A DNA stretch of 64,000 nucleotides from Turneriella sp. (GTDB taxonomy: Bacteria; Spirochaetota; Leptospiria; Turneriellales; Turneriellaceae), in assembly GCA_965279515.1 (NCBI GenBank), contig CBDIID010000003.1:864001-928000 (forward strand). Direction: 5' to 3'. The position numbers were made by a program, and so were the translations under genes. Shown here piece by piece: positions 1 through 64,000 of the stretch. Numbering within the stretch: the stretch's first letter is position 1; the number at the start of each line of letters is the position of its first letter. Under the pieces are notes generated by a model. It saw nothing but the letters and a program-made list of their open reading frames with translations, did no database searches and had not been told where the DNA came from.

Positions 1-338
1 ACGCGGTATGAGCGCAGGTTTGCTTCAAAAACCTCGCCGAGAACGAGCAATATAAAGCCCGTGGCCCCCGAAGCAACAATGAGGTATGAGCGGTGTGCCT
101 TCCACGAGTGGTAGAACGCCATACCGGCAGTGACGCCGATGAGAGGCAGCAATAGCCAGTGAATTTTCTCGGCCCAGGCAAAGCTGGATTGAGCGCTGAG
201 CAGGGCTGTCGATATGATTGGTAAAACAATGCAGTCGATGAGGCAGAGCGTGGACGCCGCGATGCCGAGCTTATCCCAAATGGCGGAAAAGACCGAGCCG
301 TTGTGTGAGTGATGTTGGTGGGCTTTGTGGCCTGCCAT
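1..338 (-). CDS. MerC-domain membrane protein with His-rich N-terminus (runs off window edge)
   Basis: Hand translation from ATG at 338: MAGHKAHQHHSHNGSVFSAIWDKLGIAASTLCLIDCIVLP..., matching the MerC-family DxxGxxxSxLCxxxC motif plus TM helices; not in ORF track. Confidence 0.75.
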   Translation of the reverse strand, partial: MAGHKAHQHHSHNGSVFSAIWDKLGIAASTLCLIDCIVLPIISTALLSAQSSFAWAEKIHWLLLPLIGVTAGMAFYHSWKAHRSYLIVASGATGFILLVLGEVFEANLRSYR

Positions 339-360
339 AATGATAAGGATATATCATTAT
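337..360. promoter_or_regulatory. Perfect inverted repeat ATAATGATA-N6-TATCATTAT overlapping the -10 (TATAAT, minus strand 361-356) and start codon of the merC-like gene
   Basis: Seen directly; half-sites resemble Fur-family box half-sites. Confidence 0.6.
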
Positions 361-442
361 ACAGGCCGTAAAGGAGATTTTACACGGTGGAAACCGTGCA
401 TGATATTAGGCGCTCAAAGAAAGCGACCAGCCCATTTGAAAT

Positions 443-730
443 CTATTTCAACCAGTATCCCGGCTCACGGCGCAAATCAATAATAGCTATGATGCGAATT
501 ATTTCCTGCATCTCCTGATATACCACAGCAAAAGGAAATGGATCTAAATTGATTTTGCGAAAATCTTCAAAATACGGAGCCCAGGCTTTCGGGTGCATAC
601 TAATATTGCTCAGCGATTTTTTTATCAACGCATGTAGTCGCTCCGCGAGTTTCACGGAAATACTATAATAACCCCGAAGGGCAGCGTCCTGATCCGACTC
701 CGCAGCAGTACTATAAATGATGGGTTTCAA
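443..730 (-). CDS. RelE/ParE family toxin
   Basis: 95 aa, AAESDQDAAL..YY, FPFAVVY..., IIAIIDLRREPGYW C-terminus typical of RelE/ParE; 4-bp overlap with upstream antitoxin. Confidence 0.8.
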   Translation of the reverse strand: MKPIIYSTAAESDQDAALRGYYSISVKLAERLHALIKKSLSNISMHPKAWAPYFEDFRKINLDPFPFAVVYQEMQEIIRIIAIIDLRREPGYWLK

Positions 731-966
731 GAAAATCCAAAATTCTTCTTAATATTGGCCTGAACAGTTTCCCAAGGCACCCCGGTATCTTTGCCCGAAT
801 CCATATCTAATGCACGGCGTTTGATCTCTTTGCGCCAAAGGGCATCGACCTCTGGTGCCGCCTCATTCTCCATTCTAACCAGCAAGAAATCCAAAAGAGC
901 AGCTTTGTCGGCCGCGCTCAGATTTGCGGCGTACTCTTGTGCTTTCGCCAATGTCACGGCACTCAC
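727..966 (-). CDS. Addiction module antitoxin (TIGR02574-like)
   Basis: LS..DKAALLDFLL...VDALWRKEIKRR..DMDSGK..GVPWETV motif; upstream of toxin. Confidence 0.8.
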   Translation of the reverse strand: MSAVTLAKAQEYAANLSAADKAALLDFLLVRMENEAAPEVDALWRKEIKRRALDMDSGKDTGVPWETVQANIKKNFGFS

Positions 967-1008
967 GGACTTAACTTATCTGCTGCCGCACATGAAGGCA
1001 AGTATTTT

Positions 1009-1989
1009 TCATTTCCCCCGGCTGGTTGTATCACGCCGCCGGCGCCTGCGGGCTTTCGTCCAGAAATCCCACATGGCGTCCGTTGCCGAAATCTCCTGGG
1101 TCGGCTTCTCTGTACCCAACATACCAGGTAACGACCCGGGCCAGCTGTGCGCCTCGTTATCCACGGCAATCAGGCGGAGTGCCCCCCGCGCGCAGTGAAA
1201 ATCCGTTCTTTCGACATTGCCCCGCACCACTGTCTTCCCCGAGCGGCAGTGGTTGTTTTTTTGCCAGGTTTTCACCGCAAACGCCACAGGATAATCCACG
1301 CCCGGCCCCACCGCTGGCAGGTTCTTCACCTCGTGCCCACCGAACTTGACGTTCCTGTCAGCGCGGCCGTGGATGATCAGCACATCGACCGGGTTCTTGG
1401 GTTTACAGTCGTCAAAATTGAGCGCGCCCGCCACGTCGGCGATGCCGGTAAAAAGATCCGATGCCTCGCAGGCCAGCAGCTGCGACATCATTCCGCCGCG
1501 CGAAAAACCGGTGGCATAAATTTTGCGGCGGTCGACATGGTACTCGCGCACCAGGGTTTCCACCAGCTGGCGGATGAACGCCACATCGTTCACCCCCTTG
1601 TCGGTACTCACGGTGCAGCAATTCCAGAAATTCCAGTCCTTAAACTGCGGATCGCCAATGCTCAGCCCATCGGGGTACACCGCAATAAAACCTGCCGAAT
1701 CGGCCTTCTGGCTTAACAGTGAATTCTCTTCGAGGTTTTTCGCGGTGCCTGGCGCGCCATGCAGCGCCACGACCAGCGCGAGGTTATCTTCATATTCCCT
1801 GCCCTTGGGCAAATGCAGGATATATTTCCGCGTCAGCTTATTGTGCACCATGGCATAAGTACCCGAAGGCATACGGGGAAGTCCCACCGGGGTTTCGCGC
1901 ACAGCAGCGCCGCGGCAGGCAGCGACGATGGGCAACACGCCGCAGAGAAAAACAGCACCGCGTCGCATGGATCGTATCGACTTTTTCAT
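1009..1989 (-). CDS. PHB depolymerase/LpqC-type alpha/beta hydrolase esterase, probable lipoprotein
   Basis: LVVALHG, YATGFSRGG (GxSxG), IIHGRAD, HSWPG; N-terminal IVAAC lipobox; start placed at ATG 1989. Confidence 0.8.
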   Translation of the reverse strand: MKKSIRSMRRGAVFLCGVLPIVAACRGAAVRETPVGLPRMPSGTYAMVHNKLTRKYILHLPKGREYEDNLALVVALHGAPGTAKNLEENSLLSQKADSAGFIAVYPDGLSIGDPQFKDWNFWNCCTVSTDKGVNDVAFIRQLVETLVREYHVDRRKIYATGFSRGGMMSQLLACEASDLFTGIADVAGALNFDDCKPKNPVDVLIIHGRADRNVKFGGHEVKNLPAVGPGVDYPVAFAVKTWQKNNHCRSGKTVVRGNVERTDFHCARGALRLIAVDNEAHSWPGSLPGMLGTEKPTQEISATDAMWDFWTKARRRRRRDTTSRGK

Positions 1990-2049
1990 CCCGGGTAGAC
2001 GGCAAGCAAAAAGCGATTGTAGGGCGCCGCGGCCGCTGGAATTTGTTTT

Positions 2050-3396
2050 ATGCAGCCTAAAATCCACAAAGGCATGGGCTTTTTGCGTTCGATGCGCACC
2101 GGCCAGCTCGACCCGGCGATACAGGAAGTCCTGGTGCGCGAAGAGGAAAACGGCGCAAGGGCGTTGCTGATCTTTCGCTTTGTAGTCTTTCTCGCATTCA
2201 TTATCGGCGGTGCGACAGCGACCTCCGACTTCAAGGATATCATCTTTAATATGCTTTTTGCCACCGCATACGGCGCCGTCGTCGTACTGCAGTGGTTGTT
2301 GTTACGCAAAAAAATGCACCGCGCCCTGCACCGCTTCAACTATTTTCTGATTCTTGCCGACCATGCGTTATTTGCCACTCTTTTGTTGTTCTATTACACC
2401 GTGTATAGTCCGGGAAACTTCAACCATGCGATGAAGTCCCCGTACATGATATTACTGCTGCTGCCGACCCTGACCACGCTCATCCAGTTCCGGCATACCC
2501 TGTTATTTTTCTCTCTGGGTGTTCAGCTCGCGACGATTCTGGCCTTCCTGGGTTATGCGCGGCTTTCGGGCGTACCACAGACAACAAACTGGCAACAATA
2601 CCTGCTGGGCGACGCGATCATTCTGCCGGCGTGGACCGGAGTCTGGGTGCTTTTGCCGCTTATGATCGCAACCCTCGTCGGTTATGCCATTTTCCGCTCG
2701 ATCCGGATGGCAGCCGAAATCGGCCGCAGCGAGGGGCAGAAGAAGCAGCTCGCGCGCTACTTTTCACCCGCAGTGGTCGAAGAGATTTCGGCGGGCGACG
2801 GCTCGCTCGACAATTTTGAAAAGGGGGAGCGCCGGCGCGTGGCTGTGCTATTCGCCGATATCCGCTCCTTTACGACGCTGTCGGAAAATATGGCGCCCGA
2901 TAAAGTCGCGGCGATGCTCTCAGAGCTCAGGCAACTCCAGATGAAAGCTGTCTTCAACAACAACGGCATGGTCGATAAATTCATCGGCGATGCGATCATG
3001 GCGGTCTTCGGTGCGCCGCGCTCTTCAGGCAGCTTCGCCGGCGATGTCGCCAATGCGGTGCGCGCGGGGCTCGAAATGCACGCTTCACTCACGGTCTTTA
3101 ATCTCGCGCGCAAGGCGTCCGGTGAAGCGGAAATCCGCATCGGTATCGGCATTCACGCGGGTGAAGCCTTTGCCGGCAATTTGGGAGGCGAAGGCCAGCT
3201 CGAATACACAGTTATCGGCGACGTCGTCAATACTGCGTCGCGCATCGAACACCTCTGCAAAAAAGCGCAGGCAGATTTCCTGATTTCGGAAACCGTGGCG
3301 GGCGAGTTAAAAGAGGAATTTAATCACGAAAAGATTGGCCTCGTAAAAATACGCGGCCGTGAAAAACCGATGGGCATACACCGCGTGCGGCACTGA
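2050..3396 (+). CDS. Membrane-bound class III adenylate/guanylate cyclase
   Basis: Multiple TM helices then LFADIRSFT, VDKFIGDAIMAVFG, YTVIGDVVNTASRIE; true start may be slightly downstream. Confidence 0.9.
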   Translation: MQPKIHKGMGFLRSMRTGQLDPAIQEVLVREEENGARALLIFRFVVFLAFIIGGATATSDFKDIIFNMLFATAYGAVVVLQWLLLRKKMHRALHRFNYFLILADHALFATLLLFYYTVYSPGNFNHAMKSPYMILLLLPTLTTLIQFRHTLLFFSLGVQLATILAFLGYARLSGVPQTTNWQQYLLGDAIILPAWTGVWVLLPLMIATLVGYAIFRSIRMAAEIGRSEGQKKQLARYFSPAVVEEISAGDGSLDNFEKGERRRVAVLFADIRSFTTLSENMAPDKVAAMLSELRQLQMKAVFNNNGMVDKFIGDAIMAVFGAPRSSGSFAGDVANAVRAGLEMHASLTVFNLARKASGEAEIRIGIGIHAGEAFAGNLGGEGQLEYTVIGDVVNTASRIEHLCKKAQADFLISETVAGELKEEFNHEKIGLVKIRGREKPMGIHRVRH

Positions 3397-3894
3397 TTAC
3401 GGCACCTGCACGATTGCCGCGGCCGACCAGGGTTTTTCCGTGCGCTCGACACGGGCCCGAAGGCCCACGTAATTTCCGGACGCAAGCGTCTTGGTGGTAA
3501 AAGTGCAAAGCGTTACAGAATTATGATCAGGCGCTGTCGTCGAAGGCGGAGGCGACCAGATGCCTGTCGCGGCCGCACCCACTTGTATATTTACAGCATA
3601 CGCATAATAAGCCTGTGAAGACCAATTACAGAACATTTGCGCCAAGTTAATATCATTCGAGACAGGTGTCGTATTTACGACAGAATAGCTGGGATCGACA
3701 AAAATTCCATAGCCAGAAGCCCCCCCTTCACGGTTATCAGAATAGAAACTCAACTCGTATGTCTGGGTAGCTATGAGGCTAATTGTAAGATTTACCGGGG
3801 CATTGATATACTCTGAAGTGCTCTTAAACGTCTGCGCACAAGACAGCGCAGCAAAAGAAATAAGTATACCCAGGTTCCGGATGCACCGCGCCAT
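3397..3894 (-). CDS. Hypothetical lipoprotein
   Basis: Signal peptide with FAALSC lipobox; more AT-rich than neighbours. Confidence 0.6.
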   Translation of the reverse strand: MARCIRNLGILISFAALSCAQTFKSTSEYINAPVNLTISLIATQTYELSFYSDNREGGASGYGIFVDPSYSVVNTTPVSNDINLAQMFCNWSSQAYYAYAVNIQVGAAATGIWSPPPSTTAPDHNSVTLCTFTTKTLASGNYVGLRARVERTEKPWSAAAIVQVP

Positions 3895-4030
3895 CGCGCC
3901 TTTTCTCCGCCGCCAGCGCATGCGACGTCAATAGAAATACCGCACAGACGCCATCCTGGCGGCGGTAAAATATGCGACCTCGTGTCGCTTAAATCTATTT
4001 ACGCGCCCTCTGAGCGGCGAAGTTGAGCCG

Positions 4031-5332
4031 GTGCGGATTTTGATCTTGGGTTCAGGCGGACGCGAACATGCGCTCTATCGCAAAATAAAGGAATCGGCGC
4101 ATGCAGAAAAGGTTTTTGTCTGGCCGGGCAACGGTCTTGTTCCCGCCGAAGACCGCATCGGGCGCCTGGCGGTGAACGACCAGTTCAGCGAGCTGAAAGA
4201 GTTCATTCTCTCGGAAAAAATTGATTTTACCGTCGTCGGCAACGAGGCGCCGCTGGTCTACGGCGTCAGGGATTTTCTGAAGCGGGAAATCCCCGGCCAT
4301 TTTGTCTTTGGCCCCGATAAAACCGGTGCACAACTTGAAGGTTCAAAGGCATTTTCAGATGCCTTCATGGCCGAAGCGGGGATACCTCATGGCACCAGCG
4401 TCGTCGCCACCAGTCTCGCGGAAGCCAGGGCTGCCCTTGCTTCGCAGGCGCTGCCCATTGTACTCAAGGCTGACGGCCTCGCCGCCGGCAAGGGTGTCAG
4501 CATCCATAATGATTTTGCCTCGGCAGAAGCGAAACTTGCCGAAATTTTCGAGGATCGTATTTTTGGCGATTCGGGTAACCGCGTGCTGTTGCAGAAATTT
4601 CTGCGCGGTACGGAAGCCTCACTCTTTGCGCTCTGCAACGGCGAAGACGCCCTGCTCTTGCCTGCGGCGCGTGACTATAAGCGTGCGCTCACAGGCGACC
4701 TCGGTGAGAACACGGGTGGCATGGGCGCCTACACACCCGGCGATCATTTGAGCGAAGCGCAGAAGATTTATACGCGCGAAAAGATTATCGAGCCCGTACT
4801 CAAAAAATTTAAATACCGCGGCCTGCTCTATGTCGGCCTCATGATCGCTTCGGATAAGGCAGACGACCTTGCCGTCGTTGAATTTAATGTCCGGTTCGGC
4901 GATCCCGAGACACAATCGATTCTGCACCTGGTCGAGGGCGATCTCGTCGAATACCTGCTCTGGACCGACGGGGGTAAGGCGGATTTCCCCCTCATCAAAG
5001 CCGGCAGCGCGAAGCTGATACCCTACCGCCGCGGCGCCGTGGTCAATGTTGTCATTGCGGCGCACGGGTATCCCGGCGCATTTACAAAGGAAATCCCACT
5101 GGTTTTCCCGGAACATAAGGGCCGCGACCTGCACATCACAGGCGCAGGCCTGACAGAAAAAAACGGCAAACTGCTCTCCACCGGCGGGCGCATTGCCAAT
5201 GTCGTGGCCTATGGCAAAACGCGGGCAGACGCCCGCACCCTTGCCTATAGCTACCTGGAAACCTTTGCTGCTGCAAACCCCGAAAGCCGGGGAAAACTCT
5301 ACTGGCGTGAAGATATCGCCGCAGAGGTTTGA
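4031..5332 (+). CDS. purD: Phosphoribosylamine-glycine ligase
   Basis: LILGSGGREHAL, LEGSKAF, KADGLAAGKGV, NTGGMGAY, EFNVRFGDPETQ. Confidence 0.97.
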   Translation: MRILILGSGGREHALYRKIKESAHAEKVFVWPGNGLVPAEDRIGRLAVNDQFSELKEFILSEKIDFTVVGNEAPLVYGVRDFLKREIPGHFVFGPDKTGAQLEGSKAFSDAFMAEAGIPHGTSVVATSLAEARAALASQALPIVLKADGLAAGKGVSIHNDFASAEAKLAEIFEDRIFGDSGNRVLLQKFLRGTEASLFALCNGEDALLLPAARDYKRALTGDLGENTGGMGAYTPGDHLSEAQKIYTREKIIEPVLKKFKYRGLLYVGLMIASDKADDLAVVEFNVRFGDPETQSILHLVEGDLVEYLLWTDGGKADFPLIKAGSAKLIPYRRGAVVNVVIAAHGYPGAFTKEIPLVFPEHKGRDLHITGAGLTEKNGKLLSTGGRIANVVAYGKTRADARTLAYSYLETFAAANPESRGKLYWREDIAAEV

Positions 5333-6153
5333 TGCAGACCCTCGGGGAGATACTCCGGCACGACGATCCCGCCTACCTGCGCTATCTCTCGAGAAAAACA
5401 CAGTACCTCATCACTCGCGAAAAAACCGAATACGTCCACCGTTTCTGGCAGCATCTTATCATCGAGCACCATCCGCTGCATGTCTTGCCGTCGCTGTCGG
5501 CCACCGACAAAAAAACACTGCACATACTGCTGAAAAATTTCTCACACGATGGCCGGGCAGCGATGCGTGCCCGTTACCAAAAGCTCGAAAAAAAAGTGCC
5601 CTGGGTGCTGCAGCATCCCGATGGCGCCTATTTTATTCCCTATGAAATCATCAAAACCCTGATGCCGCAGCGAAAGCTCATCGGTGCGGGGTACCTCTTC
5701 CAACTGCTCTTTGCGATGCCCGAAGCGGAACAGCATTCGCTGCGCGCATTGCTCGCCCGCTCGCACCGCTCGCGCGAAGCCCTGGTGCATGAAAAACATC
5801 CCCTCGACCGCGCACTGGCGCTCTATATCTGGACGGCAGACCACCGCGCACCTGTGCGCCGCCGTAACCTGATTCAGGCAAAAAACATCTGGCATTATCT
5901 CACCGAAGAATTCCCCAAGCTGACGGACGAACTCGACGAATGGCAGCACCTGATGCAGACCGGGCGCAAGGGCTTTTATCGGTCGCTTTCACTGATTCGC
6001 GGGCGCGGTGCCGAGCTTTTGAAAAGTTTCGTCACGGGGCTCAGCGTCGTGCCCGTCGCACCGCGCAAGCACAAGGTCTTTCCGGCCCAGAACCTGAAAT
6101 TTATGATTCCGCTCGAATTTCAACCGGACAAAACCGGTGCAAAACCTCGATAA
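5329..6153 (+). CDS. Hypothetical protein, overlapping the purD stop
   Basis: 274-aa ORF overlapping purD end; no motif recognised. Confidence 0.6.
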   Translation: MMQTLGEILRHDDPAYLRYLSRKTQYLITREKTEYVHRFWQHLIIEHHPLHVLPSLSATDKKTLHILLKNFSHDGRAAMRARYQKLEKKVPWVLQHPDGAYFIPYEIIKTLMPQRKLIGAGYLFQLLFAMPEAEQHSLRALLARSHRSREALVHEKHPLDRALALYIWTADHRAPVRRRNLIQAKNIWHYLTEEFPKLTDELDEWQHLMQTGRKGFYRSLSLIRGRGAELLKSFVTGLSVVPVAPRKHKVFPAQNLKFMIPLEFQPDKTGAKPR

Positions 6154-8266
6154 GGTCTTCTTTACGTACCGGTTTTGCGAGGTGCGCGTCGCAGCCCGCC
6201 GCGCGCGAGGCTTCGATGTCCTCGACCATCGCATTGCCTGAAAGCGCGACGATCGGTGTACGCCGGCGGTTACCATGCGCCTCGGCCTGCCGGATAGCCC
6301 CCGTGGCATCAAGGCCATTCATCTCGGGCATGATGATATCCATGAAGATCAGATCGAATTTACCACCAGACGCCAGCTCAAAGGCCTCTTTGCCGTTTTC
6401 GGCGACCACGACTTCGGCGACGAGCGGCCGCAAATTTTCCACCATCAGCAGCTGATTGATTTCGTTATCCTCGGCGACCAGGACGCGCAGATTGCGCAGG
6501 TGTGCGACAGGCATTGAAACGCGGGTTTCCTGCTCAGGCTTTTTGACCTCTTCTTCAGCTGTCGGCAGATAAAGCCGGCAATAGAACGTGGTGCCGTGGC
6601 CGATGCGGCTGCGGCAGCGGATCGCCCCCTGCATGAGCCGCGCCAGCTTCAGCGCAATATTGAGCCCCAGCCCTGTGCCGCCATATTGCCGCGTCGTCGA
6701 AACATCCGCCTGCTCATACGCTGAAAAGATGCGCGAGATATTTTCTTTCGAAATACCGATGCCCGTGTCGTGTACGAAAAAATTGACGTAGTTTGAATCG
6801 AGCGCACGCGCTACATGGATATAGATCTTGCCGTTTTCTGTAAATTTCAGCGCATTCGAAACGAGGTTGATGATCACCTGCCGGATGCGCGTCGGGTCAC
6901 CTGAAACCAGATTGCTGGTATTTTGGTGCACGCGCACGATGATTGCATCTTTCTGGCTTTCGGCCTTCGCCGCGTAAAAGAACTGTAGATCGGAGATCAT
7001 CTTGCGGATGTCGAACACCGCTTTTTCGAGAGTGAGACGGTTATTTTCAATCTTCGAAATATCGAGTATGTCGTTGATGATCCTGAGCAGACTATCGCCC
7101 GAGTCGCGTATCAGCTGCAAGTAGTTACGCGCTTCGGTCTCCGTCGTTCTTTCGCGCAAAAGGTCTGCGATACCTAAAATGGCGTTCAGCGGGTTGCGGA
7201 TCTCATGGCTCATGCTGGCGAGAAAGTCGGCCTTGGCCTTGGTCCGCAGTTCTGCATCGTCGCGCTCGATGAGCGCGCGTTTTTCCTGCTCGCGGATGGT
7301 GATGATGTCGGCAAAGATGTCGGCGCGTTCGTCGCGCACCAGGAACATCTGGCGCGCGCGGCCGGCAGCGATCTTACTGTCGATAAAGGCCCGCAGGTTT
7401 CGCAGCGTGCGCAGCTGATCACGGAAAAAATACATGAGCAGAAAAAAGACAATGAGCCCGACAAAGATGTAGATCGTGATGAGGCGCGTCGCCATGGCTT
7501 CCACCTGGCTCATGGCGATCGTATAAGGACGCGCGAGATAGATGACCAGCGGCAGATCGCGCAGCTGGTAGCGGGCGATGATGAATTTGCTGTCCTTAAG
7601 GGTCAGTTCCTGTATGCCATTCACGGTATGCTGCCAGAACAGCTTGTGGATACCCGCCTGCCAATCGGCAGGGACCTGGTATTCTGCCTCGATCGTATTC
7701 GAGAGGAAGGGCTCTTCATGTACGTTGTAGATAAAGATGCGGTCGTCGGGGCTGATGTTCTGCGAGACATCGAGCAGCTGCGAGAGAAACGTCGCCTCAA
7801 AGATGAAATAACGGCGCGCAGCCTTTTTCTCCAGGTAGATAATCCGCGGCTTGCTCTTTTCGGCGTCGATATAGAATTCGATGAGCGCGCCGCTGCCTTC
7901 GCTGTTTCCCAGCCAGTTTAGTATATTCAGGCGCACCGATTCGGGCACCGGTAATTCATAGGCGGTCGCGAACGCACCGCGCGCCACGAGGTAGTTGTTG
8001 CCGACCTGGAGATCCACCTTGTCTTTGAGATAGGTGCGTACCTCAAGGGAAAAGGCATGCGCCCGCAGGTAAAAGTTCTGGTACAGCGATTCCTTTTCTG
8101 TCTGGATATTATCGTTGATGGAGAGGTAACCCAGGACAATAAATGGTACGATGAACAGAATGACCGTTGTCGCAGCACCCTTGAGCCACAAGGGCAGATA
8201 ACGGCGGCGCAAAAAACGCCGCACCTTCAGAGTAATTTGTTGTCTCAGCCGCAGCCGCGACCGCAT
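6101..8266 (-). CDS. Hybrid sensor histidine kinase/response regulator
   Basis: 2 TM, FLASMSHEIRNPL H-box, NLVSNALKFT, DTGIGI, GGTGLGL, receiver FMDIIMP...LAKP. Confidence 0.95.
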   Translation of the reverse strand: MRSRLRLRQQITLKVRRFLRRRYLPLWLKGAATTVILFIVPFIVLGYLSINDNIQTEKESLYQNFYLRAHAFSLEVRTYLKDKVDLQVGNNYLVARGAFATAYELPVPESVRLNILNWLGNSEGSGALIEFYIDAEKSKPRIIYLEKKAARRYFIFEATFLSQLLDVSQNISPDDRIFIYNVHEEPFLSNTIEAEYQVPADWQAGIHKLFWQHTVNGIQELTLKDSKFIIARYQLRDLPLVIYLARPYTIAMSQVEAMATRLITIYIFVGLIVFFLLMYFFRDQLRTLRNLRAFIDSKIAAGRARQMFLVRDERADIFADIITIREQEKRALIERDDAELRTKAKADFLASMSHEIRNPLNAILGIADLLRERTTETEARNYLQLIRDSGDSLLRIINDILDISKIENNRLTLEKAVFDIRKMISDLQFFYAAKAESQKDAIIVRVHQNTSNLVSGDPTRIRQVIINLVSNALKFTENGKIYIHVARALDSNYVNFFVHDTGIGISKENISRIFSAYEQADVSTTRQYGGTGLGLNIALKLARLMQGAIRCRSRIGHGTTFYCRLYLPTAEEEVKKPEQETRVSMPVAHLRNLRVLVAEDNEINQLLMVENLRPLVAEVVVAENGKEAFELASGGKFDLIFMDIIMPEMNGLDATGAIRQAEAHGNRRRTPIVALSGNAMVEDIEASRAAGCDAHLAKPVRKEDLIEVLHRFCPVEIRAES

Positions 8267-8325
8267 AGGGGGGAAATTTTCCTTCGTTTCGGAAGGTACA
8301 GCAGTTTACGGGTTTTTCAGCGCTT

Positions 8326-10323
8326 TTAGCCGTTTTCGAGCCGGTCAGCCACTGAACGGCGGTTTTGAAAGGCCTCGCTGTTCGAGGGATCAAGCTCGAG
8401 CGCGCGGTTAAACGCATCGAGCGAACGGTTGAGGTGCCCTTGTTTGAAATAGATGATACCCATGAGCGTGAAGGCCTTCGACGCCATTGGCACCGAGCGT
8501 ACCTCGGCGGTGATGGCACGCAGCTCTTCGATCGCCTTATCTTGCGACGACATCGTGCCCTCGCGCATCAAGGAACGCGCCATCAGAAAGCGCGCCTCGT
8601 CGGCATTCGGCCGCAGCTGAATCGCCTGCATCAGCACCGGGTAGATGACCTGCACAGGGCGCTCGCTCATCAGCATCGCATCGGCCTGCGAGATCAGTGT
8701 GTTGTATTTGATGCCGGCGTCGGATGTCATCGCGGCTTTTTCATAATACTGCATGGCGGTATCGTAGGCCTTGCGCTTCATGTACAGATCGCCCAGCATC
8801 TGCGCCGCATAATAGGCGTCTTCACCTTTGCGGTTCGGGTGCTCGGCGAGGCGCTTGAGTGCCGACTCGGCTTCCGTGAGCTCGCCCAGGTTGAGGTAGA
8901 GTTGAGCCTGTCCCTTTAACACCTTGAGGTTATCGGGGTTCAGGCGGAGTGATTCCTTATACAGGGTAATGGCACGGTGCGCCTGGCCGTTCTGTACATA
9001 GGCGTCGGCCAGCAGCACCAGCGCATCTTCATTCAACATATCGAGCTGGTATGCGCCTTCGAGCGCCTTCTCGGCATTCTTGTAGTCGCGTACGGCCACA
9101 TAGACCTTGCCGAGGTTATAGAGTGCCTGCGCTTTTTCCTGGGTCTTGGGTGACGACTCATAGAGCTCGCGGAATACCTGAATGGCGGGTGCCCACTTGC
9201 CCTGGGCAATCAGCATGTCGCCCATCTGCGAAAGTATGACAGGGTCTTTGGGCGCTTCGCGGAGTGCACGGCGGAGCGCTTCCTCAGCCTGATCTTTTCT
9301 GCCCAATTCTGAAAACAGCCGGGCAATATACATAAAAGTCTGTGGATTATCACTGCCCAGCTTAATCGCCTCGTCGAGCTCGCGCACCGCGCGCTCGTTT
9401 TCACCCAACTGGTGCAACACCAGGGCGAGGTTGTAGTGGTACTTGGCTGTCGCAGGCGACAAGGCCACCGCGCGCTCGAAATAATATTTTGCATTGGGCA
9501 GGTCGCCCTGTGTCGCATGCAGCATGCCGAGCTGGGTCGCTGCCTTATAGGCAATCTCGCCCGCAGAGGCCAGGTTCAGGGCATCGAGGAAGGCGCCCTT
9601 GGCTTCGGCAAATTTGCCGTCCTTTTTGTAGACCATCCCCAGGTTGTAATAAGCCAGGGGATCTTTAGATGTCTCGATGGCCTGCTTCAGCGTCGACTCA
9701 GCGCCTTTGAGGTCCTGGTTCTGGTACTGCAACTGACCTTTGAGGTTCTGCGCCTCCACGAGGTCAGGGCGCAGTTTCTGCGCCCGCTCGAGTGCCGCGA
9801 GCGCCTCTTTGTACATCCCCTTATGCCGCAGGGCAATGGCCATATTGTAATGCGCGTAAAAATTGCTGTTATCGAACTTGATCGCCCGGTCGAAAAAGTC
9901 ACCGGCGAGATTGAACTTGCCCTCGTCGTCGGCCATGATGCCGAGATAAACCAGCGCCATACTCTTGACGTCGGCGGGTTTTCCCGATTCGACAATCTGC
10001 TGAAACTCTGCCTGCGCGGGCTTGAGATAGCCGCGGTTGTACATTTCAACGGCCTTTTTGAGTTCGAGATCCTGCGGCAGCTGGTCGGGCGCCATTTTAC
10101 GGCTTGAAGCGTCTTCGAAGTCGGTCGCTGGTTTCAGCCGTGTTTCATTGAGCGTCTGCTTCTTCTGCCACAGCATGTAATAGACGCCCGAGGCGATGAG
10201 CGCGATCAGGAGGACAATGCCGGCCGAAATCAGTACGGTGCGGTTCTTACCCCCACCCCCCCGCTCGGGTTGATACGAGTATTCTGCCGGGGCAGAATCG
10301 CTGATTTCGGTGATGCGCGCCAT
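8326..10323 (-). CDS. Membrane-anchored tetratricopeptide repeat protein
   Basis: Single N-terminal TM followed by many TPR units (AYYNLGMVY, ALYNLGKVY). Confidence 0.9.
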   Translation of the reverse strand: MARITEISDSAPAEYSYQPERGGGGKNRTVLISAGIVLLIALIASGVYYMLWQKKQTLNETRLKPATDFEDASSRKMAPDQLPQDLELKKAVEMYNRGYLKPAQAEFQQIVESGKPADVKSMALVYLGIMADDEGKFNLAGDFFDRAIKFDNSNFYAHYNMAIALRHKGMYKEALAALERAQKLRPDLVEAQNLKGQLQYQNQDLKGAESTLKQAIETSKDPLAYYNLGMVYKKDGKFAEAKGAFLDALNLASAGEIAYKAATQLGMLHATQGDLPNAKYYFERAVALSPATAKYHYNLALVLHQLGENERAVRELDEAIKLGSDNPQTFMYIARLFSELGRKDQAEEALRRALREAPKDPVILSQMGDMLIAQGKWAPAIQVFRELYESSPKTQEKAQALYNLGKVYVAVRDYKNAEKALEGAYQLDMLNEDALVLLADAYVQNGQAHRAITLYKESLRLNPDNLKVLKGQAQLYLNLGELTEAESALKRLAEHPNRKGEDAYYAAQMLGDLYMKRKAYDTAMQYYEKAAMTSDAGIKYNTLISQADAMLMSERPVQVIYPVLMQAIQLRPNADEARFLMARSLMREGTMSSQDKAIEELRAITAEVRSVPMASKAFTLMGIIYFKQGHLNRSLDAFNRALELDPSNSEAFQNRRSVADRLENG

Positions 10324-10390
10324 ATGTTATTTTCGGAGAATATTTTCCTTTTCCATAGTGGGATTTCCAGACGATACTAAAACAGCTACT

Positions 10391-11146
10391 ATGTTGCGGC
10401 AATGCTATTTTTCGGTGCGCGTGCGCCTCATCTTCTCAGCGGCTGTTTTCGCCACCATGGTATATCCCACGACCCTGTTTGCCGGGGTACCGATGGTCGA
10501 CGGAGTCAATACCCAGACCGCCGTCACGCTGAAACGCGGCGAGTTTGACGTCGCGCTGACTGCCTATGAAGGCGGCGGCATCTTTAACCGCAACATTCTC
10601 GCGGTGCACGACAATATCTACCTCGGCGCCGCCTTTGACATCGAAGGGGCCATCGGCGAGAACAACGCCAAAGTCAATATTCCCGGCGTGCTCGCGAAGG
10701 CCAAGATCACTGACGGCTGGGCAGATTTCCCGATTCTGATCGCCGTGGGCTATGACGCCTTCTATGCCGGCAGTCGCGGCAAGGTGCAGTCGAGCAATCC
10801 CTACAACCGCATGATCTTCGGGCCCTACTTCACGGTTACAAAGCCGATCTACCTTCTGGGCGAAGAGCAGCACCTGCATTTCGGTGCGCGTATGCCCGTC
10901 TACCCCAACTATACCCCGGAAGACAGCGAACTCTACTTCGGCATCGATTTTCCGATTGGCCCGTTCATTCCAATTTTCGAGATCCAGCGCATTCTGTTCG
11001 ACTCGAGCCGCCTGAAAGAAGTGCTGTTCAATGTCGGGTTGCGCTTCCAGTTCTTCGACCACCTGGCGTTTGAGCTCGACTTCATGATGGGCATAGAGCA
11101 GAAGACGAACCGCATGATCGTGTTCGAATATCTCGATCGATTTTAG
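10391..11146 (+). CDS. Hypothetical exported, probably outer-membrane beta-barrel protein
   Basis: Signal peptide (TLFA), amphipathic beta strands, terminal Phe. Confidence 0.55.
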   Translation: MLRQCYFSVRVRLIFSAAVFATMVYPTTLFAGVPMVDGVNTQTAVTLKRGEFDVALTAYEGGGIFNRNILAVHDNIYLGAAFDIEGAIGENNAKVNIPGVLAKAKITDGWADFPILIAVGYDAFYAGSRGKVQSSNPYNRMIFGPYFTVTKPIYLLGEEQHLHFGARMPVYPNYTPEDSELYFGIDFPIGPFIPIFEIQRILFDSSRLKEVLFNVGLRFQFFDHLAFELDFMMGIEQKTNRMIVFEYLDRF

Positions 11147-11202
11147 TCAAGAATGAGCATGGCTGAGCCGTGTACCTTTTGCGTTTTACGTTTGCGGGCC
11201 GA

Positions 11203-11763
11203 TTAGTTTGGGAATTTAGGCCTTAGATCCGGTGGCCAAGGCTCGATTTGGTATTTTTCAACATATTCAAGGGCCACGGCGTCGTTCTTTTCCGTCCTTG
11301 AAGCATAGCTAATAATGAATTCCGAGCGATTCTTTCTTTGGCGGTATTTCGCATTCCAGATTTCCACATCGGCCTTATCGCGCCAATAAAAATCATTCCT
11401 GAGCCAATCCTCGGTAACGCGCTGCAGGTAATACCGAACAGCAAAATCCATCAGGCGCGAAAGCGAAATGCCCGAATGGTGACACCGTGCCATACAGACG
11501 CTGCGTAATGCCTCAGTGCTGCAAAAAGGTACGATTTCGTATGGCCCACTGCGCGGATTGTAGCGTTTGCTCCGCGCCGCCATATTGCGTTGGCCACGCC
11601 AAAATCGCAGGGCAAGACGCAGGCAATCGCGCATCAGGCGTTGCTCAGAATAACGAATTCCACGGCCTGCAAATAATCGGACCGTTTCCTTAAGCCTTTC
11701 GCGCATTGCCGTGCGCAGCGTAACCGATGTGGGCCGGAGCGGGGAGAGATCCAGGTGCTTCAT
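11203..11763 (-). CDS. Putative ribbon-helix-helix (DUF1564-like) protein, paralog of 45215..45799
   Basis: TSVTL...HSGISLSRLMDFAVRYYL; alignable by eye with 45215..45799. Confidence 0.6.
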   Translation of the reverse strand: MKHLDLSPLRPTSVTLRTAMRERLKETVRLFAGRGIRYSEQRLMRDCLRLALRFWRGQRNMAARSKRYNPRSGPYEIVPFCSTEALRSVCMARCHHSGISLSRLMDFAVRYYLQRVTEDWLRNDFYWRDKADVEIWNAKYRQRKNRSEFIISYASRTEKNDAVALEYVEKYQIEPWPPDLRPKFPN

Positions 11764-11857
11764 ATATAAGAAATGCCAGAAAACACCGCTTTTTTCTCAA
11801 TCCGTGACGCCTTTCAGTGGACGGCACGTGCAGAAACCGTTATTTTTCCCTTAGCGC

Positions 11858-12835
11858 ATGAAAACTGATGATAATACGGTCGCCGACTGGCGCGAAAAAG
11901 CGGGTAAGACGTATTTTGAAGAAGAGCTCGACGAGCGCGAACCTTTGGTGCGCGAAATTCTCGAACTCAAAAAACAGAAAAACGCCATCATTCTCGGGCA
12001 CAACTATATGACGCCCGATGTCTATTACGGCATCTCTGATTTCGTCGGCGATTCGCTCGAACTCGCCCGCCGCTCGCGAGACACAAAGGCAGATATCATT
12101 CTTTTCAACGGCGTGCATTTTATGGCCGAGACCGCGAAGATACTCAATCCCGAGCGCAAGGTGCTGATCGCCGACCTCAAGGCCGGTTGTTCCCTGGCCG
12201 AGAGTATGACGGGTGAGGATGTCCGCAATTTACGCAAAAAATTTCCCGGCGTGCCGATTGTCTCCTATATCAACTGCACGGCAGATGTCAAAACCGAGGT
12301 TGACATCATCTGCACGAGCGCCAACGCCGTCAAAATCGTCGAAAGCCTGCCGTCTGACACCGTACTCGTGGTACCCGACGGCTACCTCGCGATGAACATC
12401 CAGAAGCACACAAAAAAGAAGATTATCCCCTGGGCGGGCAAGTGTATGGTGCACGAGCTCTATACGGAATTCGACGTCGATGTGGCGCGTAAAAGTTTTC
12501 CCGACGCCAAAATCATCGCCCACCCCGAATGTAAAGACACCGTTACGGCGAAAGTCGACTTCACCGGCTCAACCTCGCAGATGGGCAAGTATATCCGCGA
12601 ATCGAAAGCAAACCAGGTGCTGCTCATGACTGAATGCTCCATGGGCGACAATTTGCGCGCCGAGTTTCCCGAGGTTACGTTTATCTCATCGTGCCAGACC
12701 TGCCCGCACATGAAAAAGATCACGCTTGAAAAGGTACGCGATGCGTTGAAGTTCGAGCGCTTCGAGGTAACTCTCTCTGACGATACCATCCGGCGCGGCC
12801 GCGCCTCGCTTGACCGTATGCTGGCGGTCGTGTAA
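11858..12835 (+). CDS. nadA: Quinolinate synthase
   Basis: [57 protein letters not shown]. Confidence 0.97.
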
Positions 12836-12843
12836 ACGAGTCT

Positions 12844-13926
12844 GTGAAGCGACTTGCCGTAGTTATCCTTTTCTCAGCCACAGGCGCTATTTTCGCCGCA
12901 CCTGCCGGTACAGCGCTGCAAAACGAGCATATCAAGACGGAACTCGCGCGCACCGTGCCTGCCTGCGATACTGTTGCGGCGAACGCAGCGCGGCTGATAC
13001 TGCAAAAACCCGAATCGCAGGACAGCGTGGTTTCGGAATGGAAGAGCCTCTGCGACCACAGCATCTTCTACCGGCTCTATAACATCTCGTCGCGCCTCGA
13101 GCGCATTAACGCCGATTCGCCCGAACTCGACAGCGCGCTGTGGACGATGCTGAAGAGGCAGGGCAAGTATAAAAAAAAGGCAAGGCCTGAAGCCGAGCTC
13201 GGCGAACTCTTAAAGCGCAATGCGCAGGCCGCGAAACCCGAAAGCGACGACGGTAAACTGCTGCAGGAATGGTTTCTGGGCGGGGAGCGGGCGCTGCGTG
13301 CCGCACTGCCCCGCTACCCGAAAAGCCGGCTCCACCAGTTCTACAGGGCCGAGCTCGATGCGTCGCAAAACGGCCTTTTCCTGAGCATGGCCTTCAATGC
13401 CGGGGCCTGGTTTCCAACGGGCAGCCTGGCGACGCTGGGAAATCATCCTTCCATCGGCTTTAATATGTTCCTCGGCAAGAACCGCTTTTCCGGCGGGCTC
13501 ATCTTCGACTTCCGCTTTGGCAACGCACCTTCGAACTATACCTTTTACAACCCCAATACCGGCGCACTCGAAAGCACCAACACCTTCTTCGGGCTTTTTA
13601 TCGGGCCCGACTTCCGCTGGGAATTCTTTCGCACAGAGCAATTTTCGCTATTTGCCGCCGCAGGTTTGGGCTATGACCTCATTACACACTATGCTGCTTC
13701 GCGGTATTCCCGCGAGCGCGCCGCATACAGCGAAAGTTTTAACCTGAACGGCGGCCTCGTAATGCGCGCCTATTTTTCCGAAGAGCGGGCCGCCTACCTC
13801 GATATCGAACTCAGGGCGCACCGGTCTTCGTATAACGATGGCGGCAAAGGGGGAGATACCTTTTCGGGCGCGTATTTTACCGCCGTGCTCGCTGCAGGTT
13901 ACCGCCTGAGCTTTGAAGATTATTGA
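12844..13926 (+). CDS. Hypothetical exported protein with C-terminal beta-barrel-like domain
   Basis: Signal peptide; aromatic-rich beta strands in C-terminal half. Confidence 0.55.
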   Translation: MKRLAVVILFSATGAIFAAPAGTALQNEHIKTELARTVPACDTVAANAARLILQKPESQDSVVSEWKSLCDHSIFYRLYNISSRLERINADSPELDSALWTMLKRQGKYKKKARPEAELGELLKRNAQAAKPESDDGKLLQEWFLGGERALRAALPRYPKSRLHQFYRAELDASQNGLFLSMAFNAGAWFPTGSLATLGNHPSIGFNMFLGKNRFSGGLIFDFRFGNAPSNYTFYNPNTGALESTNTFFGLFIGPDFRWEFFRTEQFSLFAAAGLGYDLITHYAASRYSRERAAYSESFNLNGGLVMRAYFSEERAAYLDIELRAHRSSYNDGGKGGDTFSGAYFTAVLAAGYRLSFEDY

Positions 13927-14585
13927 GCCGCGCGCCAGATCAGCGAGAGGTTGCGCTTTTGATCGCCGCGCCGCGCCGAGTACCAATCCGGCGATGCCAG
14001 CGTGTCTGTATCATGCCAGGTGACCTGCGCCTCACCGACACCCAGCGATAGCAATTCATGGCGCAAAATCGCCTTGAGATTTAAGAAAAACTTCCCGTTT
14101 GGCTTCGCCGTACAAAACTGCACATCGAACCCGCCGGCGACATCGGCACCCACTTCGTAGGATGTCTCGCGGATAAACGGCCCGACAATAAATTGCAAAT
14201 CAGCCACCGTGGCCCGTGCTGTTTCCAGCGTTTTTGTCAGAATCTTTTTCTCCAGGCCGCGCCAACCGGCGTGCACCGCCCCGATGAGGCCATCCGCTGC
14301 AGAATAGAACAGAATCGGAATACAATCCGCCGTACGGATCAGTAGCGCAGTGCCGTATTCCCGGGTGAAGAGCGCATCGCCGTCACCGGCAAAATGCAGC
14401 CGCTGCGCGTCGCAAGGCACGCCGATCGCGCGGTCACCGTGTACCTGTTCGGCATAAGCGAGCGTCCGGATTTCAGCAAAACGTTCGAGCAGGATTTCAT
14501 ACTGCGCGGAAAACGCCGGCGCGCTGAAAGCAGTGTCGCTCCCGATAAAGCGGACTTTGTGAGCGGCTTTGTCTGCGCTGATCAA
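13920..14585 (-). CDS. pgeF: Peptidoglycan editing factor / YfiH-family (polyphenol oxidase-like) protein
   Basis: [30 protein letters not shown] motifs. Confidence 0.88.
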
Positions 14586-16402
14586 ATATCGCCCGTTTTC
14601 AGAACGGAAAGGAAGGCTTCCTGCGGAATCTCGACCGAACCGATCATCTTCATGCGCTTCTTACCTTCTTTCTGTTTATCGAGGAGCTTACGCTTGCGCG
14701 AAATATCGCCGCCATAACATTTTGCGGTTACGTTTTTGCGCAGCGCGCTGATCGTCTCGCGCGCCACGACCTTGCCGCCAATCGCCGCCTGCAGCGCGAT
14801 CTGGAACTGGTGCTTCGAGATATGTTCTTTCAGCTGCTCGATCACCTGGCGGCCGCGCGTCTCTGCGGAATTCTTGTGTACGATCATCGACAGCGCATCG
14901 ACGCGGTTTGCGTGCACAAGAATATCGAGCTTTACGAGCGAACTTTTCCGGTACTCGGCAAATTCATAGTCTAAACTTGCATAACCGCGCGAAACGCTCT
15001 TGAGGCGGTCATAGAATTCGAAGATCATCTCTGCGAGGGGCACAAGATAGAGAATCTGCACGGTCGTGGTATCGAGATAATTCATCGAAATATTTTCGCC
15101 GCGTTTGTCGGAGAGTAATTGCAGAATCGCGCCCATGTATTCCGCAGGCGAAATAATCGCCACTTTGACGTAAGGCTCTTCAATATGCGAAATCTCCCCG
15201 GGGTCCGGAAACTCCGCCGGGTTATTTAAGGTCATCATTGGCTTGTGCTGGAAATGGATATGGTAGGTCACCGATGGCGCCGTGGTTAAGAGGTTAATGC
15301 CGAATTCGCGCTCAAGGCGTTCCTGCACAATTTCCATGTGCAAAAGCCCCAGGTAACCGACGCGGAAGCCGAAGCCCAGGGCTTCGGAACTCTCGGGTTC
15401 GTAGATGAGTGCGGGATCATTGAGCGCAAGTTTATCCATCGACTCTTTGAGCAAAGGATAGTCGTCGCCGTTCACCGGGAAAAGCCCGGAGAACACCATG
15501 GGCTTAACTTCTTTATATTTAAAGAGCGGCTCGGAAGCAGGTTTCGAAGCGAGCGTTATCGTATCCCCGAGCATGATATCCGCGACATTCTTGATGCCGG
15601 TAACGATATAACCGACTTCACCTGCTTTCAGCGAATCTTGCGGTACGAGTTTCAGCTGCGAAATACCGATGTCATTGACGGGATGCACACCGCCCTTACG
15701 CATGAAAGAGATCTGGTCGTTTTTCCTGATCTCGCCGTCGAAGACGCGCACTTTCTCAACGACGCCGCGGTAGGTGTCAAAGTAGGCATCGAAGACTAGC
15801 GCACGCGCATAGGGATAACCCTCGCCGCCTTTGAGACCCGGCGCGGGAATTTTATCGATGATCGCCTGCATCAGCGCCTCGACATTGATGCCCGATTTGC
15901 CGGAAACCGCGACAGCATCGTCGGGGCTCAGGCCCAGCGACTCGCCGATCTGCTTTCTTGTTTTTTCGACGTCGGCCGAAGGCAGGTCGATTTTATTGAT
16001 GACGGGTAAAATGTAGAGATCGGCGTCGAGCGCGAGGTAGAAATTCGCCAGCGTCTGCGCCTGCACACCTTGCGTGGAATCAACGAGCAACAGCACGCCT
16101 TCGCAGGCTGCCAGACTCCGCGAGACTTCGTAGGTGAAGTCGACATGGCCGGGAGTATCAATCAGGTTAAAGAGATAGGTTTCGCCGTTTTGACCCTTCC
16201 AGTAGAACGAGGCCGAGTTACTTTTAATCGTAATACCGCGCTCGCGCTCGATATCCATACTGTCGAGAATCTGGTCTTTGCCGGTGCGCTCGTCGGTGAG
16301 CTTGCCGAGCGCCAAAAGGCGGTCGGCAAGCGTTGATTTGCCGTGGTCGATGTGGGCAATGATCGAAAAATTGCGTATATGTGAACGCGGAATATCGGGC
16401 AT
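14582..16402 (-). CDS. lepA: Elongation factor 4
   Basis: [48 protein letters not shown]; start at ATG 16402. Confidence 0.98.
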
Positions 16403-16460
16403 CTCAGGAAGCAGAGCCGGCGTTTTTGACAGCGGGTAAAGGAGATTAGTACTGCCCTTG

Positions 16461-17560
16461 ATGTCCCGTAAAAAGAAGATCCTCCTGATCATCGCCGTCG
16501 GTATCGCGACGCTGCTGGGAGTGAACCACCGCTGGGTGGGCTATCTCGCACACCTGGCAAAGCACCAGTACCGTGTGATCTTATATAAAGAGAAAATCAC
16601 AGAACGCCTGAAACGCCCGAACCTATCTGAGGAGGAACGCCGTATTCTCAATATGACGCTTTCGATCCGTAAATTTGCCGAACTCAGCTATGACCTGAAA
16701 AATTCGACAAGCTACCAGTCATACTACGACCTGGGGCGCAAGGAATTGGGCTTCAATATCACCGTCGCGCCGGCCTTGAGCCTCAAACCTGAATCGTTCC
16801 GCTTTTGGCCGATCGGCAGCTTTGACTATCTGGGATTTTTTGACCGGGCCTATGCCGAGAGCTGGGCCAGCACCTACCGCGAAAAAGGCTTCGATGTGCA
16901 CCTCTCTGAAATCGGCGGCTATTCTACGCTTGGTTGGTTTGAAGACCCCCTGTATTCGAGCCAGCTGTCGTGGGGCGAATACGGCCTTGCCCGCCTTTTG
17001 GGGCATGAGATCGCGCACGAAAAACTTTATTTCAGGGACGATACGACATTTTCAGAACTGCTAGCCTCGTTTATTGAGCGCAAACTCGCACTCGATTATT
17101 TAATTGCACAAGGCCGGAAAATTCCGTCAGAAGCGGAAATCCGCGAGCGGCGACGCCGCGCTGAAACCTTTGCGGATCTGATCGCTGAGATCAAAAAAGA
17201 ACTCGAACAAGTCTATTCCTCCGCCCTGGCCGATAAAGAGAAACTGGAACGGAAACGGCAAATCATCAGTAAGCTTCGGAAAAATCTGGAAAAACGGAAA
17301 GATGATTTTTCCACCTTTGCCGCTGCGCATGAGCTTTCACAGCTGAGAGAGATCAATAATGCGACCCTGGTCCAGTTTCACCGCTATTCAGCGCAAGGCA
17401 AGGCGTTCGAGCTTCTGTATGAGGGCTGTAAAAAACTATCACCGCAGAGTATTTATACCTGCTGGTTTGGGGAACTGGCAAAATTAAAGCCATGCTCCCG
17501 CGAAGTGCGGAAGGCATGGCTTCTCGGTGACGGGAAAATCCCGACGGCCTGTTCCGGTGC

Positions 17561-17564
<4 letters not shown>
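16461..17564 (+). CDS. Putative zinc aminopeptidase (DUF2265-like)
   Basis: [15 protein letters not shown] (HExxH), [12 protein letters not shown]. Confidence 0.8.
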
Positions 17565-19675
<2,111 letters not shown>

Positions 19676-19747
19676 ATACTCTGCTTAATTTTTTTTGCTT
19701 AAAATAATAATACGCCTTGCGGCGAGGGGAAATCCACCACGCCCGGA

Positions 19748-20221
19748 TTACCAGGCGTAGTGTGAGAATGCGCGGTTGGCTTCTGCCATGCGCTTAACTT
19801 CGTCTTTTTTCTTGATGGCGCCGCCGTTGTTGTTCACGGCATCCATGATTTCATTGGCGAGTTTGTCGGCCAGGGTTTTGCCTGAACGCTCACGCGCGGC
19901 TGAAACCAGCCAGCGGATTGCCAGAGATTGTTTACGTGCGGGATACACTTCTACAGGCACCTGGTACGTCACACCGCCCACGCGGCGCGACTTCACTTCA
20001 ACCTGGGGTTTGATATTTTCAATCGCCTTGTAAAATTGCTCGATTCCTGCAACGCCGGTTTTTTCCTGAACGCGGCCCAGCGCCCCGTAAAACAGGCCCG
20101 CTGCGGTTGATTTTTTGCCATCGTACATCATCGAGTTGATGAATTTCTGCACGAGGGCACTTGTGTGCACGCCGTCGGGTTTAATATCCCGTGTGTGACT
20201 TTTAGTTCTGCGTCTTGCCAT
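19748..20221 (-). CDS. rpsG: 30S ribosomal protein S7
   Basis: EVKSRRVGGVTYQVP, MAEANRAFSHY. Confidence 0.99.
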   Translation of the reverse strand: MARRRTKSHTRDIKPDGVHTSALVQKFINSMMYDGKKSTAAGLFYGALGRVQEKTGVAGIEQFYKAIENIKPQVEVKSRRVGGVTYQVPVEVYPARKQSLAIRWLVSAARERSGKTLADKLANEIMDAVNNNGGAIKKKDEVKRMAEANRAFSHYAW

Positions 20222-20235
20222 AAATCCTCTTTAAC

Positions 20236-20610
20236 CTATGCCTTTGGTCGTTTCGTTCCGTATTTGGAACGCGACTTGCGGCGTTTCTCAACACCGAGTG
20301 TATCGAGTGAACCACGCACGATGTGATAACGCACACCCGGTAAGTCCTTTACCCGGCCACCGCGCACGAGCACGACACTGTGCTCCTGCAGGTTGTGGCC
20401 TTCACCCGGAATATATGCCGTGACTTCGACACCGTTCACCAAACGAACCCGGGCAACCTTACGGAGCGCCGAGTTTGGCTTTTTGGGCGTAGCTGTCATC
20501 ACGCGCGTACAAACGCCGCGCTTTTGCGGGCTCGAACGGAGCGCCGGGGATTTGGTCTTAGAGACCGATTTTTGCCGGCCGAACCGGATCAACTGGTTAA
20601 TTGTTGGCAT
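20236..20610 (-). CDS. rpsL: 30S ribosomal protein S12
   Basis: [27 protein letters not shown]. Confidence 0.99.
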
Positions 20611-20669
20611 ATTTTCCTTTAGTGCGGCGAATCCTGTCGTTTCGACATACCGTCAACGTATCTGTCATT

Positions 20670-23600
20670 TTACTCTTCGTCATCGTCCGCATCTTCGCTG
20701 TCGCCTGCATCATCGGCCTTTTTTGCGGCCGGAGCCATCGCGGCGATTTCATCGGGTTTATCCTGCGCGCCGTTGTAGAGCTGCTCGAGTTCCTCTTCCG
20801 TATAGAAAAGGTCACCCATGACAGCCTTATAGGCGCGTATGTCGCGGTAATCGCGCATACCTGTTCCCGCAGGAATCAGGTGGCCGATGATGATATTCTC
20901 TTTAAGCCCTTCGAGAGGATCGTCTTTTCCTTTGATCGCCGCGTCGGTGAGGACACGGGTCGTTTCCTGGAACGATGCCGCTGAAAGGAAGCTTTCTGAA
21001 TTTAATGAAGCTTTGGTAAGCCCCATCAGAATCGGTGTTGCCGACGCTTCTGCACCACCGTCGCGTTCGACGCGCTGGTTTTCGCGCTTAAAGATCGCGC
21101 GGTCTACCTGGCTCATCGGCACAAAGATAGTATCGCCCGGTTCGGTAACTTCGACCTTGCGCATCATCTGGCGGATGATAATCTCGATGTGTTTATCGTT
21201 GATATACACACCCTGCAGGCGGTAAACTTCCTGGATTTCACGGATGAGATAGCGCTGCGCCTTCTCTTCGCCCATGATGCGCAGAAGATCGTGCGGATCC
21301 ATGACGCCGTCGTCGAGCGGCTCACCGCGTACGACAACTTCGCCATCGTGTACCTGTATCTGCTTATGGAGGGGAATCGATATCGAAACCGTATTCTCTT
21401 CCGCTTCTTCGCCTTTCAGGTCTTCAGGGATAATGTTGAGGACGCGTTTCTCGCGCACGATCGTTCCCGTGTCGCGCAGCATACCGTCGATCTCTGCGAG
21501 GTGGCAGGGATCTTTCGGATGGCGCGCTTCGAAGAGCTCGTCGATACGCGGCAGACCGCCGGTAATGTCGCGCGTCTTTTCCGCTTTAGATTCGAGTTTG
21601 GCGAGAATGTCGCCTTCCTGAACCGCGCTGCCGTTATCGATACTTAAAATCGCACCGACGGGCAGAGGTGTTTCCGCGACAAGTTTACCTTTTTCGTAGA
21701 TGTGCGCGCGGGGTACGAGTTTTTCGTTCTTGTATGCGACAATCTTCTTGAGCTTACCGATCGTACGGTCGCCGGTATCTTCTACGCGCAAGTTCTTGCC
21801 GTCTTCGACGTCGACAAGTTCGAGGCGGCCCGAATGCGTCGCGATAATGAGCGCGTTGTACGGGTCATATTCGCAGAGCAGTTGGTTCAGTTTCAGAACA
21901 TCACGCTCTTCGATATGCAGCACCGAACCTGCGCCCAATTGGATCGCATATTCAGGCGCCAGCAGATAGATGTCGTTCTTCTCGATGAAGATCGTGCCCG
22001 CTGCAGGCGCATAAAGCATCGAGTCGGCGCCCTGTTTGTCTTTCAGACGGCCTAAAACCTCACCCTTGATGAGTTTTGCCGCCGGTTCGTGCGTGAATTC
22101 CGCAAATTGCGTTTTTGTATAGCGCGCGAGAATCTGTGCAATAATCACAGAGCCGCGTTTCGCCATAATGCGTTGTTTCTGGCGGTTCACGACCTGACGG
22201 CCCTGGAGCGAGAGTACAACCGCATCGTACGGCGCCTTGATCGCGCTTTCGGCAGATTTCGTCGTCGCCGTGCCACCGATGTGGAACGTACGCATCGTCA
22301 GCTGTGTACCGGGCTGGCCGATCGACTGCGCGGCAATAATACCCACAGCCTCGCCCTTCTCGACCGGTTGTAGTGTTGCAAGGTCAATACCGTAGCAGCA
22401 ACCGCAGACACCGGTGACCGATTCGCAAGTGAGGATTGACCGCACCTTAATCATCTCATAACCTAATGTTTCGATCTGTGCCGCAATTTCTTCTGTGACC
22501 AGCGTATTGCGTATATGAATGACTTCGTCCGTATTCGGGTCTTTGATATCTTGCTGCAGGTAGCGGCCGGAAATCTTCTGGCGCAGGCTCACAATCACCT
22601 TTTCGCCTTCTTTGTCGGCCGACATATTAAAACCTTCGTTGGTTCCGCAGTCGTCTTCGCGGACGATAACATCCTGTGATACGTCAACAAGGCGGCGCGT
22701 CAGGTAACCCGCATCGGCCGTCTTGAGGGCCGTATCGGCAAGACCTTTACGCGCACCCGACGTCGAGATGTAGAACTCGAGAACGCCGAGGCCTTCCTTG
22801 AAGTTCGAACGGATCGCAAGCTCGATAATATCCCCTGACGGTTTCGCCATCAGACCACGCATACCGGCGAGCTGGCGAATCTGTGAACGCGAACCCCGCG
22901 CACCTGAGATTGCCATAGCATAGATCGGATTAAATCCGTTCTGGTCCTGGCTCAGGAGCGCAAAGAGATCTTCGGTGATCTTTTCATTGGCATTCGTCCA
23001 GATATCGATGACCTTTTTATAACGTTCTTCGTTGGTGATCACACCTTTGCGGTGCTCGGTTTCAACGCGCTCGACTTCTTTGTTCGCCTTGTCAATGATG
23101 CGTACCTTAGATTCGGGAATCTTCACGTCTTCAATCGAGATCGTTGGCGCGAAATGCGTCGCAGATTGAAAGCCCAGCTTCTTGATGGCATCGAGAAACT
23201 TCACTGTAATCGCTGCGCCCCTCAGTTTATAGAGATCTGCAATGATCTCATTCACTGTTTTGTTGGTCAGCGGCTTATTGACATAGGGATAGTTCGCTGG
23301 CAGCATCTGGTTAAAGATGAGACGGCCAGGCGTTGTTTCGAAAATTTTGTCGTTCTGCACGAAGCGTACTTTCGCGCGGTATTCAACAATACCGCGGTCG
23401 AGCGCATAGGTCAGCTCGTCCATGTTGTCATAGATGAGACCTTCGCCTTTCGCGCCGGGATAATCCGCCGTCAGGTAATAAAGGCCCAGGATCATATCCT
23501 GTGTGGGCCCTACGATCGGCTGGCCGTTCGCAGGGTTGAGCAGGTTATGCGCTGAGAGAATCAGCAGCCATGCTTCGAGCTGTGCGCGCGGTGACAGCGG

Positions 23601-24977
23601 CACGTGGATCGCCATCTGGTCACCGTCGAAGTCCGCGTTAAAGGCGTGGCAGACGAGCGGGTGCAGCTGTATGGCTTTGCCTTCGACGAGCACCGGCAAG
23701 AACGCCTGGATACCCAGACGGTGCAGCGTCGGTGCGCGGTTGAGCAGCACCGGGTGTTCGTGGATGACTTCTTCGAGACCTTCGAAGACTTCGCGGTCTT
23801 CGTTCTCGATCATGCGCTTCGCAGATTTAATATTCTGTGTATATTCTTTATCGACGAGCCACTTCATGATGAAGGGCTTGAAGAGCTCCAATGCCATCTT
23901 CTTAGGCAGACCGCACTGGTAGATTTTGAGTTCGGGACCGACAACGATAACGGTACGACCTGAATAGTCGACACGTTTACCGAGCAGGTTCTGGCGGAAA
24001 CGGCCCTGCTTGCCTTTCAGCATATCTGAAAGGGATTTCAGGGGACGGTTGCCCTTGCCCTTGATTGACTTCTTGCGGCGGCTGTTATCGAAGAGAGCGT
24101 CTACCGCTTCCTGCAGCATGCGCTTTTCGTTGGATACGATGATATCAGGCGCCTTAAGGCCTAAGAGGCGTTTCAGACGGTTGTTACGGTTGATGACGCG
24201 GCGGTAGAGGTCGTTGAGGTCAGACGTTGCAAAACGGCCACCCTCGAGCTGTACCATCGGGCGCAGTTCGGGCGGGAGCACAGGAATCGTATCCAGAACC
24301 ATCCACTCGGGGCGGTTATGGCTGTCGCGGAACGCTTCGAGGATCTCGAGGCGCTTCAGGATTCTTTTATCGCTGATCTTCTTCTTCGATTCGATTTTTG
24401 CGCGGATAAGGCGAATCTCTTCTTCGATGTTCACCATCGAGAGAAGTTCTTTTACCGCATCAGCACCGATCGAAGCGTAGAATTTATCGCCGTAGAGCTC
24501 GACCAGGCGGCCATGCTCTTCCTGTGTGATGAGTTGTTTGAGTTCGAGACCCGATTCACCCGGATCAATCACCACATAACGCTCGAAATAGAGCACGCTC
24601 TTGATGTCGTTCGCCGACATATCGAGCACGAGCGCGATACGGCTGGGGACAGTACGGTAATACCAGATGTGCGCGACTGGGTATGAGAGTTCAATGTGAC
24701 CCATGCGCTCGCGGCGCACCTTGCTGTGTGTGACTTCAACGCCGCACTTATCGCAGACAACGCCTTTGTAACGGATCGATTTAAATTTTCCGCAGTAGCA
24801 CTCCCAGTCTTTGGTTGTGCCGAAGATTTTCTCGCAGAACAGACCATCGCGCTCGGGCTTCAGTGTTCGGTAGTTGATGGTTTCAGGTTTTTTGACCTCG
24901 CCATGCGACCACTCGCGCACCTTGTCGGGCGACGCCAGTTTGATTCTGATCTTATGAAAATCGTGGAATTCTCTCAT
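20670..24977 (-). CDS. rpoC: RNA polymerase beta' subunit
   Basis: [29 protein letters not shown]. Confidence 0.99.
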
Positions 24978-24988
24978 TCTTTCTCCGT

Positions 24989-27900
24989 TTAGCCTGCTGT
25001 ATTTTCCACCGAATCAACTTTGATGCGGCGGCGGATCCGTGAAAACTCATCGTCCATGTCTGAAATCTCGACTGGTTTTTCGTCGCCGTCGAGGATCGTG
25101 ATGTCGAGTGCGAGCGAACGTATCTCACGGATGAGAACGTTGAAGCTCTCCGGCACACCCGGCTTAATGGCGTGGATGCCTTTCACAATCGATTCATATA
25201 CACGTGCGCGGCCTTGCATGTCATCCGACTTCACAGTCAGGAGTTCCTGCAAGGTATGCGCTGCACCGTAGGCTTCGAGTGCCCAGACTTCCATCTCCCC
25301 GAGACGCTGACCGCCGAACTGGGCTTTACCACCCAACGGCTGCTGCGTAACCAACGAGTATGGTCCCGTTGAACGGGCATGCATCTTGTCTTCCACCATG
25401 TGGTGGAGCTTAAGCATATAGATCGTACCGACAAACGCCGGCTGCTGGAAATGCTCGCCGGAGCGGCCATCGCGCAGGTGGATTTTCGAATCCGGGCTGA
25501 TTTTAGCCTTACCTGCATAACTCTGGATATCATCCCATTTCGCACCATCAAAGACCGGCGTTTCAAAGTAGATACCGAGTTCTTTGCCGAGATAAGCGAG
25601 CTGCGTTTCAAAGATCTGACCCAGGTTCATACGCGAAGGTACCCCGAGCGGATTTAAAACGATATCGATCGGCGTGCCATCGGGCAGCATCGGCATATCG
25701 GCTTCATTGAGAATTGTCGAGATAACACCCTTGTTACCGTGGCGTCCGGCCATTTTGTCGCCGACAGAAATTTTACGTTTCTGTGCAACATAAACCTTAA
25801 CGGCTTCCACGATTCCAGCCGGAAGTTCATCCCCCTCGTCGCGCTTGAAGCGGACGATGTCGACCACGATACCTGCATGGCCGTTGGGCACACGCAGCGA
25901 TGAGTCGCGCACTTCTTTGGCTTTTTCGCCGAAGATCGAGTGGAGCAGACGGTATTCAGGCGTCAGGTCAGTCTCCCCTTTCGGAGTTACCATACCGACC
26001 AGAATATCACCCGCACGCACTTCTGCGCCGACGCGGATAATACCTTCATCGTCGAGATCGCGGAATGCGCGCTCGCTGATGTTCGGGATATCGCGTGTGA
26101 TAATCTCGCGGCCAAGTTTTGTTTCACGTGCCTGGATTTCAAACTCTTCGATGTGGATACTGGTGAACGTATCGTTCTTCACGAGTCGTTCTGACAGAAT
26201 AATCGCATCTTCGAAGTTATAGCCATCCCATGGCATGAATGCCACGGTGATGTTCTTGCCGAGTGCAAGGCGGCCATAACGCGTCGCCAGGCCGTCGGCA
26301 AGAATTGTCGCCTTACGCGCATTGTTCTTGTTCGGCTGGTCGAGGCGACCCTTGATGATTTCGCCGGCGAGCAGGTCTCCGCGGTAGACGAAAGCGCCTT
26401 CTTTGGCAACAGCTTTCATCGCCCCCTGGAAGGTTTGCATCGGGAAATGATAGGTTTTCCCGTTTTCGGCTTCGAGCAGCATCTCGTTCTTATCGATTTT
26501 GATGATCTTACCGTTCTCAGGCGCATTGTGGCAACCCACCAGTGACTGGTGGTTCAGCGTCGTGCTTTGGTTCGTGCGCTTGAATTTCACAAGGCGGTAC
26601 TTATCTTTAGTACCGTCTTCGCGTTCGACTTCAATCGCATCGGCATCGACTTTGGTCACCATACCGTCGTGATCGGCGATGACGCAGACACCCGAATCAT
26701 AGGCGATCGGCAATTCCATACCGGTACCGACATAAGGCATGTCGGGGGTCAGCAGCGGCACAGCCTGGCGCTGCATGTTGGAACCCATGAGAGCGCGGTT
26801 GGCGTCGTCGTGTTCGAGGAATGGAATCAAACTTGTTGAGAGTGAAATAACCTGTGTCGGCGAAACGTCCATCAGGTGAATTTCTTCTGAAGATTTCAGG
26901 GGGAAATCCCCGCGGTAACGGCAGCTGATCAGCTTATCGAGGAATTCGCCATTCTCGCCGAGCGTGGCGTTTGCCTGCGCGACGACATAGTGATCTTCTT
27001 CGTTGGCGGACAGGAACATGGCTTTGCCTGTATCCTTACCCTTCTCTACCACGCGGTAAGGCGTTTCGACAAAACCATAGGGGTTCAGGCGCGAGTATGT
27101 CGCCATCGAGGTAATGAGACCGATGTTTGGGCCTTCCGGCGTCTCGATCGGACAAAGGCGCCCGTAGTGCGTGTAATGCACGTCGCGCACTTCGAACCCG
27201 GCGCGTTCCCGTGTAAGACCACCGGGCCCGAGGGCATTGAGGCGGCGCTTGTGCGTAATTTCAGACAAGGGGTTCGTCTGATCCATGAATTGTGAAAGCT
27301 GGCTTGCGCCGAAGAATTCATTCATGACCGCAGTAATAGGTTTAATCGAGATCAGCAGTTGCGGCGTCATGATGTCGACGTCGTTCATGCTCATACGCTC
27401 TTTCACCACACGTTCCATACGCGTGAAACCCGCTTTGAGTTGTGTCGTGAGGAGTTCACCCACGGTGCGCACGCGGCGGTTACCGAGATGGTCAATGTCG
27501 TCGTACTGGTAACCAGGAACTTCATGAATTAAGTTCACCATGTACTTGCAGGTTTCGACGATGTCGATCGGGCGCAGAGTCTGCATGTTTGCATCTTCGC
27601 CGAATTCGCCGGCGTTCAGGTGTTTGAAACGCGCGTTAATTTTGTAGCGACCGACGCTGCCCATGTTATAGGTTTTCGCGTCAAAGAACAGGCGCTGCAT
27701 CTCAGCGCTGGCGCGCTCGATGTTTTTCGTGCGTTTCTCTGCGTCGCCGTGGTCGGGGCTGTAATCGAGCGGCTTCTGGTGTTTAATGAACTCCATCAGC
27801 GCTTCTTCGGTCGAGTTAACGCCGTCTTTGTCGAGCGACGTGAACACCACACGGTGGTCAACGGAGCCTTTATTGACGAGAAGTTCGATCTTGTCGATTT

Positions 27901-28735
27901 TCGCGTCTTTGAGAATATCCAGGTTATCTTCATTGAGCGCCTGGCCTGCTTCGATGAGGATCTCCCCCGTTTCCGGGTGAGCGACGTCGGTCAGCGTACG
28001 GCGGCCGATAAATTTTGCCAGGGTCTTGGACTGCACACCTTTGATGACAACACTTTCAGCGTCATAGAACAGGCGCAGAATTTGCTCGTTTGTGCCATAG
28101 CCTAAGGCTTTCAGGAGAAGAGTGAACGGGAATTTTTTACGGCGGTCTATACGGGCAATGAGCAGGCCCTTGGCGTCCATTTCAAATTCAAGCCATGAGC
28201 CTTTATGGTCTGGAATGATACGCGAAGAGAAGATATTCTTCGCTTCGTCGAAGAAAATGAAGATACCGGGTGAGCGGTGCAGCTGATTGACAATAACGCG
28301 TTCAGCGCCGTTGATGACAAAGGTACCGGTGGGCGTCATCATCGGCAGGTCGCCCATGTAGACTTCCTGTTCGCGCACTTCACCGGTTTCGATGGCGATC
28401 AGGCGGATTGTAGCCTTGAGGGGAGCGGCGTATGTCAGGCCGTTGACCTTACAATCCCAGATGTCGCGTTTTGCCTCGCCGAGGGTATATTCCACGAATT
28501 CGAGCACAACGTCGCCGTTAGAGCTTTCGATCGGGAAACTGTCTTCAAACACCGACTGCAGACCGACGCGTTTGCGTTTCGCCATGGGCGTCTCGATCTG
28601 CAAGAACTCGTTGTACGAGATAGTTTGCACCTCAATCAACGGTGGTACATCCAGCGATTTGCGGATATTTCCAAAGTTGATGATTTTGAACGACGAGGTA
28701 TCCTCGCCGACTCTTACGACATTAGAATCAGACAT
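24989..28735 (-). CDS. rpoB: RNA polymerase beta subunit
   Basis: [47 protein letters not shown]. Confidence 0.99.
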
Positions 28736-28757
28736 TTTGCTCCTCTGGCCTCAGCAT

Positions 28758-28795
28758 AAAAAAACAATAAGCCCGCCGGGCATCCGCCCGGCAGG
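28758..28795 (-). terminator. Intrinsic terminator/attenuator between rplL and rpoB
   Basis: Minus strand CCTGCCGGGC-GGAT-GCCCGGCGGG followed by TTATTGTTTTTTT. Confidence 0.6.
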
Positions 28796-28832
28796 TTTTT
28801 GAAAAGAAATCAAGAAAAGAAAAAGAAAGTCA

Positions 28833-29204
28833 TTACTTGAGCGCGATCTTGCCGCCCAAGGCTTCGATTTCTTTTTTGATTTTTTCAGCTTCGTCTTTGG
28901 AAACGCCTTCTTTCAGAACGCCTGTACCGCCCTCAACGAGCTTTTTTGCGTCCATCAGAGGAAGGTTGGTGATTTCACGTACTTTCTTGATTGCATCGAC
29001 TTTCTTGTCGCCGCTGAAACCTTCGAGTACTACGTTAAATTCCGTTTTTTCTTCGCCTGCTGCAGCTGCTGCTGCCGCTGGTGCTGCTGCAACCGCTACC
29101 GGTGCTGCCGCTGAAATACCAAACTTGTCTTCCATTGCTTTGACAAGTTCTGCCGCCTGAACGATCGTCAGCGAACCAATTTTATCTAAGAGCTCCTGTA
29201 CCAT
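28833..29204 (-). CDS. rplL: 50S ribosomal protein L7/L12
   Basis: [29 protein letters not shown]. Confidence 0.98.
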
Positions 29205-29240
29205 ACTTTCTCCTTTAATCTTCCCGCTTTTATTAAGCCG

Positions 29241-29768
29241 TTAATTTCCGTTTTTTTCCGCCACACTCTTGATGCCGCGCGCCAGAGACGCGATGACATT
29301 GTTGAGTGTACCTGCAATTTTTGTCGCAGGCGAGTTGAGCATTGCGGCGATTTGTGCCAGAATTTGCTCTTTCGAAGGCAGATCAGCGATTGCTTTGACG
29401 CCCTTCGCGTCAAAGTAAGTGCTCTCCATAACCCCAGCCCTCAGGACAAGTTTATCATTGTCCTTGCTGAAATCGCGGAGCACTTTAGCGACAGCTGGAA
29501 CATCAGAGCCTGCAAATGCAATCGCATTCGGCCCTTTCAGTGTGCTGTCATAGGGGAAATCTTTCGCCACGCCCGATTCTTTGAGCGCAATGCTGAAGAC
29601 ATTATTCTTAACAACGGTATACTTTGCGCCTGCTTCACGCAATTTCTTGCGCAGCGCGCTGATAGCGACCACATCCAGGCCCTGGTATTGTGTAATGATA
29701 AAGTTGGGAGTGCTCTTGAGAGCCGCTGCGTATTCGTCTTTGAGGTTGGTTTTTTCTGCTGACGGCAT
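29241..29768 (-). CDS. rplJ: 50S ribosomal protein L10
   Basis: YQGLDV..LRKKLR, VVKNN, LPSKEQILAQ; synteny. Confidence 0.97.
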   Translation of the reverse strand: MPSAEKTNLKDEYAAALKSTPNFIITQYQGLDVVAISALRKKLREAGAKYTVVKNNVFSIALKESGVAKDFPYDSTLKGPNAIAFAGSDVPAVAKVLRDFSKDNDKLVLRAGVMESTYFDAKGVKAIADLPSKEQILAQIAAMLNSPATKIAGTLNNVIASLARGIKSVAEKNGN

Positions 29769-30451
29769 TAGCGCATTTCCTTGATGTTAATCTTAACGGC
29801 AGGTGTCATTGTGCCAGTGACGTACATCCCCACCACATAGTCGCCCTTCGCATCAGACGGTTTTTCTTTGAGAATAGTCTGGAAGACGATCTCAGCATTA
29901 TCTTTAAGCTGATCTGCATTAAATGAGAGCTTGCCCATAGGCACATGCACCACACCGGTCTTGTCGGCGCGGTATTCGATGCGGCCACTGGTAAGCTGTG
30001 CGATAATGCCTTTGATATCTGTCGTCACAGTTCCGGATTTTGGCTTCGGCATGAGGCCGCGCTTACCCAGAACCTGACCGAGCTTACCGACGTCTTTCAT
30101 CATGTCGGGTGTCGCCACGACGAAGTCGAAGTCGACCCAGCCGCCCTGCACCTTTTGAATCATGTCATCGTCGCCGACGAAATCCGCACCCGCCTGGCGT
30201 GCTTCTTCAGCCTTATCGCCTTTGGCAAAGACAAGAATTTTGACTTTTTTGCCTGTGCCATGAGGCAGCTGAACGATACCGCGCACATTTTGTGTGCTTT
30301 TGTAGCGGACGTTGAAATGCCCTTCGAGTGTAGAATCGAATTTTGTATAAGTGACATCTTTAAGAATCTTCATTGCATCGAGCAATGAGTACTCTTTATC
30401 AGGATTTACTTTTTCTGCCGCTGCGCGGTATTTTTTTCCGTGTTTTGCCAT
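29768..30451 (-). CDS. rplA: 50S ribosomal protein L1
   Basis: [29 protein letters not shown]. Confidence 0.98.
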
Positions 30452-30452
30452 A

Positions 30453-30884
30453 TTATCCGCCCTGGATGGTTACTCCCATCGAACGCGCCGTACCGGCGAT
30501 AATCAGTTTAGCCGCTTCAATGTCATTGGCATTGAGGTCTGGCATTTTTTGTTTCGCAATCGCCTCGAGCTGAGCTTGCGTCAGCGAACCGACTTTATCT
30601 TTATGAGGAATCTTCGAGCCGCTTTCGATTTTGGCAGCTTTTTTGATAAGGTCACTGGCAGGAGGTACCTTCGTGATGAACGTAAAGGAACGATCTGAAA
30701 AAACAGTGACAATCACCGGGATGATACTGCCGGCCTGAGCCTGCGTTTTAGCGTTGAACTGCTTGCAGAATTCCATCAGGTTGACGCCCTGAGGACCCAA
30801 GGCAGTACCGACCGGCGGTGCAGGGTTTGCCTTACCTGCCGGAATCTGGAGTTTTACCTGTGCTACGATCTTTTTTGCTGCCAT
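30453..30884 (-). CDS. rplK: 50S ribosomal protein L11
   Basis: [29 protein letters not shown]. Confidence 0.98.
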
Positions 30885-30943
30885 TTAAGAAACCTTAACC
30901 TGTTTGCGAGCTGCCATTTTGCAAAATTGCGACATACCGCAAA

Positions 30944-31480
30944 CTATATTTTACTTACCTGCAAGTAATCCAACTCAACCGGGGTAGCCCGGCCGAAAAT
31001 CTCGACCCTAACCCTGACTTTACCCTTTTCAGGGTTCACATCATCGATAGTGCCCTGGAAGTTAGCGAACGGACCATCGATAATCTTGACGATTTCGCCT
31101 TCTGCGAAGAAAATACGCGGGGTTTGCTTCTCGTCTGCCACTGCGGGGCCCATTTCCGTGAAAAGAGAATGCATTTCTTCTTCACTGAGAACCTGCGGCT
31201 CGGTGCCGGCACTGACAAAACCCATGATTCCGGGCAGCGCCCGGATACGGTGCTGCAGCTCATCGCTGAGGTCTGCCTCGATAAAGACATAACCTGGCAT
31301 GAGTTTCTTCTTTACTATACGCTTTTTACCGCCACGCAGCTCGGCCATTTCATGGAGAGGTATCTTCACCTGCCCCACTTTGGCGCCGTCGGGCCATTTG
31401 TCTTTCTGGCGCTCGAGCAGCTTTTTGACCTTGTCTTCATGCGAAGACAGGGTCGTCACGACGTACCAGTGCATTGCCAT
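30944..31480 (-). CDS. nusG: Transcription termination/antitermination factor NusG
   Basis: WYVVTTLS, PGYVFIE, KOW motif IDGPFANF, IFGRATPVEL; start placed at 31480 just after secE stop. Confidence 0.97.
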   Translation of the reverse strand: MAMHWYVVTTLSSHEDKVKKLLERQKDKWPDGAKVGQVKIPLHEMAELRGGKKRIVKKKLMPGYVFIEADLSDELQHRIRALPGIMGFVSAGTEPQVLSEEEMHSLFTEMGPAVADEKQTPRIFFAEGEIVKIIDGPFANFQGTIDDVNPEKGKVRVRVEIFGRATPVELDYLQVSKI

Positions 31481-31481
31481 A

Positions 31482-31667
31482 TCAACCACCGATGACGGTC
31501 CGGAAAACCCGGTCGATTCCGCCATCGACGACATAGATGAGAACGGCGAAAATGATGACCGTCACGAAAACAACGAGCGTTGAACGTGAGACGTCATCCC
31601 ATGAAGGCCATGTTGCCTTGCGGAGCTCAGCCCTCGCTTCGACTAAAAACTGCCATATCCTTTTCAT
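31482..31667 (-). CDS. secE: Preprotein translocase SecE
   Basis: ELRKATWPS plus one TM; upstream of nusG. Confidence 0.95.
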   Translation of the reverse strand: MKRIWQFLVEARAELRKATWPSWDDVSRSTLVVFVTVIIFAVLIYVVDGGIDRVFRTVIGG

Positions 31668-31716
31668 AGTGCTCCTTTACAAATCTCGGATCTCTGCAGA
31701 GAGATCCTTTCAACTT

Positions 31717-31787
31717 CAGGGCAGGAAGGAATCGAACCCTCACTAACGGTTTTGGAGACCGTCGTTCTACCGTTGAACTACTGCCCT
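31717..31787 (-). tRNA. tRNA-Trp (CCA anticodon)
   Basis: AGGGCAGTAGTTCAACGGTAGAACGACGGTCTCCAAAACCG...GGTTCGATTCC cloverleaf; 3' CCA not encoded. Confidence 0.95.
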
Positions 31788-31792
31788 ATTTT

Positions 31793-31865
31793 AGCCCACA
31801 ATCGGAATCGAACCGATGACCTTTTCCTTACCATGGAAATGCTCTACCGACTGAGCTATGTGGGC
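31793..31865 (-). tRNA. tRNA-Thr (GGT)
   Basis: GCCCACATAGCTCAGTCGGTAGAGC...CATGGTAAGG...GGTTCGATTCC. Confidence 0.95.
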
Positions 31866-31903
31866 CTTCGGCCCACATAGCTCAGTCGGCTACATAGGCT
31901 TTT

Positions 31904-31992
31904 CGGAGTGGGAGGGATTCGAACCCTCGGTACCGGTTACCCAGTACAACAGTTTAGCAAACTATCGCATTCGACCACTCTGCCACCACTCC
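31904..31992 (-). tRNA. tRNA-Ser (GCT)
   Basis: GGAGTGGTGGCAGAGTGGTCGAATGC...TTGCTAA loop, long variable arm. Confidence 0.93.
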
Positions 31993-32056
31993 AGGGACTC
32001 GGTCTGCGGCGAAGAGGGCATCCTGCCCGCCGCAGACCTTGCGCATCCCTGCGCTT

Positions 32057-32143
32057 CGGAGGAGGTAGGATTCGAACCCACGAGACCCGTGAAGGTCTAA
32101 CGGTTTTCAAGACCGCCGCATTCGACCACTCTGCCACTCCTCC
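32057..32143 (-). tRNA. tRNA-Ser (TGA)
   Basis: GGAGGAGTGGCAGAGTGGTCGAATGC...CTTGAAA loop, long variable arm. Confidence 0.95.
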
Positions 32144-32287
32144 TATGATTTACTATCCATGGTCGGATTTTCGGATCACCGAAAACCATGCGGACAATAA
32201 AAAAAGACCTCTCGGTCTAATCTTACACGTTTAGAGATTGAAACACAGCGTCAAACGAATAGTGGATTGAGGGCCGGTTCAGGCGCT

Positions 32288-32725
32288 TTAGATGGAGAAA
32301 CGGCCTTTCAACAGGTTCCAGACACCCAGAGTCGCGAAAGTAGGCAGGCTTTTTGCAAACTGCGCACCGATCGTCGCCCAGTCAAAATAATCGCGCCACA
32401 GCGTGATTTTACCGTTTTTGACCTCAAAGGTGCCACAAACCCAGAATTCCAGGCGGAGGCCCGGCCCCGAGAGAATATCTGTGCGCTCGGTGAGCACGGT
32501 GCCATCTTTCTCAGCGATATTATGCATAATAACTTCAAACTTTTTACTGATCAGCCCAAAACGTTTCAAGGTTGCGATCGTGGCAGCTTTACCGTCATCC
32601 GTAGGTAACGGCACGTTCTGGTACTGGACATTGTCGTCGAGAAGAGACTCCGCCTTTTCTAAATCGGAATCTTCGAGCGCCTTGAGGAAGTCGATGACGG
32701 TTTCGGTTGCTGTTGTTTTTGCCAT
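32288..32725 (-). CDS. Limonene-1,2-epoxide hydrolase family protein
   Basis: YQNVP, VLTERTD, WVCGTFEV.NGKITLWRDYFD. Confidence 0.9.
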   Translation of the reverse strand: MAKTTATETVIDFLKALEDSDLEKAESLLDDNVQYQNVPLPTDDGKAATIATLKRFGLISKKFEVIMHNIAEKDGTVLTERTDILSGPGLRLEFWVCGTFEVKNGKITLWRDYFDWATIGAQFAKSLPTFATLGVWNLLKGRFSI

Positions 32726-32734
32726 AAAACGACC

Positions 32735-33628
32735 TTAAAGGAACTTACTCTTCGCTACACCTTCATCAAACTCGCCGTAACCCGCATAGTCGATCAGGTC
32801 ATAGAGCTCTTGCCGCGTCTGCATGTTCGGTACTTCACTTTCCTGCGAGCCCGAATTTTTAATGGCATTGAAGACGCGCTCGACGGCCTTCATCTGCACA
32901 CGCAGTGAGGTGACGGGGTAAATCACCATTTTATATCCCCATTCCTGGAACTTTTGCGCTGGAATATAAGGCGTTTTACCGAATTCTGTCATGTTCGCCA
33001 GCAGCGGCACCTTGACTTCGGCGGCAAATTGTTTGAATTCTGCTTCTGTTTTCAGCGCTTCAGGGAAAATCGCATCGGCGCCAGCATTGACGTACATCTT
33101 CGCGCGCTTGATCGCTTCTTCAATGCCAAAGATCGCATGGGCATCGGTGCGCGCCAGCAACATCAGGTTCTTGCGCGTCTTTGCTATCGCTTCAATTTTG
33201 CGGCACATTTCATCTGCCGTGACGAGTTCTTTGCCTTCGAGGTGACCGCATTTTTTGGGCAGCTTCTGGTCTTCCATCTGGATCATCGCCGCGCCGGCGC
33301 CTTCCATCTCAAGCACAGTGCGTGGCAGGTGCACGACTTCACCGAAACCGGTGTCGACATCGACGAGAATCGGCAGGTTGGTCGATTGGTAGAGGCCGCG
33401 CACATAGTCCGCAAGCTCTGTGACCGTGAAGTAGCCGATGTCGGGCATACCGCGCGAGGCAGAAAACGCCGCGCCGGAGATATAAAGAGCTTTGAAGCCG
33501 GTCTTTTTGGCCATGAGGCCCGTCAGCTGATCGTGCGCGCCGGGCATCTGCACAATCTCTTTGCCCTGCAGCAGGGCTTTCATCCTTAAAGGAGCATCAA
33601 ATTCGCGTTTGTCTAACATCCATGGCAT
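32735..33628 (-). CDS. prpB: Methylisocitrate lyase
   Basis: LVDVDTGFG, EDQ..PKKCGHL, ARTDA, LANMTEFGKTP, MQTRQELY. Confidence 0.93.
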   Translation of the reverse strand: MPWMLDKREFDAPLRMKALLQGKEIVQMPGAHDQLTGLMAKKTGFKALYISGAAFSASRGMPDIGYFTVTELADYVRGLYQSTNLPILVDVDTGFGEVVHLPRTVLEMEGAGAAMIQMEDQKLPKKCGHLEGKELVTADEMCRKIEAIAKTRKNLMLLARTDAHAIFGIEEAIKRAKMYVNAGADAIFPEALKTEAEFKQFAAEVKVPLLANMTEFGKTPYIPAQKFQEWGYKMVIYPVTSLRVQMKAVERVFNAIKNSGSQESEVPNMQTRQELYDLIDYAGYGEFDEGVAKSKFL

Positions 33629-33705
33629 AAGGCAGCGTCGAGGATCGAAACAGGCCGTAAAACGAGAATTGCTTGACCGGGCGGCAAAGCGCGGTATCTG
33701 ATGGT

Positions 33706-34269
33706 ATGGCTTTAGCAGCGCCCGCCCGAAATAAACCGCGCTACGAAGGGATGCGCGTCACACGCGAGGAGTACCTTGACCTGCAGGAAGACGGCTTCAA
33801 ATACGACGTAATCGACGGAGTAATGACCATGGCACCGAGCCCCTATTTTGAACATAATCTCAGGGCGACGAATTTATTGGCGCGGTTACATTCCTATCTC
33901 AAAGAAACGGATTCTGGCCTCGTTGCTAACGAAACCGATGTTCTCTTACCTGACGGTGGCGACCCGCTCAGGCCTGATATCTCCCTTATCATGAAGCAAA
34001 ATCTGCAAATTATAAAAGGTCATATCCACGGTACGCCCGATCTCATCGTTGAGGTGCTCTCCGAATCGACCCGGGAACGCGACCTGGGAGTAAAAGCCGA
34101 TCGCTACCTCAAATGCGGAGTGCGTGAATACTGGATTCTCGATCCGGAAGATAAAACCATGCAATTGTGGCTGAACCGCAAAGACCACTGGGAGAAGAAA
34201 AATGACCCCGAACTTGCGTCGGAGTTGCTGCCCGGGTTATTGATCAGCAGGGCCGAGATTTTTGCTTAA
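33706..34269 (+). CDS. Uma2 family endonuclease
   Basis: MAPSP..H, RPDIS, PDLIVEVLSEST..RDLGVK..RY..GVREYWILDP. Confidence 0.92.
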   Translation: MALAAPARNKPRYEGMRVTREEYLDLQEDGFKYDVIDGVMTMAPSPYFEHNLRATNLLARLHSYLKETDSGLVANETDVLLPDGGDPLRPDISLIMKQNLQIIKGHIHGTPDLIVEVLSESTRERDLGVKADRYLKCGVREYWILDPEDKTMQLWLNRKDHWEKKNDPELASELLPGLLISRAEIFA

Positions 34270-34302
34270 GCAACCGAACAAAAACCGTCGCTCACACCAC
34301 CC

Positions 34303-35538
34303 ATGAACATTCTCGATTTTCTGAATAACTCCCCCTCACCCGCCTGGGCGGCCGAAACGGCAGCTCAACTTCTGCAAAGTGCGGGATTCAAAGAGACCGG
34401 TCGCAAAATTTTTCTGCGCCCCCACCCCGGCATGCTGGTCGCGGCGGTCTTGCCCGAAAAAATACAGGCTGACAAAGCCTCATTCCGTATCATCGGCGCA
34501 CACACAGATTCACCCCACCTGCGCCTCAAACCCAACACTGCCGTTGAGGCTGCCGGTCATACCGTACTCACGAGCGAAATCTATGGCGGCGCCCTGCTCT
34601 ACACCTGGTTCGACCGCAATTTAGGCATTGCCGGTGAAATCTATTATAAATCGGGAAGTTCGGTTGCGCAGAAGCTCATCAAGATCGATGCGCCTGTCGC
34701 GATTGTGCCATCGCTGGCAATCCATCTGCAGCGTGGCGTCAATGAAGACGGTTTTATTCCCGCGAAGGCCGCGGGCATGAATGCACTCATTACCTTAAAG
34801 AAGGGGGATTTAGACTTCAACCAATATCTGGCGGCGCAGGTCAAGATTGCGCCCGAAACTTTGCTCAGCTATGACCTTTCCCTGTTCGATGTCCAGAAAG
34901 CCACGCGCGGCGGGCTGGATGATCAGCTATTGTCTTCAGCCCGCCTAGACAATCTCGTGAGTTGTTTTACTGCAGTCAGCGCACTCGCAGGTGCGGGCAG
35001 TGAAAATAGGATTCCGGTCGTCGCGCTCTTCGATCATGAAGAGATCGGCAGCGTTTCAGAGGCCGGTGCCGAAAGTATACTTACAGAAAACCTGCTGCGC
35101 GATTTCGGCGCACAGGCCGGGCTTGATGAAAAATCTTTCCGCAGCGCCCTCGGCCGCAGTATCTTTTTGAGCGCCGATATGGCGCACGGGGTACATCCCA
35201 ACGCAAGCGACAAGCATGACACGCAGAACCGGCCCCGCCTCGGCGGCGGCGTGACGCTCAAGGTGAACCAGAACCGCCGCTATGCGACCAGCGCAGCGAC
35301 GCAGGCGGTATTTCACGATATCTGCCGTACGAACCAAATTGCGTCGCAGATCTACACACACCGCAACGATTTACCCTGCGGCAGCACCATCGGCCCCGCA
35401 GTCAGCGCCCGGCTGGGCATAGCCACGCTCGACGTCGGCGTGGCGATGCTGGGCATGCATTCGATACGCGAAACCTGCGCGTGGGAAGATCTTGCCCACT
35501 ATCAGAAATTTATGAGCACGTTCTTGGCGGGGTCATAG
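34303..35538 (+). CDS. M18 family aminopeptidase
   Basis: GAHTDSP, WFDRNL, RLDNL, FDHEEIGS, SADMAHGVHPN, CGSTIGP, MHSIRE. Confidence 0.95.
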   Translation: MNILDFLNNSPSPAWAAETAAQLLQSAGFKETGRKIFLRPHPGMLVAAVLPEKIQADKASFRIIGAHTDSPHLRLKPNTAVEAAGHTVLTSEIYGGALLYTWFDRNLGIAGEIYYKSGSSVAQKLIKIDAPVAIVPSLAIHLQRGVNEDGFIPAKAAGMNALITLKKGDLDFNQYLAAQVKIAPETLLSYDLSLFDVQKATRGGLDDQLLSSARLDNLVSCFTAVSALAGAGSENRIPVVALFDHEEIGSVSEAGAESILTENLLRDFGAQAGLDEKSFRSALGRSIFLSADMAHGVHPNASDKHDTQNRPRLGGGVTLKVNQNRRYATSAATQAVFHDICRTNQIASQIYTHRNDLPCGSTIGPAVSARLGIATLDVGVAMLGMHSIRETCAWEDLAHYQKFMSTFLAGS

Positions 35539-35558
35539 GGGTATGCAATACCCCTATG
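35534..35558. terminator. Perfect 11-bp hairpin between convergent genes
   Basis: CATAGGGGTAT-GCA-ATACCCCTATG. Confidence 0.5.
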
Positions 35559-35582
35559 CATTTGATTACTTTTTAAAAGTAA

Positions 35583-35939
35583 TCAACCCATATTCCCGGC
35601 GCGGGAATTGATCTTATCGAGAAAGTCGAAATCGAGATTCAGCGTTTCATCGCCGTCAAAATGGCTCTTGAGTTCGGCGTAGATAATGCCGGAAAAATGC
35701 TTCTTGTCGTTGAGTTGGGGATGGATTGAGTACTCCACCCACCTGCCCTGCTTATTATCTAATACGAGATCGGAATCGCGCAGGATGGATAAATGCTGGG
35801 AAATCGTCGGCATCGACAGGCGCAGCATGAGTTTAATGTCATTAACGACGAGCGGTCGGCGCGACAAAAGCGCTAAAATCCGCAGCCGCTGCTTGTCGGA
35901 GAGCGCTTTGAACATGCGTTCGTATTCGCGCAATTGCAC
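35583..35939 (-). CDS. ArsR/SmtB family transcriptional regulator
   Basis: FKALSDKQRLRIL, PTISQHLSILR..LV...GRWVEYS; no Cys residues. Confidence 0.93.
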   Translation of the reverse strand: MQLREYERMFKALSDKQRLRILALLSRRPLVVNDIKLMLRLSMPTISQHLSILRDSDLVLDNKQGRWVEYSIHPQLNDKKHFSGIIYAELKSHFDGDETLNLDFDFLDKINSRAGNMG

Positions 35940-35959
35940 ACTTAACGAAGTGGCGAAAT
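35940..35959 (-). promoter_or_regulatory. Putative ArsR-type operator, copy 1 (ATTTCGCCACTTCGTTAAGT)
   Basis: Abuts the arsR GTG start; TTGACA at 35974-35969; matches three other copies. Confidence 0.7.
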
Positions 35960-36014
35960 GAATCGGCGTGTCAAGTAGGTCAAATAATGGAAGATCTGAT
36001 TGTGAATCAAAAAA

Positions 36015-36041
36015 CGCCGTGTCCCCGTGCTCGCCGTGGTT
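36015..36041. repeat. Half copy of CACGG/CCGTG REP-like element
   Basis: CGCCGTGTCCCCGTGCTCGCCGTGGTT resembles an arm of the 37134 and 42728 elements. Confidence 0.6.
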
Positions 36042-36095
36042 CTCATTTTTTTAAGCCTTCTATTCATTCAATTGATAACCTGCTAACATATTTAT

Positions 36096-36115
36096 ACTTC
36101 GCTATTTATCAAAAT
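36096..36115 (+). promoter_or_regulatory. Putative ArsR-type operator, copy 2 (ACTTCGCTATTTATCAAAAT)
   Basis: Upstream of pstS in AT-rich promoter region. Confidence 0.65.
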
Positions 36116-36246
36116 AAAGATTTTCTCGCTGAGTCACCTGCCCATTATGTCCCCAAGCCGTATTAGAGTCCTGTGGAAGCCTCCACACGAGTCCAATACG
36201 GCCCGACGGGGGAAATCCCCCTCAAATGGAAAAGAAAGGAGAATGT

Positions 36247-37119
36247 ATGAAAACAGCAAAGATCATAGCCGCCCTGTCACTCGCGGCCCTCATTGCCTGC
36301 GGTAAAAAGGACGCGAGCCTTAAAATTGCGGGTTCAGACACGATGGTGCAGCTCGGCCAGACCCTGGCGAAGACCTACATGGAAGCAGATGCGAAGAATA
36401 AAGTTTCTGTTCAGGGTGGCGGCAGCGGCACAGGCATCGCGGCGCTACTCAACGGTTCAACCGACATTGCCAGCGCCTCACGTGAAATGAAACCCAAGGA
36501 ATGGGACCAGGCGAAGGCGAAAGGCCTCAATGTGAAGGAATATGTTGTGGCGCTCGACGCATTGGCAGTCGTGGTGAACCCCACAAACAAAGTCGCTAAA
36601 CTCACGATCGCACAACTCAGTGATATCTATTCGGGCAAAATCAGCAACTGGAAAGAAGTCGGCGGCGAAGATAAGGAAATCCTCGTGATTTCGCGCGAAA
36701 ACAACTCGGGCACGCATGTCTATTTCAAAGAGCATGTGCTGCGCCAGGGTAAAGAAGCGAAAAAAGACGACGCCAACCCGGACCCGCTGTCAAAACTCGA
36801 ATTCGGCAGCAAGGTCACCTACGGCGTTTCATCCCAGGCGATCGCTGACCAGGTGAAATCAAACCCGGCAGCCATTGGTTATTTCGGCATGGGTTGGATC
36901 ACCAAAGATGTGAAGGCCGTGGAGATCAGCAAGGACGGCAAAACCTTCTTTGCGCCGACCGCTGAAAATACTTCGAGCAAAAAATATCCGATCGCGCGCG
37001 GTCTGCAGATGTATCTCAACACCGCATCGGGTGAAAAAGGCCAAAGGTTCATTGACTTTGTGATGAGCGCTGCCGGACAAAAGGTTGTTAAAGACCAGGA
37101 TTTCGTTCCGGTTAAGTAA
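36247..37119 (+). CDS. pstS: Phosphate ABC transporter substrate-binding lipoprotein
   Basis: LIAC lipobox, IAGSDTM, GGGSGTG, IASASR, SRENNSGT, YPIAR. Confidence 0.95.
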   Translation: MKTAKIIAALSLAALIACGKKDASLKIAGSDTMVQLGQTLAKTYMEADAKNKVSVQGGGSGTGIAALLNGSTDIASASREMKPKEWDQAKAKGLNVKEYVVALDALAVVVNPTNKVAKLTIAQLSDIYSGKISNWKEVGGEDKEILVISRENNSGTHVYFKEHVLRQGKEAKKDDANPDPLSKLEFGSKVTYGVSSQAIADQVKSNPAAIGYFGMGWITKDVKAVEISKDGKTFFAPTAENTSSKKYPIARGLQMYLNTASGEKGQRFIDFVMSAAGQKVVKDQDFVPVK

Positions 37120-37133
37120 TCGGTATGAAAAAG

Positions 37134-37199
37134 ACCACAGCGATCACGGAGGACACGGCGATGAAACCAAATCGCCGTGCTCGCCGTGCCGCCGCGGTT
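37134..37199. repeat. CACGG/CCGTG palindromic REP-like element
   Basis: ACCACAGCGATCACGGAGGACACGGCG...CGCCGTGCTCGCCGTG; near-identical inverted copy at 42728. Confidence 0.75.
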
Positions 37200-37320
37200 A
37201 AAAATTCTATCGCCATTCAGCAAAATTGCCTTGAAAATCAAGGTCATTTTGCTAAATGACGAATAACGATGTACGCAAAGTCGAAGGGGCAATAGTTGGC
37301 CTGCGTACGAGGAGCTATCA

Positions 37321-38205
37321 ATGCAAAAGCGTAGCCGCATCGCAGAATATCTCATCGAAAAAGGCCTGATACGATTATCGGGTTATGCGGCCGTCGCCGT
37401 ATTGCTCCTGATTCTGTTCTTTATTTTGCGCGAAGGTCTGCCGTTCTTCGGCGTCTACAGCGCATCGGATTTCCTCTTTAAGACAGACTGGTATCCGCTC
37501 TCGGGCCGTTACGGCATGTTGCCGCTTCTCACCGGCAGCATCATGGTCACTGTATTGTCGCTCGCCGTCGCTGTGCCGATGGCGATCGGGACTGCAATTT
37601 TTCTCTCAGAACTTGCGCCAACACGCGTGAGAAGCATGTTCAAGGTGCTGCTCGAAATACTCGCGTCGATACCATCGGTGGTGTTCGGCTTTTTAGGTAT
37701 TATCTTCTTAGGTCCCTGGGTGCAAAAGACCTTTGGCCTGCAGACGGGCCTTAACGCCTTTAGCGCGGGAATCCTGCTTGCCTTCATGGCTTTGCCCACG
37801 ATTGCCAGTGTCGCCGACGAGGCGATGCAGGCAGTGCCGCGCAGTTTGCGCGAGGCATCGCTGGCGCTGGGCGCAAGCCGCATACAGACGATTTTCCGTA
37901 TCACATTCCCCGCTGCATCGTCGGGGGTCATCGCCGGCGTGATGCTCGGCATCGGCCGCGCGATCGGTGAAACCATGACCGTGATGATGGTCGCGGGCGG
38001 CTCTGCGCAGGTAACTCTCAACCCGATGGCGCCGGTGCGTACCATGACGGGCACCATCGCCGCGGAAATGGGCGAAGTCGTGATGGGCGACGACCATTAC
38101 CGCGCACTCTTTATGATCGGCTTGCTGCTTTTTGTCATCACGCTCGGCGTAAACACGCTCTCGGGCCTGATCATCGAGCGCATCCGCCGGAGGCAGGGAG
38201 CATGA
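37321..38205 (+). CDS. pstC: Phosphate ABC transporter permease PstC
   Basis: [26 protein letters not shown]. Confidence 0.95.
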   Translation: MQKRSRIAEYLIEKGLIRLSGYAAVAVLLLILFFILREGLPFFGVYSASDFLFKTDWYPLSGRYGMLPLLTGSIMVTVLSLAVAVPMAIGTAIFLSELAPTRVRSMFKVLLEILASIPSVVFGFLGIIFLGPWVQKTFGLQTGLNAFSAGILLAFMALPTIASVADEAMQAVPRSLREASLALGASRIQTIFRITFPAASSGVIAGVMLGIGRAIGETMTVMMVAGGSAQVTLNPMAPVRTMTGTIAAEMGEVVMGDDHYRALFMIGLLLFVITLGVNTLSGLIIERIRRRQGA

Positions 38206-39059
38206 TCGCGCGCAAGATTCGCGTCGGTGACGGCATCGGCTTAGCGTTTATTTATACGATGACTGCTCTCGTCTTCTTGCCTTTGGTAGGCTTTCTCGTC
38301 TATGTCATTGCAAAAGGTGTCGGGCGCATCAACTGGGAGTTCCTCTTCACCGCGTCTTCGTCGATGGAATCGGGCGGCATCTTTGCACCGCTGTACGGTA
38401 CGTTGATTTTAACTCTGGCTTCTCTGGTGGTGGCGGTGCCGATTTCACTTTTTGCCGCAGTCTATCTTTCAGAGTACGCGCGCAAAGACCGCTGGTTCCA
38501 GATTATTGAACTCACGATTGTCAACCTCGCTGGAGTGCCGTCGGTAGTTTATGGCCTTTTCGGCTTGGGACTCTTCGTTATTTTCTTTGGCCTCGGCAAA
38601 TCCATCATTGCCGGTGCGCTGACGATGGCCTGCATGTCGCTGCCGCTTCTGGTCACGGTTTTTTACCAGGCGCTCAAAGCGGTTCCCCTAACCCTGCGCG
38701 AGGCATCGCTGGCGCTGGGGGCGTCGAAACTGGCGACAACGTTTAGGATCGTGGTTCCGACAGCGCTTCCCGGTATTTTCACGGGCGTCATTCTCGCAAC
38801 CGCGCGTATTGCCGGCGAAACGGCACCGGTACTCTTTACGGTCGCTGCATACTACATGCCCAACCTGCCGCAGAGCCTTTCAGATCAGTCGATGCTGCTC
38901 TCTTACCATCTCTATGTCATCAGCACACAGAATACCGGGGTCAAAGACGAACAGAAGTTTGCCGTCACGCTGGTTCTGGTGCTGCTCGTGCTCCTCGTGA
39001 ACCTCATCGCCATCTGGGCGAGATCGCGCGCCCGCAAAAAAATCGGTAACCTAGGATAA
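38202..39059 (+). CDS. pstA: Phosphate ABC transporter permease PstA
   Basis: [23 protein letters not shown]. Confidence 0.95.
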
Positions 39060-39063
39060 TATT

Positions 39064-39849
39064 ATGGAAAAAGCCGCCACGGATGTAATTACAAAGCCAA
39101 TTCTAAAACTCGAGCAGGTCAATCTGCATTACGGCGACAACCATGTGCTGAAAAATATCAGTATGGACATCGCCGCTAACTCGATTACCGCCTTCATCGG
39201 CCCTTCAGGCTGCGGCAAGTCGTCGCTGCTGCGCTGCCTCAACCGCATGAACGACCTCATTGATACGACCAAGGTCGAAGGTAAAATCTTATTCGACGGC
39301 AAGATCGACATCAACGAACGCCGCATCGACGTCACGCAACTGCGCCGCAAGATCGGCATGGTATTCCAGAAACCGAACCCCTTCCCCAAATCGATCTATG
39401 AAAACATCGCCTACGGTATACGCATTGCGCAGGCGGCGCCAAAATCTGAAGTCGACGGCCGTATTGAAGAGGCCTTAAAAAAGGTCGGGCTCTGGAAAGA
39501 AGTTTCTGACCGCCTGAAAGATTCGGGGATGGCCCTCTCGGGTGGCCAGGCGCAGCGGCTTTGCATTGCACGCACGATTGCCACGAAGCCCGATATCATT
39601 CTGATGGATGAACCTACCAGCGCGCTCGACCCGATCAGCACGCAGACGATTGAAGAGCTTACGCTCGAACTCAAAGAAAACTACACCGTGGTGATTGTCA
39701 CGCACAACATGCAGCAAGCCGCGCGGATCTCGGACAGCACGGCATTCTTTTACCTCGGTGATCTGATTGAATACAGCCCGACGAAAGTCATGTTTACGCG
39801 TCCGCAACAAAAGAGAACAGAAGACTACATCACAGGCCGGTTCGGCTAG
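39064..39849 (+). CDS. pstB: Phosphate ABC transporter ATP-binding protein
   Basis: [37 protein letters not shown]. Confidence 0.97.
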
Positions 39850-39857
39850 GAGAAATT

Positions 39858-40484
39858 ATGCTCATCATCGAAAAAGCCCTCAAGGAACTCCGCGAAAACC
39901 TCAACTTGATGACCGAAGTGGTGCTCGACATGCTCGAGCTCGTCAAAAACTCGCTCGAACAGGAAAAGATCAACGAGCTCGAGGTTGTCTTCAAACAGGA
40001 TAAACACTTAGACCAGCTCGAAAAGGCCCTCGACCGCCAGTGCATGGAGCTGCTCGCACTCATCAATCCGCATGCGTCGGACCTGCGTTTTGTTTTTTCA
40101 GTGATCAAGGTCAACGTCGATCTCGAGCGCATGGGCGACGAATGCAAAAACGTCGCACGTGAGATGAAGGGTTACAGCGACAAAATACCACCTGAGATGA
40201 AACAACTGGCCGAGATGGTCTATGCCACTGCGCAGAAGACATTCCGCGCACTGAAGAATGACGATTCGAAGCTTGCGAAAGAGATTATTCTCGAAGATGA
40301 CGCCATCGACACACTCGAATACAATATCCTGCAAAAGTACCCGCAGATCGGCACCTCGTTTACCGCCAAGGCCCTCGAGCGCATCGCCGACCATGCGACG
40401 AATGTGGCTGAGAGCATCATCTATTCCGTGGAAGGTATTGACGTGCGCCACGAGAACACCATCAGACAGCGTATGGGAAAGTAG
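39858..40484 (+). CDS. phoU: Phosphate signalling protein PhoU
   Basis: DLERMGD, DDAIDTL, LERIADHATNVAE. Confidence 0.93.
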   Translation: MLIIEKALKELRENLNLMTEVVLDMLELVKNSLEQEKINELEVVFKQDKHLDQLEKALDRQCMELLALINPHASDLRFVFSVIKVNVDLERMGDECKNVAREMKGYSDKIPPEMKQLAEMVYATAQKTFRALKNDDSKLAKEIILEDDAIDTLEYNILQKYPQIGTSFTAKALERIADHATNVAESIIYSVEGIDVRHENTIRQRMGK

Positions 40485-40525
40485 CCCTTTGTTGCGCAGC
40501 ATAAAAAAGTGGCTGCGGCCTCAAC

Positions 40526-40545
40526 ATTTCGTTATTTTCCTAAAT
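40526..40545 (+). promoter_or_regulatory. Putative ArsR-type operator, copy 3 (ATTTCGTTATTTTCCTAAAT)
   Basis: 11 nt upstream of the ATG of the CBS/SpoIIE gene. Confidence 0.7.
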
Positions 40546-40556
40546 GAAGAATATAC

Positions 40557-41879
40557 ATGAAAGCAACAATGACAAAACTAACCAAAGAGACAGCCCCACA
40601 GTCCTGGGATGCCGAACTCACGCACGCGCTTGCCGTCGCCCGCAATATTCTCGAACAGCGTACCTGGCGGCAAAGCATCCGCGAAAACACTATCTTTTCG
40701 GCGTTCGAAGTCGGCAAGCTGGCCAACATCGCCATTGACTGGGTTTCGAACGAGACGGCGCTCAAAACCGTCGACGAACTCATACACGATTTCGGCATCG
40801 AGTTTTTTCCCGTACGCGCCTCGGGTAAATTTATCGGCTATGTGAAGCAGGAGAAATTCCGCGCGCTGCTGGGGCAGAACCAGTACAGCCGCGATATCTT
40901 TTTGCGCAGCGAAAATACCGTCATCGATGTTCTCGAAGAAGGTTTAGTGAGCGTCGATGCGCGTATGACTCTGCCTGAGGTGTCGCGCCTACTCATGGCC
41001 CGCGGCCGCGAGCAGCTCTATGATCCCTTCGTTATCACCTACCACGGCGAATATTACGGCGTCGCCACCGTTAAGGCCGTCATGGACGGCATCGCCTTCT
41101 ACGAGCAAAAAGATATCGCCGCCGCCCGCGAAGCGCAGCAGGCGATGAACAGCCCCAAAAAAAACAACCGGGGTATCTATGTCGATTATGACTTCTTTAT
41201 CGAGCAACACGGTGAAGTCGGCGGCGATTTTATCTATGCACAGGGCCTGAAACCCCATCTGACACTGTTCTCCGTGATGGACGTCTGCGGCAAGGGCCTC
41301 AAGGCGGCGCAGATGGCCATGGCGATGGGCGCCTATTTCCGCGCGATCTTCAAATATCTCTGCAAGACGGGTATCGATGCGGATTTCCGCAGTGTCAAAC
41401 TCTCGCAGCGCCTGAAAATCCTCAACACCATGCTGGCAAAATCGACGCCGTCCGATATGTATGCCTCAGGTGTCGTGCTGCTGCTCGATATCCGTAATAA
41501 TATTCTCCTTTACTTCGATTTCGGCCATACCCCGGTCTATGTGCTGCGCAACGGCAAGGTCATGCCGCTGCCGCGCGCAGAACACAACGAAGCCGACGGC
41601 TTCCCTTTCGTCGGTGTCGAAGAGCAGATGATCATCCGTTCGGTGCCGATACGCGTTAAATCGGGCGATGTCTTCATCGTCACCACAGACGGTATCGGCG
41701 AAACCCGCAACGAGATGCGCGAAGAATTCGGCGAAGACGGCATCATCCGCACACTGACCGGCCGTACATTTGAACACCCGACACAAGTGACCGAACTCAT
41801 GCGCACGGCACTGGCCAATTTCCGGGGCAAGTACCGAAGGCTCGACGATATGTCCTTCCTGAGCTTCATGGTGCCATAG
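40557..41879 (+). CDS. CBS-like domain + SpoIIE/PP2C-family protein phosphatase
   Basis: GEVGGDF, DVCGKG, TTDGI.E, DDMSFL; N-terminal CBS-like region (YDPFVITYHGEYYGVATV). Confidence 0.85.
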   Translation: MKATMTKLTKETAPQSWDAELTHALAVARNILEQRTWRQSIRENTIFSAFEVGKLANIAIDWVSNETALKTVDELIHDFGIEFFPVRASGKFIGYVKQEKFRALLGQNQYSRDIFLRSENTVIDVLEEGLVSVDARMTLPEVSRLLMARGREQLYDPFVITYHGEYYGVATVKAVMDGIAFYEQKDIAAAREAQQAMNSPKKNNRGIYVDYDFFIEQHGEVGGDFIYAQGLKPHLTLFSVMDVCGKGLKAAQMAMAMGAYFRAIFKYLCKTGIDADFRSVKLSQRLKILNTMLAKSTPSDMYASGVVLLLDIRNNILLYFDFGHTPVYVLRNGKVMPLPRAEHNEADGFPFVGVEEQMIIRSVPIRVKSGDVFIVTTDGIGETRNEMREEFGEDGIIRTLTGRTFEHPTQVTELMRTALANFRGKYRRLDDMSFLSFMVP

Positions 41880-41885
41880 GCACAG

Positions 41886-42704
41886 ATGTCTGAAAAGGTA
41901 AAAAAATTCCGCTTTAAAAAAGATACAGTTTACGACGCACTGTATATCTCCGATATCCATTACCTGCTGAAGAAGAAGGTCCGCAATCATATGCATAAAG
42001 ACCTCTTCAAAATGCTCGATCACCTGAAAAAACGCGGCGTGCGTTTCCGCAAGATTTTTCTTGTCGGCGATATCATTGAAAACTGGTATTTCAGCGCGCA
42101 GAGAAAACTCGTGCGCAAATTCGGTAAAAAACGCTTCAACAAGCTTTTCGACCGCTTCGACGCGCTCGCAACACCCGTTTCGCTCAAGGTTTACCTGATC
42201 GGCAACCACGACTCATTCAGCTATGTCGGCAGCCTGCCGCCGAAAATAGATCAGTACCTCAGGGAACGCGATTATGCGATCCAGGACCGCTATGAAAGCG
42301 AACGCCTGGTAGTATTGCACGGCCACCAGGGGCAATACACAAAATTTTCATGGTTCTTAAATATTCTCGGGGTGCGGCTTCTGCATCTACTGACGCATAT
42401 CTTTCCTTCGATTTTCATCACGATGGAAAATTTCTACCGCAAACATTTTAACTTCGACCGCAACGAGACCGAAGACGAGGTGCGCGAGTACTACGGCCTG
42501 CTGCGCGAACGCTCGAACCAGGGTAACCGCCTGCTGATCTGCGGCCATACCCACCAGGCGATGGCAGACCAGCGCCTGCGGGTTATCAATACCGGCGACT
42601 GGATCGAATCCGGCACGTTTGTCATCGAGCAGAACCAGGAATTTGTTGGTTTAGAGTTTAAATCGAAGAAGAAAATTCTGGAAAAATTCAACGTAAAACT
42701 GTAG
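41886..42704 (+). CDS. Calcineurin-like metallophosphoesterase, LpxH/PlcP-like
   Basis: ISDIH, LVGDIIENW, GNHD, LHGH, CGHTH, NTGDWIES. Confidence 0.85.
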   Translation: MSEKVKKFRFKKDTVYDALYISDIHYLLKKKVRNHMHKDLFKMLDHLKKRGVRFRKIFLVGDIIENWYFSAQRKLVRKFGKKRFNKLFDRFDALATPVSLKVYLIGNHDSFSYVGSLPPKIDQYLRERDYAIQDRYESERLVVLHGHQGQYTKFSWFLNILGVRLLHLLTHIFPSIFITMENFYRKHFNFDRNETEDEVREYYGLLRERSNQGNRLLICGHTHQAMADQRLRVINTGDWIESGTFVIEQNQEFVGLEFKSKKKILEKFNVKL

Positions 42705-42727
42705 CGCCTGGGAACCGTATCCTATGT

Positions 42728-42788
42728 AACCACGGCGAACACGGCGATTTGGATTTTTCCCGCCGTGCCCTCCGTGATCGCCGTGGTT
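42728..42788. repeat. CACGG/CCGTG palindromic REP-like element (inverted relative to 37134)
   Basis: AACCACGGCGAACACGGCG...CGCCGTGCCCTCCGTGATCGCCGTGGTT between convergent genes. Confidence 0.75.
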
Positions 42789-44012
42789 CTATCTTGCGGC
42801 AGCCTTACGGTAGATCTTTTCGAGCTTATCAGTGCACTTGTCATGCCCGTGATCCTGCGCAATTTCGATGGAGGCCGCTGAACACGCCTCATAGAGCGCG
42901 GCATCTTTCAGCAGGCGCACCGCCGCTTCGGCCATTTTGTGTATGTCATGGGCAGGCGGCGTAAAACCGTTGCGGCCATTCTGGATGAGCTCGGGCAGCG
43001 CATAGGCATCCACACCCACCGCTGGTAATCCCGTCGCAATCGCCTCGAGCGCCACAAGGCCCTGCGTTTCCATCGCCGAAGCGGTGATAAAGAGGTCATG
43101 GTCGGCATAGATTTGCGGCAGCTCGCCGCGCGATTTGTAGCCCATGAAGTTGATGCTGTCGGCGACGTTCAGTTCCGACGCTTCGCGCTTCAGATCGAGC
43201 AGCACCGGCCCGTCGCCGACCACGGTCAGAAGCGCATCGGGAATCTCGCGCTTGATGAGTGTAAAGGCGCGTATGACTTCTTCGGTATTTTTTTCGGGCG
43301 CAATACGGCCGACATGCAGAATACGCGGATGGCTGACCGGGAAATGGCGCTTCTCGCCGCGGAAAAAACGCAAATCGATACCATTCGAGACAACCGTCAC
43401 CGGCGCTTTGATCTGATGGTTGATGAGTTCTTTTTTTATCAGCTCGCTCGGTGAGATAACGATCTGGCATTTCTCATAGAGCCGGTTCGCGAGCTTAAAG
43501 AGCAGCTTGCCACCCAGCGATGCCGGCCTTTTGCGCGTCAGTTTTTCGAGTTTTGAGGCTATTTTTTTCTTGCGGCGGAAACGTGTGAGTAGTTTGTCGA
43601 GCTTCAAAAGCCTGAAAGGATTTACGTACATCCCCACTTCACTCATCATTGTGTGGTAGGTGCCAATCACGGGAATCGAATAAATTTTGCCCGCGGCGAC
43701 CCCATACTGCCCCATAAAGCCCGGCGTCTGGATATGGATGAGGTCGGGCTTAAAATCCTTAATCACCTTGTGCAGACGCGTGCGGCCGGGCACAATGATG
43801 CGCATTTCGGGGTATGAAGGCAATGCCACCGACTTGAAACGCTCAATGCGGATGTTCGCTCCCATGAGCTCGGTGTCATCGTCACCATAACGGGGACAGC
43901 AGATCACAAACTTGTGTCCCCTGCCCTCGAGTTTCTCGCAAAAGTTTTGCACCGAAACGGCGATCCCGTCGATTTTCGGAAAAAAGGAATCCGTGAAGAT
44001 GGCAATCCGCAT
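42789..44012 (-). CDS. GT4 family glycosyltransferase (diacylglycerol glycosyltransferase-like)
   Basis: MRIAIFTDSFFPKIDG, HIQTP, GTYHT, VGRIAPEKN, ETQGLVALEA. Confidence 0.88.
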   Translation of the reverse strand: MRIAIFTDSFFPKIDGIAVSVQNFCEKLEGRGHKFVICCPRYGDDDTELMGANIRIERFKSVALPSYPEMRIIVPGRTRLHKVIKDFKPDLIHIQTPGFMGQYGVAAGKIYSIPVIGTYHTMMSEVGMYVNPFRLLKLDKLLTRFRRKKKIASKLEKLTRKRPASLGGKLLFKLANRLYEKCQIVISPSELIKKELINHQIKAPVTVVSNGIDLRFFRGEKRHFPVSHPRILHVGRIAPEKNTEEVIRAFTLIKREIPDALLTVVGDGPVLLDLKREASELNVADSINFMGYKSRGELPQIYADHDLFITASAMETQGLVALEAIATGLPAVGVDAYALPELIQNGRNGFTPPAHDIHKMAEAAVRLLKDAALYEACSAASIEIAQDHGHDKCTDKLEKIYRKAAAR

Positions 44013-44020
44013 AATATATT

Positions 44021-44040
44021 ATTTCGCTAACTAACGAATC
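44021..44040. promoter_or_regulatory. Putative ArsR-type operator, copy 4 (ATTTCGCTAACTAACGAATC)
   Basis: 8 nt upstream of the GT4 ATG, downstream of minus-strand TTGACC at 44056-44051. Confidence 0.7.
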
Positions 44041-44081
44041 ATAATCTGCGGGTCAACCTAAAATGGTTAAACCCAAAACAA

Positions 44082-45107
44082 TTATTTTGCGGCTTGCACG
44101 AGGGCGATGAGATCGGGCAGCATCGTCTCTGCCGTGAGTTTGTAGTGTTTCATGAGCGACGGTGCATCGCCTGACTGGCCGAACTCGTCGCGCAGGCCGA
44201 TGCGATGCACGCGGCAGGGCTGCTTTTCGGCGATAATTTCAGCGACGGCAGACCCCATGCCCGCCATGATGTTGTGCTCTTCAAAGGTCACAACCAGTTT
44301 CGCATCTTTCGCTTCTGTGAGGATGGTCTTCTCATCGAGAGGTTTTACCGAATATGCGTCAATCACCGTCGGCTTCACACCGGTCTCTTTTTCGAGCAGC
44401 GCCGCGGCTTTCCAGGCCTCATAGACCATGACACCGGTGGCCACAAAAACAACCGGTGCGCCATGGTTCAAGGATGAACCGGGGTCGGCCGAGCCAGGGA
44501 TGGCGAAAGGCCGACCTTTCTGCAAAACGGTTGAACCACCAACTTTAAAAGTATCGGCTGCGCTGTAGATCGACGGCACATTCGGCCGGCCGAGGCGCAG
44601 GTAGACAGGTCCATCAAATGCCACAGCCGCTTTAATCGCCGCAGCGGCGTGAAAATAATCGGCAGGCACAAGTACGGTCAGGCCGGGGATAACCCGCGTC
44701 AGGGCGAGGTCTTCAATGATCTGGTGGCTGGCACCGTCTTCGCCGAGTGTAATGCCGGCATGCGTTGCAGCGACTTTGACGTTGAGGTGAGGATAACAAA
44801 CCGAATTACGCAGAATTTCCCAGGCGCGGCCGGCGGCAAACATCGCAAAACTCGACGCCACGGGTATGAGCCCCGAGAGCGCAAAGCCGGCTGCCTGGCC
44901 GATGAGGTTCTGCTCCGCCACGCCGTAATTAAAGAAGCGATCAGGGTACTTTTCACTGAATTTTTTGGTTTTCGTCGAACCTGAAAGGTCGGCATCGAGT
45001 ACCACGACCTTAGGGTTCTCAGCCCCGATTTCGACGAGTGCCGCGCCATAACCGTCGCGGGTCGCCTTTTTCTCGAGATTTGCAGCGAGTATATCTGTAA
45101 CTGGCAC
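44082..45107 (-). CDS. Transketolase C-terminal (pyrimidine-binding) subunit
   Basis: ATRDGYG, LDADLSGST, GVAEQN, GEDGASHQ, EEHNI. Confidence 0.92.
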   Translation of the reverse strand: MPVTDILAANLEKKATRDGYGAALVEIGAENPKVVVLDADLSGSTKTKKFSEKYPDRFFNYGVAEQNLIGQAAGFALSGLIPVASSFAMFAAGRAWEILRNSVCYPHLNVKVAATHAGITLGEDGASHQIIEDLALTRVIPGLTVLVPADYFHAAAAIKAAVAFDGPVYLRLGRPNVPSIYSAADTFKVGGSTVLQKGRPFAIPGSADPGSSLNHGAPVVFVATGVMVYEAWKAAALLEKETGVKPTVIDAYSVKPLDEKTILTEAKDAKLVVTFEEHNIMAGMGSAVAEIIAEKQPCRVHRIGLRDEFGQSGDAPSLMKHYKLTAETMLPDLIALVQAAK

Positions 45108-45214
45108 ATGGCTAAACCGGGGGTTTTAACACGCTGTCACCCGGATTTCCACAGAATGCTCAGTGAGGTGAGAAAAACAAGCCTGTTTTTGGTATTTCAT
45201 TTATAGAGCCAGCC

Positions 45215-45799
45215 ATGAAATACATCCACCCCCTGCACCACCGAAAAACATCCGTGTCGCTGCCGCGCGCCTCTTACCGCCGTATGTGCGCGGCCCGTAA
45301 AATTTTTGCCCGTAACGGTATTTACTATTCCCGGCAGGAAATTTACCGCCGCCTGTTTAAGCTCTTCCTTAAGAACTGGCGCGGCCGCGGTGCAAAAACC
45401 AATGGTCTTCGGCGCTACAATGCCGATGGTAAGGATTTTGAAATCCACCCGCTCTATATCAATCAGGTGCTCTATGCGGCCCTCTGGCAGCGTGCGCTGC
45501 ATTCGGGTGAATCTATTTCACGCATGCTCGATGTGGCAATCCGTGTCTATCTGCCTCAGCTGCTGGAGAGCTTGTTGTTCTCGCCTCGGCCGCAAGCGAC
45601 TTTGACTAAGAACATTCGGTATTGGACGATGCGCTACTGCCAACGGAAGAATCAACAACCGGACTTTTTCATTAACTACCTCTGTCATACGCGGATGAAT
45701 GACGGAAGCGGCCTGGAATATTCGCAAAGTATGCAGATTATCTCCAAAGCAGGCCTTTCGCCCATGCAGATTTGGGACTTGTTACACCGGGCGGCGTAA
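45215..45799 (+). CDS. Putative ribbon-helix-helix (DUF1564-like) protein, paralog of 11203..11763
   Basis: TSVSL...HSGESISRMLDVAIRVYL. Confidence 0.6.
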   Translation: MKYIHPLHHRKTSVSLPRASYRRMCAARKIFARNGIYYSRQEIYRRLFKLFLKNWRGRGAKTNGLRRYNADGKDFEIHPLYINQVLYAALWQRALHSGESISRMLDVAIRVYLPQLLESLLFSPRPQATLTKNIRYWTMRYCQRKNQQPDFFINYLCHTRMNDGSGLEYSQSMQIISKAGLSPMQIWDLLHRAA

Positions 45800-45823
45800 A
45801 AATTCCAAATTCACACGGCGCAA

Positions 45824-48037
45824 TTACTTGATTACGATAGAATGTTTGAGATTCGTCTCGAGCTGCCGGTCAAACAGCTTATATTCGCCGTAACCCGAAA
45901 AAATCGTATTATCATTTTCGGCCTTCACCTGCGAAACGGTGCCCGAACCATTGCCGCGGTTCGTGCGCACATCGACGGTCTCCCACTGCAAGGGTAACTG
46001 CTGCGCACGCGCCCAGGCGCCCAACCGCACACGCTTCAGGCGAATATCGGTGACCGACATCGCCTTGAGGTAGTGATCCGCCGCGCGCTCACCGTTATAG
46101 TTGTTATCGTGGACAATTTCCACGCCGGAGAAGTACTCAAAATAATCACCGCCAAACCAGGGCTTCAAAAGGTCATAACCGCCGTCGAGGTTCAGGCGTA
46201 AATTATGGGTATACCACGGTGAGTTCGCTTCGTCCCCCGCATAAGAGAGGGAAAGGTTTGTCCAGTTTTTGCCGTCCGCCGACGAAAGCCGGAATGTTCC
46301 GCCGGAATACTGCGGCGCAAAGAACAGTTCACCCTTAAGGGGTGTTCTCTGCCCCCAGTCAAAATTTTTGATCTCAATCGGCATGGCAAAATCGAGATAC
46401 TGGAAAAATCTCACGAAATACTCGCGGCGCTTCAGGTGCGATGGCAGCCACGAATAGTGCATACCGTCACGCACTTCCTCCCAATAATCGTCGAGCCAGA
46501 AATTGACATAGGGCTTAAGGTCTGACCAGTAGATATTCTCTGAGACCAGGGGCGCGGCGATTCTGCCGCTCAGGGCAAAAATTTTCTGTTCTGAAACCTG
46601 GCCGCGCTCGCGCATCAGCGCGTTGACGCGGGGCTTAAAAGCCACCGGATAGAGTTCAAGCGAGCCCTGGGCCGAAGTCGTGAGCTGCGAATTGCCGCTC
46701 ATGGCTTTAATCTCCGCAGAAAATTTTTCGTTCGCAAGCGCCAGGTGCGCTTCGGGAATCCGGATTACCGGCAGGGTACGCTCATCGCCCACAGCAAAAC
46801 CGCCGTCGGCGATATCGAGATTCATTTCCGTTTTGGCATATTTGTTCCCGTTGCGGCCCGAAAGGTTAATCGAGAGATTCGTCAGGCCATAGAGTTTTTT
46901 CTGCGCCGGCAGGCGGAGCATCTTTTTGCCGAAGAGTTTGGGTTCGATTCGGAAAGTATATTTCTCCGGCAGGGCATCCGGCCGCAGATCTTCGAATTCG
47001 GCATTCACATTATAACTCTCGAGCGCTGCGCGCACATAACCTGTGGAGCTCTGTCCCTTGATGAGCATTTTTGTATCAACAGCGAAAGAATCGGAATGAT
47101 ACCATTCGCGCTTTTTCTTTGAAATCGTAAAATCGCGCGCCGCCATCGCCATGCGAAAATTAGACACCGGCTCACGGAATTTCTCCGGTTTGCCCTTCAC
47201 GATGCGTTCGGCCTCGACCAGGGTACGGTCGAAGGCAACCTCACCCGAAAGCAGGCCCGATGTGATATCATACTCTTTCTGAAAATTATTCAGCAGAACT
47301 GTTTTCAGGCCAGACGGTTTGAAATACCAGTATCCCTCTAAATCGTCGCAGCCGAGCGAAACGCAGGCTTTGAACTTACCGAAAAAATCGCCGTCACCGA
47401 TCGTCGAACTTTCATAACGCACCAGCGCCTGCACTTCCTTACCGGCATGCCTGACGGTGAAATACAGGGTCTGTACTGGGGTAATTTCCTGAAAATAGCT
47501 GTTGTCTTTGACGTTGAGCGCGAAGCGGCATTCGTCGCACTCGACATGGTACTGCAGGTTTTCCTGCATCAGGCGCCGTACCTGGTTTAAAACTTCTTTA
47601 TCCGCCGCATCGGCTGTAAGCCAGTAACTGACCTTGCCCTTGTCGATGACAATGCGCGCCTTGGAAAGCCAGTCGCGGTCCGACGCATTCGGAAAACCAA
47701 AAGGAACGTGGATATAGACCGCCGGCGCCTCGAGCAGGTAGCGCCCACGCGAAAAATCCTTATCGAAGGAAACACGCACGCCGATGATGCGCACGCCGCG
47801 GAACAGGCTGACATCGACGCCCTGGTAAGAGATCGCGATGCCGCTGGCATCGATCACCTCGTTGAGTTTTGCCTGGAACGCTTTGCTGTTAAAAAACAGC
47901 GAGGGCACTGCATCGGCGGTGAACCAGAGGACAATAGCGGCCACGATGCTGATGCTGTATTTAAGCATGCGCCGCGTCGCGAATGCTTCGAGGCGGGTAC
48001 GCGCCGATTTGAGAACGGTCTCCCGGTCAAATCGCAT
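45824..48037 (-). CDS. Large hypothetical membrane-anchored beta-rich protein (AsmA/TamB-like architecture possible)
   Basis: N-terminal TM then long beta-rich region; start uncertain. Confidence 0.55.
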   Translation of the reverse strand: MRFDRETVLKSARTRLEAFATRRMLKYSISIVAAIVLWFTADAVPSLFFNSKAFQAKLNEVIDASGIAISYQGVDVSLFRGVRIIGVRVSFDKDFSRGRYLLEAPAVYIHVPFGFPNASDRDWLSKARIVIDKGKVSYWLTADAADKEVLNQVRRLMQENLQYHVECDECRFALNVKDNSYFQEITPVQTLYFTVRHAGKEVQALVRYESSTIGDGDFFGKFKACVSLGCDDLEGYWYFKPSGLKTVLLNNFQKEYDITSGLLSGEVAFDRTLVEAERIVKGKPEKFREPVSNFRMAMAARDFTISKKKREWYHSDSFAVDTKMLIKGQSSTGYVRAALESYNVNAEFEDLRPDALPEKYTFRIEPKLFGKKMLRLPAQKKLYGLTNLSINLSGRNGNKYAKTEMNLDIADGGFAVGDERTLPVIRIPEAHLALANEKFSAEIKAMSGNSQLTTSAQGSLELYPVAFKPRVNALMRERGQVSEQKIFALSGRIAAPLVSENIYWSDLKPYVNFWLDDYWEEVRDGMHYSWLPSHLKRREYFVRFFQYLDFAMPIEIKNFDWGQRTPLKGELFFAPQYSGGTFRLSSADGKNWTNLSLSYAGDEANSPWYTHNLRLNLDGGYDLLKPWFGGDYFEYFSGVEIVHDNNYNGERAADHYLKAMSVTDIRLKRVRLGAWARAQQLPLQWETVDVRTNRGNGSGTVSQVKAENDNTIFSGYGEYKLFDRQLETNLKHSIVIK

Positions 48038-48362
48038 TTGCTGTTTCGTCAAGTTCCCTGAGGAATTTATAAGTGTAAATCCCGGTATTGTGCCCGTCGC
48101 TGAAGGTAAAATTCACGGCATAATTTCCCACCCAGTCAAAGGAGGCAATTTCAACCATGGGCGGCACGCCTTTCGGCCCGCGGATGGCATTCGGGTCCGG
48201 GTTATGCAGATCGCGGCAGGTCGCGCACGGGCAGCGCATGCGCAGGTTGAATGCTGAGTGTGCGCTTTCGGCACCGTCTGACCAGCGTATCGCCGCGACA
48301 TTGCCAGAGAGGACCTTTTTGGGCAGGCGGATTTCAATCGATTCGGGGAGTATTACGGGCAT
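48027..48362 (-). CDS. DUF971 / gamma-butyrobetaine hydroxylase-like domain protein
   Basis: WSDG, LR..CPCATC, VGNYAV.F.FSDGHNTGIY. Confidence 0.9.
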   Translation of the reverse strand: MPVILPESIEIRLPKKVLSGNVAAIRWSDGAESAHSAFNLRMRCPCATCRDLHNPDPNAIRGPKGVPPMVEIASFDWVGNYAVNFTFSDGHNTGIYTYKFLRELDETANAI

Positions 48363-48386
48363 GGTGTTTGCCGGGTAAGTGGCAAT

Positions 48387-49265
48387 CTAAGTTTTGGGCC
48401 GTATACCCAAAAACCCCTGAAACCAACTGAGCAGTGCCCGGTAAAATTTCGCGAACGGTTGCTGCTCGAAAAAGAGCAACACCGTATCGCGCCCGCAGGC
48501 GATAATCTCAAAGGCAATAAACCCAGGCGCTCTGAAAAAATATTCGCGAAATAACCGGGCGCGGTTCCGGAACATGTGTTGGTAACGGAACAAGGAATAT
48601 CCCGGCGGGTGCAGGGTGAATCCCATGATCTTTTTGCCCTTGCGCTCGCCGCGCGCATGTTCGAGCACAGCATCGCCACAGATCATAGTTTGAATTCCCG
48701 CTTGGCGCTTTGCCCTGAGGCAGAACTCCCAGTCGACATAGTCGATGAAAAACTCTTCGCGCATGCCCCCAACGCGTTCAAAAACCTGACGGCTAATCAG
48801 CGTCCCCGAGGCGATGGCCAGCATCGCGTGTGGCAGCACTGCCCCTTGCGGGCAAGCACGCCGGCGGAACAGAAATTTTGCATAAACAGGATATTTGCTG
48901 AAATGGCGGGTGTTGACATCGAAGATCTGCGCGCCCACGATCACGGGATGGGATTCGTTTTTATATGCAGTCCACAGGGCTTTGGTTAATCCCCGCTGCG
49001 GCGTCGAATCGTGATCGAATAGGATTACCCCGTCGGCCTTTTTATCGAACGCGAGTTTTAATCCCACATTCTGCGCATGCGCGATGCCGGTATTTTTACC
49101 AAGCTCGACCACGGTCGCTTTTGTCTTTTTGAGTATTTTCAGACTCTCAGCGGGCGAGCCGTTATCGATGACGTAGACCGCATCGCATTCCCGCGCAATA
49201 GCTTTAACACGATCTGCTATTCCCGTATCCGGGTTGTACGTAACTATAACCGCGGCTGTCTTCAT
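48387..49265 (-). CDS. GT2 family glycosyltransferase (rhamnosyltransferase-like)
   Basis: VIVTYNP, IDNGS, NTGIAHAQNVG, FDHDS, FFIDYVDWEFC. Confidence 0.88.
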   Translation of the reverse strand: MKTAAVIVTYNPDTGIADRVKAIARECDAVYVIDNGSPAESLKILKKTKATVVELGKNTGIAHAQNVGLKLAFDKKADGVILFDHDSTPQRGLTKALWTAYKNESHPVIVGAQIFDVNTRHFSKYPVYAKFLFRRRACPQGAVLPHAMLAIASGTLISRQVFERVGGMREEFFIDYVDWEFCLRAKRQAGIQTMICGDAVLEHARGERKGKKIMGFTLHPPGYSLFRYQHMFRNRARLFREYFFRAPGFIAFEIIACGRDTVLLFFEQQPFAKFYRALLSWFQGFLGIRPKT

Positions 49266-49299
49266 GGGGTTGTTAAGGGGCGAAGCCCCTTAAACATTT

Positions 49300-49639
49300 T
49301 GGAGACGGCGGGAGTCGAACCCGCGTCTTACCGCTCAATCATTCGCTTTCTACATGCTTAGTCGGTAATTGTTTTTCTATGAACCGCCGCCCGCCGACAG
49401 GCAACGAATCCACATAGCGGCTTAACTTCGCCAAGACGCGCGCCGCGCGCGTCCCGGCTATTTTGCTGTAAGGTTTAAGGCTATAACTTCCGCAAACTCA
49501 GATCATAGCCAGTGCCTCGTGCGATTAAGCAGCGAGAGCGTAGTTTTCGTTTTCTGCAGTTAAACAGATTGCCTTTTATGGAGGCTACCATGCATGCTTT
49601 TCAAACAACCAATACGATAATCGAAGCCATTGCGTCCCC
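49300..49639 (-). ncRNA. ssrA: tmRNA; tag (A)ENENYALAA read from GCA at 49557 to TAA at 49525
   Basis: 5' GGGGACG..., 3' GCGGGTTCGACTCCCGCCGTCTCCA tRNA-like end, tag ORF ending YALAA. Confidence 0.95.
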
Positions 49640-49682
49640 TAAGGTTTTTGCGCACTCTTGCGCAAAAGCCGTGGCTACCAAT

Positions 49683-49711
49683 ACTATACTCCATTATGTG
49701 AAATATGTCCA
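49683..49711 (-). promoter_or_regulatory. sigma70-like promoter for ssrA
   Basis: TGGACA-17 nt-TATAGT. Confidence 0.55.
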
Positions 49712-49809
49712 AGAAAACCGGAAGCCGGCCTCTTGGCCGCTTCAGCCGTGAACTTGCCGCAGGCAAGTTTTAGGGCTTCCGGTTTTGAGGGATCGGTAGC
49801 CCTTTTCTA

Positions 49810-49882
<73 letters not shown>

Positions 49883-50128
49883 CCAGGATATAAAATCCGT
49901 CCCGGAGAAAACTGGAGACAAAACAGCCGGTAAAGCAAAAATTGGGCTAAATGCGGGCGTCCCCCTACGCTGCGCTCCGGGTCGGGCCCTTCCGGGCTCC
50001 GCTAACGCTGCGGCCCTGCGGGCTGCCCCTGCAGGTCCCTGACGCACACTGCTGCATGTATGCTTAAACGTAATATAAAGCCTGCGCACGACCAATAAAA
50101 TATATATAGATCAAATTATCTATTGTTA

Positions 50129-50157
50129 TTGACAAGCCATCCCCACCGCCGCATACT
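50129..50157 (+). promoter_or_regulatory. sigma70-like promoter for hsp20
   Basis: TTGACA-17 nt-CATACT; SD GGAGG before ATG. Confidence 0.65.
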
Positions 50158-50190
50158 GCGATTAGCCGCCCCTGCGGCACGGAGGAACCT

Positions 50191-50691
50191 ATGAATATTA
50201 TCAAACCATGGACCAGCGAAGGCCGCGAACGCCTCGCCAGTGATTTTAATACGCGCATCGCGCAGTTGCAGCATGAGTTTAACCACCTGTTTGATGGCAT
50301 CAGCAGCGGCTGGCGCTCGAACCCGCTGGTTCTCGAATCGGAGAAATTCTTCAACCGGTTCATACCCAGCATCAATGTGCGCGAAAACGACAAAGACATC
50401 ACCGTCACGGCCGAGCTGCCGGGCCTCGAAGAGAAAGATATCCACGTCACCCACTCCGAGAATGAACTCATTCTCGAAGGCGACAAAAAGATCGAAAAGC
50501 GCGATCCCAAAGACAAAGATCACGTGATCGAGAGCTCGTATGGCAGCTTTCGCCGCATCATCGGCCTGCCTACGTCGATCGATCTCACGAAGATCGACGC
50601 TAAATTCAAAAACGGCGTCCTGACCATCACCCTGCCCAAATCTGAAAAGGCAAAGGAAAACGTCCGTAAAATAGAAATCAAAGCTGGTTAA
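50191..50691 (+). CDS. Hsp20/alpha-crystallin small heat shock protein
   Basis: VTAELPGL, ESSYGSFRR, AKFKNGVLTITLPK. Confidence 0.95.
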   Translation: MNIIKPWTSEGRERLASDFNTRIAQLQHEFNHLFDGISSGWRSNPLVLESEKFFNRFIPSINVRENDKDITVTAELPGLEEKDIHVTHSENELILEGDKKIEKRDPKDKDHVIESSYGSFRRIIGLPTSIDLTKIDAKFKNGVLTITLPKSEKAKENVRKIEIKAG

Positions 50692-50702
50692 ACTGGTCTT
50701 TG

Positions 50703-50736
50703 GGCTGCCCGACCGCTCCGCCGGGCAGCCTTTTTT
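50703..50736 (+). terminator. Intrinsic terminator of hsp20
   Basis: GGCTGCCCG...CGGGCAGCC followed by TTTTTT. Confidence 0.75.
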
Positions 50737-50890
50737 AAAAAACAGTTCAGGGATTTCGTAAACAACCGATACTAATTATGTCACATAAGGCGCGTTAGCG
50801 CCCTTAGACACCTGCCAAGGACGGCAGGTAAAGATCAGGCATGGATGCCCCGGGATTTTCAAAGAAAATCCGCTGAACTAAAGGAGCAAC

Positions 50891-51121
50891 ATGCGTAAAC
50901 CCTCAATCGCGGCTGGCCGCAACAAATTCAAAAAGGTTCTGTCACAGTACGTCAAACACCAGGGCCTCGACCTCGAAGTCACCATGAAAGGCGGCGAACG
51001 CGTTACCCTGTCAAAAATGCGGAAAATCGAAGGCGATCAGGTCATCTCCACCACATCGCGTGGCATCCAGTCAGCGCTGGCTATCCGCGATATCACACAC
51101 CTCGAAGTTTTTGTAAACTGA
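50891..51121 (+). CDS. Small hypothetical protein (76 aa)
   Basis: Strong SD AAGGAG; beta-rich C-terminal half. Confidence 0.7.
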   Translation: MRKPSIAAGRNKFKKVLSQYVKHQGLDLEVTMKGGERVTLSKMRKIEGDQVISTTSRGIQSALAIRDITHLEVFVN

Positions 51122-51176
51122 GACACAGGATGTGTCCAGGCCACCGCCGACAGGATGTCGTCGGTGCGGTGGCTGA

Positions 51177-51422
51177 CTATTCTTCTAAAAGCGCGTTCAT
51201 GCTCGCCAGCAATGCGTCGAGCGGAACGCCATAACCCATGCAGATCTGCTCGAGGGTTTCAATTTCATTGATACCACAGTGTGAGCAACCGCCCAAATGG
51301 AAACTCGCGAGAACCAGGCCCGCTTCTTCATGGATGCGCAGCGCCTCGCCTACGGTTGTTTGACCGGTAAATTGTGGCTTTTGTGTAACTTCAGCAGCCG
51401 GGGCACTTGTTGTGGTTTCCAT
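51177..51422 (-). CDS. DUF1858-like small Cys-containing protein
   Basis: GCSHC...ETLEQIC..YG; TTGACG-17-TATATT promoter 8 nt before ATG 51422. Confidence 0.7.
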   Translation of the reverse strand: METTTSAPAAEVTQKPQFTGQTTVGEALRIHEEAGLVLASFHLGGCSHCGINEIETLEQICMGYGVPLDALLASMNALLEE

Positions 51423-51464
51423 CAGTTCAGAATATAGCAATCCCAGGCAAAAACGTCAAGAAAA

Positions 51465-51911
51465 TCAGACCCCGAGGTCGCTTACTCGCACCTCTTTCAC
51501 CCAGAGGTCGTGTTTATTGCATTTGGCGAAGATTTTCACTTTGCCCGACCATGGCAGAATCTTCTTATCAAAGTACGCATAGTTCAGGGGATTGCGCTGC
51601 CGCGGCATCGTCTCGACGGCGAGCTCTTTTCCCGTCATATCCATGATGCCGATCTTCTCGATGTAGTGTCCCTCATCGGCCTTCGCAAGGGGGATTTCTA
51701 CAATCACGGCGGGTTGCCCCTTATGGACAGAGGCTTTTGCTGTAGGTCCGTGCTCCTTCGCAATATCTGTCCACTCACGCGCCTCGTCGACGGTGTATTC
51801 TTTCATGGGCGTGATCGGTCCGTCTTTAGGAAGTTCTTCGGCTTTTTTGCAATGGTAGCCGCTCATCACAAGCGCCACCACCAGTATTAACCTCAAATTA
51901 ATTCTGCCCAT
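51465..51911 (-). CDS. Desulfoferrodoxin/superoxide reductase-like lipoprotein
   Basis: Signal peptide ending in Cys, KEHGP, HYIEKI, CNKHDLW. Confidence 0.75.
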   Translation of the reverse strand: MGRINLRLILVVALVMSGYHCKKAEELPKDGPITPMKEYTVDEAREWTDIAKEHGPTAKASVHKGQPAVIVEIPLAKADEGHYIEKIGIMDMTGKELAVETMPRQRNPLNYAYFDKKILPWSGKVKIFAKCNKHDLWVKEVRVSDLGV

Positions 51912-54900
51912 TTGCCGTTCTGTAAATTTTCATCGCATTCGAGCCGTCGCGCGTCACGAGAATCAGCCAATCGTTCCCGCCATCTGTAACTGTTACGTGG
52001 CTGAAGATTCGTTGATTGACCGAGCTGCCGTCGAGGCCCAGAACACTGTTGACAATTTGAAAACTGGTCTCCGCCGGAACATTGCCTGAGGTCATACAAC
52101 TTGCCGCACCGGTACAAGTCCCGCCAGCCATATCAACGCGCCAGACATTGGCACCATGATCCTGGTTGTCGAAACCGATATAGAGATAGTTGCCCACAAA
52201 TTCGAGTAACGTCAGGTGCGCATTGCGTTCGCAGCGGTTCGTGCCGGCATTCACGCAGGTCGCCGTATTACCGCGCAATGTTGTCGAGACGCGCTGCGGC
52301 AAAGAAGCAGGTGCACCCGCAATATTATACGGTGCGCTCTGGTACGATACGGGAGTAAAGCTGCTGCTTGCCACCAGTTTCCAGTCGTCTGAATCGTTGT
52401 TGCCCCCGTCACCACCGCCGTTCGTACCCGCAGCACCTTTTGCAGGCAACACCCACAACTGTGGTACTTCATAACCCGGCGGGCAAACCTGCTTACGACC
52501 GTCCCCGGTTGTGGAGAAGGTATTATTGAAGTTGTTGTTCACCCGCGTGTTCAGCGCTGCATCCCCCGCTGCGGATGCCGAGCATGGGGTATTCGTCGTC
52601 GCGCTGCATTTCGTCTGCATCATGTGCGTAGCACAGGCATTACGGATCATGTATAAATCCCCGTTGGGCGCCGTACGCATATACGGCACGGCCTTAATCG
52701 CCGGAATAATCCGGTTCGAAGGCAACATATCTCCCCAGTCGACGTTCGCATCGGAACGGAAAGGCAGGGGAATCGACATATAATCCAGCCAATTCGCAGA
52801 GGTCGGCGTAATGTTTTCAAAGGCAACGGATAGACAATTCGCGGCATTGGTGGCGGTACCATGATTGAGGGCATGGCAACCGGGGGGAGCTGCTGCGGTA
52901 GAGCGGGCAAGGCGCGAGCGAATAATACCACCGTCTGTTCCTAGCGCATTGGCACCATTTGCCCGGTTTAGGCGCGTAGTGCCGGTCCCGAAACCAATCG
53001 TGCCGCCAAACCGGCCACCGTTCGCCATATAGAGTTGAGGCACATTGGCACTCCCACCATCATTGTCGTATTCATGCATTACGTCAATGGATACCGTATT
53101 ACCGGCAGTACCTTCAAACCCGCTATTGGGCGATGAACCAGTACTATTCGCACCACCCTTACCGATCATCGGATAAAAATTGGTGGCGCCGCCGCCACCT
53201 GCGATAACTGCAGTCCATTGCGTGCGGGCCGCACCGTCGTTGCAACCATTACTATTCATACAAATGCGCGCAACCTGTGGCGCATTCTGCCCCTGATGCG
53301 GAGAGGCAATATACAGCCAATCGGTGAACATCACCATCGTCATGGAGCGATAGGTATGCGTCGTATTCGATGTATGCACACGATGGTTAAATGTAAAATG
53401 CGTTGTTGTATCGCTCGTCTCTGTTGTTGTGAAGTAGCTCTTATAAAACCCTGGAGCCGTCGCTTTATATCCACCCATAAGCAGATATTCGATTCCGTTT
53501 TCCGCCGTACAGGCAGCCCCAGTCAGTGAAGGTTTCCAGTTTCCTGTAGACGTGGCAGTTTTTCCACAGGCCGCTGCGATGGCATCAATGCCTGCAATTG
53601 CTCCGCTGCCCCCGTCAGTGGCATTCGCCCCCCCCGTACTCGCCCAACCATTATTGGTACCTGTGCAAGTCGGATGCGTCGTATAGCCCGATAGTTGAGT
53701 ATAAGGCGTCGTGTTGTTTCCGTCCACATCAATCGCGATAGTCTGTGCCGTCGTAAGACCGTTATTCATTTCGAAGAGTCTTGAAGAGCAATTATCCCAA
53801 CCCAACAATAACTTGTTGTTGTAGCGAACAATCTGACCAGCAGGCGTACCGTCGCCGAAAGGGTCGTCAAATATCGGACCGCCTGAAAAACCCGTAGGCG
53901 TGTTAACGAGAAACGGCTGTACGTTACCCACTCCATCATCGGCAATTGCATTTCCCGTCGGCGTCACCTGATCTTTGACATTGATGACCCTGAGCTGATG
54001 ACCGCCATTGGCAAGTGCTGTTCCCGGGGCAAAGGTGATGAGCACCTGTGCCTGGTTAGCCTGACGCGCCGCAGATGAGACGTTAAAACCATAAGCCTGC
54101 GCATCATACCGGTAATTCGTTGCTGTGTTTGCAGTTACGTTATCTACCCCTTCACTGAACGTTGCAAGAACTACGATCGCCGCCGAGGTAGATGACACGA
54201 CCGTAACACTGACAAGGCTCGGCGGGGTCGCCTCGACGCCGCACTGGAAACTGACATTCGTCGGTGTCGCTACGGCGTTGCCATTTGCATCCTGTACGTT
54301 TGCCACCGATAACCGGTAGACGTTATCTGTGCCTGTCGTCTGTGTAAAGGCGGTGCCCCAATCCACGGCATATTTATTGCCGCCCATGCTGTAAACGTTC
54401 GATGCGGCCTGTCCGAGCCCCGCTGTACATGGCCCCGTAATACATCCGCCGTTCGGCGAAGTTGAAACCGTGTAGTTCGCTGCCGTCGTAGCCGACGCCC
54501 CGACCGTTTGGTCGTATTGCACCACAATACGCCGACGCGCAGCGATTGACGGTGGCAGGTTCGTCGGAGTCGGACATTCGGTTGCAGTATCTGTGCTGAT
54601 GGTCAGCGCCGGTCGGCCATCCCCGTTAAACGTTGCCGCATTATTCGGTGAAGAAACATAGCGTCCCGCCGGGGCCGCGACACCCTCGATTTTGGTCGCA
54701 AGAACTGTCGTCGTATACGCCTGGCCTTCAATCATCGGGTTCACCGTCAGCGTATATGTTGCCGAATTCACGCCAGCACCGCCGGTCGATACAGCGGAAA
54801 GTACCGGCAAAGAAAGATTCTGATAGATCACCGCGCAAGCGGTCTGGTTTGCGCACTCCGCCGTGGTCGCCTTGACCGATTCGTTAAACGTAATGGTCAG

Positions 54901-57900
54901 CGTCGTTGCCGAAGTCGTGACGATACTCACGACCACTGGGTCAACAACACCGTTGAATTGTGCCTGGTTTGCCGGCAAACTTGTTGTGGGGTTCGTGTTC
55001 GTGATGAGGTTGATATTCACCAGGTCACGCAACGTTGTATTAACGGTGAGCGTATAGCTGGCACCGCCGGTCTGTGCGCTCGTTGTTAAATGCACGATAC
55101 GGAAATTCGTAGCGTCGCGCGCCGCGTTGCTCACGGTCACGCCACCCGTCAGCGTATAGTTACCGGCGACGTTGGCCTGCGTAGCCGTTATCGGTTCGCT
55201 GAATGTCACATCCAATGATGATGCACCCAGCGAAAGCGCACGCACGACTACCGGCGCCGCATTATCCGCTTCGGTAACCGTACCAACATTGACTTGCGCC
55301 AAAGACTGGACCCCATCAGTCACGCCGGGGGTCGCTGTTGTGGTTAAGTCGGGTTTCGCATCCGTATCACAACCCGTTTGCGTCGAGGCATTGCAACTCA
55401 GCACATTCTCATCGAACCTGACGTAGATGACCGAATCGTCCCCGGTATCCGTCGCAAATGTTACAGATGTTCCGTGAATTAGCCGCACGTTCGAATAACC
55501 AGCAACCAGCCACTGCGTGGTGACTGTCCCTAACGCATTCGCTGAATAACCCGGGAACGTATTATCCTGAATATTCTTATTGAAAGTGACCTGATAGGTA
55601 TCGATTTTTCCGTTATAGTTGGTATCCAAGGCCACCGCGCTCGTAATCGCCGGAGGGCCACTACTGTAGGTGACGCTCGTCGCGTTCACTGCCGTTGCCG
55701 CATTGCCGGCAGCGTCAGTGCAACTCCAGGTTACGGTATAAATACCGCCGCCCGTGAGTGGGTTGCTGCCAAAAGCGACATTGCTGTGTGCCCCAGCATT
55801 AAGTTCGCTGCCGGTCAAAGTACGTGTATGCGGTCCGTTGGGATGTCCCGTACCGCCTGTGCTCTGCCAAACGATGGTCGCAGAAGCGCAGTCTTCGGAG
55901 AATGTCACGTTTGCCGCGCTACTGGTGACGCCCGCGCTGCTCGCAGGTGAAGTCGCCGAAATAACCGGTGCAACCACATCTTTGGTCTTATTATTCGTCG
56001 CTGCGGTACCAACATTGCCTGCCGGGTCAGTCAAGGTCACACTGAGGGTCAAGGTACCGTCGCCCAAGCCTGTTGTATTGATGCCGGTGATCTGCTGACC
56101 CGCGGAAGAAACAGTCGCCGAACCCGTGACGTTTGTGCCGCCACCTGAGCTGCTGATGGTGTAGTTGTAGGTCGCCCCGACTTCAGCGCCGGTGAATGTG
56201 AAAGATACGGCCGCCTTGTTGGCATTGTTGATATAACTCTGGTCGATGACGACCGTATAGCCCGAAGGTGCGGTATTATCGACCGTCAATGTTGCGGTTG
56301 ATTCAGACGAAATATTGCCAGCCAGGTCGATGACGAAGAGTTTGTAGCTGCCCGCCGTCGTCGGCGCGTTAATTGTCGTCGCGGTGCCCGAGCCGGCTTG
56401 AGTCATGGTCGCGCCCGCTGCAAAGGTTGTCGTTCCCGAAGGAGCAAACCAGACCTGGTTCGAGGCTGTACCTGAACTGACAATCGCCTGGGCCCCGCCG
56501 CTCGTGCGAGACGAAGACGATGCATAGACCGTATTCTGATTCGTCGGCGCGGTGGTATCAATGTTCAGAGAGTATGCTGACGATGCTGCGCTGACGTTAT
56601 TTGCCGCATCGGTTGCCGTTGCGACTATACTATAAGTGTTTTCCGCGAGCGAAATGTTATCGAGAGTCCAGTTACCTGAACCGTTCGCCGTTGTTGTACC
56701 AATGAGGGTACCGGCGGTATTGGGATAATAGAGCCTCACCGTCGCATTCGCTTCGGAGGTACCGGTAAATGTTAAGTTAGTGGTATTCTTTGTCACGCCG
56801 TCGCTGTTTGAAGTGCCTGTATCGTCGGCCGCGTCGAGCGCAATGCTCGCAGGCGCCGATGGAACAGTCGTATCGACGACGATATTCTTATTCGTGGCAA
56901 GGCTTGTACCGGCGAGTGTCAGCGTCGCCGCATTGCCCGCCGCGTCGTTGATTGTCCCGCCATTCAGCCCCAGCGAGTTCGCATCGAGGTCTGTCGAAGT
57001 GTGCGGTGAGGCAATGGTGTAGGTGAAGGTGAGAGTGCTTGTACCGCTGCCTGAGGCATAGTTCACCACCGCGTCGGTTGCTCCCGTTTCGAGCGTTAGC
57101 TGCGGTGTGCCGGTAACGGTCACATTTTCAGAAAAATTCACCTGAATCGAAATGACATCCCCCGTCTTATAGCTGCCGTCGGCGGTCGAAGAGTTCACAC
57201 TGGTAATTGTCGGAGCAACCCCGTCGACCACCAGGTTTTTGTTGGTGGCGAGGGTTGTGCCGGCCAGCGTCAATGTCGCGGCATTGGCAGCACCGTCGTT
57301 AATCGTACCACCGTTCAGCGCGAGAGAGTTCGCGTCGAGATCGGCAGAGACATGTGGAGAAGCAATCGTATAGGTAAAAGTTAACGAGCTTGTGCCACTA
57401 CCCGAAGCATAGTTCACCACGGCGTCGGTTGCGCCTGTTTCGAGAGTCAGCTGCGGCGTGCCGGTAACAGTCACATTTTCTGAGAAATTGACCTGGATCG
57501 AAATGATATCCCCAATCTTGTAAGTACCGTTCGCCGTAGAAGAGTTCACACTCGTGATCGTCGGAACCGTAGTATCCACAACGAGATTCTTGTTCGTTGC
57601 CAAAGTTGTGCCCGCCAGCGTCAGCGTCGCCGCGTTGCCAGCCGCGTCGTTGATCGTGCCGCCGTTCAGCCCCAGCGAGTTAGCATCGAGATCAGAAGAA
57701 GTATGCGGAGACGCCACTGTGTATGTGAAAGTCAGTGAGCCGGTACCGCTGCCCGACACATAGTTCACCACGGCATCAGTCGCACCTGTTTCGAGAATCA
57801 GTTGCGGTGTACCCGTGACAGTCACGTTTTCAGAAAAATTGACCTGGATCGAAATGACATCCCCCGCTTTATAGCTGCCGTTGGCGGTTGAAGAGTTCAC

Positions 57901-60900
57901 GCTCGTGATCGTCGGCAGGGTCGTATCGACGACGAGATTCTTATTCGTGGCCAAGCTGGTGCCCGCCAGTGCCAATGCCGCCGCGTTGCCGGCAGCGTCG
58001 TTGATTGTACCACCGCTCAATGCCAACGAGTTGGCATCGAGATCGGATGAAGTATGCGGAGATGCCACAGTGTAAGTGAAAGTAAGAGAGTTCGTACCGC
58101 TGCCAGACACATAGTTTACTACGGCATCGGTTGCCCCGGTTTCCAACGTCAGCTGCGGCGTACCTGTAACAGTGACGTTTTCGGAAAAATTGACCTGAAT
58201 CGAGATGGCATCCCCTGCTTTATAGCTGCCATTGGCAGTTGAAGAATTCAGGCTCGTGATCGTCGGCGCGGTGGTATCGACCACAAGGTTCTTATTGGCT
58301 GCGAGCGTCGTGCCAGAAAGCGTCAGGTTTGCGGCATTGCTTGCTGCGTCATTGATTGTGCCACTATTCAAAGCCAGGGAGTTGGCATTAAGATCGGTCG
58401 AGGTATGCGGAGAAGCGACTGTGTATGTGAACGTCAAAGTGCTCGTTCCGCTGCCCGAAGCGTAGTTAACCACGGCATCTGTGGCGCCGGTTTCGAGAGT
58501 CAACTGGGGCGTGCCGGTCACGGTCACGTTTTCGGAAAAATTCACCTGAATCGAGATGACATCCCCGGCTTTATAGTTTCCATCAGCTGTCGAAGAGTTC
58601 ACACTGGTGATAGTTGGAGCGAGTCGGTCAGGGAATGTCAGCACACTCGTGCCTACGGTATTCGGGGTGATGCCATTCGTTCCACTGTGAATTTCACCAG
58701 TAGCGGCTGTCACCTGAATGGTTTCAACGCCTGATGTGACACCGGTCCCCGTAACGATTAAGCGCATCGCTGTGGCGCCCCCCGCCGGCGCGGTACCCGG
58801 GCAAACGGTGCTCGGCGCTGTTGTCACACAACTAATGATAGCATTCGTTGAATTGCCGCTGTTCTGTACAAAGGCCACGCTAAAATCGCTGGCAACCAGG
58901 GAGCCTGTTGCTCCGGCGTTCGTGTACACCCCTTCGCTCCAGACGAGGTCGATGTAGCCGGTCGTCCCTCCGCTCACCGGCGCGATAGCAACGTAAGTTG
59001 GAGTATTGGTAATATTCGCGATGCCGATCGCGCTCAAAGTCTTAGCGCCCGTCGAGAAGGTAGACGCATTGCCCGCATTGTCGTAGACAGAGTTGGCCAC
59101 AGTATCCACAGTGATTGTCTCTGTACCCGCAACGGTACCAGTGACCGATATTGTTAGCGTAACGGTATTGCTGCCAGCCGTATGCGTAATGCCAGTAATA
59201 CTGGCGCCGGTTGCTGTCCCGGCATTCGCGGCAAAACTTAGGGAAAATGCAGCCGCTGTGAGCGCCCCCCCTGAAACGTTGTACGCGTTTTCATTCAGAT
59301 TTAAAGTCAGAGTCGTGTTTGAAGCAAGATTGCTCGAGGTAAGTCCCGGCGCTGTCGAATCAACTGTAACGCTGAGGTTTGCCGAAGCTGTGCTGACATT
59401 GCCGGCAACATCAGTCTGAATGACGTTGATGCTCGGGTATGCCGTGCCAGTCTGCCCACTACCCGCTAAGGCTGTCGTTGTTAGGGTAACGTTGCCACCA
59501 ATCGGGCATGTCGCCCCGCCAACGGGCGACGAAATATCCGTCGCGCCGTTGCGCAAAACGACCGTCGCTCCTGCTTCGCAATTCACACTGAATTGCAGCG
59601 AAGCACCATTGGTAATCCTATCGCTGTTACTGATGCCCGTATCGCTCGCCGTCACCAGTGTCAACGAAGTGGGTTGAATGGGATTTGTTGAATCGTAATT
59701 AATCGAGAATGTCTGCGAAAGGTCACTCACAAGCCCCGTGGAGCCGACAGTCGCGATGTTAAACTGGTTCGTGCCCTGTGAAATTGTCGCTGTGCTCGGA
59801 ACTGTAACCGTGTAGGTGCCTGTCGGACCTGAAACCGCTGTTGCGTACGGAATCGGCGTATTCAGAATACCGGTGCCGTCTGTAGTGAGAGGCGCCACCG
59901 CCCCACCTGGTGTCGTCGAGAGCTGAAACGTATTAGCGGTAGCATTGATAACATAATACGTTGTGTTTGTCGCAATACCGGTGGTCGAGTTGATCGTCGT
60001 GAAGCTAACCGCAGTGCCGTTGGCGAGACCGTGGCTCGTTAGTGTCACAAGATCACCCGCATCGGTGAACGATACACCAGGCGAATGGTAGAGAATGACG
60101 GTTGTATTCGGAGTTGTGTTACCGGTAAACTGCAGGCCGGGGGATGTCAGGTTAACGCCGGTGATATTGTCGCCGACGGTACCGGTATCCGAGACCGTGG
60201 CAAGCGACGCGGTTGAAGGCGCTGTGCCCGAACCGCTGAATGTGGCGGTATTGGGAGTTCCAATGGTATTGCCGGCAGCATCCGTTACACCCGTCGCAGT
60301 GACAGTATAGCTGTTCGATGAACCATAAGCGCCCGGAGTGATGGTCAGACGTACCTTGGTTGTATCTGTCTGAATCACCGCTGAAGATACTGTGTTGCCG
60401 CCCGTAACAAGGTAATTCGACGCTGTCTGAGCGGTCCCCAGATTCATCGCTTCGCTGAAAGAAAGCTCGACGGTGGTCGAATTGATGAGAGTCGCCAGGA
60501 AAAGCGTCGGCGCTGTGGCGGATGATCCGATGCCTGAGAAATTGACCGTTTGCGTTGCCATCGTATTGGGAACCGCATCTTGCACGCCACTCACCGTTAA
60601 CGCATACTGAACAGCGCTGGTACCGGGAGCATTTAAAGTGATCGTACAAACCGTACCTGAGCAGCTGATATTGTTAATGCCGCCGCTAAGAGCCGGAGAG
60701 AAAGAATAGTTTGCAAGGTTTTGGCCTGACCCAGAAGTCACTATTTCGCTGAAATAGACGCGAACTTCGGTATTTGAGAAAGCAACAACCGAAGCTACCG
60801 TCGGCGCGGTCGTGTCGGGCGTGGCTACGTTAGTACCGCTGTAATCATACAACGCATTATTGTTCGTGGCACCGATTGTGTTCCCGGCAAGGTCAGCGAC

Positions 60901-62961
60901 ATTTCCGGTCCCGACTGTAACAGTACAGGAGACAACCGCCGCCGCAGGTGCCCCAGGCGGTGTTACAACTAATTGAACTACACCGGCAGCGATCTGTATC
61001 GCAGATGTTGCCCCTGTTGGGCAATTTGCACCGGTCAAGGCAAAATCACCCGCCGCAATTGTGGCGTTGTTTAATGGCTCATTAAAAATGACAATTACCG
61101 TCGTTGGTGATGTCGAAGTCGCACTTGTCACCTGCGGCGCCACTGTGGCGCTTGGTCCGGTAAATGCGCCGCCATTGGGTACGGTGCCGAGTGTAGGATT
61201 TCCGGAAGCATCGGTGCTGCCGGTGGGGTTGTTAACACCGATCGTATGCGTGGTTCCATCCGTTAATACGGGCGCGATAGTGAGTTTTACATAGATAGAG
61301 CGATCGTTAGCATCGGGAAGATGCAGCGCCGCGGAAGAACCGGGCGACCACGGTGCCTGATCGAGCGCCGTACCATCCAGCGAATAATCCGCCGCATTGA
61401 CAGTACCTGAGCCGCCAATGGGTTCAGACCACTGCACCATTACGGTACCGCTATCGATAGCATAGATGGCAACAATGTAGGGTTTGCCATCGCCGTTGAA
61501 AGTGGTAGAGCCGCTGCTAAGCGTATTCGCAGGCGTTGCATTATCCTGAATACCACCTGAAGTGCTGGTGATCGAAACACTATAGGGAGTTGAACTCTGG
61601 TCATCTGTCGTAAGCGTGCAGACATTAACGCTGCAACTGACATTCGTGATATTGAGCGCGGGCGAAAAATTAAAATCGCCGGTGGTGACGCCGGTGACCG
61701 GCTCCGAAAAAGTTACCACTACAGTATTCGAGTTCGTCGTTGTCACTCCGACAACAGCGGGTGGCGTTGTGTCGGTTGCATTTGAGTTGTTGTAAGATAA
61801 TACACCCGTATTCCCAGCAGTCGTGAGGCGAGCACCAGCGGCGCTGCACACAAGGCCCGCCGTCGTATCGCAGGTGGTGCCGCCGGGTATTGTCACAGTG
61901 AGATGGCAGGAACCATTACCCGTGCTCGTGACTCCCGTAAAGAGAACAGATCTTGTGCCAACCACGGTACCCACGCTATTGAGATTCACAGAACCAGCCG
62001 TACTACATTGGTTGATCGTATAATTTGCGTTGTTCGTCAGCGCGGTACCGGCAATGCCTGTGGTATCCATATCTTCGCTGTATGTGACTAAAACGGTCGA
62101 AGGCGATGTCGATGTCACACTGGCAACACGCGGTGTCGGTGCGGTAAACAGGAAAGCCGATGATGCTATCACCCCGCCATTATTGATGATTGTCGTTTTG
62201 GAATTACCCCAGACATCGCGTACATCGGTCGTCGCACAAACATAATATGTGCCACCTGGAACTAAACCGGTCGGCGCTGTAAGCGTTACTTTTGCAAAGT
62301 TAGCTGCGTCTCTCACGGCCGAGGTCACATTCACATTCGTTCCGGTACAATTGGCGTTTGTGTAGATGTCGAAAAAGCTTCCGAATGTGGCGTTACTATA
62401 CACCACACCGGTGGCGGGATTCGTCTGCGAAATCGCTTCATTAAAATATACTTCAACCGTGGTGCTGGTCAACGCTGCCGCTGAACCAAACTCTGGAGCT
62501 GTCTGATCCGCATTGGTCGGCGCAGTAAACGTGGCCCTCGCATTGCCCAATGCTGCCCCGTCCACGAAGGTAATCCCCGAAACTGTCGCAGTGTATTGAG
62601 TTCCGGCCGCCTGCGGGATGGTATCTACAAAGATGATATTCGAATTATTCGGGTCGCGGGATACAGCGAGAATATTCAACAAATTGCCGTTAGCGGCTGT
62701 AATGCGATAGTTGGCTACGTTTTGTCCGGAAGCAAGGGTAACCGGTTTCGAGAAAGTCAGCATTACCCGGGTATTGGTGAGTGGCGTCGCTGCAATCAGC
62801 GAGCCCGATACGGCGGGGTTCGCCGGCGGCTGTCCGTTCTGGCTTCCAAAGACCAGATCAAACGGCTGAAAAAAGGTACTGTAGGTTTTACCAGAACAGT
62901 TCATGGCAAAAACCGAAATCCCCACAACAAAGGCCAATTTCGCACCGCTTAGATATCGCAT
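51898..62961 (-). CDS. Giant Ig-like repeat lipoprotein (~3,690 aa) with Lig-like C-terminal domain
   Basis: FAMNC lipobox; many T(F/Y)SE...D..GN bacterial Ig-like units; C-terminal YLYIGFDN..G..VWR motif; start placed at ATG 62961. Confidence 0.88.
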   Translation of the reverse strand: MRYLSGAKLAFVVGISVFAMNCSGKTYSTFFQPFDLVFGSQNGQPPANPAVSGSLIAATPLTNTRVMLTFSKPVTLASGQNVANYRITAANGNLLNILAVSRDPNNSNIIFVDTIPQAAGTQYTATVSGITFVDGAALGNARATFTAPTNADQTAPEFGSAAALTSTTVEVYFNEAISQTNPATGVVYSNATFGSFFDIYTNANCTGTNVNVTSAVRDAANFAKVTLTAPTGLVPGGTYYVCATTDVRDVWGNSKTTIINNGGVIASSAFLFTAPTPRVASVTSTSPSTVLVTYSEDMDTTGIAGTALTNNANYTINQCSTAGSVNLNSVGTVVGTRSVLFTGVTSTGNGSCHLTVTIPGGTTCDTTAGLVCSAAGARLTTAGNTGVLSYNNSNATDTTPPAVVGVTTTNSNTVVVTFSEPVTGVTTGDFNFSPALNITNVSCSVNVCTLTTDDQSSTPYSVSITSTSGGIQDNATPANTLSSGSTTFNGDGKPYIVAIYAIDSGTVMVQWSEPIGGSGTVNAADYSLDGTALDQAPWSPGSSAALHLPDANDRSIYVKLTIAPVLTDGTTHTIGVNNPTGSTDASGNPTLGTVPNGGAFTGPSATVAPQVTSATSTSPTTVIVIFNEPLNNATIAAGDFALTGANCPTGATSAIQIAAGVVQLVVTPPGAPAAAVVSCTVTVGTGNVADLAGNTIGATNNNALYDYSGTNVATPDTTAPTVASVVAFSNTEVRVYFSEIVTSGSGQNLANYSFSPALSGGINNISCSGTVCTITLNAPGTSAVQYALTVSGVQDAVPNTMATQTVNFSGIGSSATAPTLFLATLINSTTVELSFSEAMNLGTAQTASNYLVTGGNTVSSAVIQTDTTKVRLTITPGAYGSSNSYTVTATGVTDAAGNTIGTPNTATFSGSGTAPSTASLATVSDTGTVGDNITGVNLTSPGLQFTGNTTPNTTVILYHSPGVSFTDAGDLVTLTSHGLANGTAVSFTTINSTTGIATNTTYYVINATANTFQLSTTPGGAVAPLTTDGTGILNTPIPYATAVSGPTGTYTVTVPSTATISQGTNQFNIATVGSTGLVSDLSQTFSINYDSTNPIQPTSLTLVTASDTGISNSDRITNGASLQFSVNCEAGATVVLRNGATDISSPVGGATCPIGGNVTLTTTALAGSGQTGTAYPSINVIQTDVAGNVSTASANLSVTVDSTAPGLTSSNLASNTTLTLNLNENAYNVSGGALTAAAFSLSFAANAGTATGASITGITHTAGSNTVTLTISVTGTVAGTETITVDTVANSVYDNAGNASTFSTGAKTLSAIGIANITNTPTYVAIAPVSGGTTGYIDLVWSEGVYTNAGATGSLVASDFSVAFVQNSGNSTNAIISCVTTAPSTVCPGTAPAGGATAMRLIVTGTGVTSGVETIQVTAATGEIHSGTNGITPNTVGTSVLTFPDRLAPTITSVNSSTADGNYKAGDVISIQVNFSENVTVTGTPQLTLETGATDAVVNYASGSGTSTLTFTYTVASPHTSTDLNANSLALNSGTINDAASNAANLTLSGTTLAANKNLVVDTTAPTITSLNSSTANGSYKAGDAISIQVNFSENVTVTGTPQLTLETGATDAVVNYVSGSGTNSLTFTYTVASPHTSSDLDANSLALSGGTINDAAGNAAALALAGTSLATNKNLVVDTTLPTITSVNSSTANGSYKAGDVISIQVNFSENVTVTGTPQLILETGATDAVVNYVSGSGTGSLTFTYTVASPHTSSDLDANSLGLNGGTINDAAGNAATLTLAGTTLATNKNLVVDTTVPTITSVNSSTANGTYKIGDIISIQVNFSENVTVTGTPQLTLETGATDAVVNYASGSGTSSLTFTYTIASPHVSADLDANSLALNGGTINDGAANAATLTLAGTTLATNKNLVVDGVAPTITSVNSSTADGSYKTGDVISIQVNFSENVTVTGTPQLTLETGATDAVVNYASGSGTSTLTFTYTIASPHTSTDLDANSLGLNGGTINDAAGNAATLTLAGTSLATNKNIVVDTTVPSAPASIALDAADDTGTSNSDGVTKNTTNLTFTGTSEANATVRLYYPNTAGTLIGTTTANGSGNWTLDNISLAENTYSIVATATDAANNVSAASSAYSLNIDTTAPTNQNTVYASSSSRTSGGAQAIVSSGTASNQVWFAPSGTTTFAAGATMTQAGSGTATTINAPTTAGSYKLFVIDLAGNISSESTATLTVDNTAPSGYTVVIDQSYINNANKAAVSFTFTGAEVGATYNYTISSSGGGTNVTGSATVSSAGQQITGINTTGLGDGTLTLSVTLTDPAGNVGTAATNNKTKDVVAPVISATSPASSAGVTSSAANVTFSEDCASATIVWQSTGGTGHPNGPHTRTLTGSELNAGAHSNVAFGSNPLTGGGIYTVTWSCTDAAGNAATAVNATSVTYSSGPPAITSAVALDTNYNGKIDTYQVTFNKNIQDNTFPGYSANALGTVTTQWLVAGYSNVRLIHGTSVTFATDTGDDSVIYVRFDENVLSCNASTQTGCDTDAKPDLTTTATPGVTDGVQSLAQVNVGTVTEADNAAPVVVRALSLGASSLDVTFSEPITATQANVAGNYTLTGGVTVSNAARDATNFRIVHLTTSAQTGGASYTLTVNTTLRDLVNINLITNTNPTTSLPANQAQFNGVVDPVVVSIVTTSATTLTITFNESVKATTAECANQTACAVIYQNLSLPVLSAVSTGGAGVNSATYTLTVNPMIEGQAYTTTVLATKIEGVAAPAGRYVSSPNNAATFNGDGRPALTISTDTATECPTPTNLPPSIAARRRIVVQYDQTVGASATTAANYTVSTSPNGGCITGPCTAGLGQAASNVYSMGGNKYAVDWGTAFTQTTGTDNVYRLSVANVQDANGNAVATPTNVSFQCGVEATPPSLVSVTVVSSTSAAIVVLATFSEGVDNVTANTATNYRYDAQAYGFNVSSAARQANQAQVLITFAPGTALANGGHQLRVINVKDQVTPTGNAIADDGVGNVQPFLVNTPTGFSGGPIFDDPFGDGTPAGQIVRYNNKLLLGWDNCSSRLFEMNNGLTTAQTIAIDVDGNNTTPYTQLSGYTTHPTCTGTNNGWASTGGANATDGGSGAIAGIDAIAAACGKTATSTGNWKPSLTGAACTAENGIEYLLMGGYKATAPGFYKSYFTTTETSDTTTHFTFNHRVHTSNTTHTYRSMTMVMFTDWLYIASPHQGQNAPQVARICMNSNGCNDGAARTQWTAVIAGGGGATNFYPMIGKGGANSTGSSPNSGFEGTAGNTVSIDVMHEYDNDGGSANVPQLYMANGGRFGGTIGFGTGTTRLNRANGANALGTDGGIIRSRLARSTAAAPPGCHALNHGTATNAANCLSVAFENITPTSANWLDYMSIPLPFRSDANVDWGDMLPSNRIIPAIKAVPYMRTAPNGDLYMIRNACATHMMQTKCSATTNTPCSASAAGDAALNTRVNNNFNNTFSTTGDGRKQVCPPGYEVPQLWVLPAKGAAGTNGGGDGGNNDSDDWKLVASSSFTPVSYQSAPYNIAGAPASLPQRVSTTLRGNTATCVNAGTNRCERNAHLTLLEFVGNYLYIGFDNQDHGANVWRVDMAGGTCTGAASCMTSGNVPAETSFQIVNSVLGLDGSSVNQRIFSHVTVTDGGNDWLILVTRDGSNAMKIYRTANGQN
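56866..58620 (-). repeat. Five tandem 351-bp (117-aa) intragenic Ig-like repeats
   Basis: PTITSVNSSTAxGxYK.GD.ISIQVNFSENVTVTGTPQL.LETGATDAVVNY repeated with an exact 351-bp period. Confidence 0.92.
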
Positions 62962-63151
62962 ACGTTTTGCGACGAAAAAACGGCCGATTTTACGACAAAA
63001 ACTTCCCGGGGTTAAACCAACCCGTTCAACAAAAAAAAGAAAACGGATGGGACATAAAATTACCGCCTGAAAAGCCTCGCTTGCCGCACGCGGCGGTACG
63101 GAATGCCCCACGAATCTGCGATCGCGAGGTACCGGTAATCTTACAAAATAT

Positions 63152-64000
63152 CTACTCTGTCAGAACACGCACTTCGACGCGACGGTTCTTCGCAGCGCCT
63201 TCGGTTGTTTTGCCATCGGCAATCGGCTTCGAACCACCATAACCTTCGGAGGTCAGACGGTTCTCGTCAATGCCCTTCTTGATGATGAACTTGCGCACGG
63301 CTTCAGCGCGCTTTTTCGACAGGTTACGCGAGTTATCGTCGTCGGCACCTGCGGCAGCGGTATGCCCGCCAATTTCAATTTTTACCTCGGGGTTGCCTTG
63401 CAAAAACTTGATGAGCTCGAGGATGGCTTTTTCTGCGGCCTTGTTGATCAGCTGATCAGAATCGGGTTTGAAGTTCACGCCCTCAAGACTGTAGATAAGA
63501 GCGGCGAGGATGAAATCCTGATCGCGGGTCTTTTTATCATTCGAGGTCAGCGGCAGATCGACTTTCGACTTAACATAACCGTCTTTGCGCGCTTCGATGA
63601 CGTAGTCGAGACCCGGATCGAGCTCGAGCGAATACTTGCCCTTCTCATCGGCGGTGGCTTCTTTTTGGATGCTAGTCGATCCTTTCAGGAAGACGACGAT
63701 CTGCGAACCGGGCAATGCGTCACCGTCGGGTTCTTTTACGGTACCTTTCAGGTTCAACACCACACTCTTGGCCCCGAGATAGTTGATGGGCAGCGTCTTC
63801 GCTTCACCCGTCGCCATGCCGTAATGCCACGCAACACCACCATTAATGATAAAATAGGCACCTGTTATATCCTGCGCGTGCATCATATAACCGCCGTCGA
63901 CAAGGAAGGCAACCGGCCAATTTGTCGGGCGTATCTCGATACCTGCGGCGGCCATGAAGCCATTACCAATATAACTGCCGGAACGTGCGCTCTCCGCACC
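63152..64000 (-). CDS. OmpA family protein with carboxypeptidase-regulatory-like domain (5' end beyond window)
   Basis: IEIGGHT, LSKKRAEAV, GYGGSKP, KNRRVE; frame stays open to the window edge. Confidence 0.9.
   Translation of the reverse strand, partial: GAESARSGSYIGNGFMAAAGIEIRPTNWPVAFLVDGGYMMHAQDITGAYFIINGGVAWHYGMATGEAKTLPINYLGAKSVVLNLKGTVKEPDGDALPGSQIVVFLKGSTSIQKEATADEKGKYSLELDPGLDYVIEARKDGYVKSKVDLPLTSNDKKTRDQDFILAALIYSLEGVNFKPDSDQLINKAAEKAILELIKFLQGNPEVKIEIGGHTAAAGADDDNSRNLSKKRAEAVRKFIIKKGIDENRLTSEGYGGSKPIADGKTTEGAAKNRRVEVRVLTE

Follow-up and report, generated by a model that had tools for sequence, protein, structure and literature searches.

A predicted phosphate regulon in Turneriella marked by a shared palindrome and probably repressed by a cysteine-less ArsR protein

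The window, a stretch of 64,000 nt of Turneriella DNA, carries a phosphate transport locus in which a minus-strand arsR gene is followed by a plus-strand run from pstS to a metallophosphoesterase gene, and then by a minus-strand glycosyltransferase (GT4) gene (Table 1). The encoded ArsR protein scores 45.9 bits against PF01022 (HTH_5, cut-off 22) and 79.2 bits against NF033788 (cut-off 55), and falls below the threshold of the SdpR autorepressor family NF033789 (63.3 bits, cut-off 100). Its structure model (pLDDT 90) shows the ArsR fold, with CzrA, SqrR, and HlyU as the best Foldseek matches. The metallophosphoesterase has no match in NCBIfam or the PDB. Its motifs and the GT4 neighbor (compare the excerpted PMC4796936) make it a candidate PlcP-like protein. 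A scan for sigma-70 promoters and terminators performed no better than chance, and the locus has no listed RNA holder.

Table 1. Genes, predicted operators, and promoter-like hexamers of the locus (positions within the window)
Feature	Position	Strand	Remarks
arsR	35583..35939	-	ArsR/SmtB winged-helix protein of 118 aa without Cys; proposed as master regulator
Self-operator, weak	35940..35959	-	adjoins arsR start codon
TTGACA, -35-like hexamer	35969..35974	-	9 nt upstream of self-site; function inferred
pstS operator	36096..36115	+	21.8 bits
pstS, phosphate-binding lipoprotein	36247..37119	+	TIGR02136 over cut-off; open frame from 36226
pstC operator (fifth)	37246..37265	+	21.8 bits
pstC, pstA, pstB (Pst permeases and ATPase)	37321..39849	+	named by sequence and position between pstS and phoU
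phoU	39858..40484	+	TIGR02135 over cut-off
CBS/SpoIIE operator	40526..40545	+	24.7 bits
CBS-like and SpoIIE (PP2C-type) phosphatase gene	40557..41879	+	SpoIIE E 7e-28; CBS weak, E 0.003, under cut-off
Metallophosphoesterase, candidate PlcP-like phospholipase	41886..42704	+	Pfam Metallophos
GT4 glycosyltransferase, candidate glycolipid synthase	42789..44012	-	top NCBIfam match monoglucosyldiacylglycerol synthase, 144 bits vs cut-off 400
GT4 operator	44021..44040	-	21.4 bits
TTGACC, -35-like hexamer	44051..44056	-	10 nt upstream of GT4 operator; putative promoter element

A preliminary description of this locus proposed a 20-bp operator present in four copies, all of which are found at the arsR, pstS, CBS/SpoIIE, and GT4 positions listed in Table 1. 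One abuts the arsR start (GTG at 35939), another lies 11 nt upstream of the CBS/SpoIIE ATG (40557), and a third 8 nt upstream of the GT4 ATG (44012, minus strand). The consensus given there, ATTTCG-nnAnnTnn-CGAAAT, holds with the qualification that the site at arsR conforms on the minus strand only. When up to three mismatches are allowed, this consensus has 12 matches in the window versus 4.45 expected, and none of 100 shuffles gave 12. A fifth operator, upstream of pstC, had been overlooked. Scored with a matrix built from relatives' sites only, the pstS, pstC, CBS/SpoIIE, and GT4 sites reach 21.4–24.7 bits and occupy genome ranks 6–13; the self-site is weak (11.5 bits, rank 61). The conserved 20-bp consensus of the palindrome is ATTTMGYYAWWTRRCKAAAT. 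Two weak matches elsewhere in the window, one before rplK at 30916 (14.6 bits) and one at 50753 (5.1 bits), did not enter the site count.

A matrix made from the four originally described sites finds 11 genome matches above 20 bits, compared with a mean of 0.5 and a maximum of 5 for permuted matrices (n = 30). Ten of the 11 fall outside crude open reading frames. This whole-genome scan places the motif far above background, and the supposed four-copy operator is better described as a genome-wide regulon of about 14–18 predicted sites. As had been expected, the top matches precede phosphate-scavenging and phosphorus-sparing genes. Targets include an OprO/P phosphate porin, an ExbBD–TonB-receptor operon that carries a strong site and includes a second PstS-family gene, an EAL-CBS-GGDEF operon, an OlsF-like ornithine-lipid synthase, a secreted nuclease, a NucT/PLD-like operon, and an RPE65-ppk1 operon. 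The OlsF-like protein scores 573 bits against NF052615 (cut-off 620), with an N-terminally shortened query covering model positions 30–569 of 570. Strong sites also precede genes that have no clear phosphate role, namely those for an Orn/Lys/Arg decarboxylase, SpoIIE-TPR, and RPE65/fadH. The genome's only PhoD-family gene has no site, PhoX and PhoA were not found in the genome, and none of the targets examined is an arsenic gene. The motif would place the TonB receptor with its beta-helix lipoprotein, the CBS-PP2C phosphatase, and the LTD/NucT operon in phosphorus scavenging.

Promoter tallies show that the sites are kept across the Turneriella group. The preliminary description pointed to related Leptospiraceae, a range to be corrected to this group and not Leptospira. 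Genomes of the Leptospira class have 2–7 exact-pattern matches each versus 0–4 for a control, and the one match traced has no phosphate gene downstream. Within the group, the pstS site is present in 14/14 genomes, the CBS/SpoIIE site at 7/7 relatives' loci, and the GT4 site at 5/5 untruncated relatives' loci, while the pstC site is present in seven relatives and absent in four in which pstC sits close behind pstS. Full-length olsF has a site in 15/15 cases (the family plus G023) versus 0/2 in an ArsR-lacking family. In G015–G019, for which pstS was not found, sites precede the long PHO4/PiT transporter gene (5/5) and ppk1 (5/5); the PHO4 promoters and four of these ppk1 promoters lay outside the matrix training set.

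Among selected promoters, 18 of 21 in ArsR-positive genomes score at least 14 bits, versus 0 of 20 in ArsR-negative genomes (maximum 9.6), a co-occurrence that is not independent because the ArsR-positive genomes are close kin. The three misses are pstS, pstC, and PHO4 of G023, which carries ArsR in its pst run; the only sites of this genome are those at the TonB receptor, at olsF, and at a small number of further genes. No inverted repeats flank its flipped pstS. G015 and G019 likewise lack a site at the pstB-phoU operon, G010 and G013 at ppk1 (10.4 bits in G014), and G000 and G011 at their short PiT genes.

The genome that contains the window (G000) encodes four OmpR-type regulators: CreB, a KdpE-like protein, and two without firm assignment. 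None of these lies in the window, and no phoBR is adjacent in the region read, as the preliminary description stated. The best PhoB-model score in G000 is 200 bits, compared with 231–255 bits for regulators found in 11/11 genomes of two ArsR-lacking families. No such regulator above 210 bits was found in 20 family genomes or G023, and none above 200 bits in the 19 genomes carrying the Cys-less ArsR. This absence rests on relative scores because none of the 41 genomes, with at most 53 candidates scored in each, attained the curated cut-off. Three of the high-scoring regulators and four partner kinases were scanned, and their best matches are PhoB and PhoR/PnpS. A PhoB/PhoR-like pair is seen in ArsR-lacking members of the order and class but not in the ArsR carriers, which appear to lack this switch. 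None of three simple patterns of direct-repeat PHO boxes occurs in four window promoter regions. A TTAAC repeat, whose core was picked post hoc after inspecting sequences of PhoB-like genomes, is found at 6/10 in G000, 9–10/10 in three PhoB-like genomes, and 9/10 in the ArsR-positive G002.

The motif excess, the nature of the targets, their conservation, and the distribution of the PhoB-like pair all support the original proposal of an ArsR-run, PhoB-independent phosphate regulon. On this sequence evidence, we consider it probable that the palindrome regulon is a Pho regulon repressed by the Cys-less ArsR. The protein would repress its targets when phosphate is plentiful and release them when phosphate is low, replacing PhoB/PhoR.

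The absence of cysteine, also noted in the preliminary description, is confirmed in the protein sequence and extends beyond this genome. The Cys-less ArsR forms a discrete clade present in 19/34 genomes of the order. Its nearest ArsR relatives carry the arsenite-binding CVC motif, in place of which this clade has an invariant VVN. V31 and N33 occur in 24/24 members, 20 of the 24 contain no cysteine, and no cysteine is conserved anywhere. The repressor probably descends from arsenic sensors, with placement and ancestry taken from a quick tree. Such ancestry, along with conserved targets unrelated to phosphate, could also mean that the regulon answers another cue, be it arsenate, general starvation, or envelope stress, and extends beyond its phosphate genes. 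The arsenite-induced pst1 locus of Agrobacterium 5A, as described in excerpts on ArsR1 (PMC7965956), is a precedent. We judge this very improbable, because the arsenite ligands are lost in all 24 members and no site accompanies the Cys-bearing ArsR of the genome (5.8 bits). Furthermore, lipid replacement, ppk1, nucleases, and PiT among the targets fit phosphorus economy, and no PhoB-like pair was found to handle phosphate.

We regard the palindrome as the likely operator of the Cys-less ArsR encoded beside it. Four distinct gene orders place arsR next to pst or the porin gene, among them a pstCAB-phoU-arsR-porin run found in another family. Of the genome's 10 ArsR paralogs, a single one has a site close to its start, and a palindrome of this class precedes the genes of two unrelated SdpR-like ArsRs. 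The described site at the arsR promoter is the weakest of the regulon. A degenerate site abuts the start in 14/19 ortholog loci and is absent in 5/19. The 14 loci, from the own genus and a sister genus, share its position and score from -1.7 to 15.7. A weak or absent self-site is what might be expected if some other transcription factor bound the motif of a real phosphate regulon, with arsR a mere target or neighbor. Consistent with this, arsR lies away from pst in 6/19 loci, and ArsR was not detected in G001 and G017 despite good sites there. However, these two genomes are only 84% and 83% complete, the motif is of the ArsR self-operator class, and the remaining ArsR paralogs have no site. 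A MarR protein and a 102-aa unknown protein from the regulon were not found in five motif-bearing genomes (in searches without a positive-control genome), and OmpR-type regulators bind direct repeats rather than dyads in the excerpted review (PMC4415409). Binding by another factor is therefore unlikely in our estimation. A metagenome scan yielded only four close orthologs among 11 loci, and no plasmid homolog was found at E 1e-15.

Promoter geometry suggests how the repressor could act. All 14 loci that have a self-site carry TTGAC(A/G) at the spacing seen in the window, where TTGACA 9 nt before the site would make the arsR transcript leaderless. Similarly, TTGACC 10 nt before the GT4 operator would put this operator over the -10 element, and GT4 orthologs keep the spacing. 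A -35-like hexamer ends 9–11 nt before the site in 14/32 short-leader rows; in other rows, a hexamer starts 4–6 nt after the site in 18/52. We infer that ArsR binds the palindrome and thereby blocks RNA polymerase. In promoters with a short leader (those of olsF, GT4, CBS/SpoIIE, second pstS, and arsR), the operator would cover the -10 box; at pstS, porin, TonB receptor, and ppk1, it would cover the UP-element region that immediately precedes -35.

These two positions are also what a dual regulator might use if it bound DNA in starvation, activating from the sites upstream of -35 (at approximately -41 to -60, a placement suited to an activator) and shutting the promoters covered at -10. With such a regulator, starving cells would shut down olsF and the glycolipid pair, although both are PhoB-induced elsewhere according to excerpts of PMC12971839 and PMC4796936. 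Moreover, the ArsR sensors described in part of PMC11672702 release DNA on sensing. Dual regulation thus seems improbable, and simple repression by ArsR is the reading that we follow here.

The signal for repression would be a cytoplasmic proxy of phosphate sensed by ArsR itself, perhaps through a remodeled arsenite site that includes the invariant residues K16, Q17, and N33. The ligand is the least supported step of this model. Because searches of G016, G017, and G018 (88%, 83%, and 99% complete) yielded no PhoU, a relay through this protein was discarded as the general mechanism. A predicted complex of an ArsR dimer with PhoU scored 0.02 in a run in which the controls did not fold. A bolder version, possible though doubtful, is that an arsenite sensor was rewired so that the VVN site with K16/Q17 binds phosphate or a proxy as co-repressor, and that this single protein replaced PhoB-PhoR-PhoU lineage-wide, even where PhoU and PstS were not found. 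If so, an arsenic sensor has been turned to phosphorus. A 118-residue, one-component, and apparently PhoU-free regulator of a full Pho regulon would be a simple test system for cytoplasmic phosphate sensing, a readout still under study in the excerpted PMC11208175 and PMC11389368.

Bacterial phosphate regulons are reviewed, in the excerpts of PMC4415409, as being run by PhoB-type two-component systems, and our literature search found no ArsR-type global phosphate regulator. The PhoB/PhoR regulon described there shares pstSCAB-phoU, phosphate porin, ppk, olsF, and the candidate plcP and glycosyltransferase genes with the Turneriella group, but uses 11-nt direct repeats and a two-component pair in place of a 20-bp dyad and a proposed one-component repressor; no such pair was found here. 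Canonical arsenite ArsR proteins, with C-(V/A)-C in helix 3 (PMC11672702, in part), are the closest sequence relatives and have the same fold, whereas the Turneriella-group protein lacks a three-Cys site. ArsR control of a pst locus is already known locally in Agrobacterium tumefaciens 5A, where ArsR1 binds between pstS1 and phoB1 and represses both. According to the excerpts of that study (PMC7965956), ArsR1 is arsenite-responsive and serves an accessory pst/pho locus, the formal starvation response belonging to a separate pho/pst2 locus. Unlike ArsR1, the Turneriella-group ArsR is Cys-less, and its candidate motif spans the whole phosphate gene set. PhnF of Mycobacterium smegmatis (PMC7866108, in part) is likewise a one-component repressor, encoded divergently from the phosphate ABC transporter that it represses, but it belongs to the GntR family and acts locally on one operon, in contrast to the genome-wide regulon predicted here.

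A 20-bp imperfect palindrome of the ATTTCG-N8-CGAAAT type very probably marks a phosphate regulon in this Turneriella genome (G000). The preliminary description had proposed a four-copy operator. All four palindromes are present in the sequence where it placed them, the first as a minus-strand reading, and a fifth site ahead of pstC now extends that count. Allowing three mismatches, the consensus occurs 12 times in the window versus 4.45 expected, and none of 100 shuffles reached 12. The proposal that the motif stands above genome background also held. A symmetric matrix built from the four window sites and scanned over the 4.84-Mb contig yielded 11 positions above 20 bits, whereas 30 column-permuted matrices averaged 0.5 (maximum 5). 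Ten of these positions fall outside crude ORFs, and the top matches precede phosphate-related genes. A second matrix, built on 65 relatives' sites, produced 14 matches above 20 bits versus 0.4 (maximum 3) in 20 permutations. Since its training sites come from orthologs of the same targets, it sharpens the first scan and is not an independent replication. Over 78 distinct sites, the motif holds 23.6 bits of information, and orienting the sites to their genes leaves its symmetry intact.

Coordinates of the features discussed (bare numbers, window positions; G000:C3, the contig of the window; G023, an ArsR-positive genome of another family of the order; L numbers, individual loci)
Feature	Location	Strand	Remark
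arsR	35583-35939	minus	
pstS-pstC-pstA-pstB-phoU, CBS-like/SpoIIE gene, metallophosphoesterase, convergent GT4 gene	same region as arsR		
Fifth site	37246-37265		ahead of pstC
GC-rich intergenic repeat, short	36020-36040, 37150-37200, 42730-42790		REP-like or terminator-like
194-aa protein gene	45215-45799		no Pfam match; paralog at G000:C3:4793959
OprO/P phosphate-selective porin			top-scoring site in G000
exbB-exbD-tonB, TonB-dependent receptor with beta-helix lipoprotein, second PstS-family protein	receptor and lipoprotein: L031:11819-16269 (G000:C3 about 1151800-1156300)		top-scoring site
START and EAL-CBS-GGDEF operon, divergent STAS gene			top-scoring site
OlsF-like protein			top-scoring site; 573 bits vs cut-off 620
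Secreted non-specific nuclease			top-scoring site
LTD/NucT-like operon	L032:5815-11997 and L240 (G000:C3 about 25800-32600)		top-scoring site
RPE65-ppk1 operon			top-scoring site
Orn/Lys/Arg decarboxylase	L035:6741-9128, L056:10430-12810		top-scoring site
SpoIIE-TPR gene			top-scoring site
TauE/SafE-family exporter gene	L225:2214, L235:2235		strong site ahead of the gene, two genus genomes
HAMP-SpoIIE-TPR phosphatase genes	L063:12523, L064:11178, L175:284		nearby sites in G018, G015, G023
Reversed pstS	G023:C27, L038:5259-6324		
TTAAC direct repeats, 11-nt period	L071, L072, L074		upstream of pstS, three PhoB-like genomes

As anticipated, sites are kept at phosphate genes of relatives. A site precedes pstS in 14/14 genomes tallied, the CBS/SpoIIE gene in 7/7, GT4 in 5/5 untruncated loci, and full-length olsF in 15/15 genomes of the family and G023 (lowest score 13.7 bits); pstC has one in seven relatives and lacks it in four where pstC closely follows pstS. 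No site was seen at olsF in two genomes of an ArsR-lacking family or at two GNAT-only olsF homologs (G015, G019). Most of the target list recurs in G011, a near-complete genus genome. In genera with no close pstS ortholog detected, a site lies ahead of a long PHO4/PiT transporter and of ppk1 (5/5 each), and this exchange of transporter under an unchanged motif is the best sign that phosphate is the regulon's subject. In other bacteria olsF has a PHO box ahead of it or is under PhoB control (PMC12971839), and plcP often adjoins an agt-type glycosyltransferase, with PHO boxes (PMC4796936).

Among 45 chosen promoters, a score of at least 14 bits is reached by 18 of 21 from ArsR-positive genomes, 4/4 from G017 and 0/20 from ArsR-negative genomes. 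That set excludes genus ppk1 loci whose operon start fell outside the locus; ppk1 of G010, G013 and G014 (1.2, 7.3 and 10.4 bits); the pstB-phoU operons in G015 and in G019, which have no site; and two groups with no upstream site, namely the mostly operon-internal TonB-receptor loci of the Leptospira class and the short PiT genes in G000 and in G011. In G017 and G001 (83% and 84% complete), the motif is present and ArsR was undetected.

The predicted binder of the motif is likely the Cys-less ArsR. Among the 10 ArsR-family paralogs in G000, it alone shows a site close to its start. Two SdpR-like ArsRs of other genomes carry ATTTAG-N8-CTAAAT ahead of their own genes (seven regions and two loci examined), which places the dyad in an ArsR operator class. 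The self-site is weak (11.5 bits); its position, with TTGAC 9 nt ahead, is kept in 14 loci, two with arsR away from pst, and it is absent in five ortholog loci. The ArsR clade is discrete (187-200 bits for four representatives at 50% identity, 117 for the next protein) and was found in 19 of the 34 genomes surveyed from the order: 18/20 in the family, G023, and 0/13 in five other families. Seven Leptospira-class genomes gave best matches of E 8e-13 or weaker. Across 23 homologs, identity averages 76% over the first 72 residues and 36% over the remainder.

In most genus genomes arsR is divergent from pstS. A porin separates the two in G010, pstS and a porin flank arsR in G013, and arsR is distant from pst in six loci. 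In G023, arsR lies within a pstCAB-phoU-arsR-porin run adjoining a TonB-receptor cluster, and pstS is reversed inside the co-directional TonB receptor-lipoprotein-pstCAB-phoU-arsR-porin run, with no flanking inverted repeats found. The pstS/pstC gap there has no scoring site and holds a near-palindrome resembling the operator, its spacer one base shorter.

No genome of 41 reached the curated PhoB-model cut-off, so comparison rests on relative scores, and up to 53 candidates were scored in each genome. The four OmpR-type regulators of G000 are CreB, a KdpE-like protein and two without assignment, the best PhoB-model score being 200 bits. None above 210 bits was found among 20 family genomes or G023. 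For G023 and G001, the best candidates proved to be CreB and a heavy-metal regulator. In two ArsR-lacking families, every genome (11 of 11) encodes a regulator of 231-255 bits; the three of these that were scanned, and four partner kinases, best matched PhoB and PhoR/PnpS. The TTAAC repeats, candidate PHO boxes, precede pstS in three of four PhoB-like genomes and in one ArsR-positive genome, the core having been chosen after the fact.

The predicted ArsR control is probably repression. At genes with short leaders, the end of a -35-like hexamer lies 9-11 nt ahead of the site in 14/32 rows, placing the operator over the -10 element and start site, a position that argues for repression. At the remaining genes, the hexamer begins 4-6 nt past the site in 18/52 rows, which puts the operator roughly between -41 and -60 (rows in both sets are related, not independent). 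Starvation is expected to raise expression of olsF and the glycolipid pair, and for that reason the simplest model would have ArsR bound at high phosphate and released at low phosphate at both classes. Less probably, ArsR would be a dual regulator that activates the class with the upstream site. Phosphate regulon, ArsR binder and repression are together a reasonably probable combination.

In three of the genomes with the motif no PhoU was detected, so we prefer a signal read by ArsR itself. Cys occupies position 31 in 110 and position 33 in 111 of the 123 nearest outside relatives; all 24 ArsR members have Val and Asn there, and their invariant K16 and Q17 are rare outside. The canonical arsenite site has the form C-(V/A)-C (PMC11672702). 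In a quick tree the family forms a single clade (SH-aLRT 99) that falls, with weak support (82-86), among CVC proteins. That the remodelled site might bind phosphate is a guess.

Our searches, mainly of openly readable papers, turned up no account of phosphate regulation in Turneriella and no ArsR-controlled genome-wide Pho regulon. The nearest known cases are Agrobacterium ArsR1, which represses an accessory pstS1/phoB1 locus and responds to arsenite, starvation being run by another locus (PMC7965956), and mycobacterial PhnF, a local repressor of the GntR family (PMC7866108). The Turneriella-group system would work like a Pho regulon yet appears not to belong to the PhoB kind; its proposed regulator is an ArsR protein, though no arsenite sensor.

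The GC-rich repeat of the window has 3-8 genome copies, depending on the pattern, and the 194-aa protein gene is an insertion flanked by olsF and an M14 peptidase gene. The TonB receptor and lipoprotein, which are conserved as far out as the Leptospira class and lie behind the motif in G000, are a candidate importer of organic phosphorus or nucleic acid. A conserved site precedes the LTD/NucT-like operon, whose unknown proteins have lamin-tail and NucT/PLD-like domains; this operon is a candidate unit for scavenging extracellular DNA. The decarboxylase has a strong conserved site, adjoins arsR in G007 and one metagenome locus, and may control the ornithine supply to ornithine lipids. A tblastn search of G000 at E 1e-10 gave no homolog of the TauE/SafE-family exporter. 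PP2C phosphatases and the STAS gene recur among targets, hinting at a partner-switching branch.
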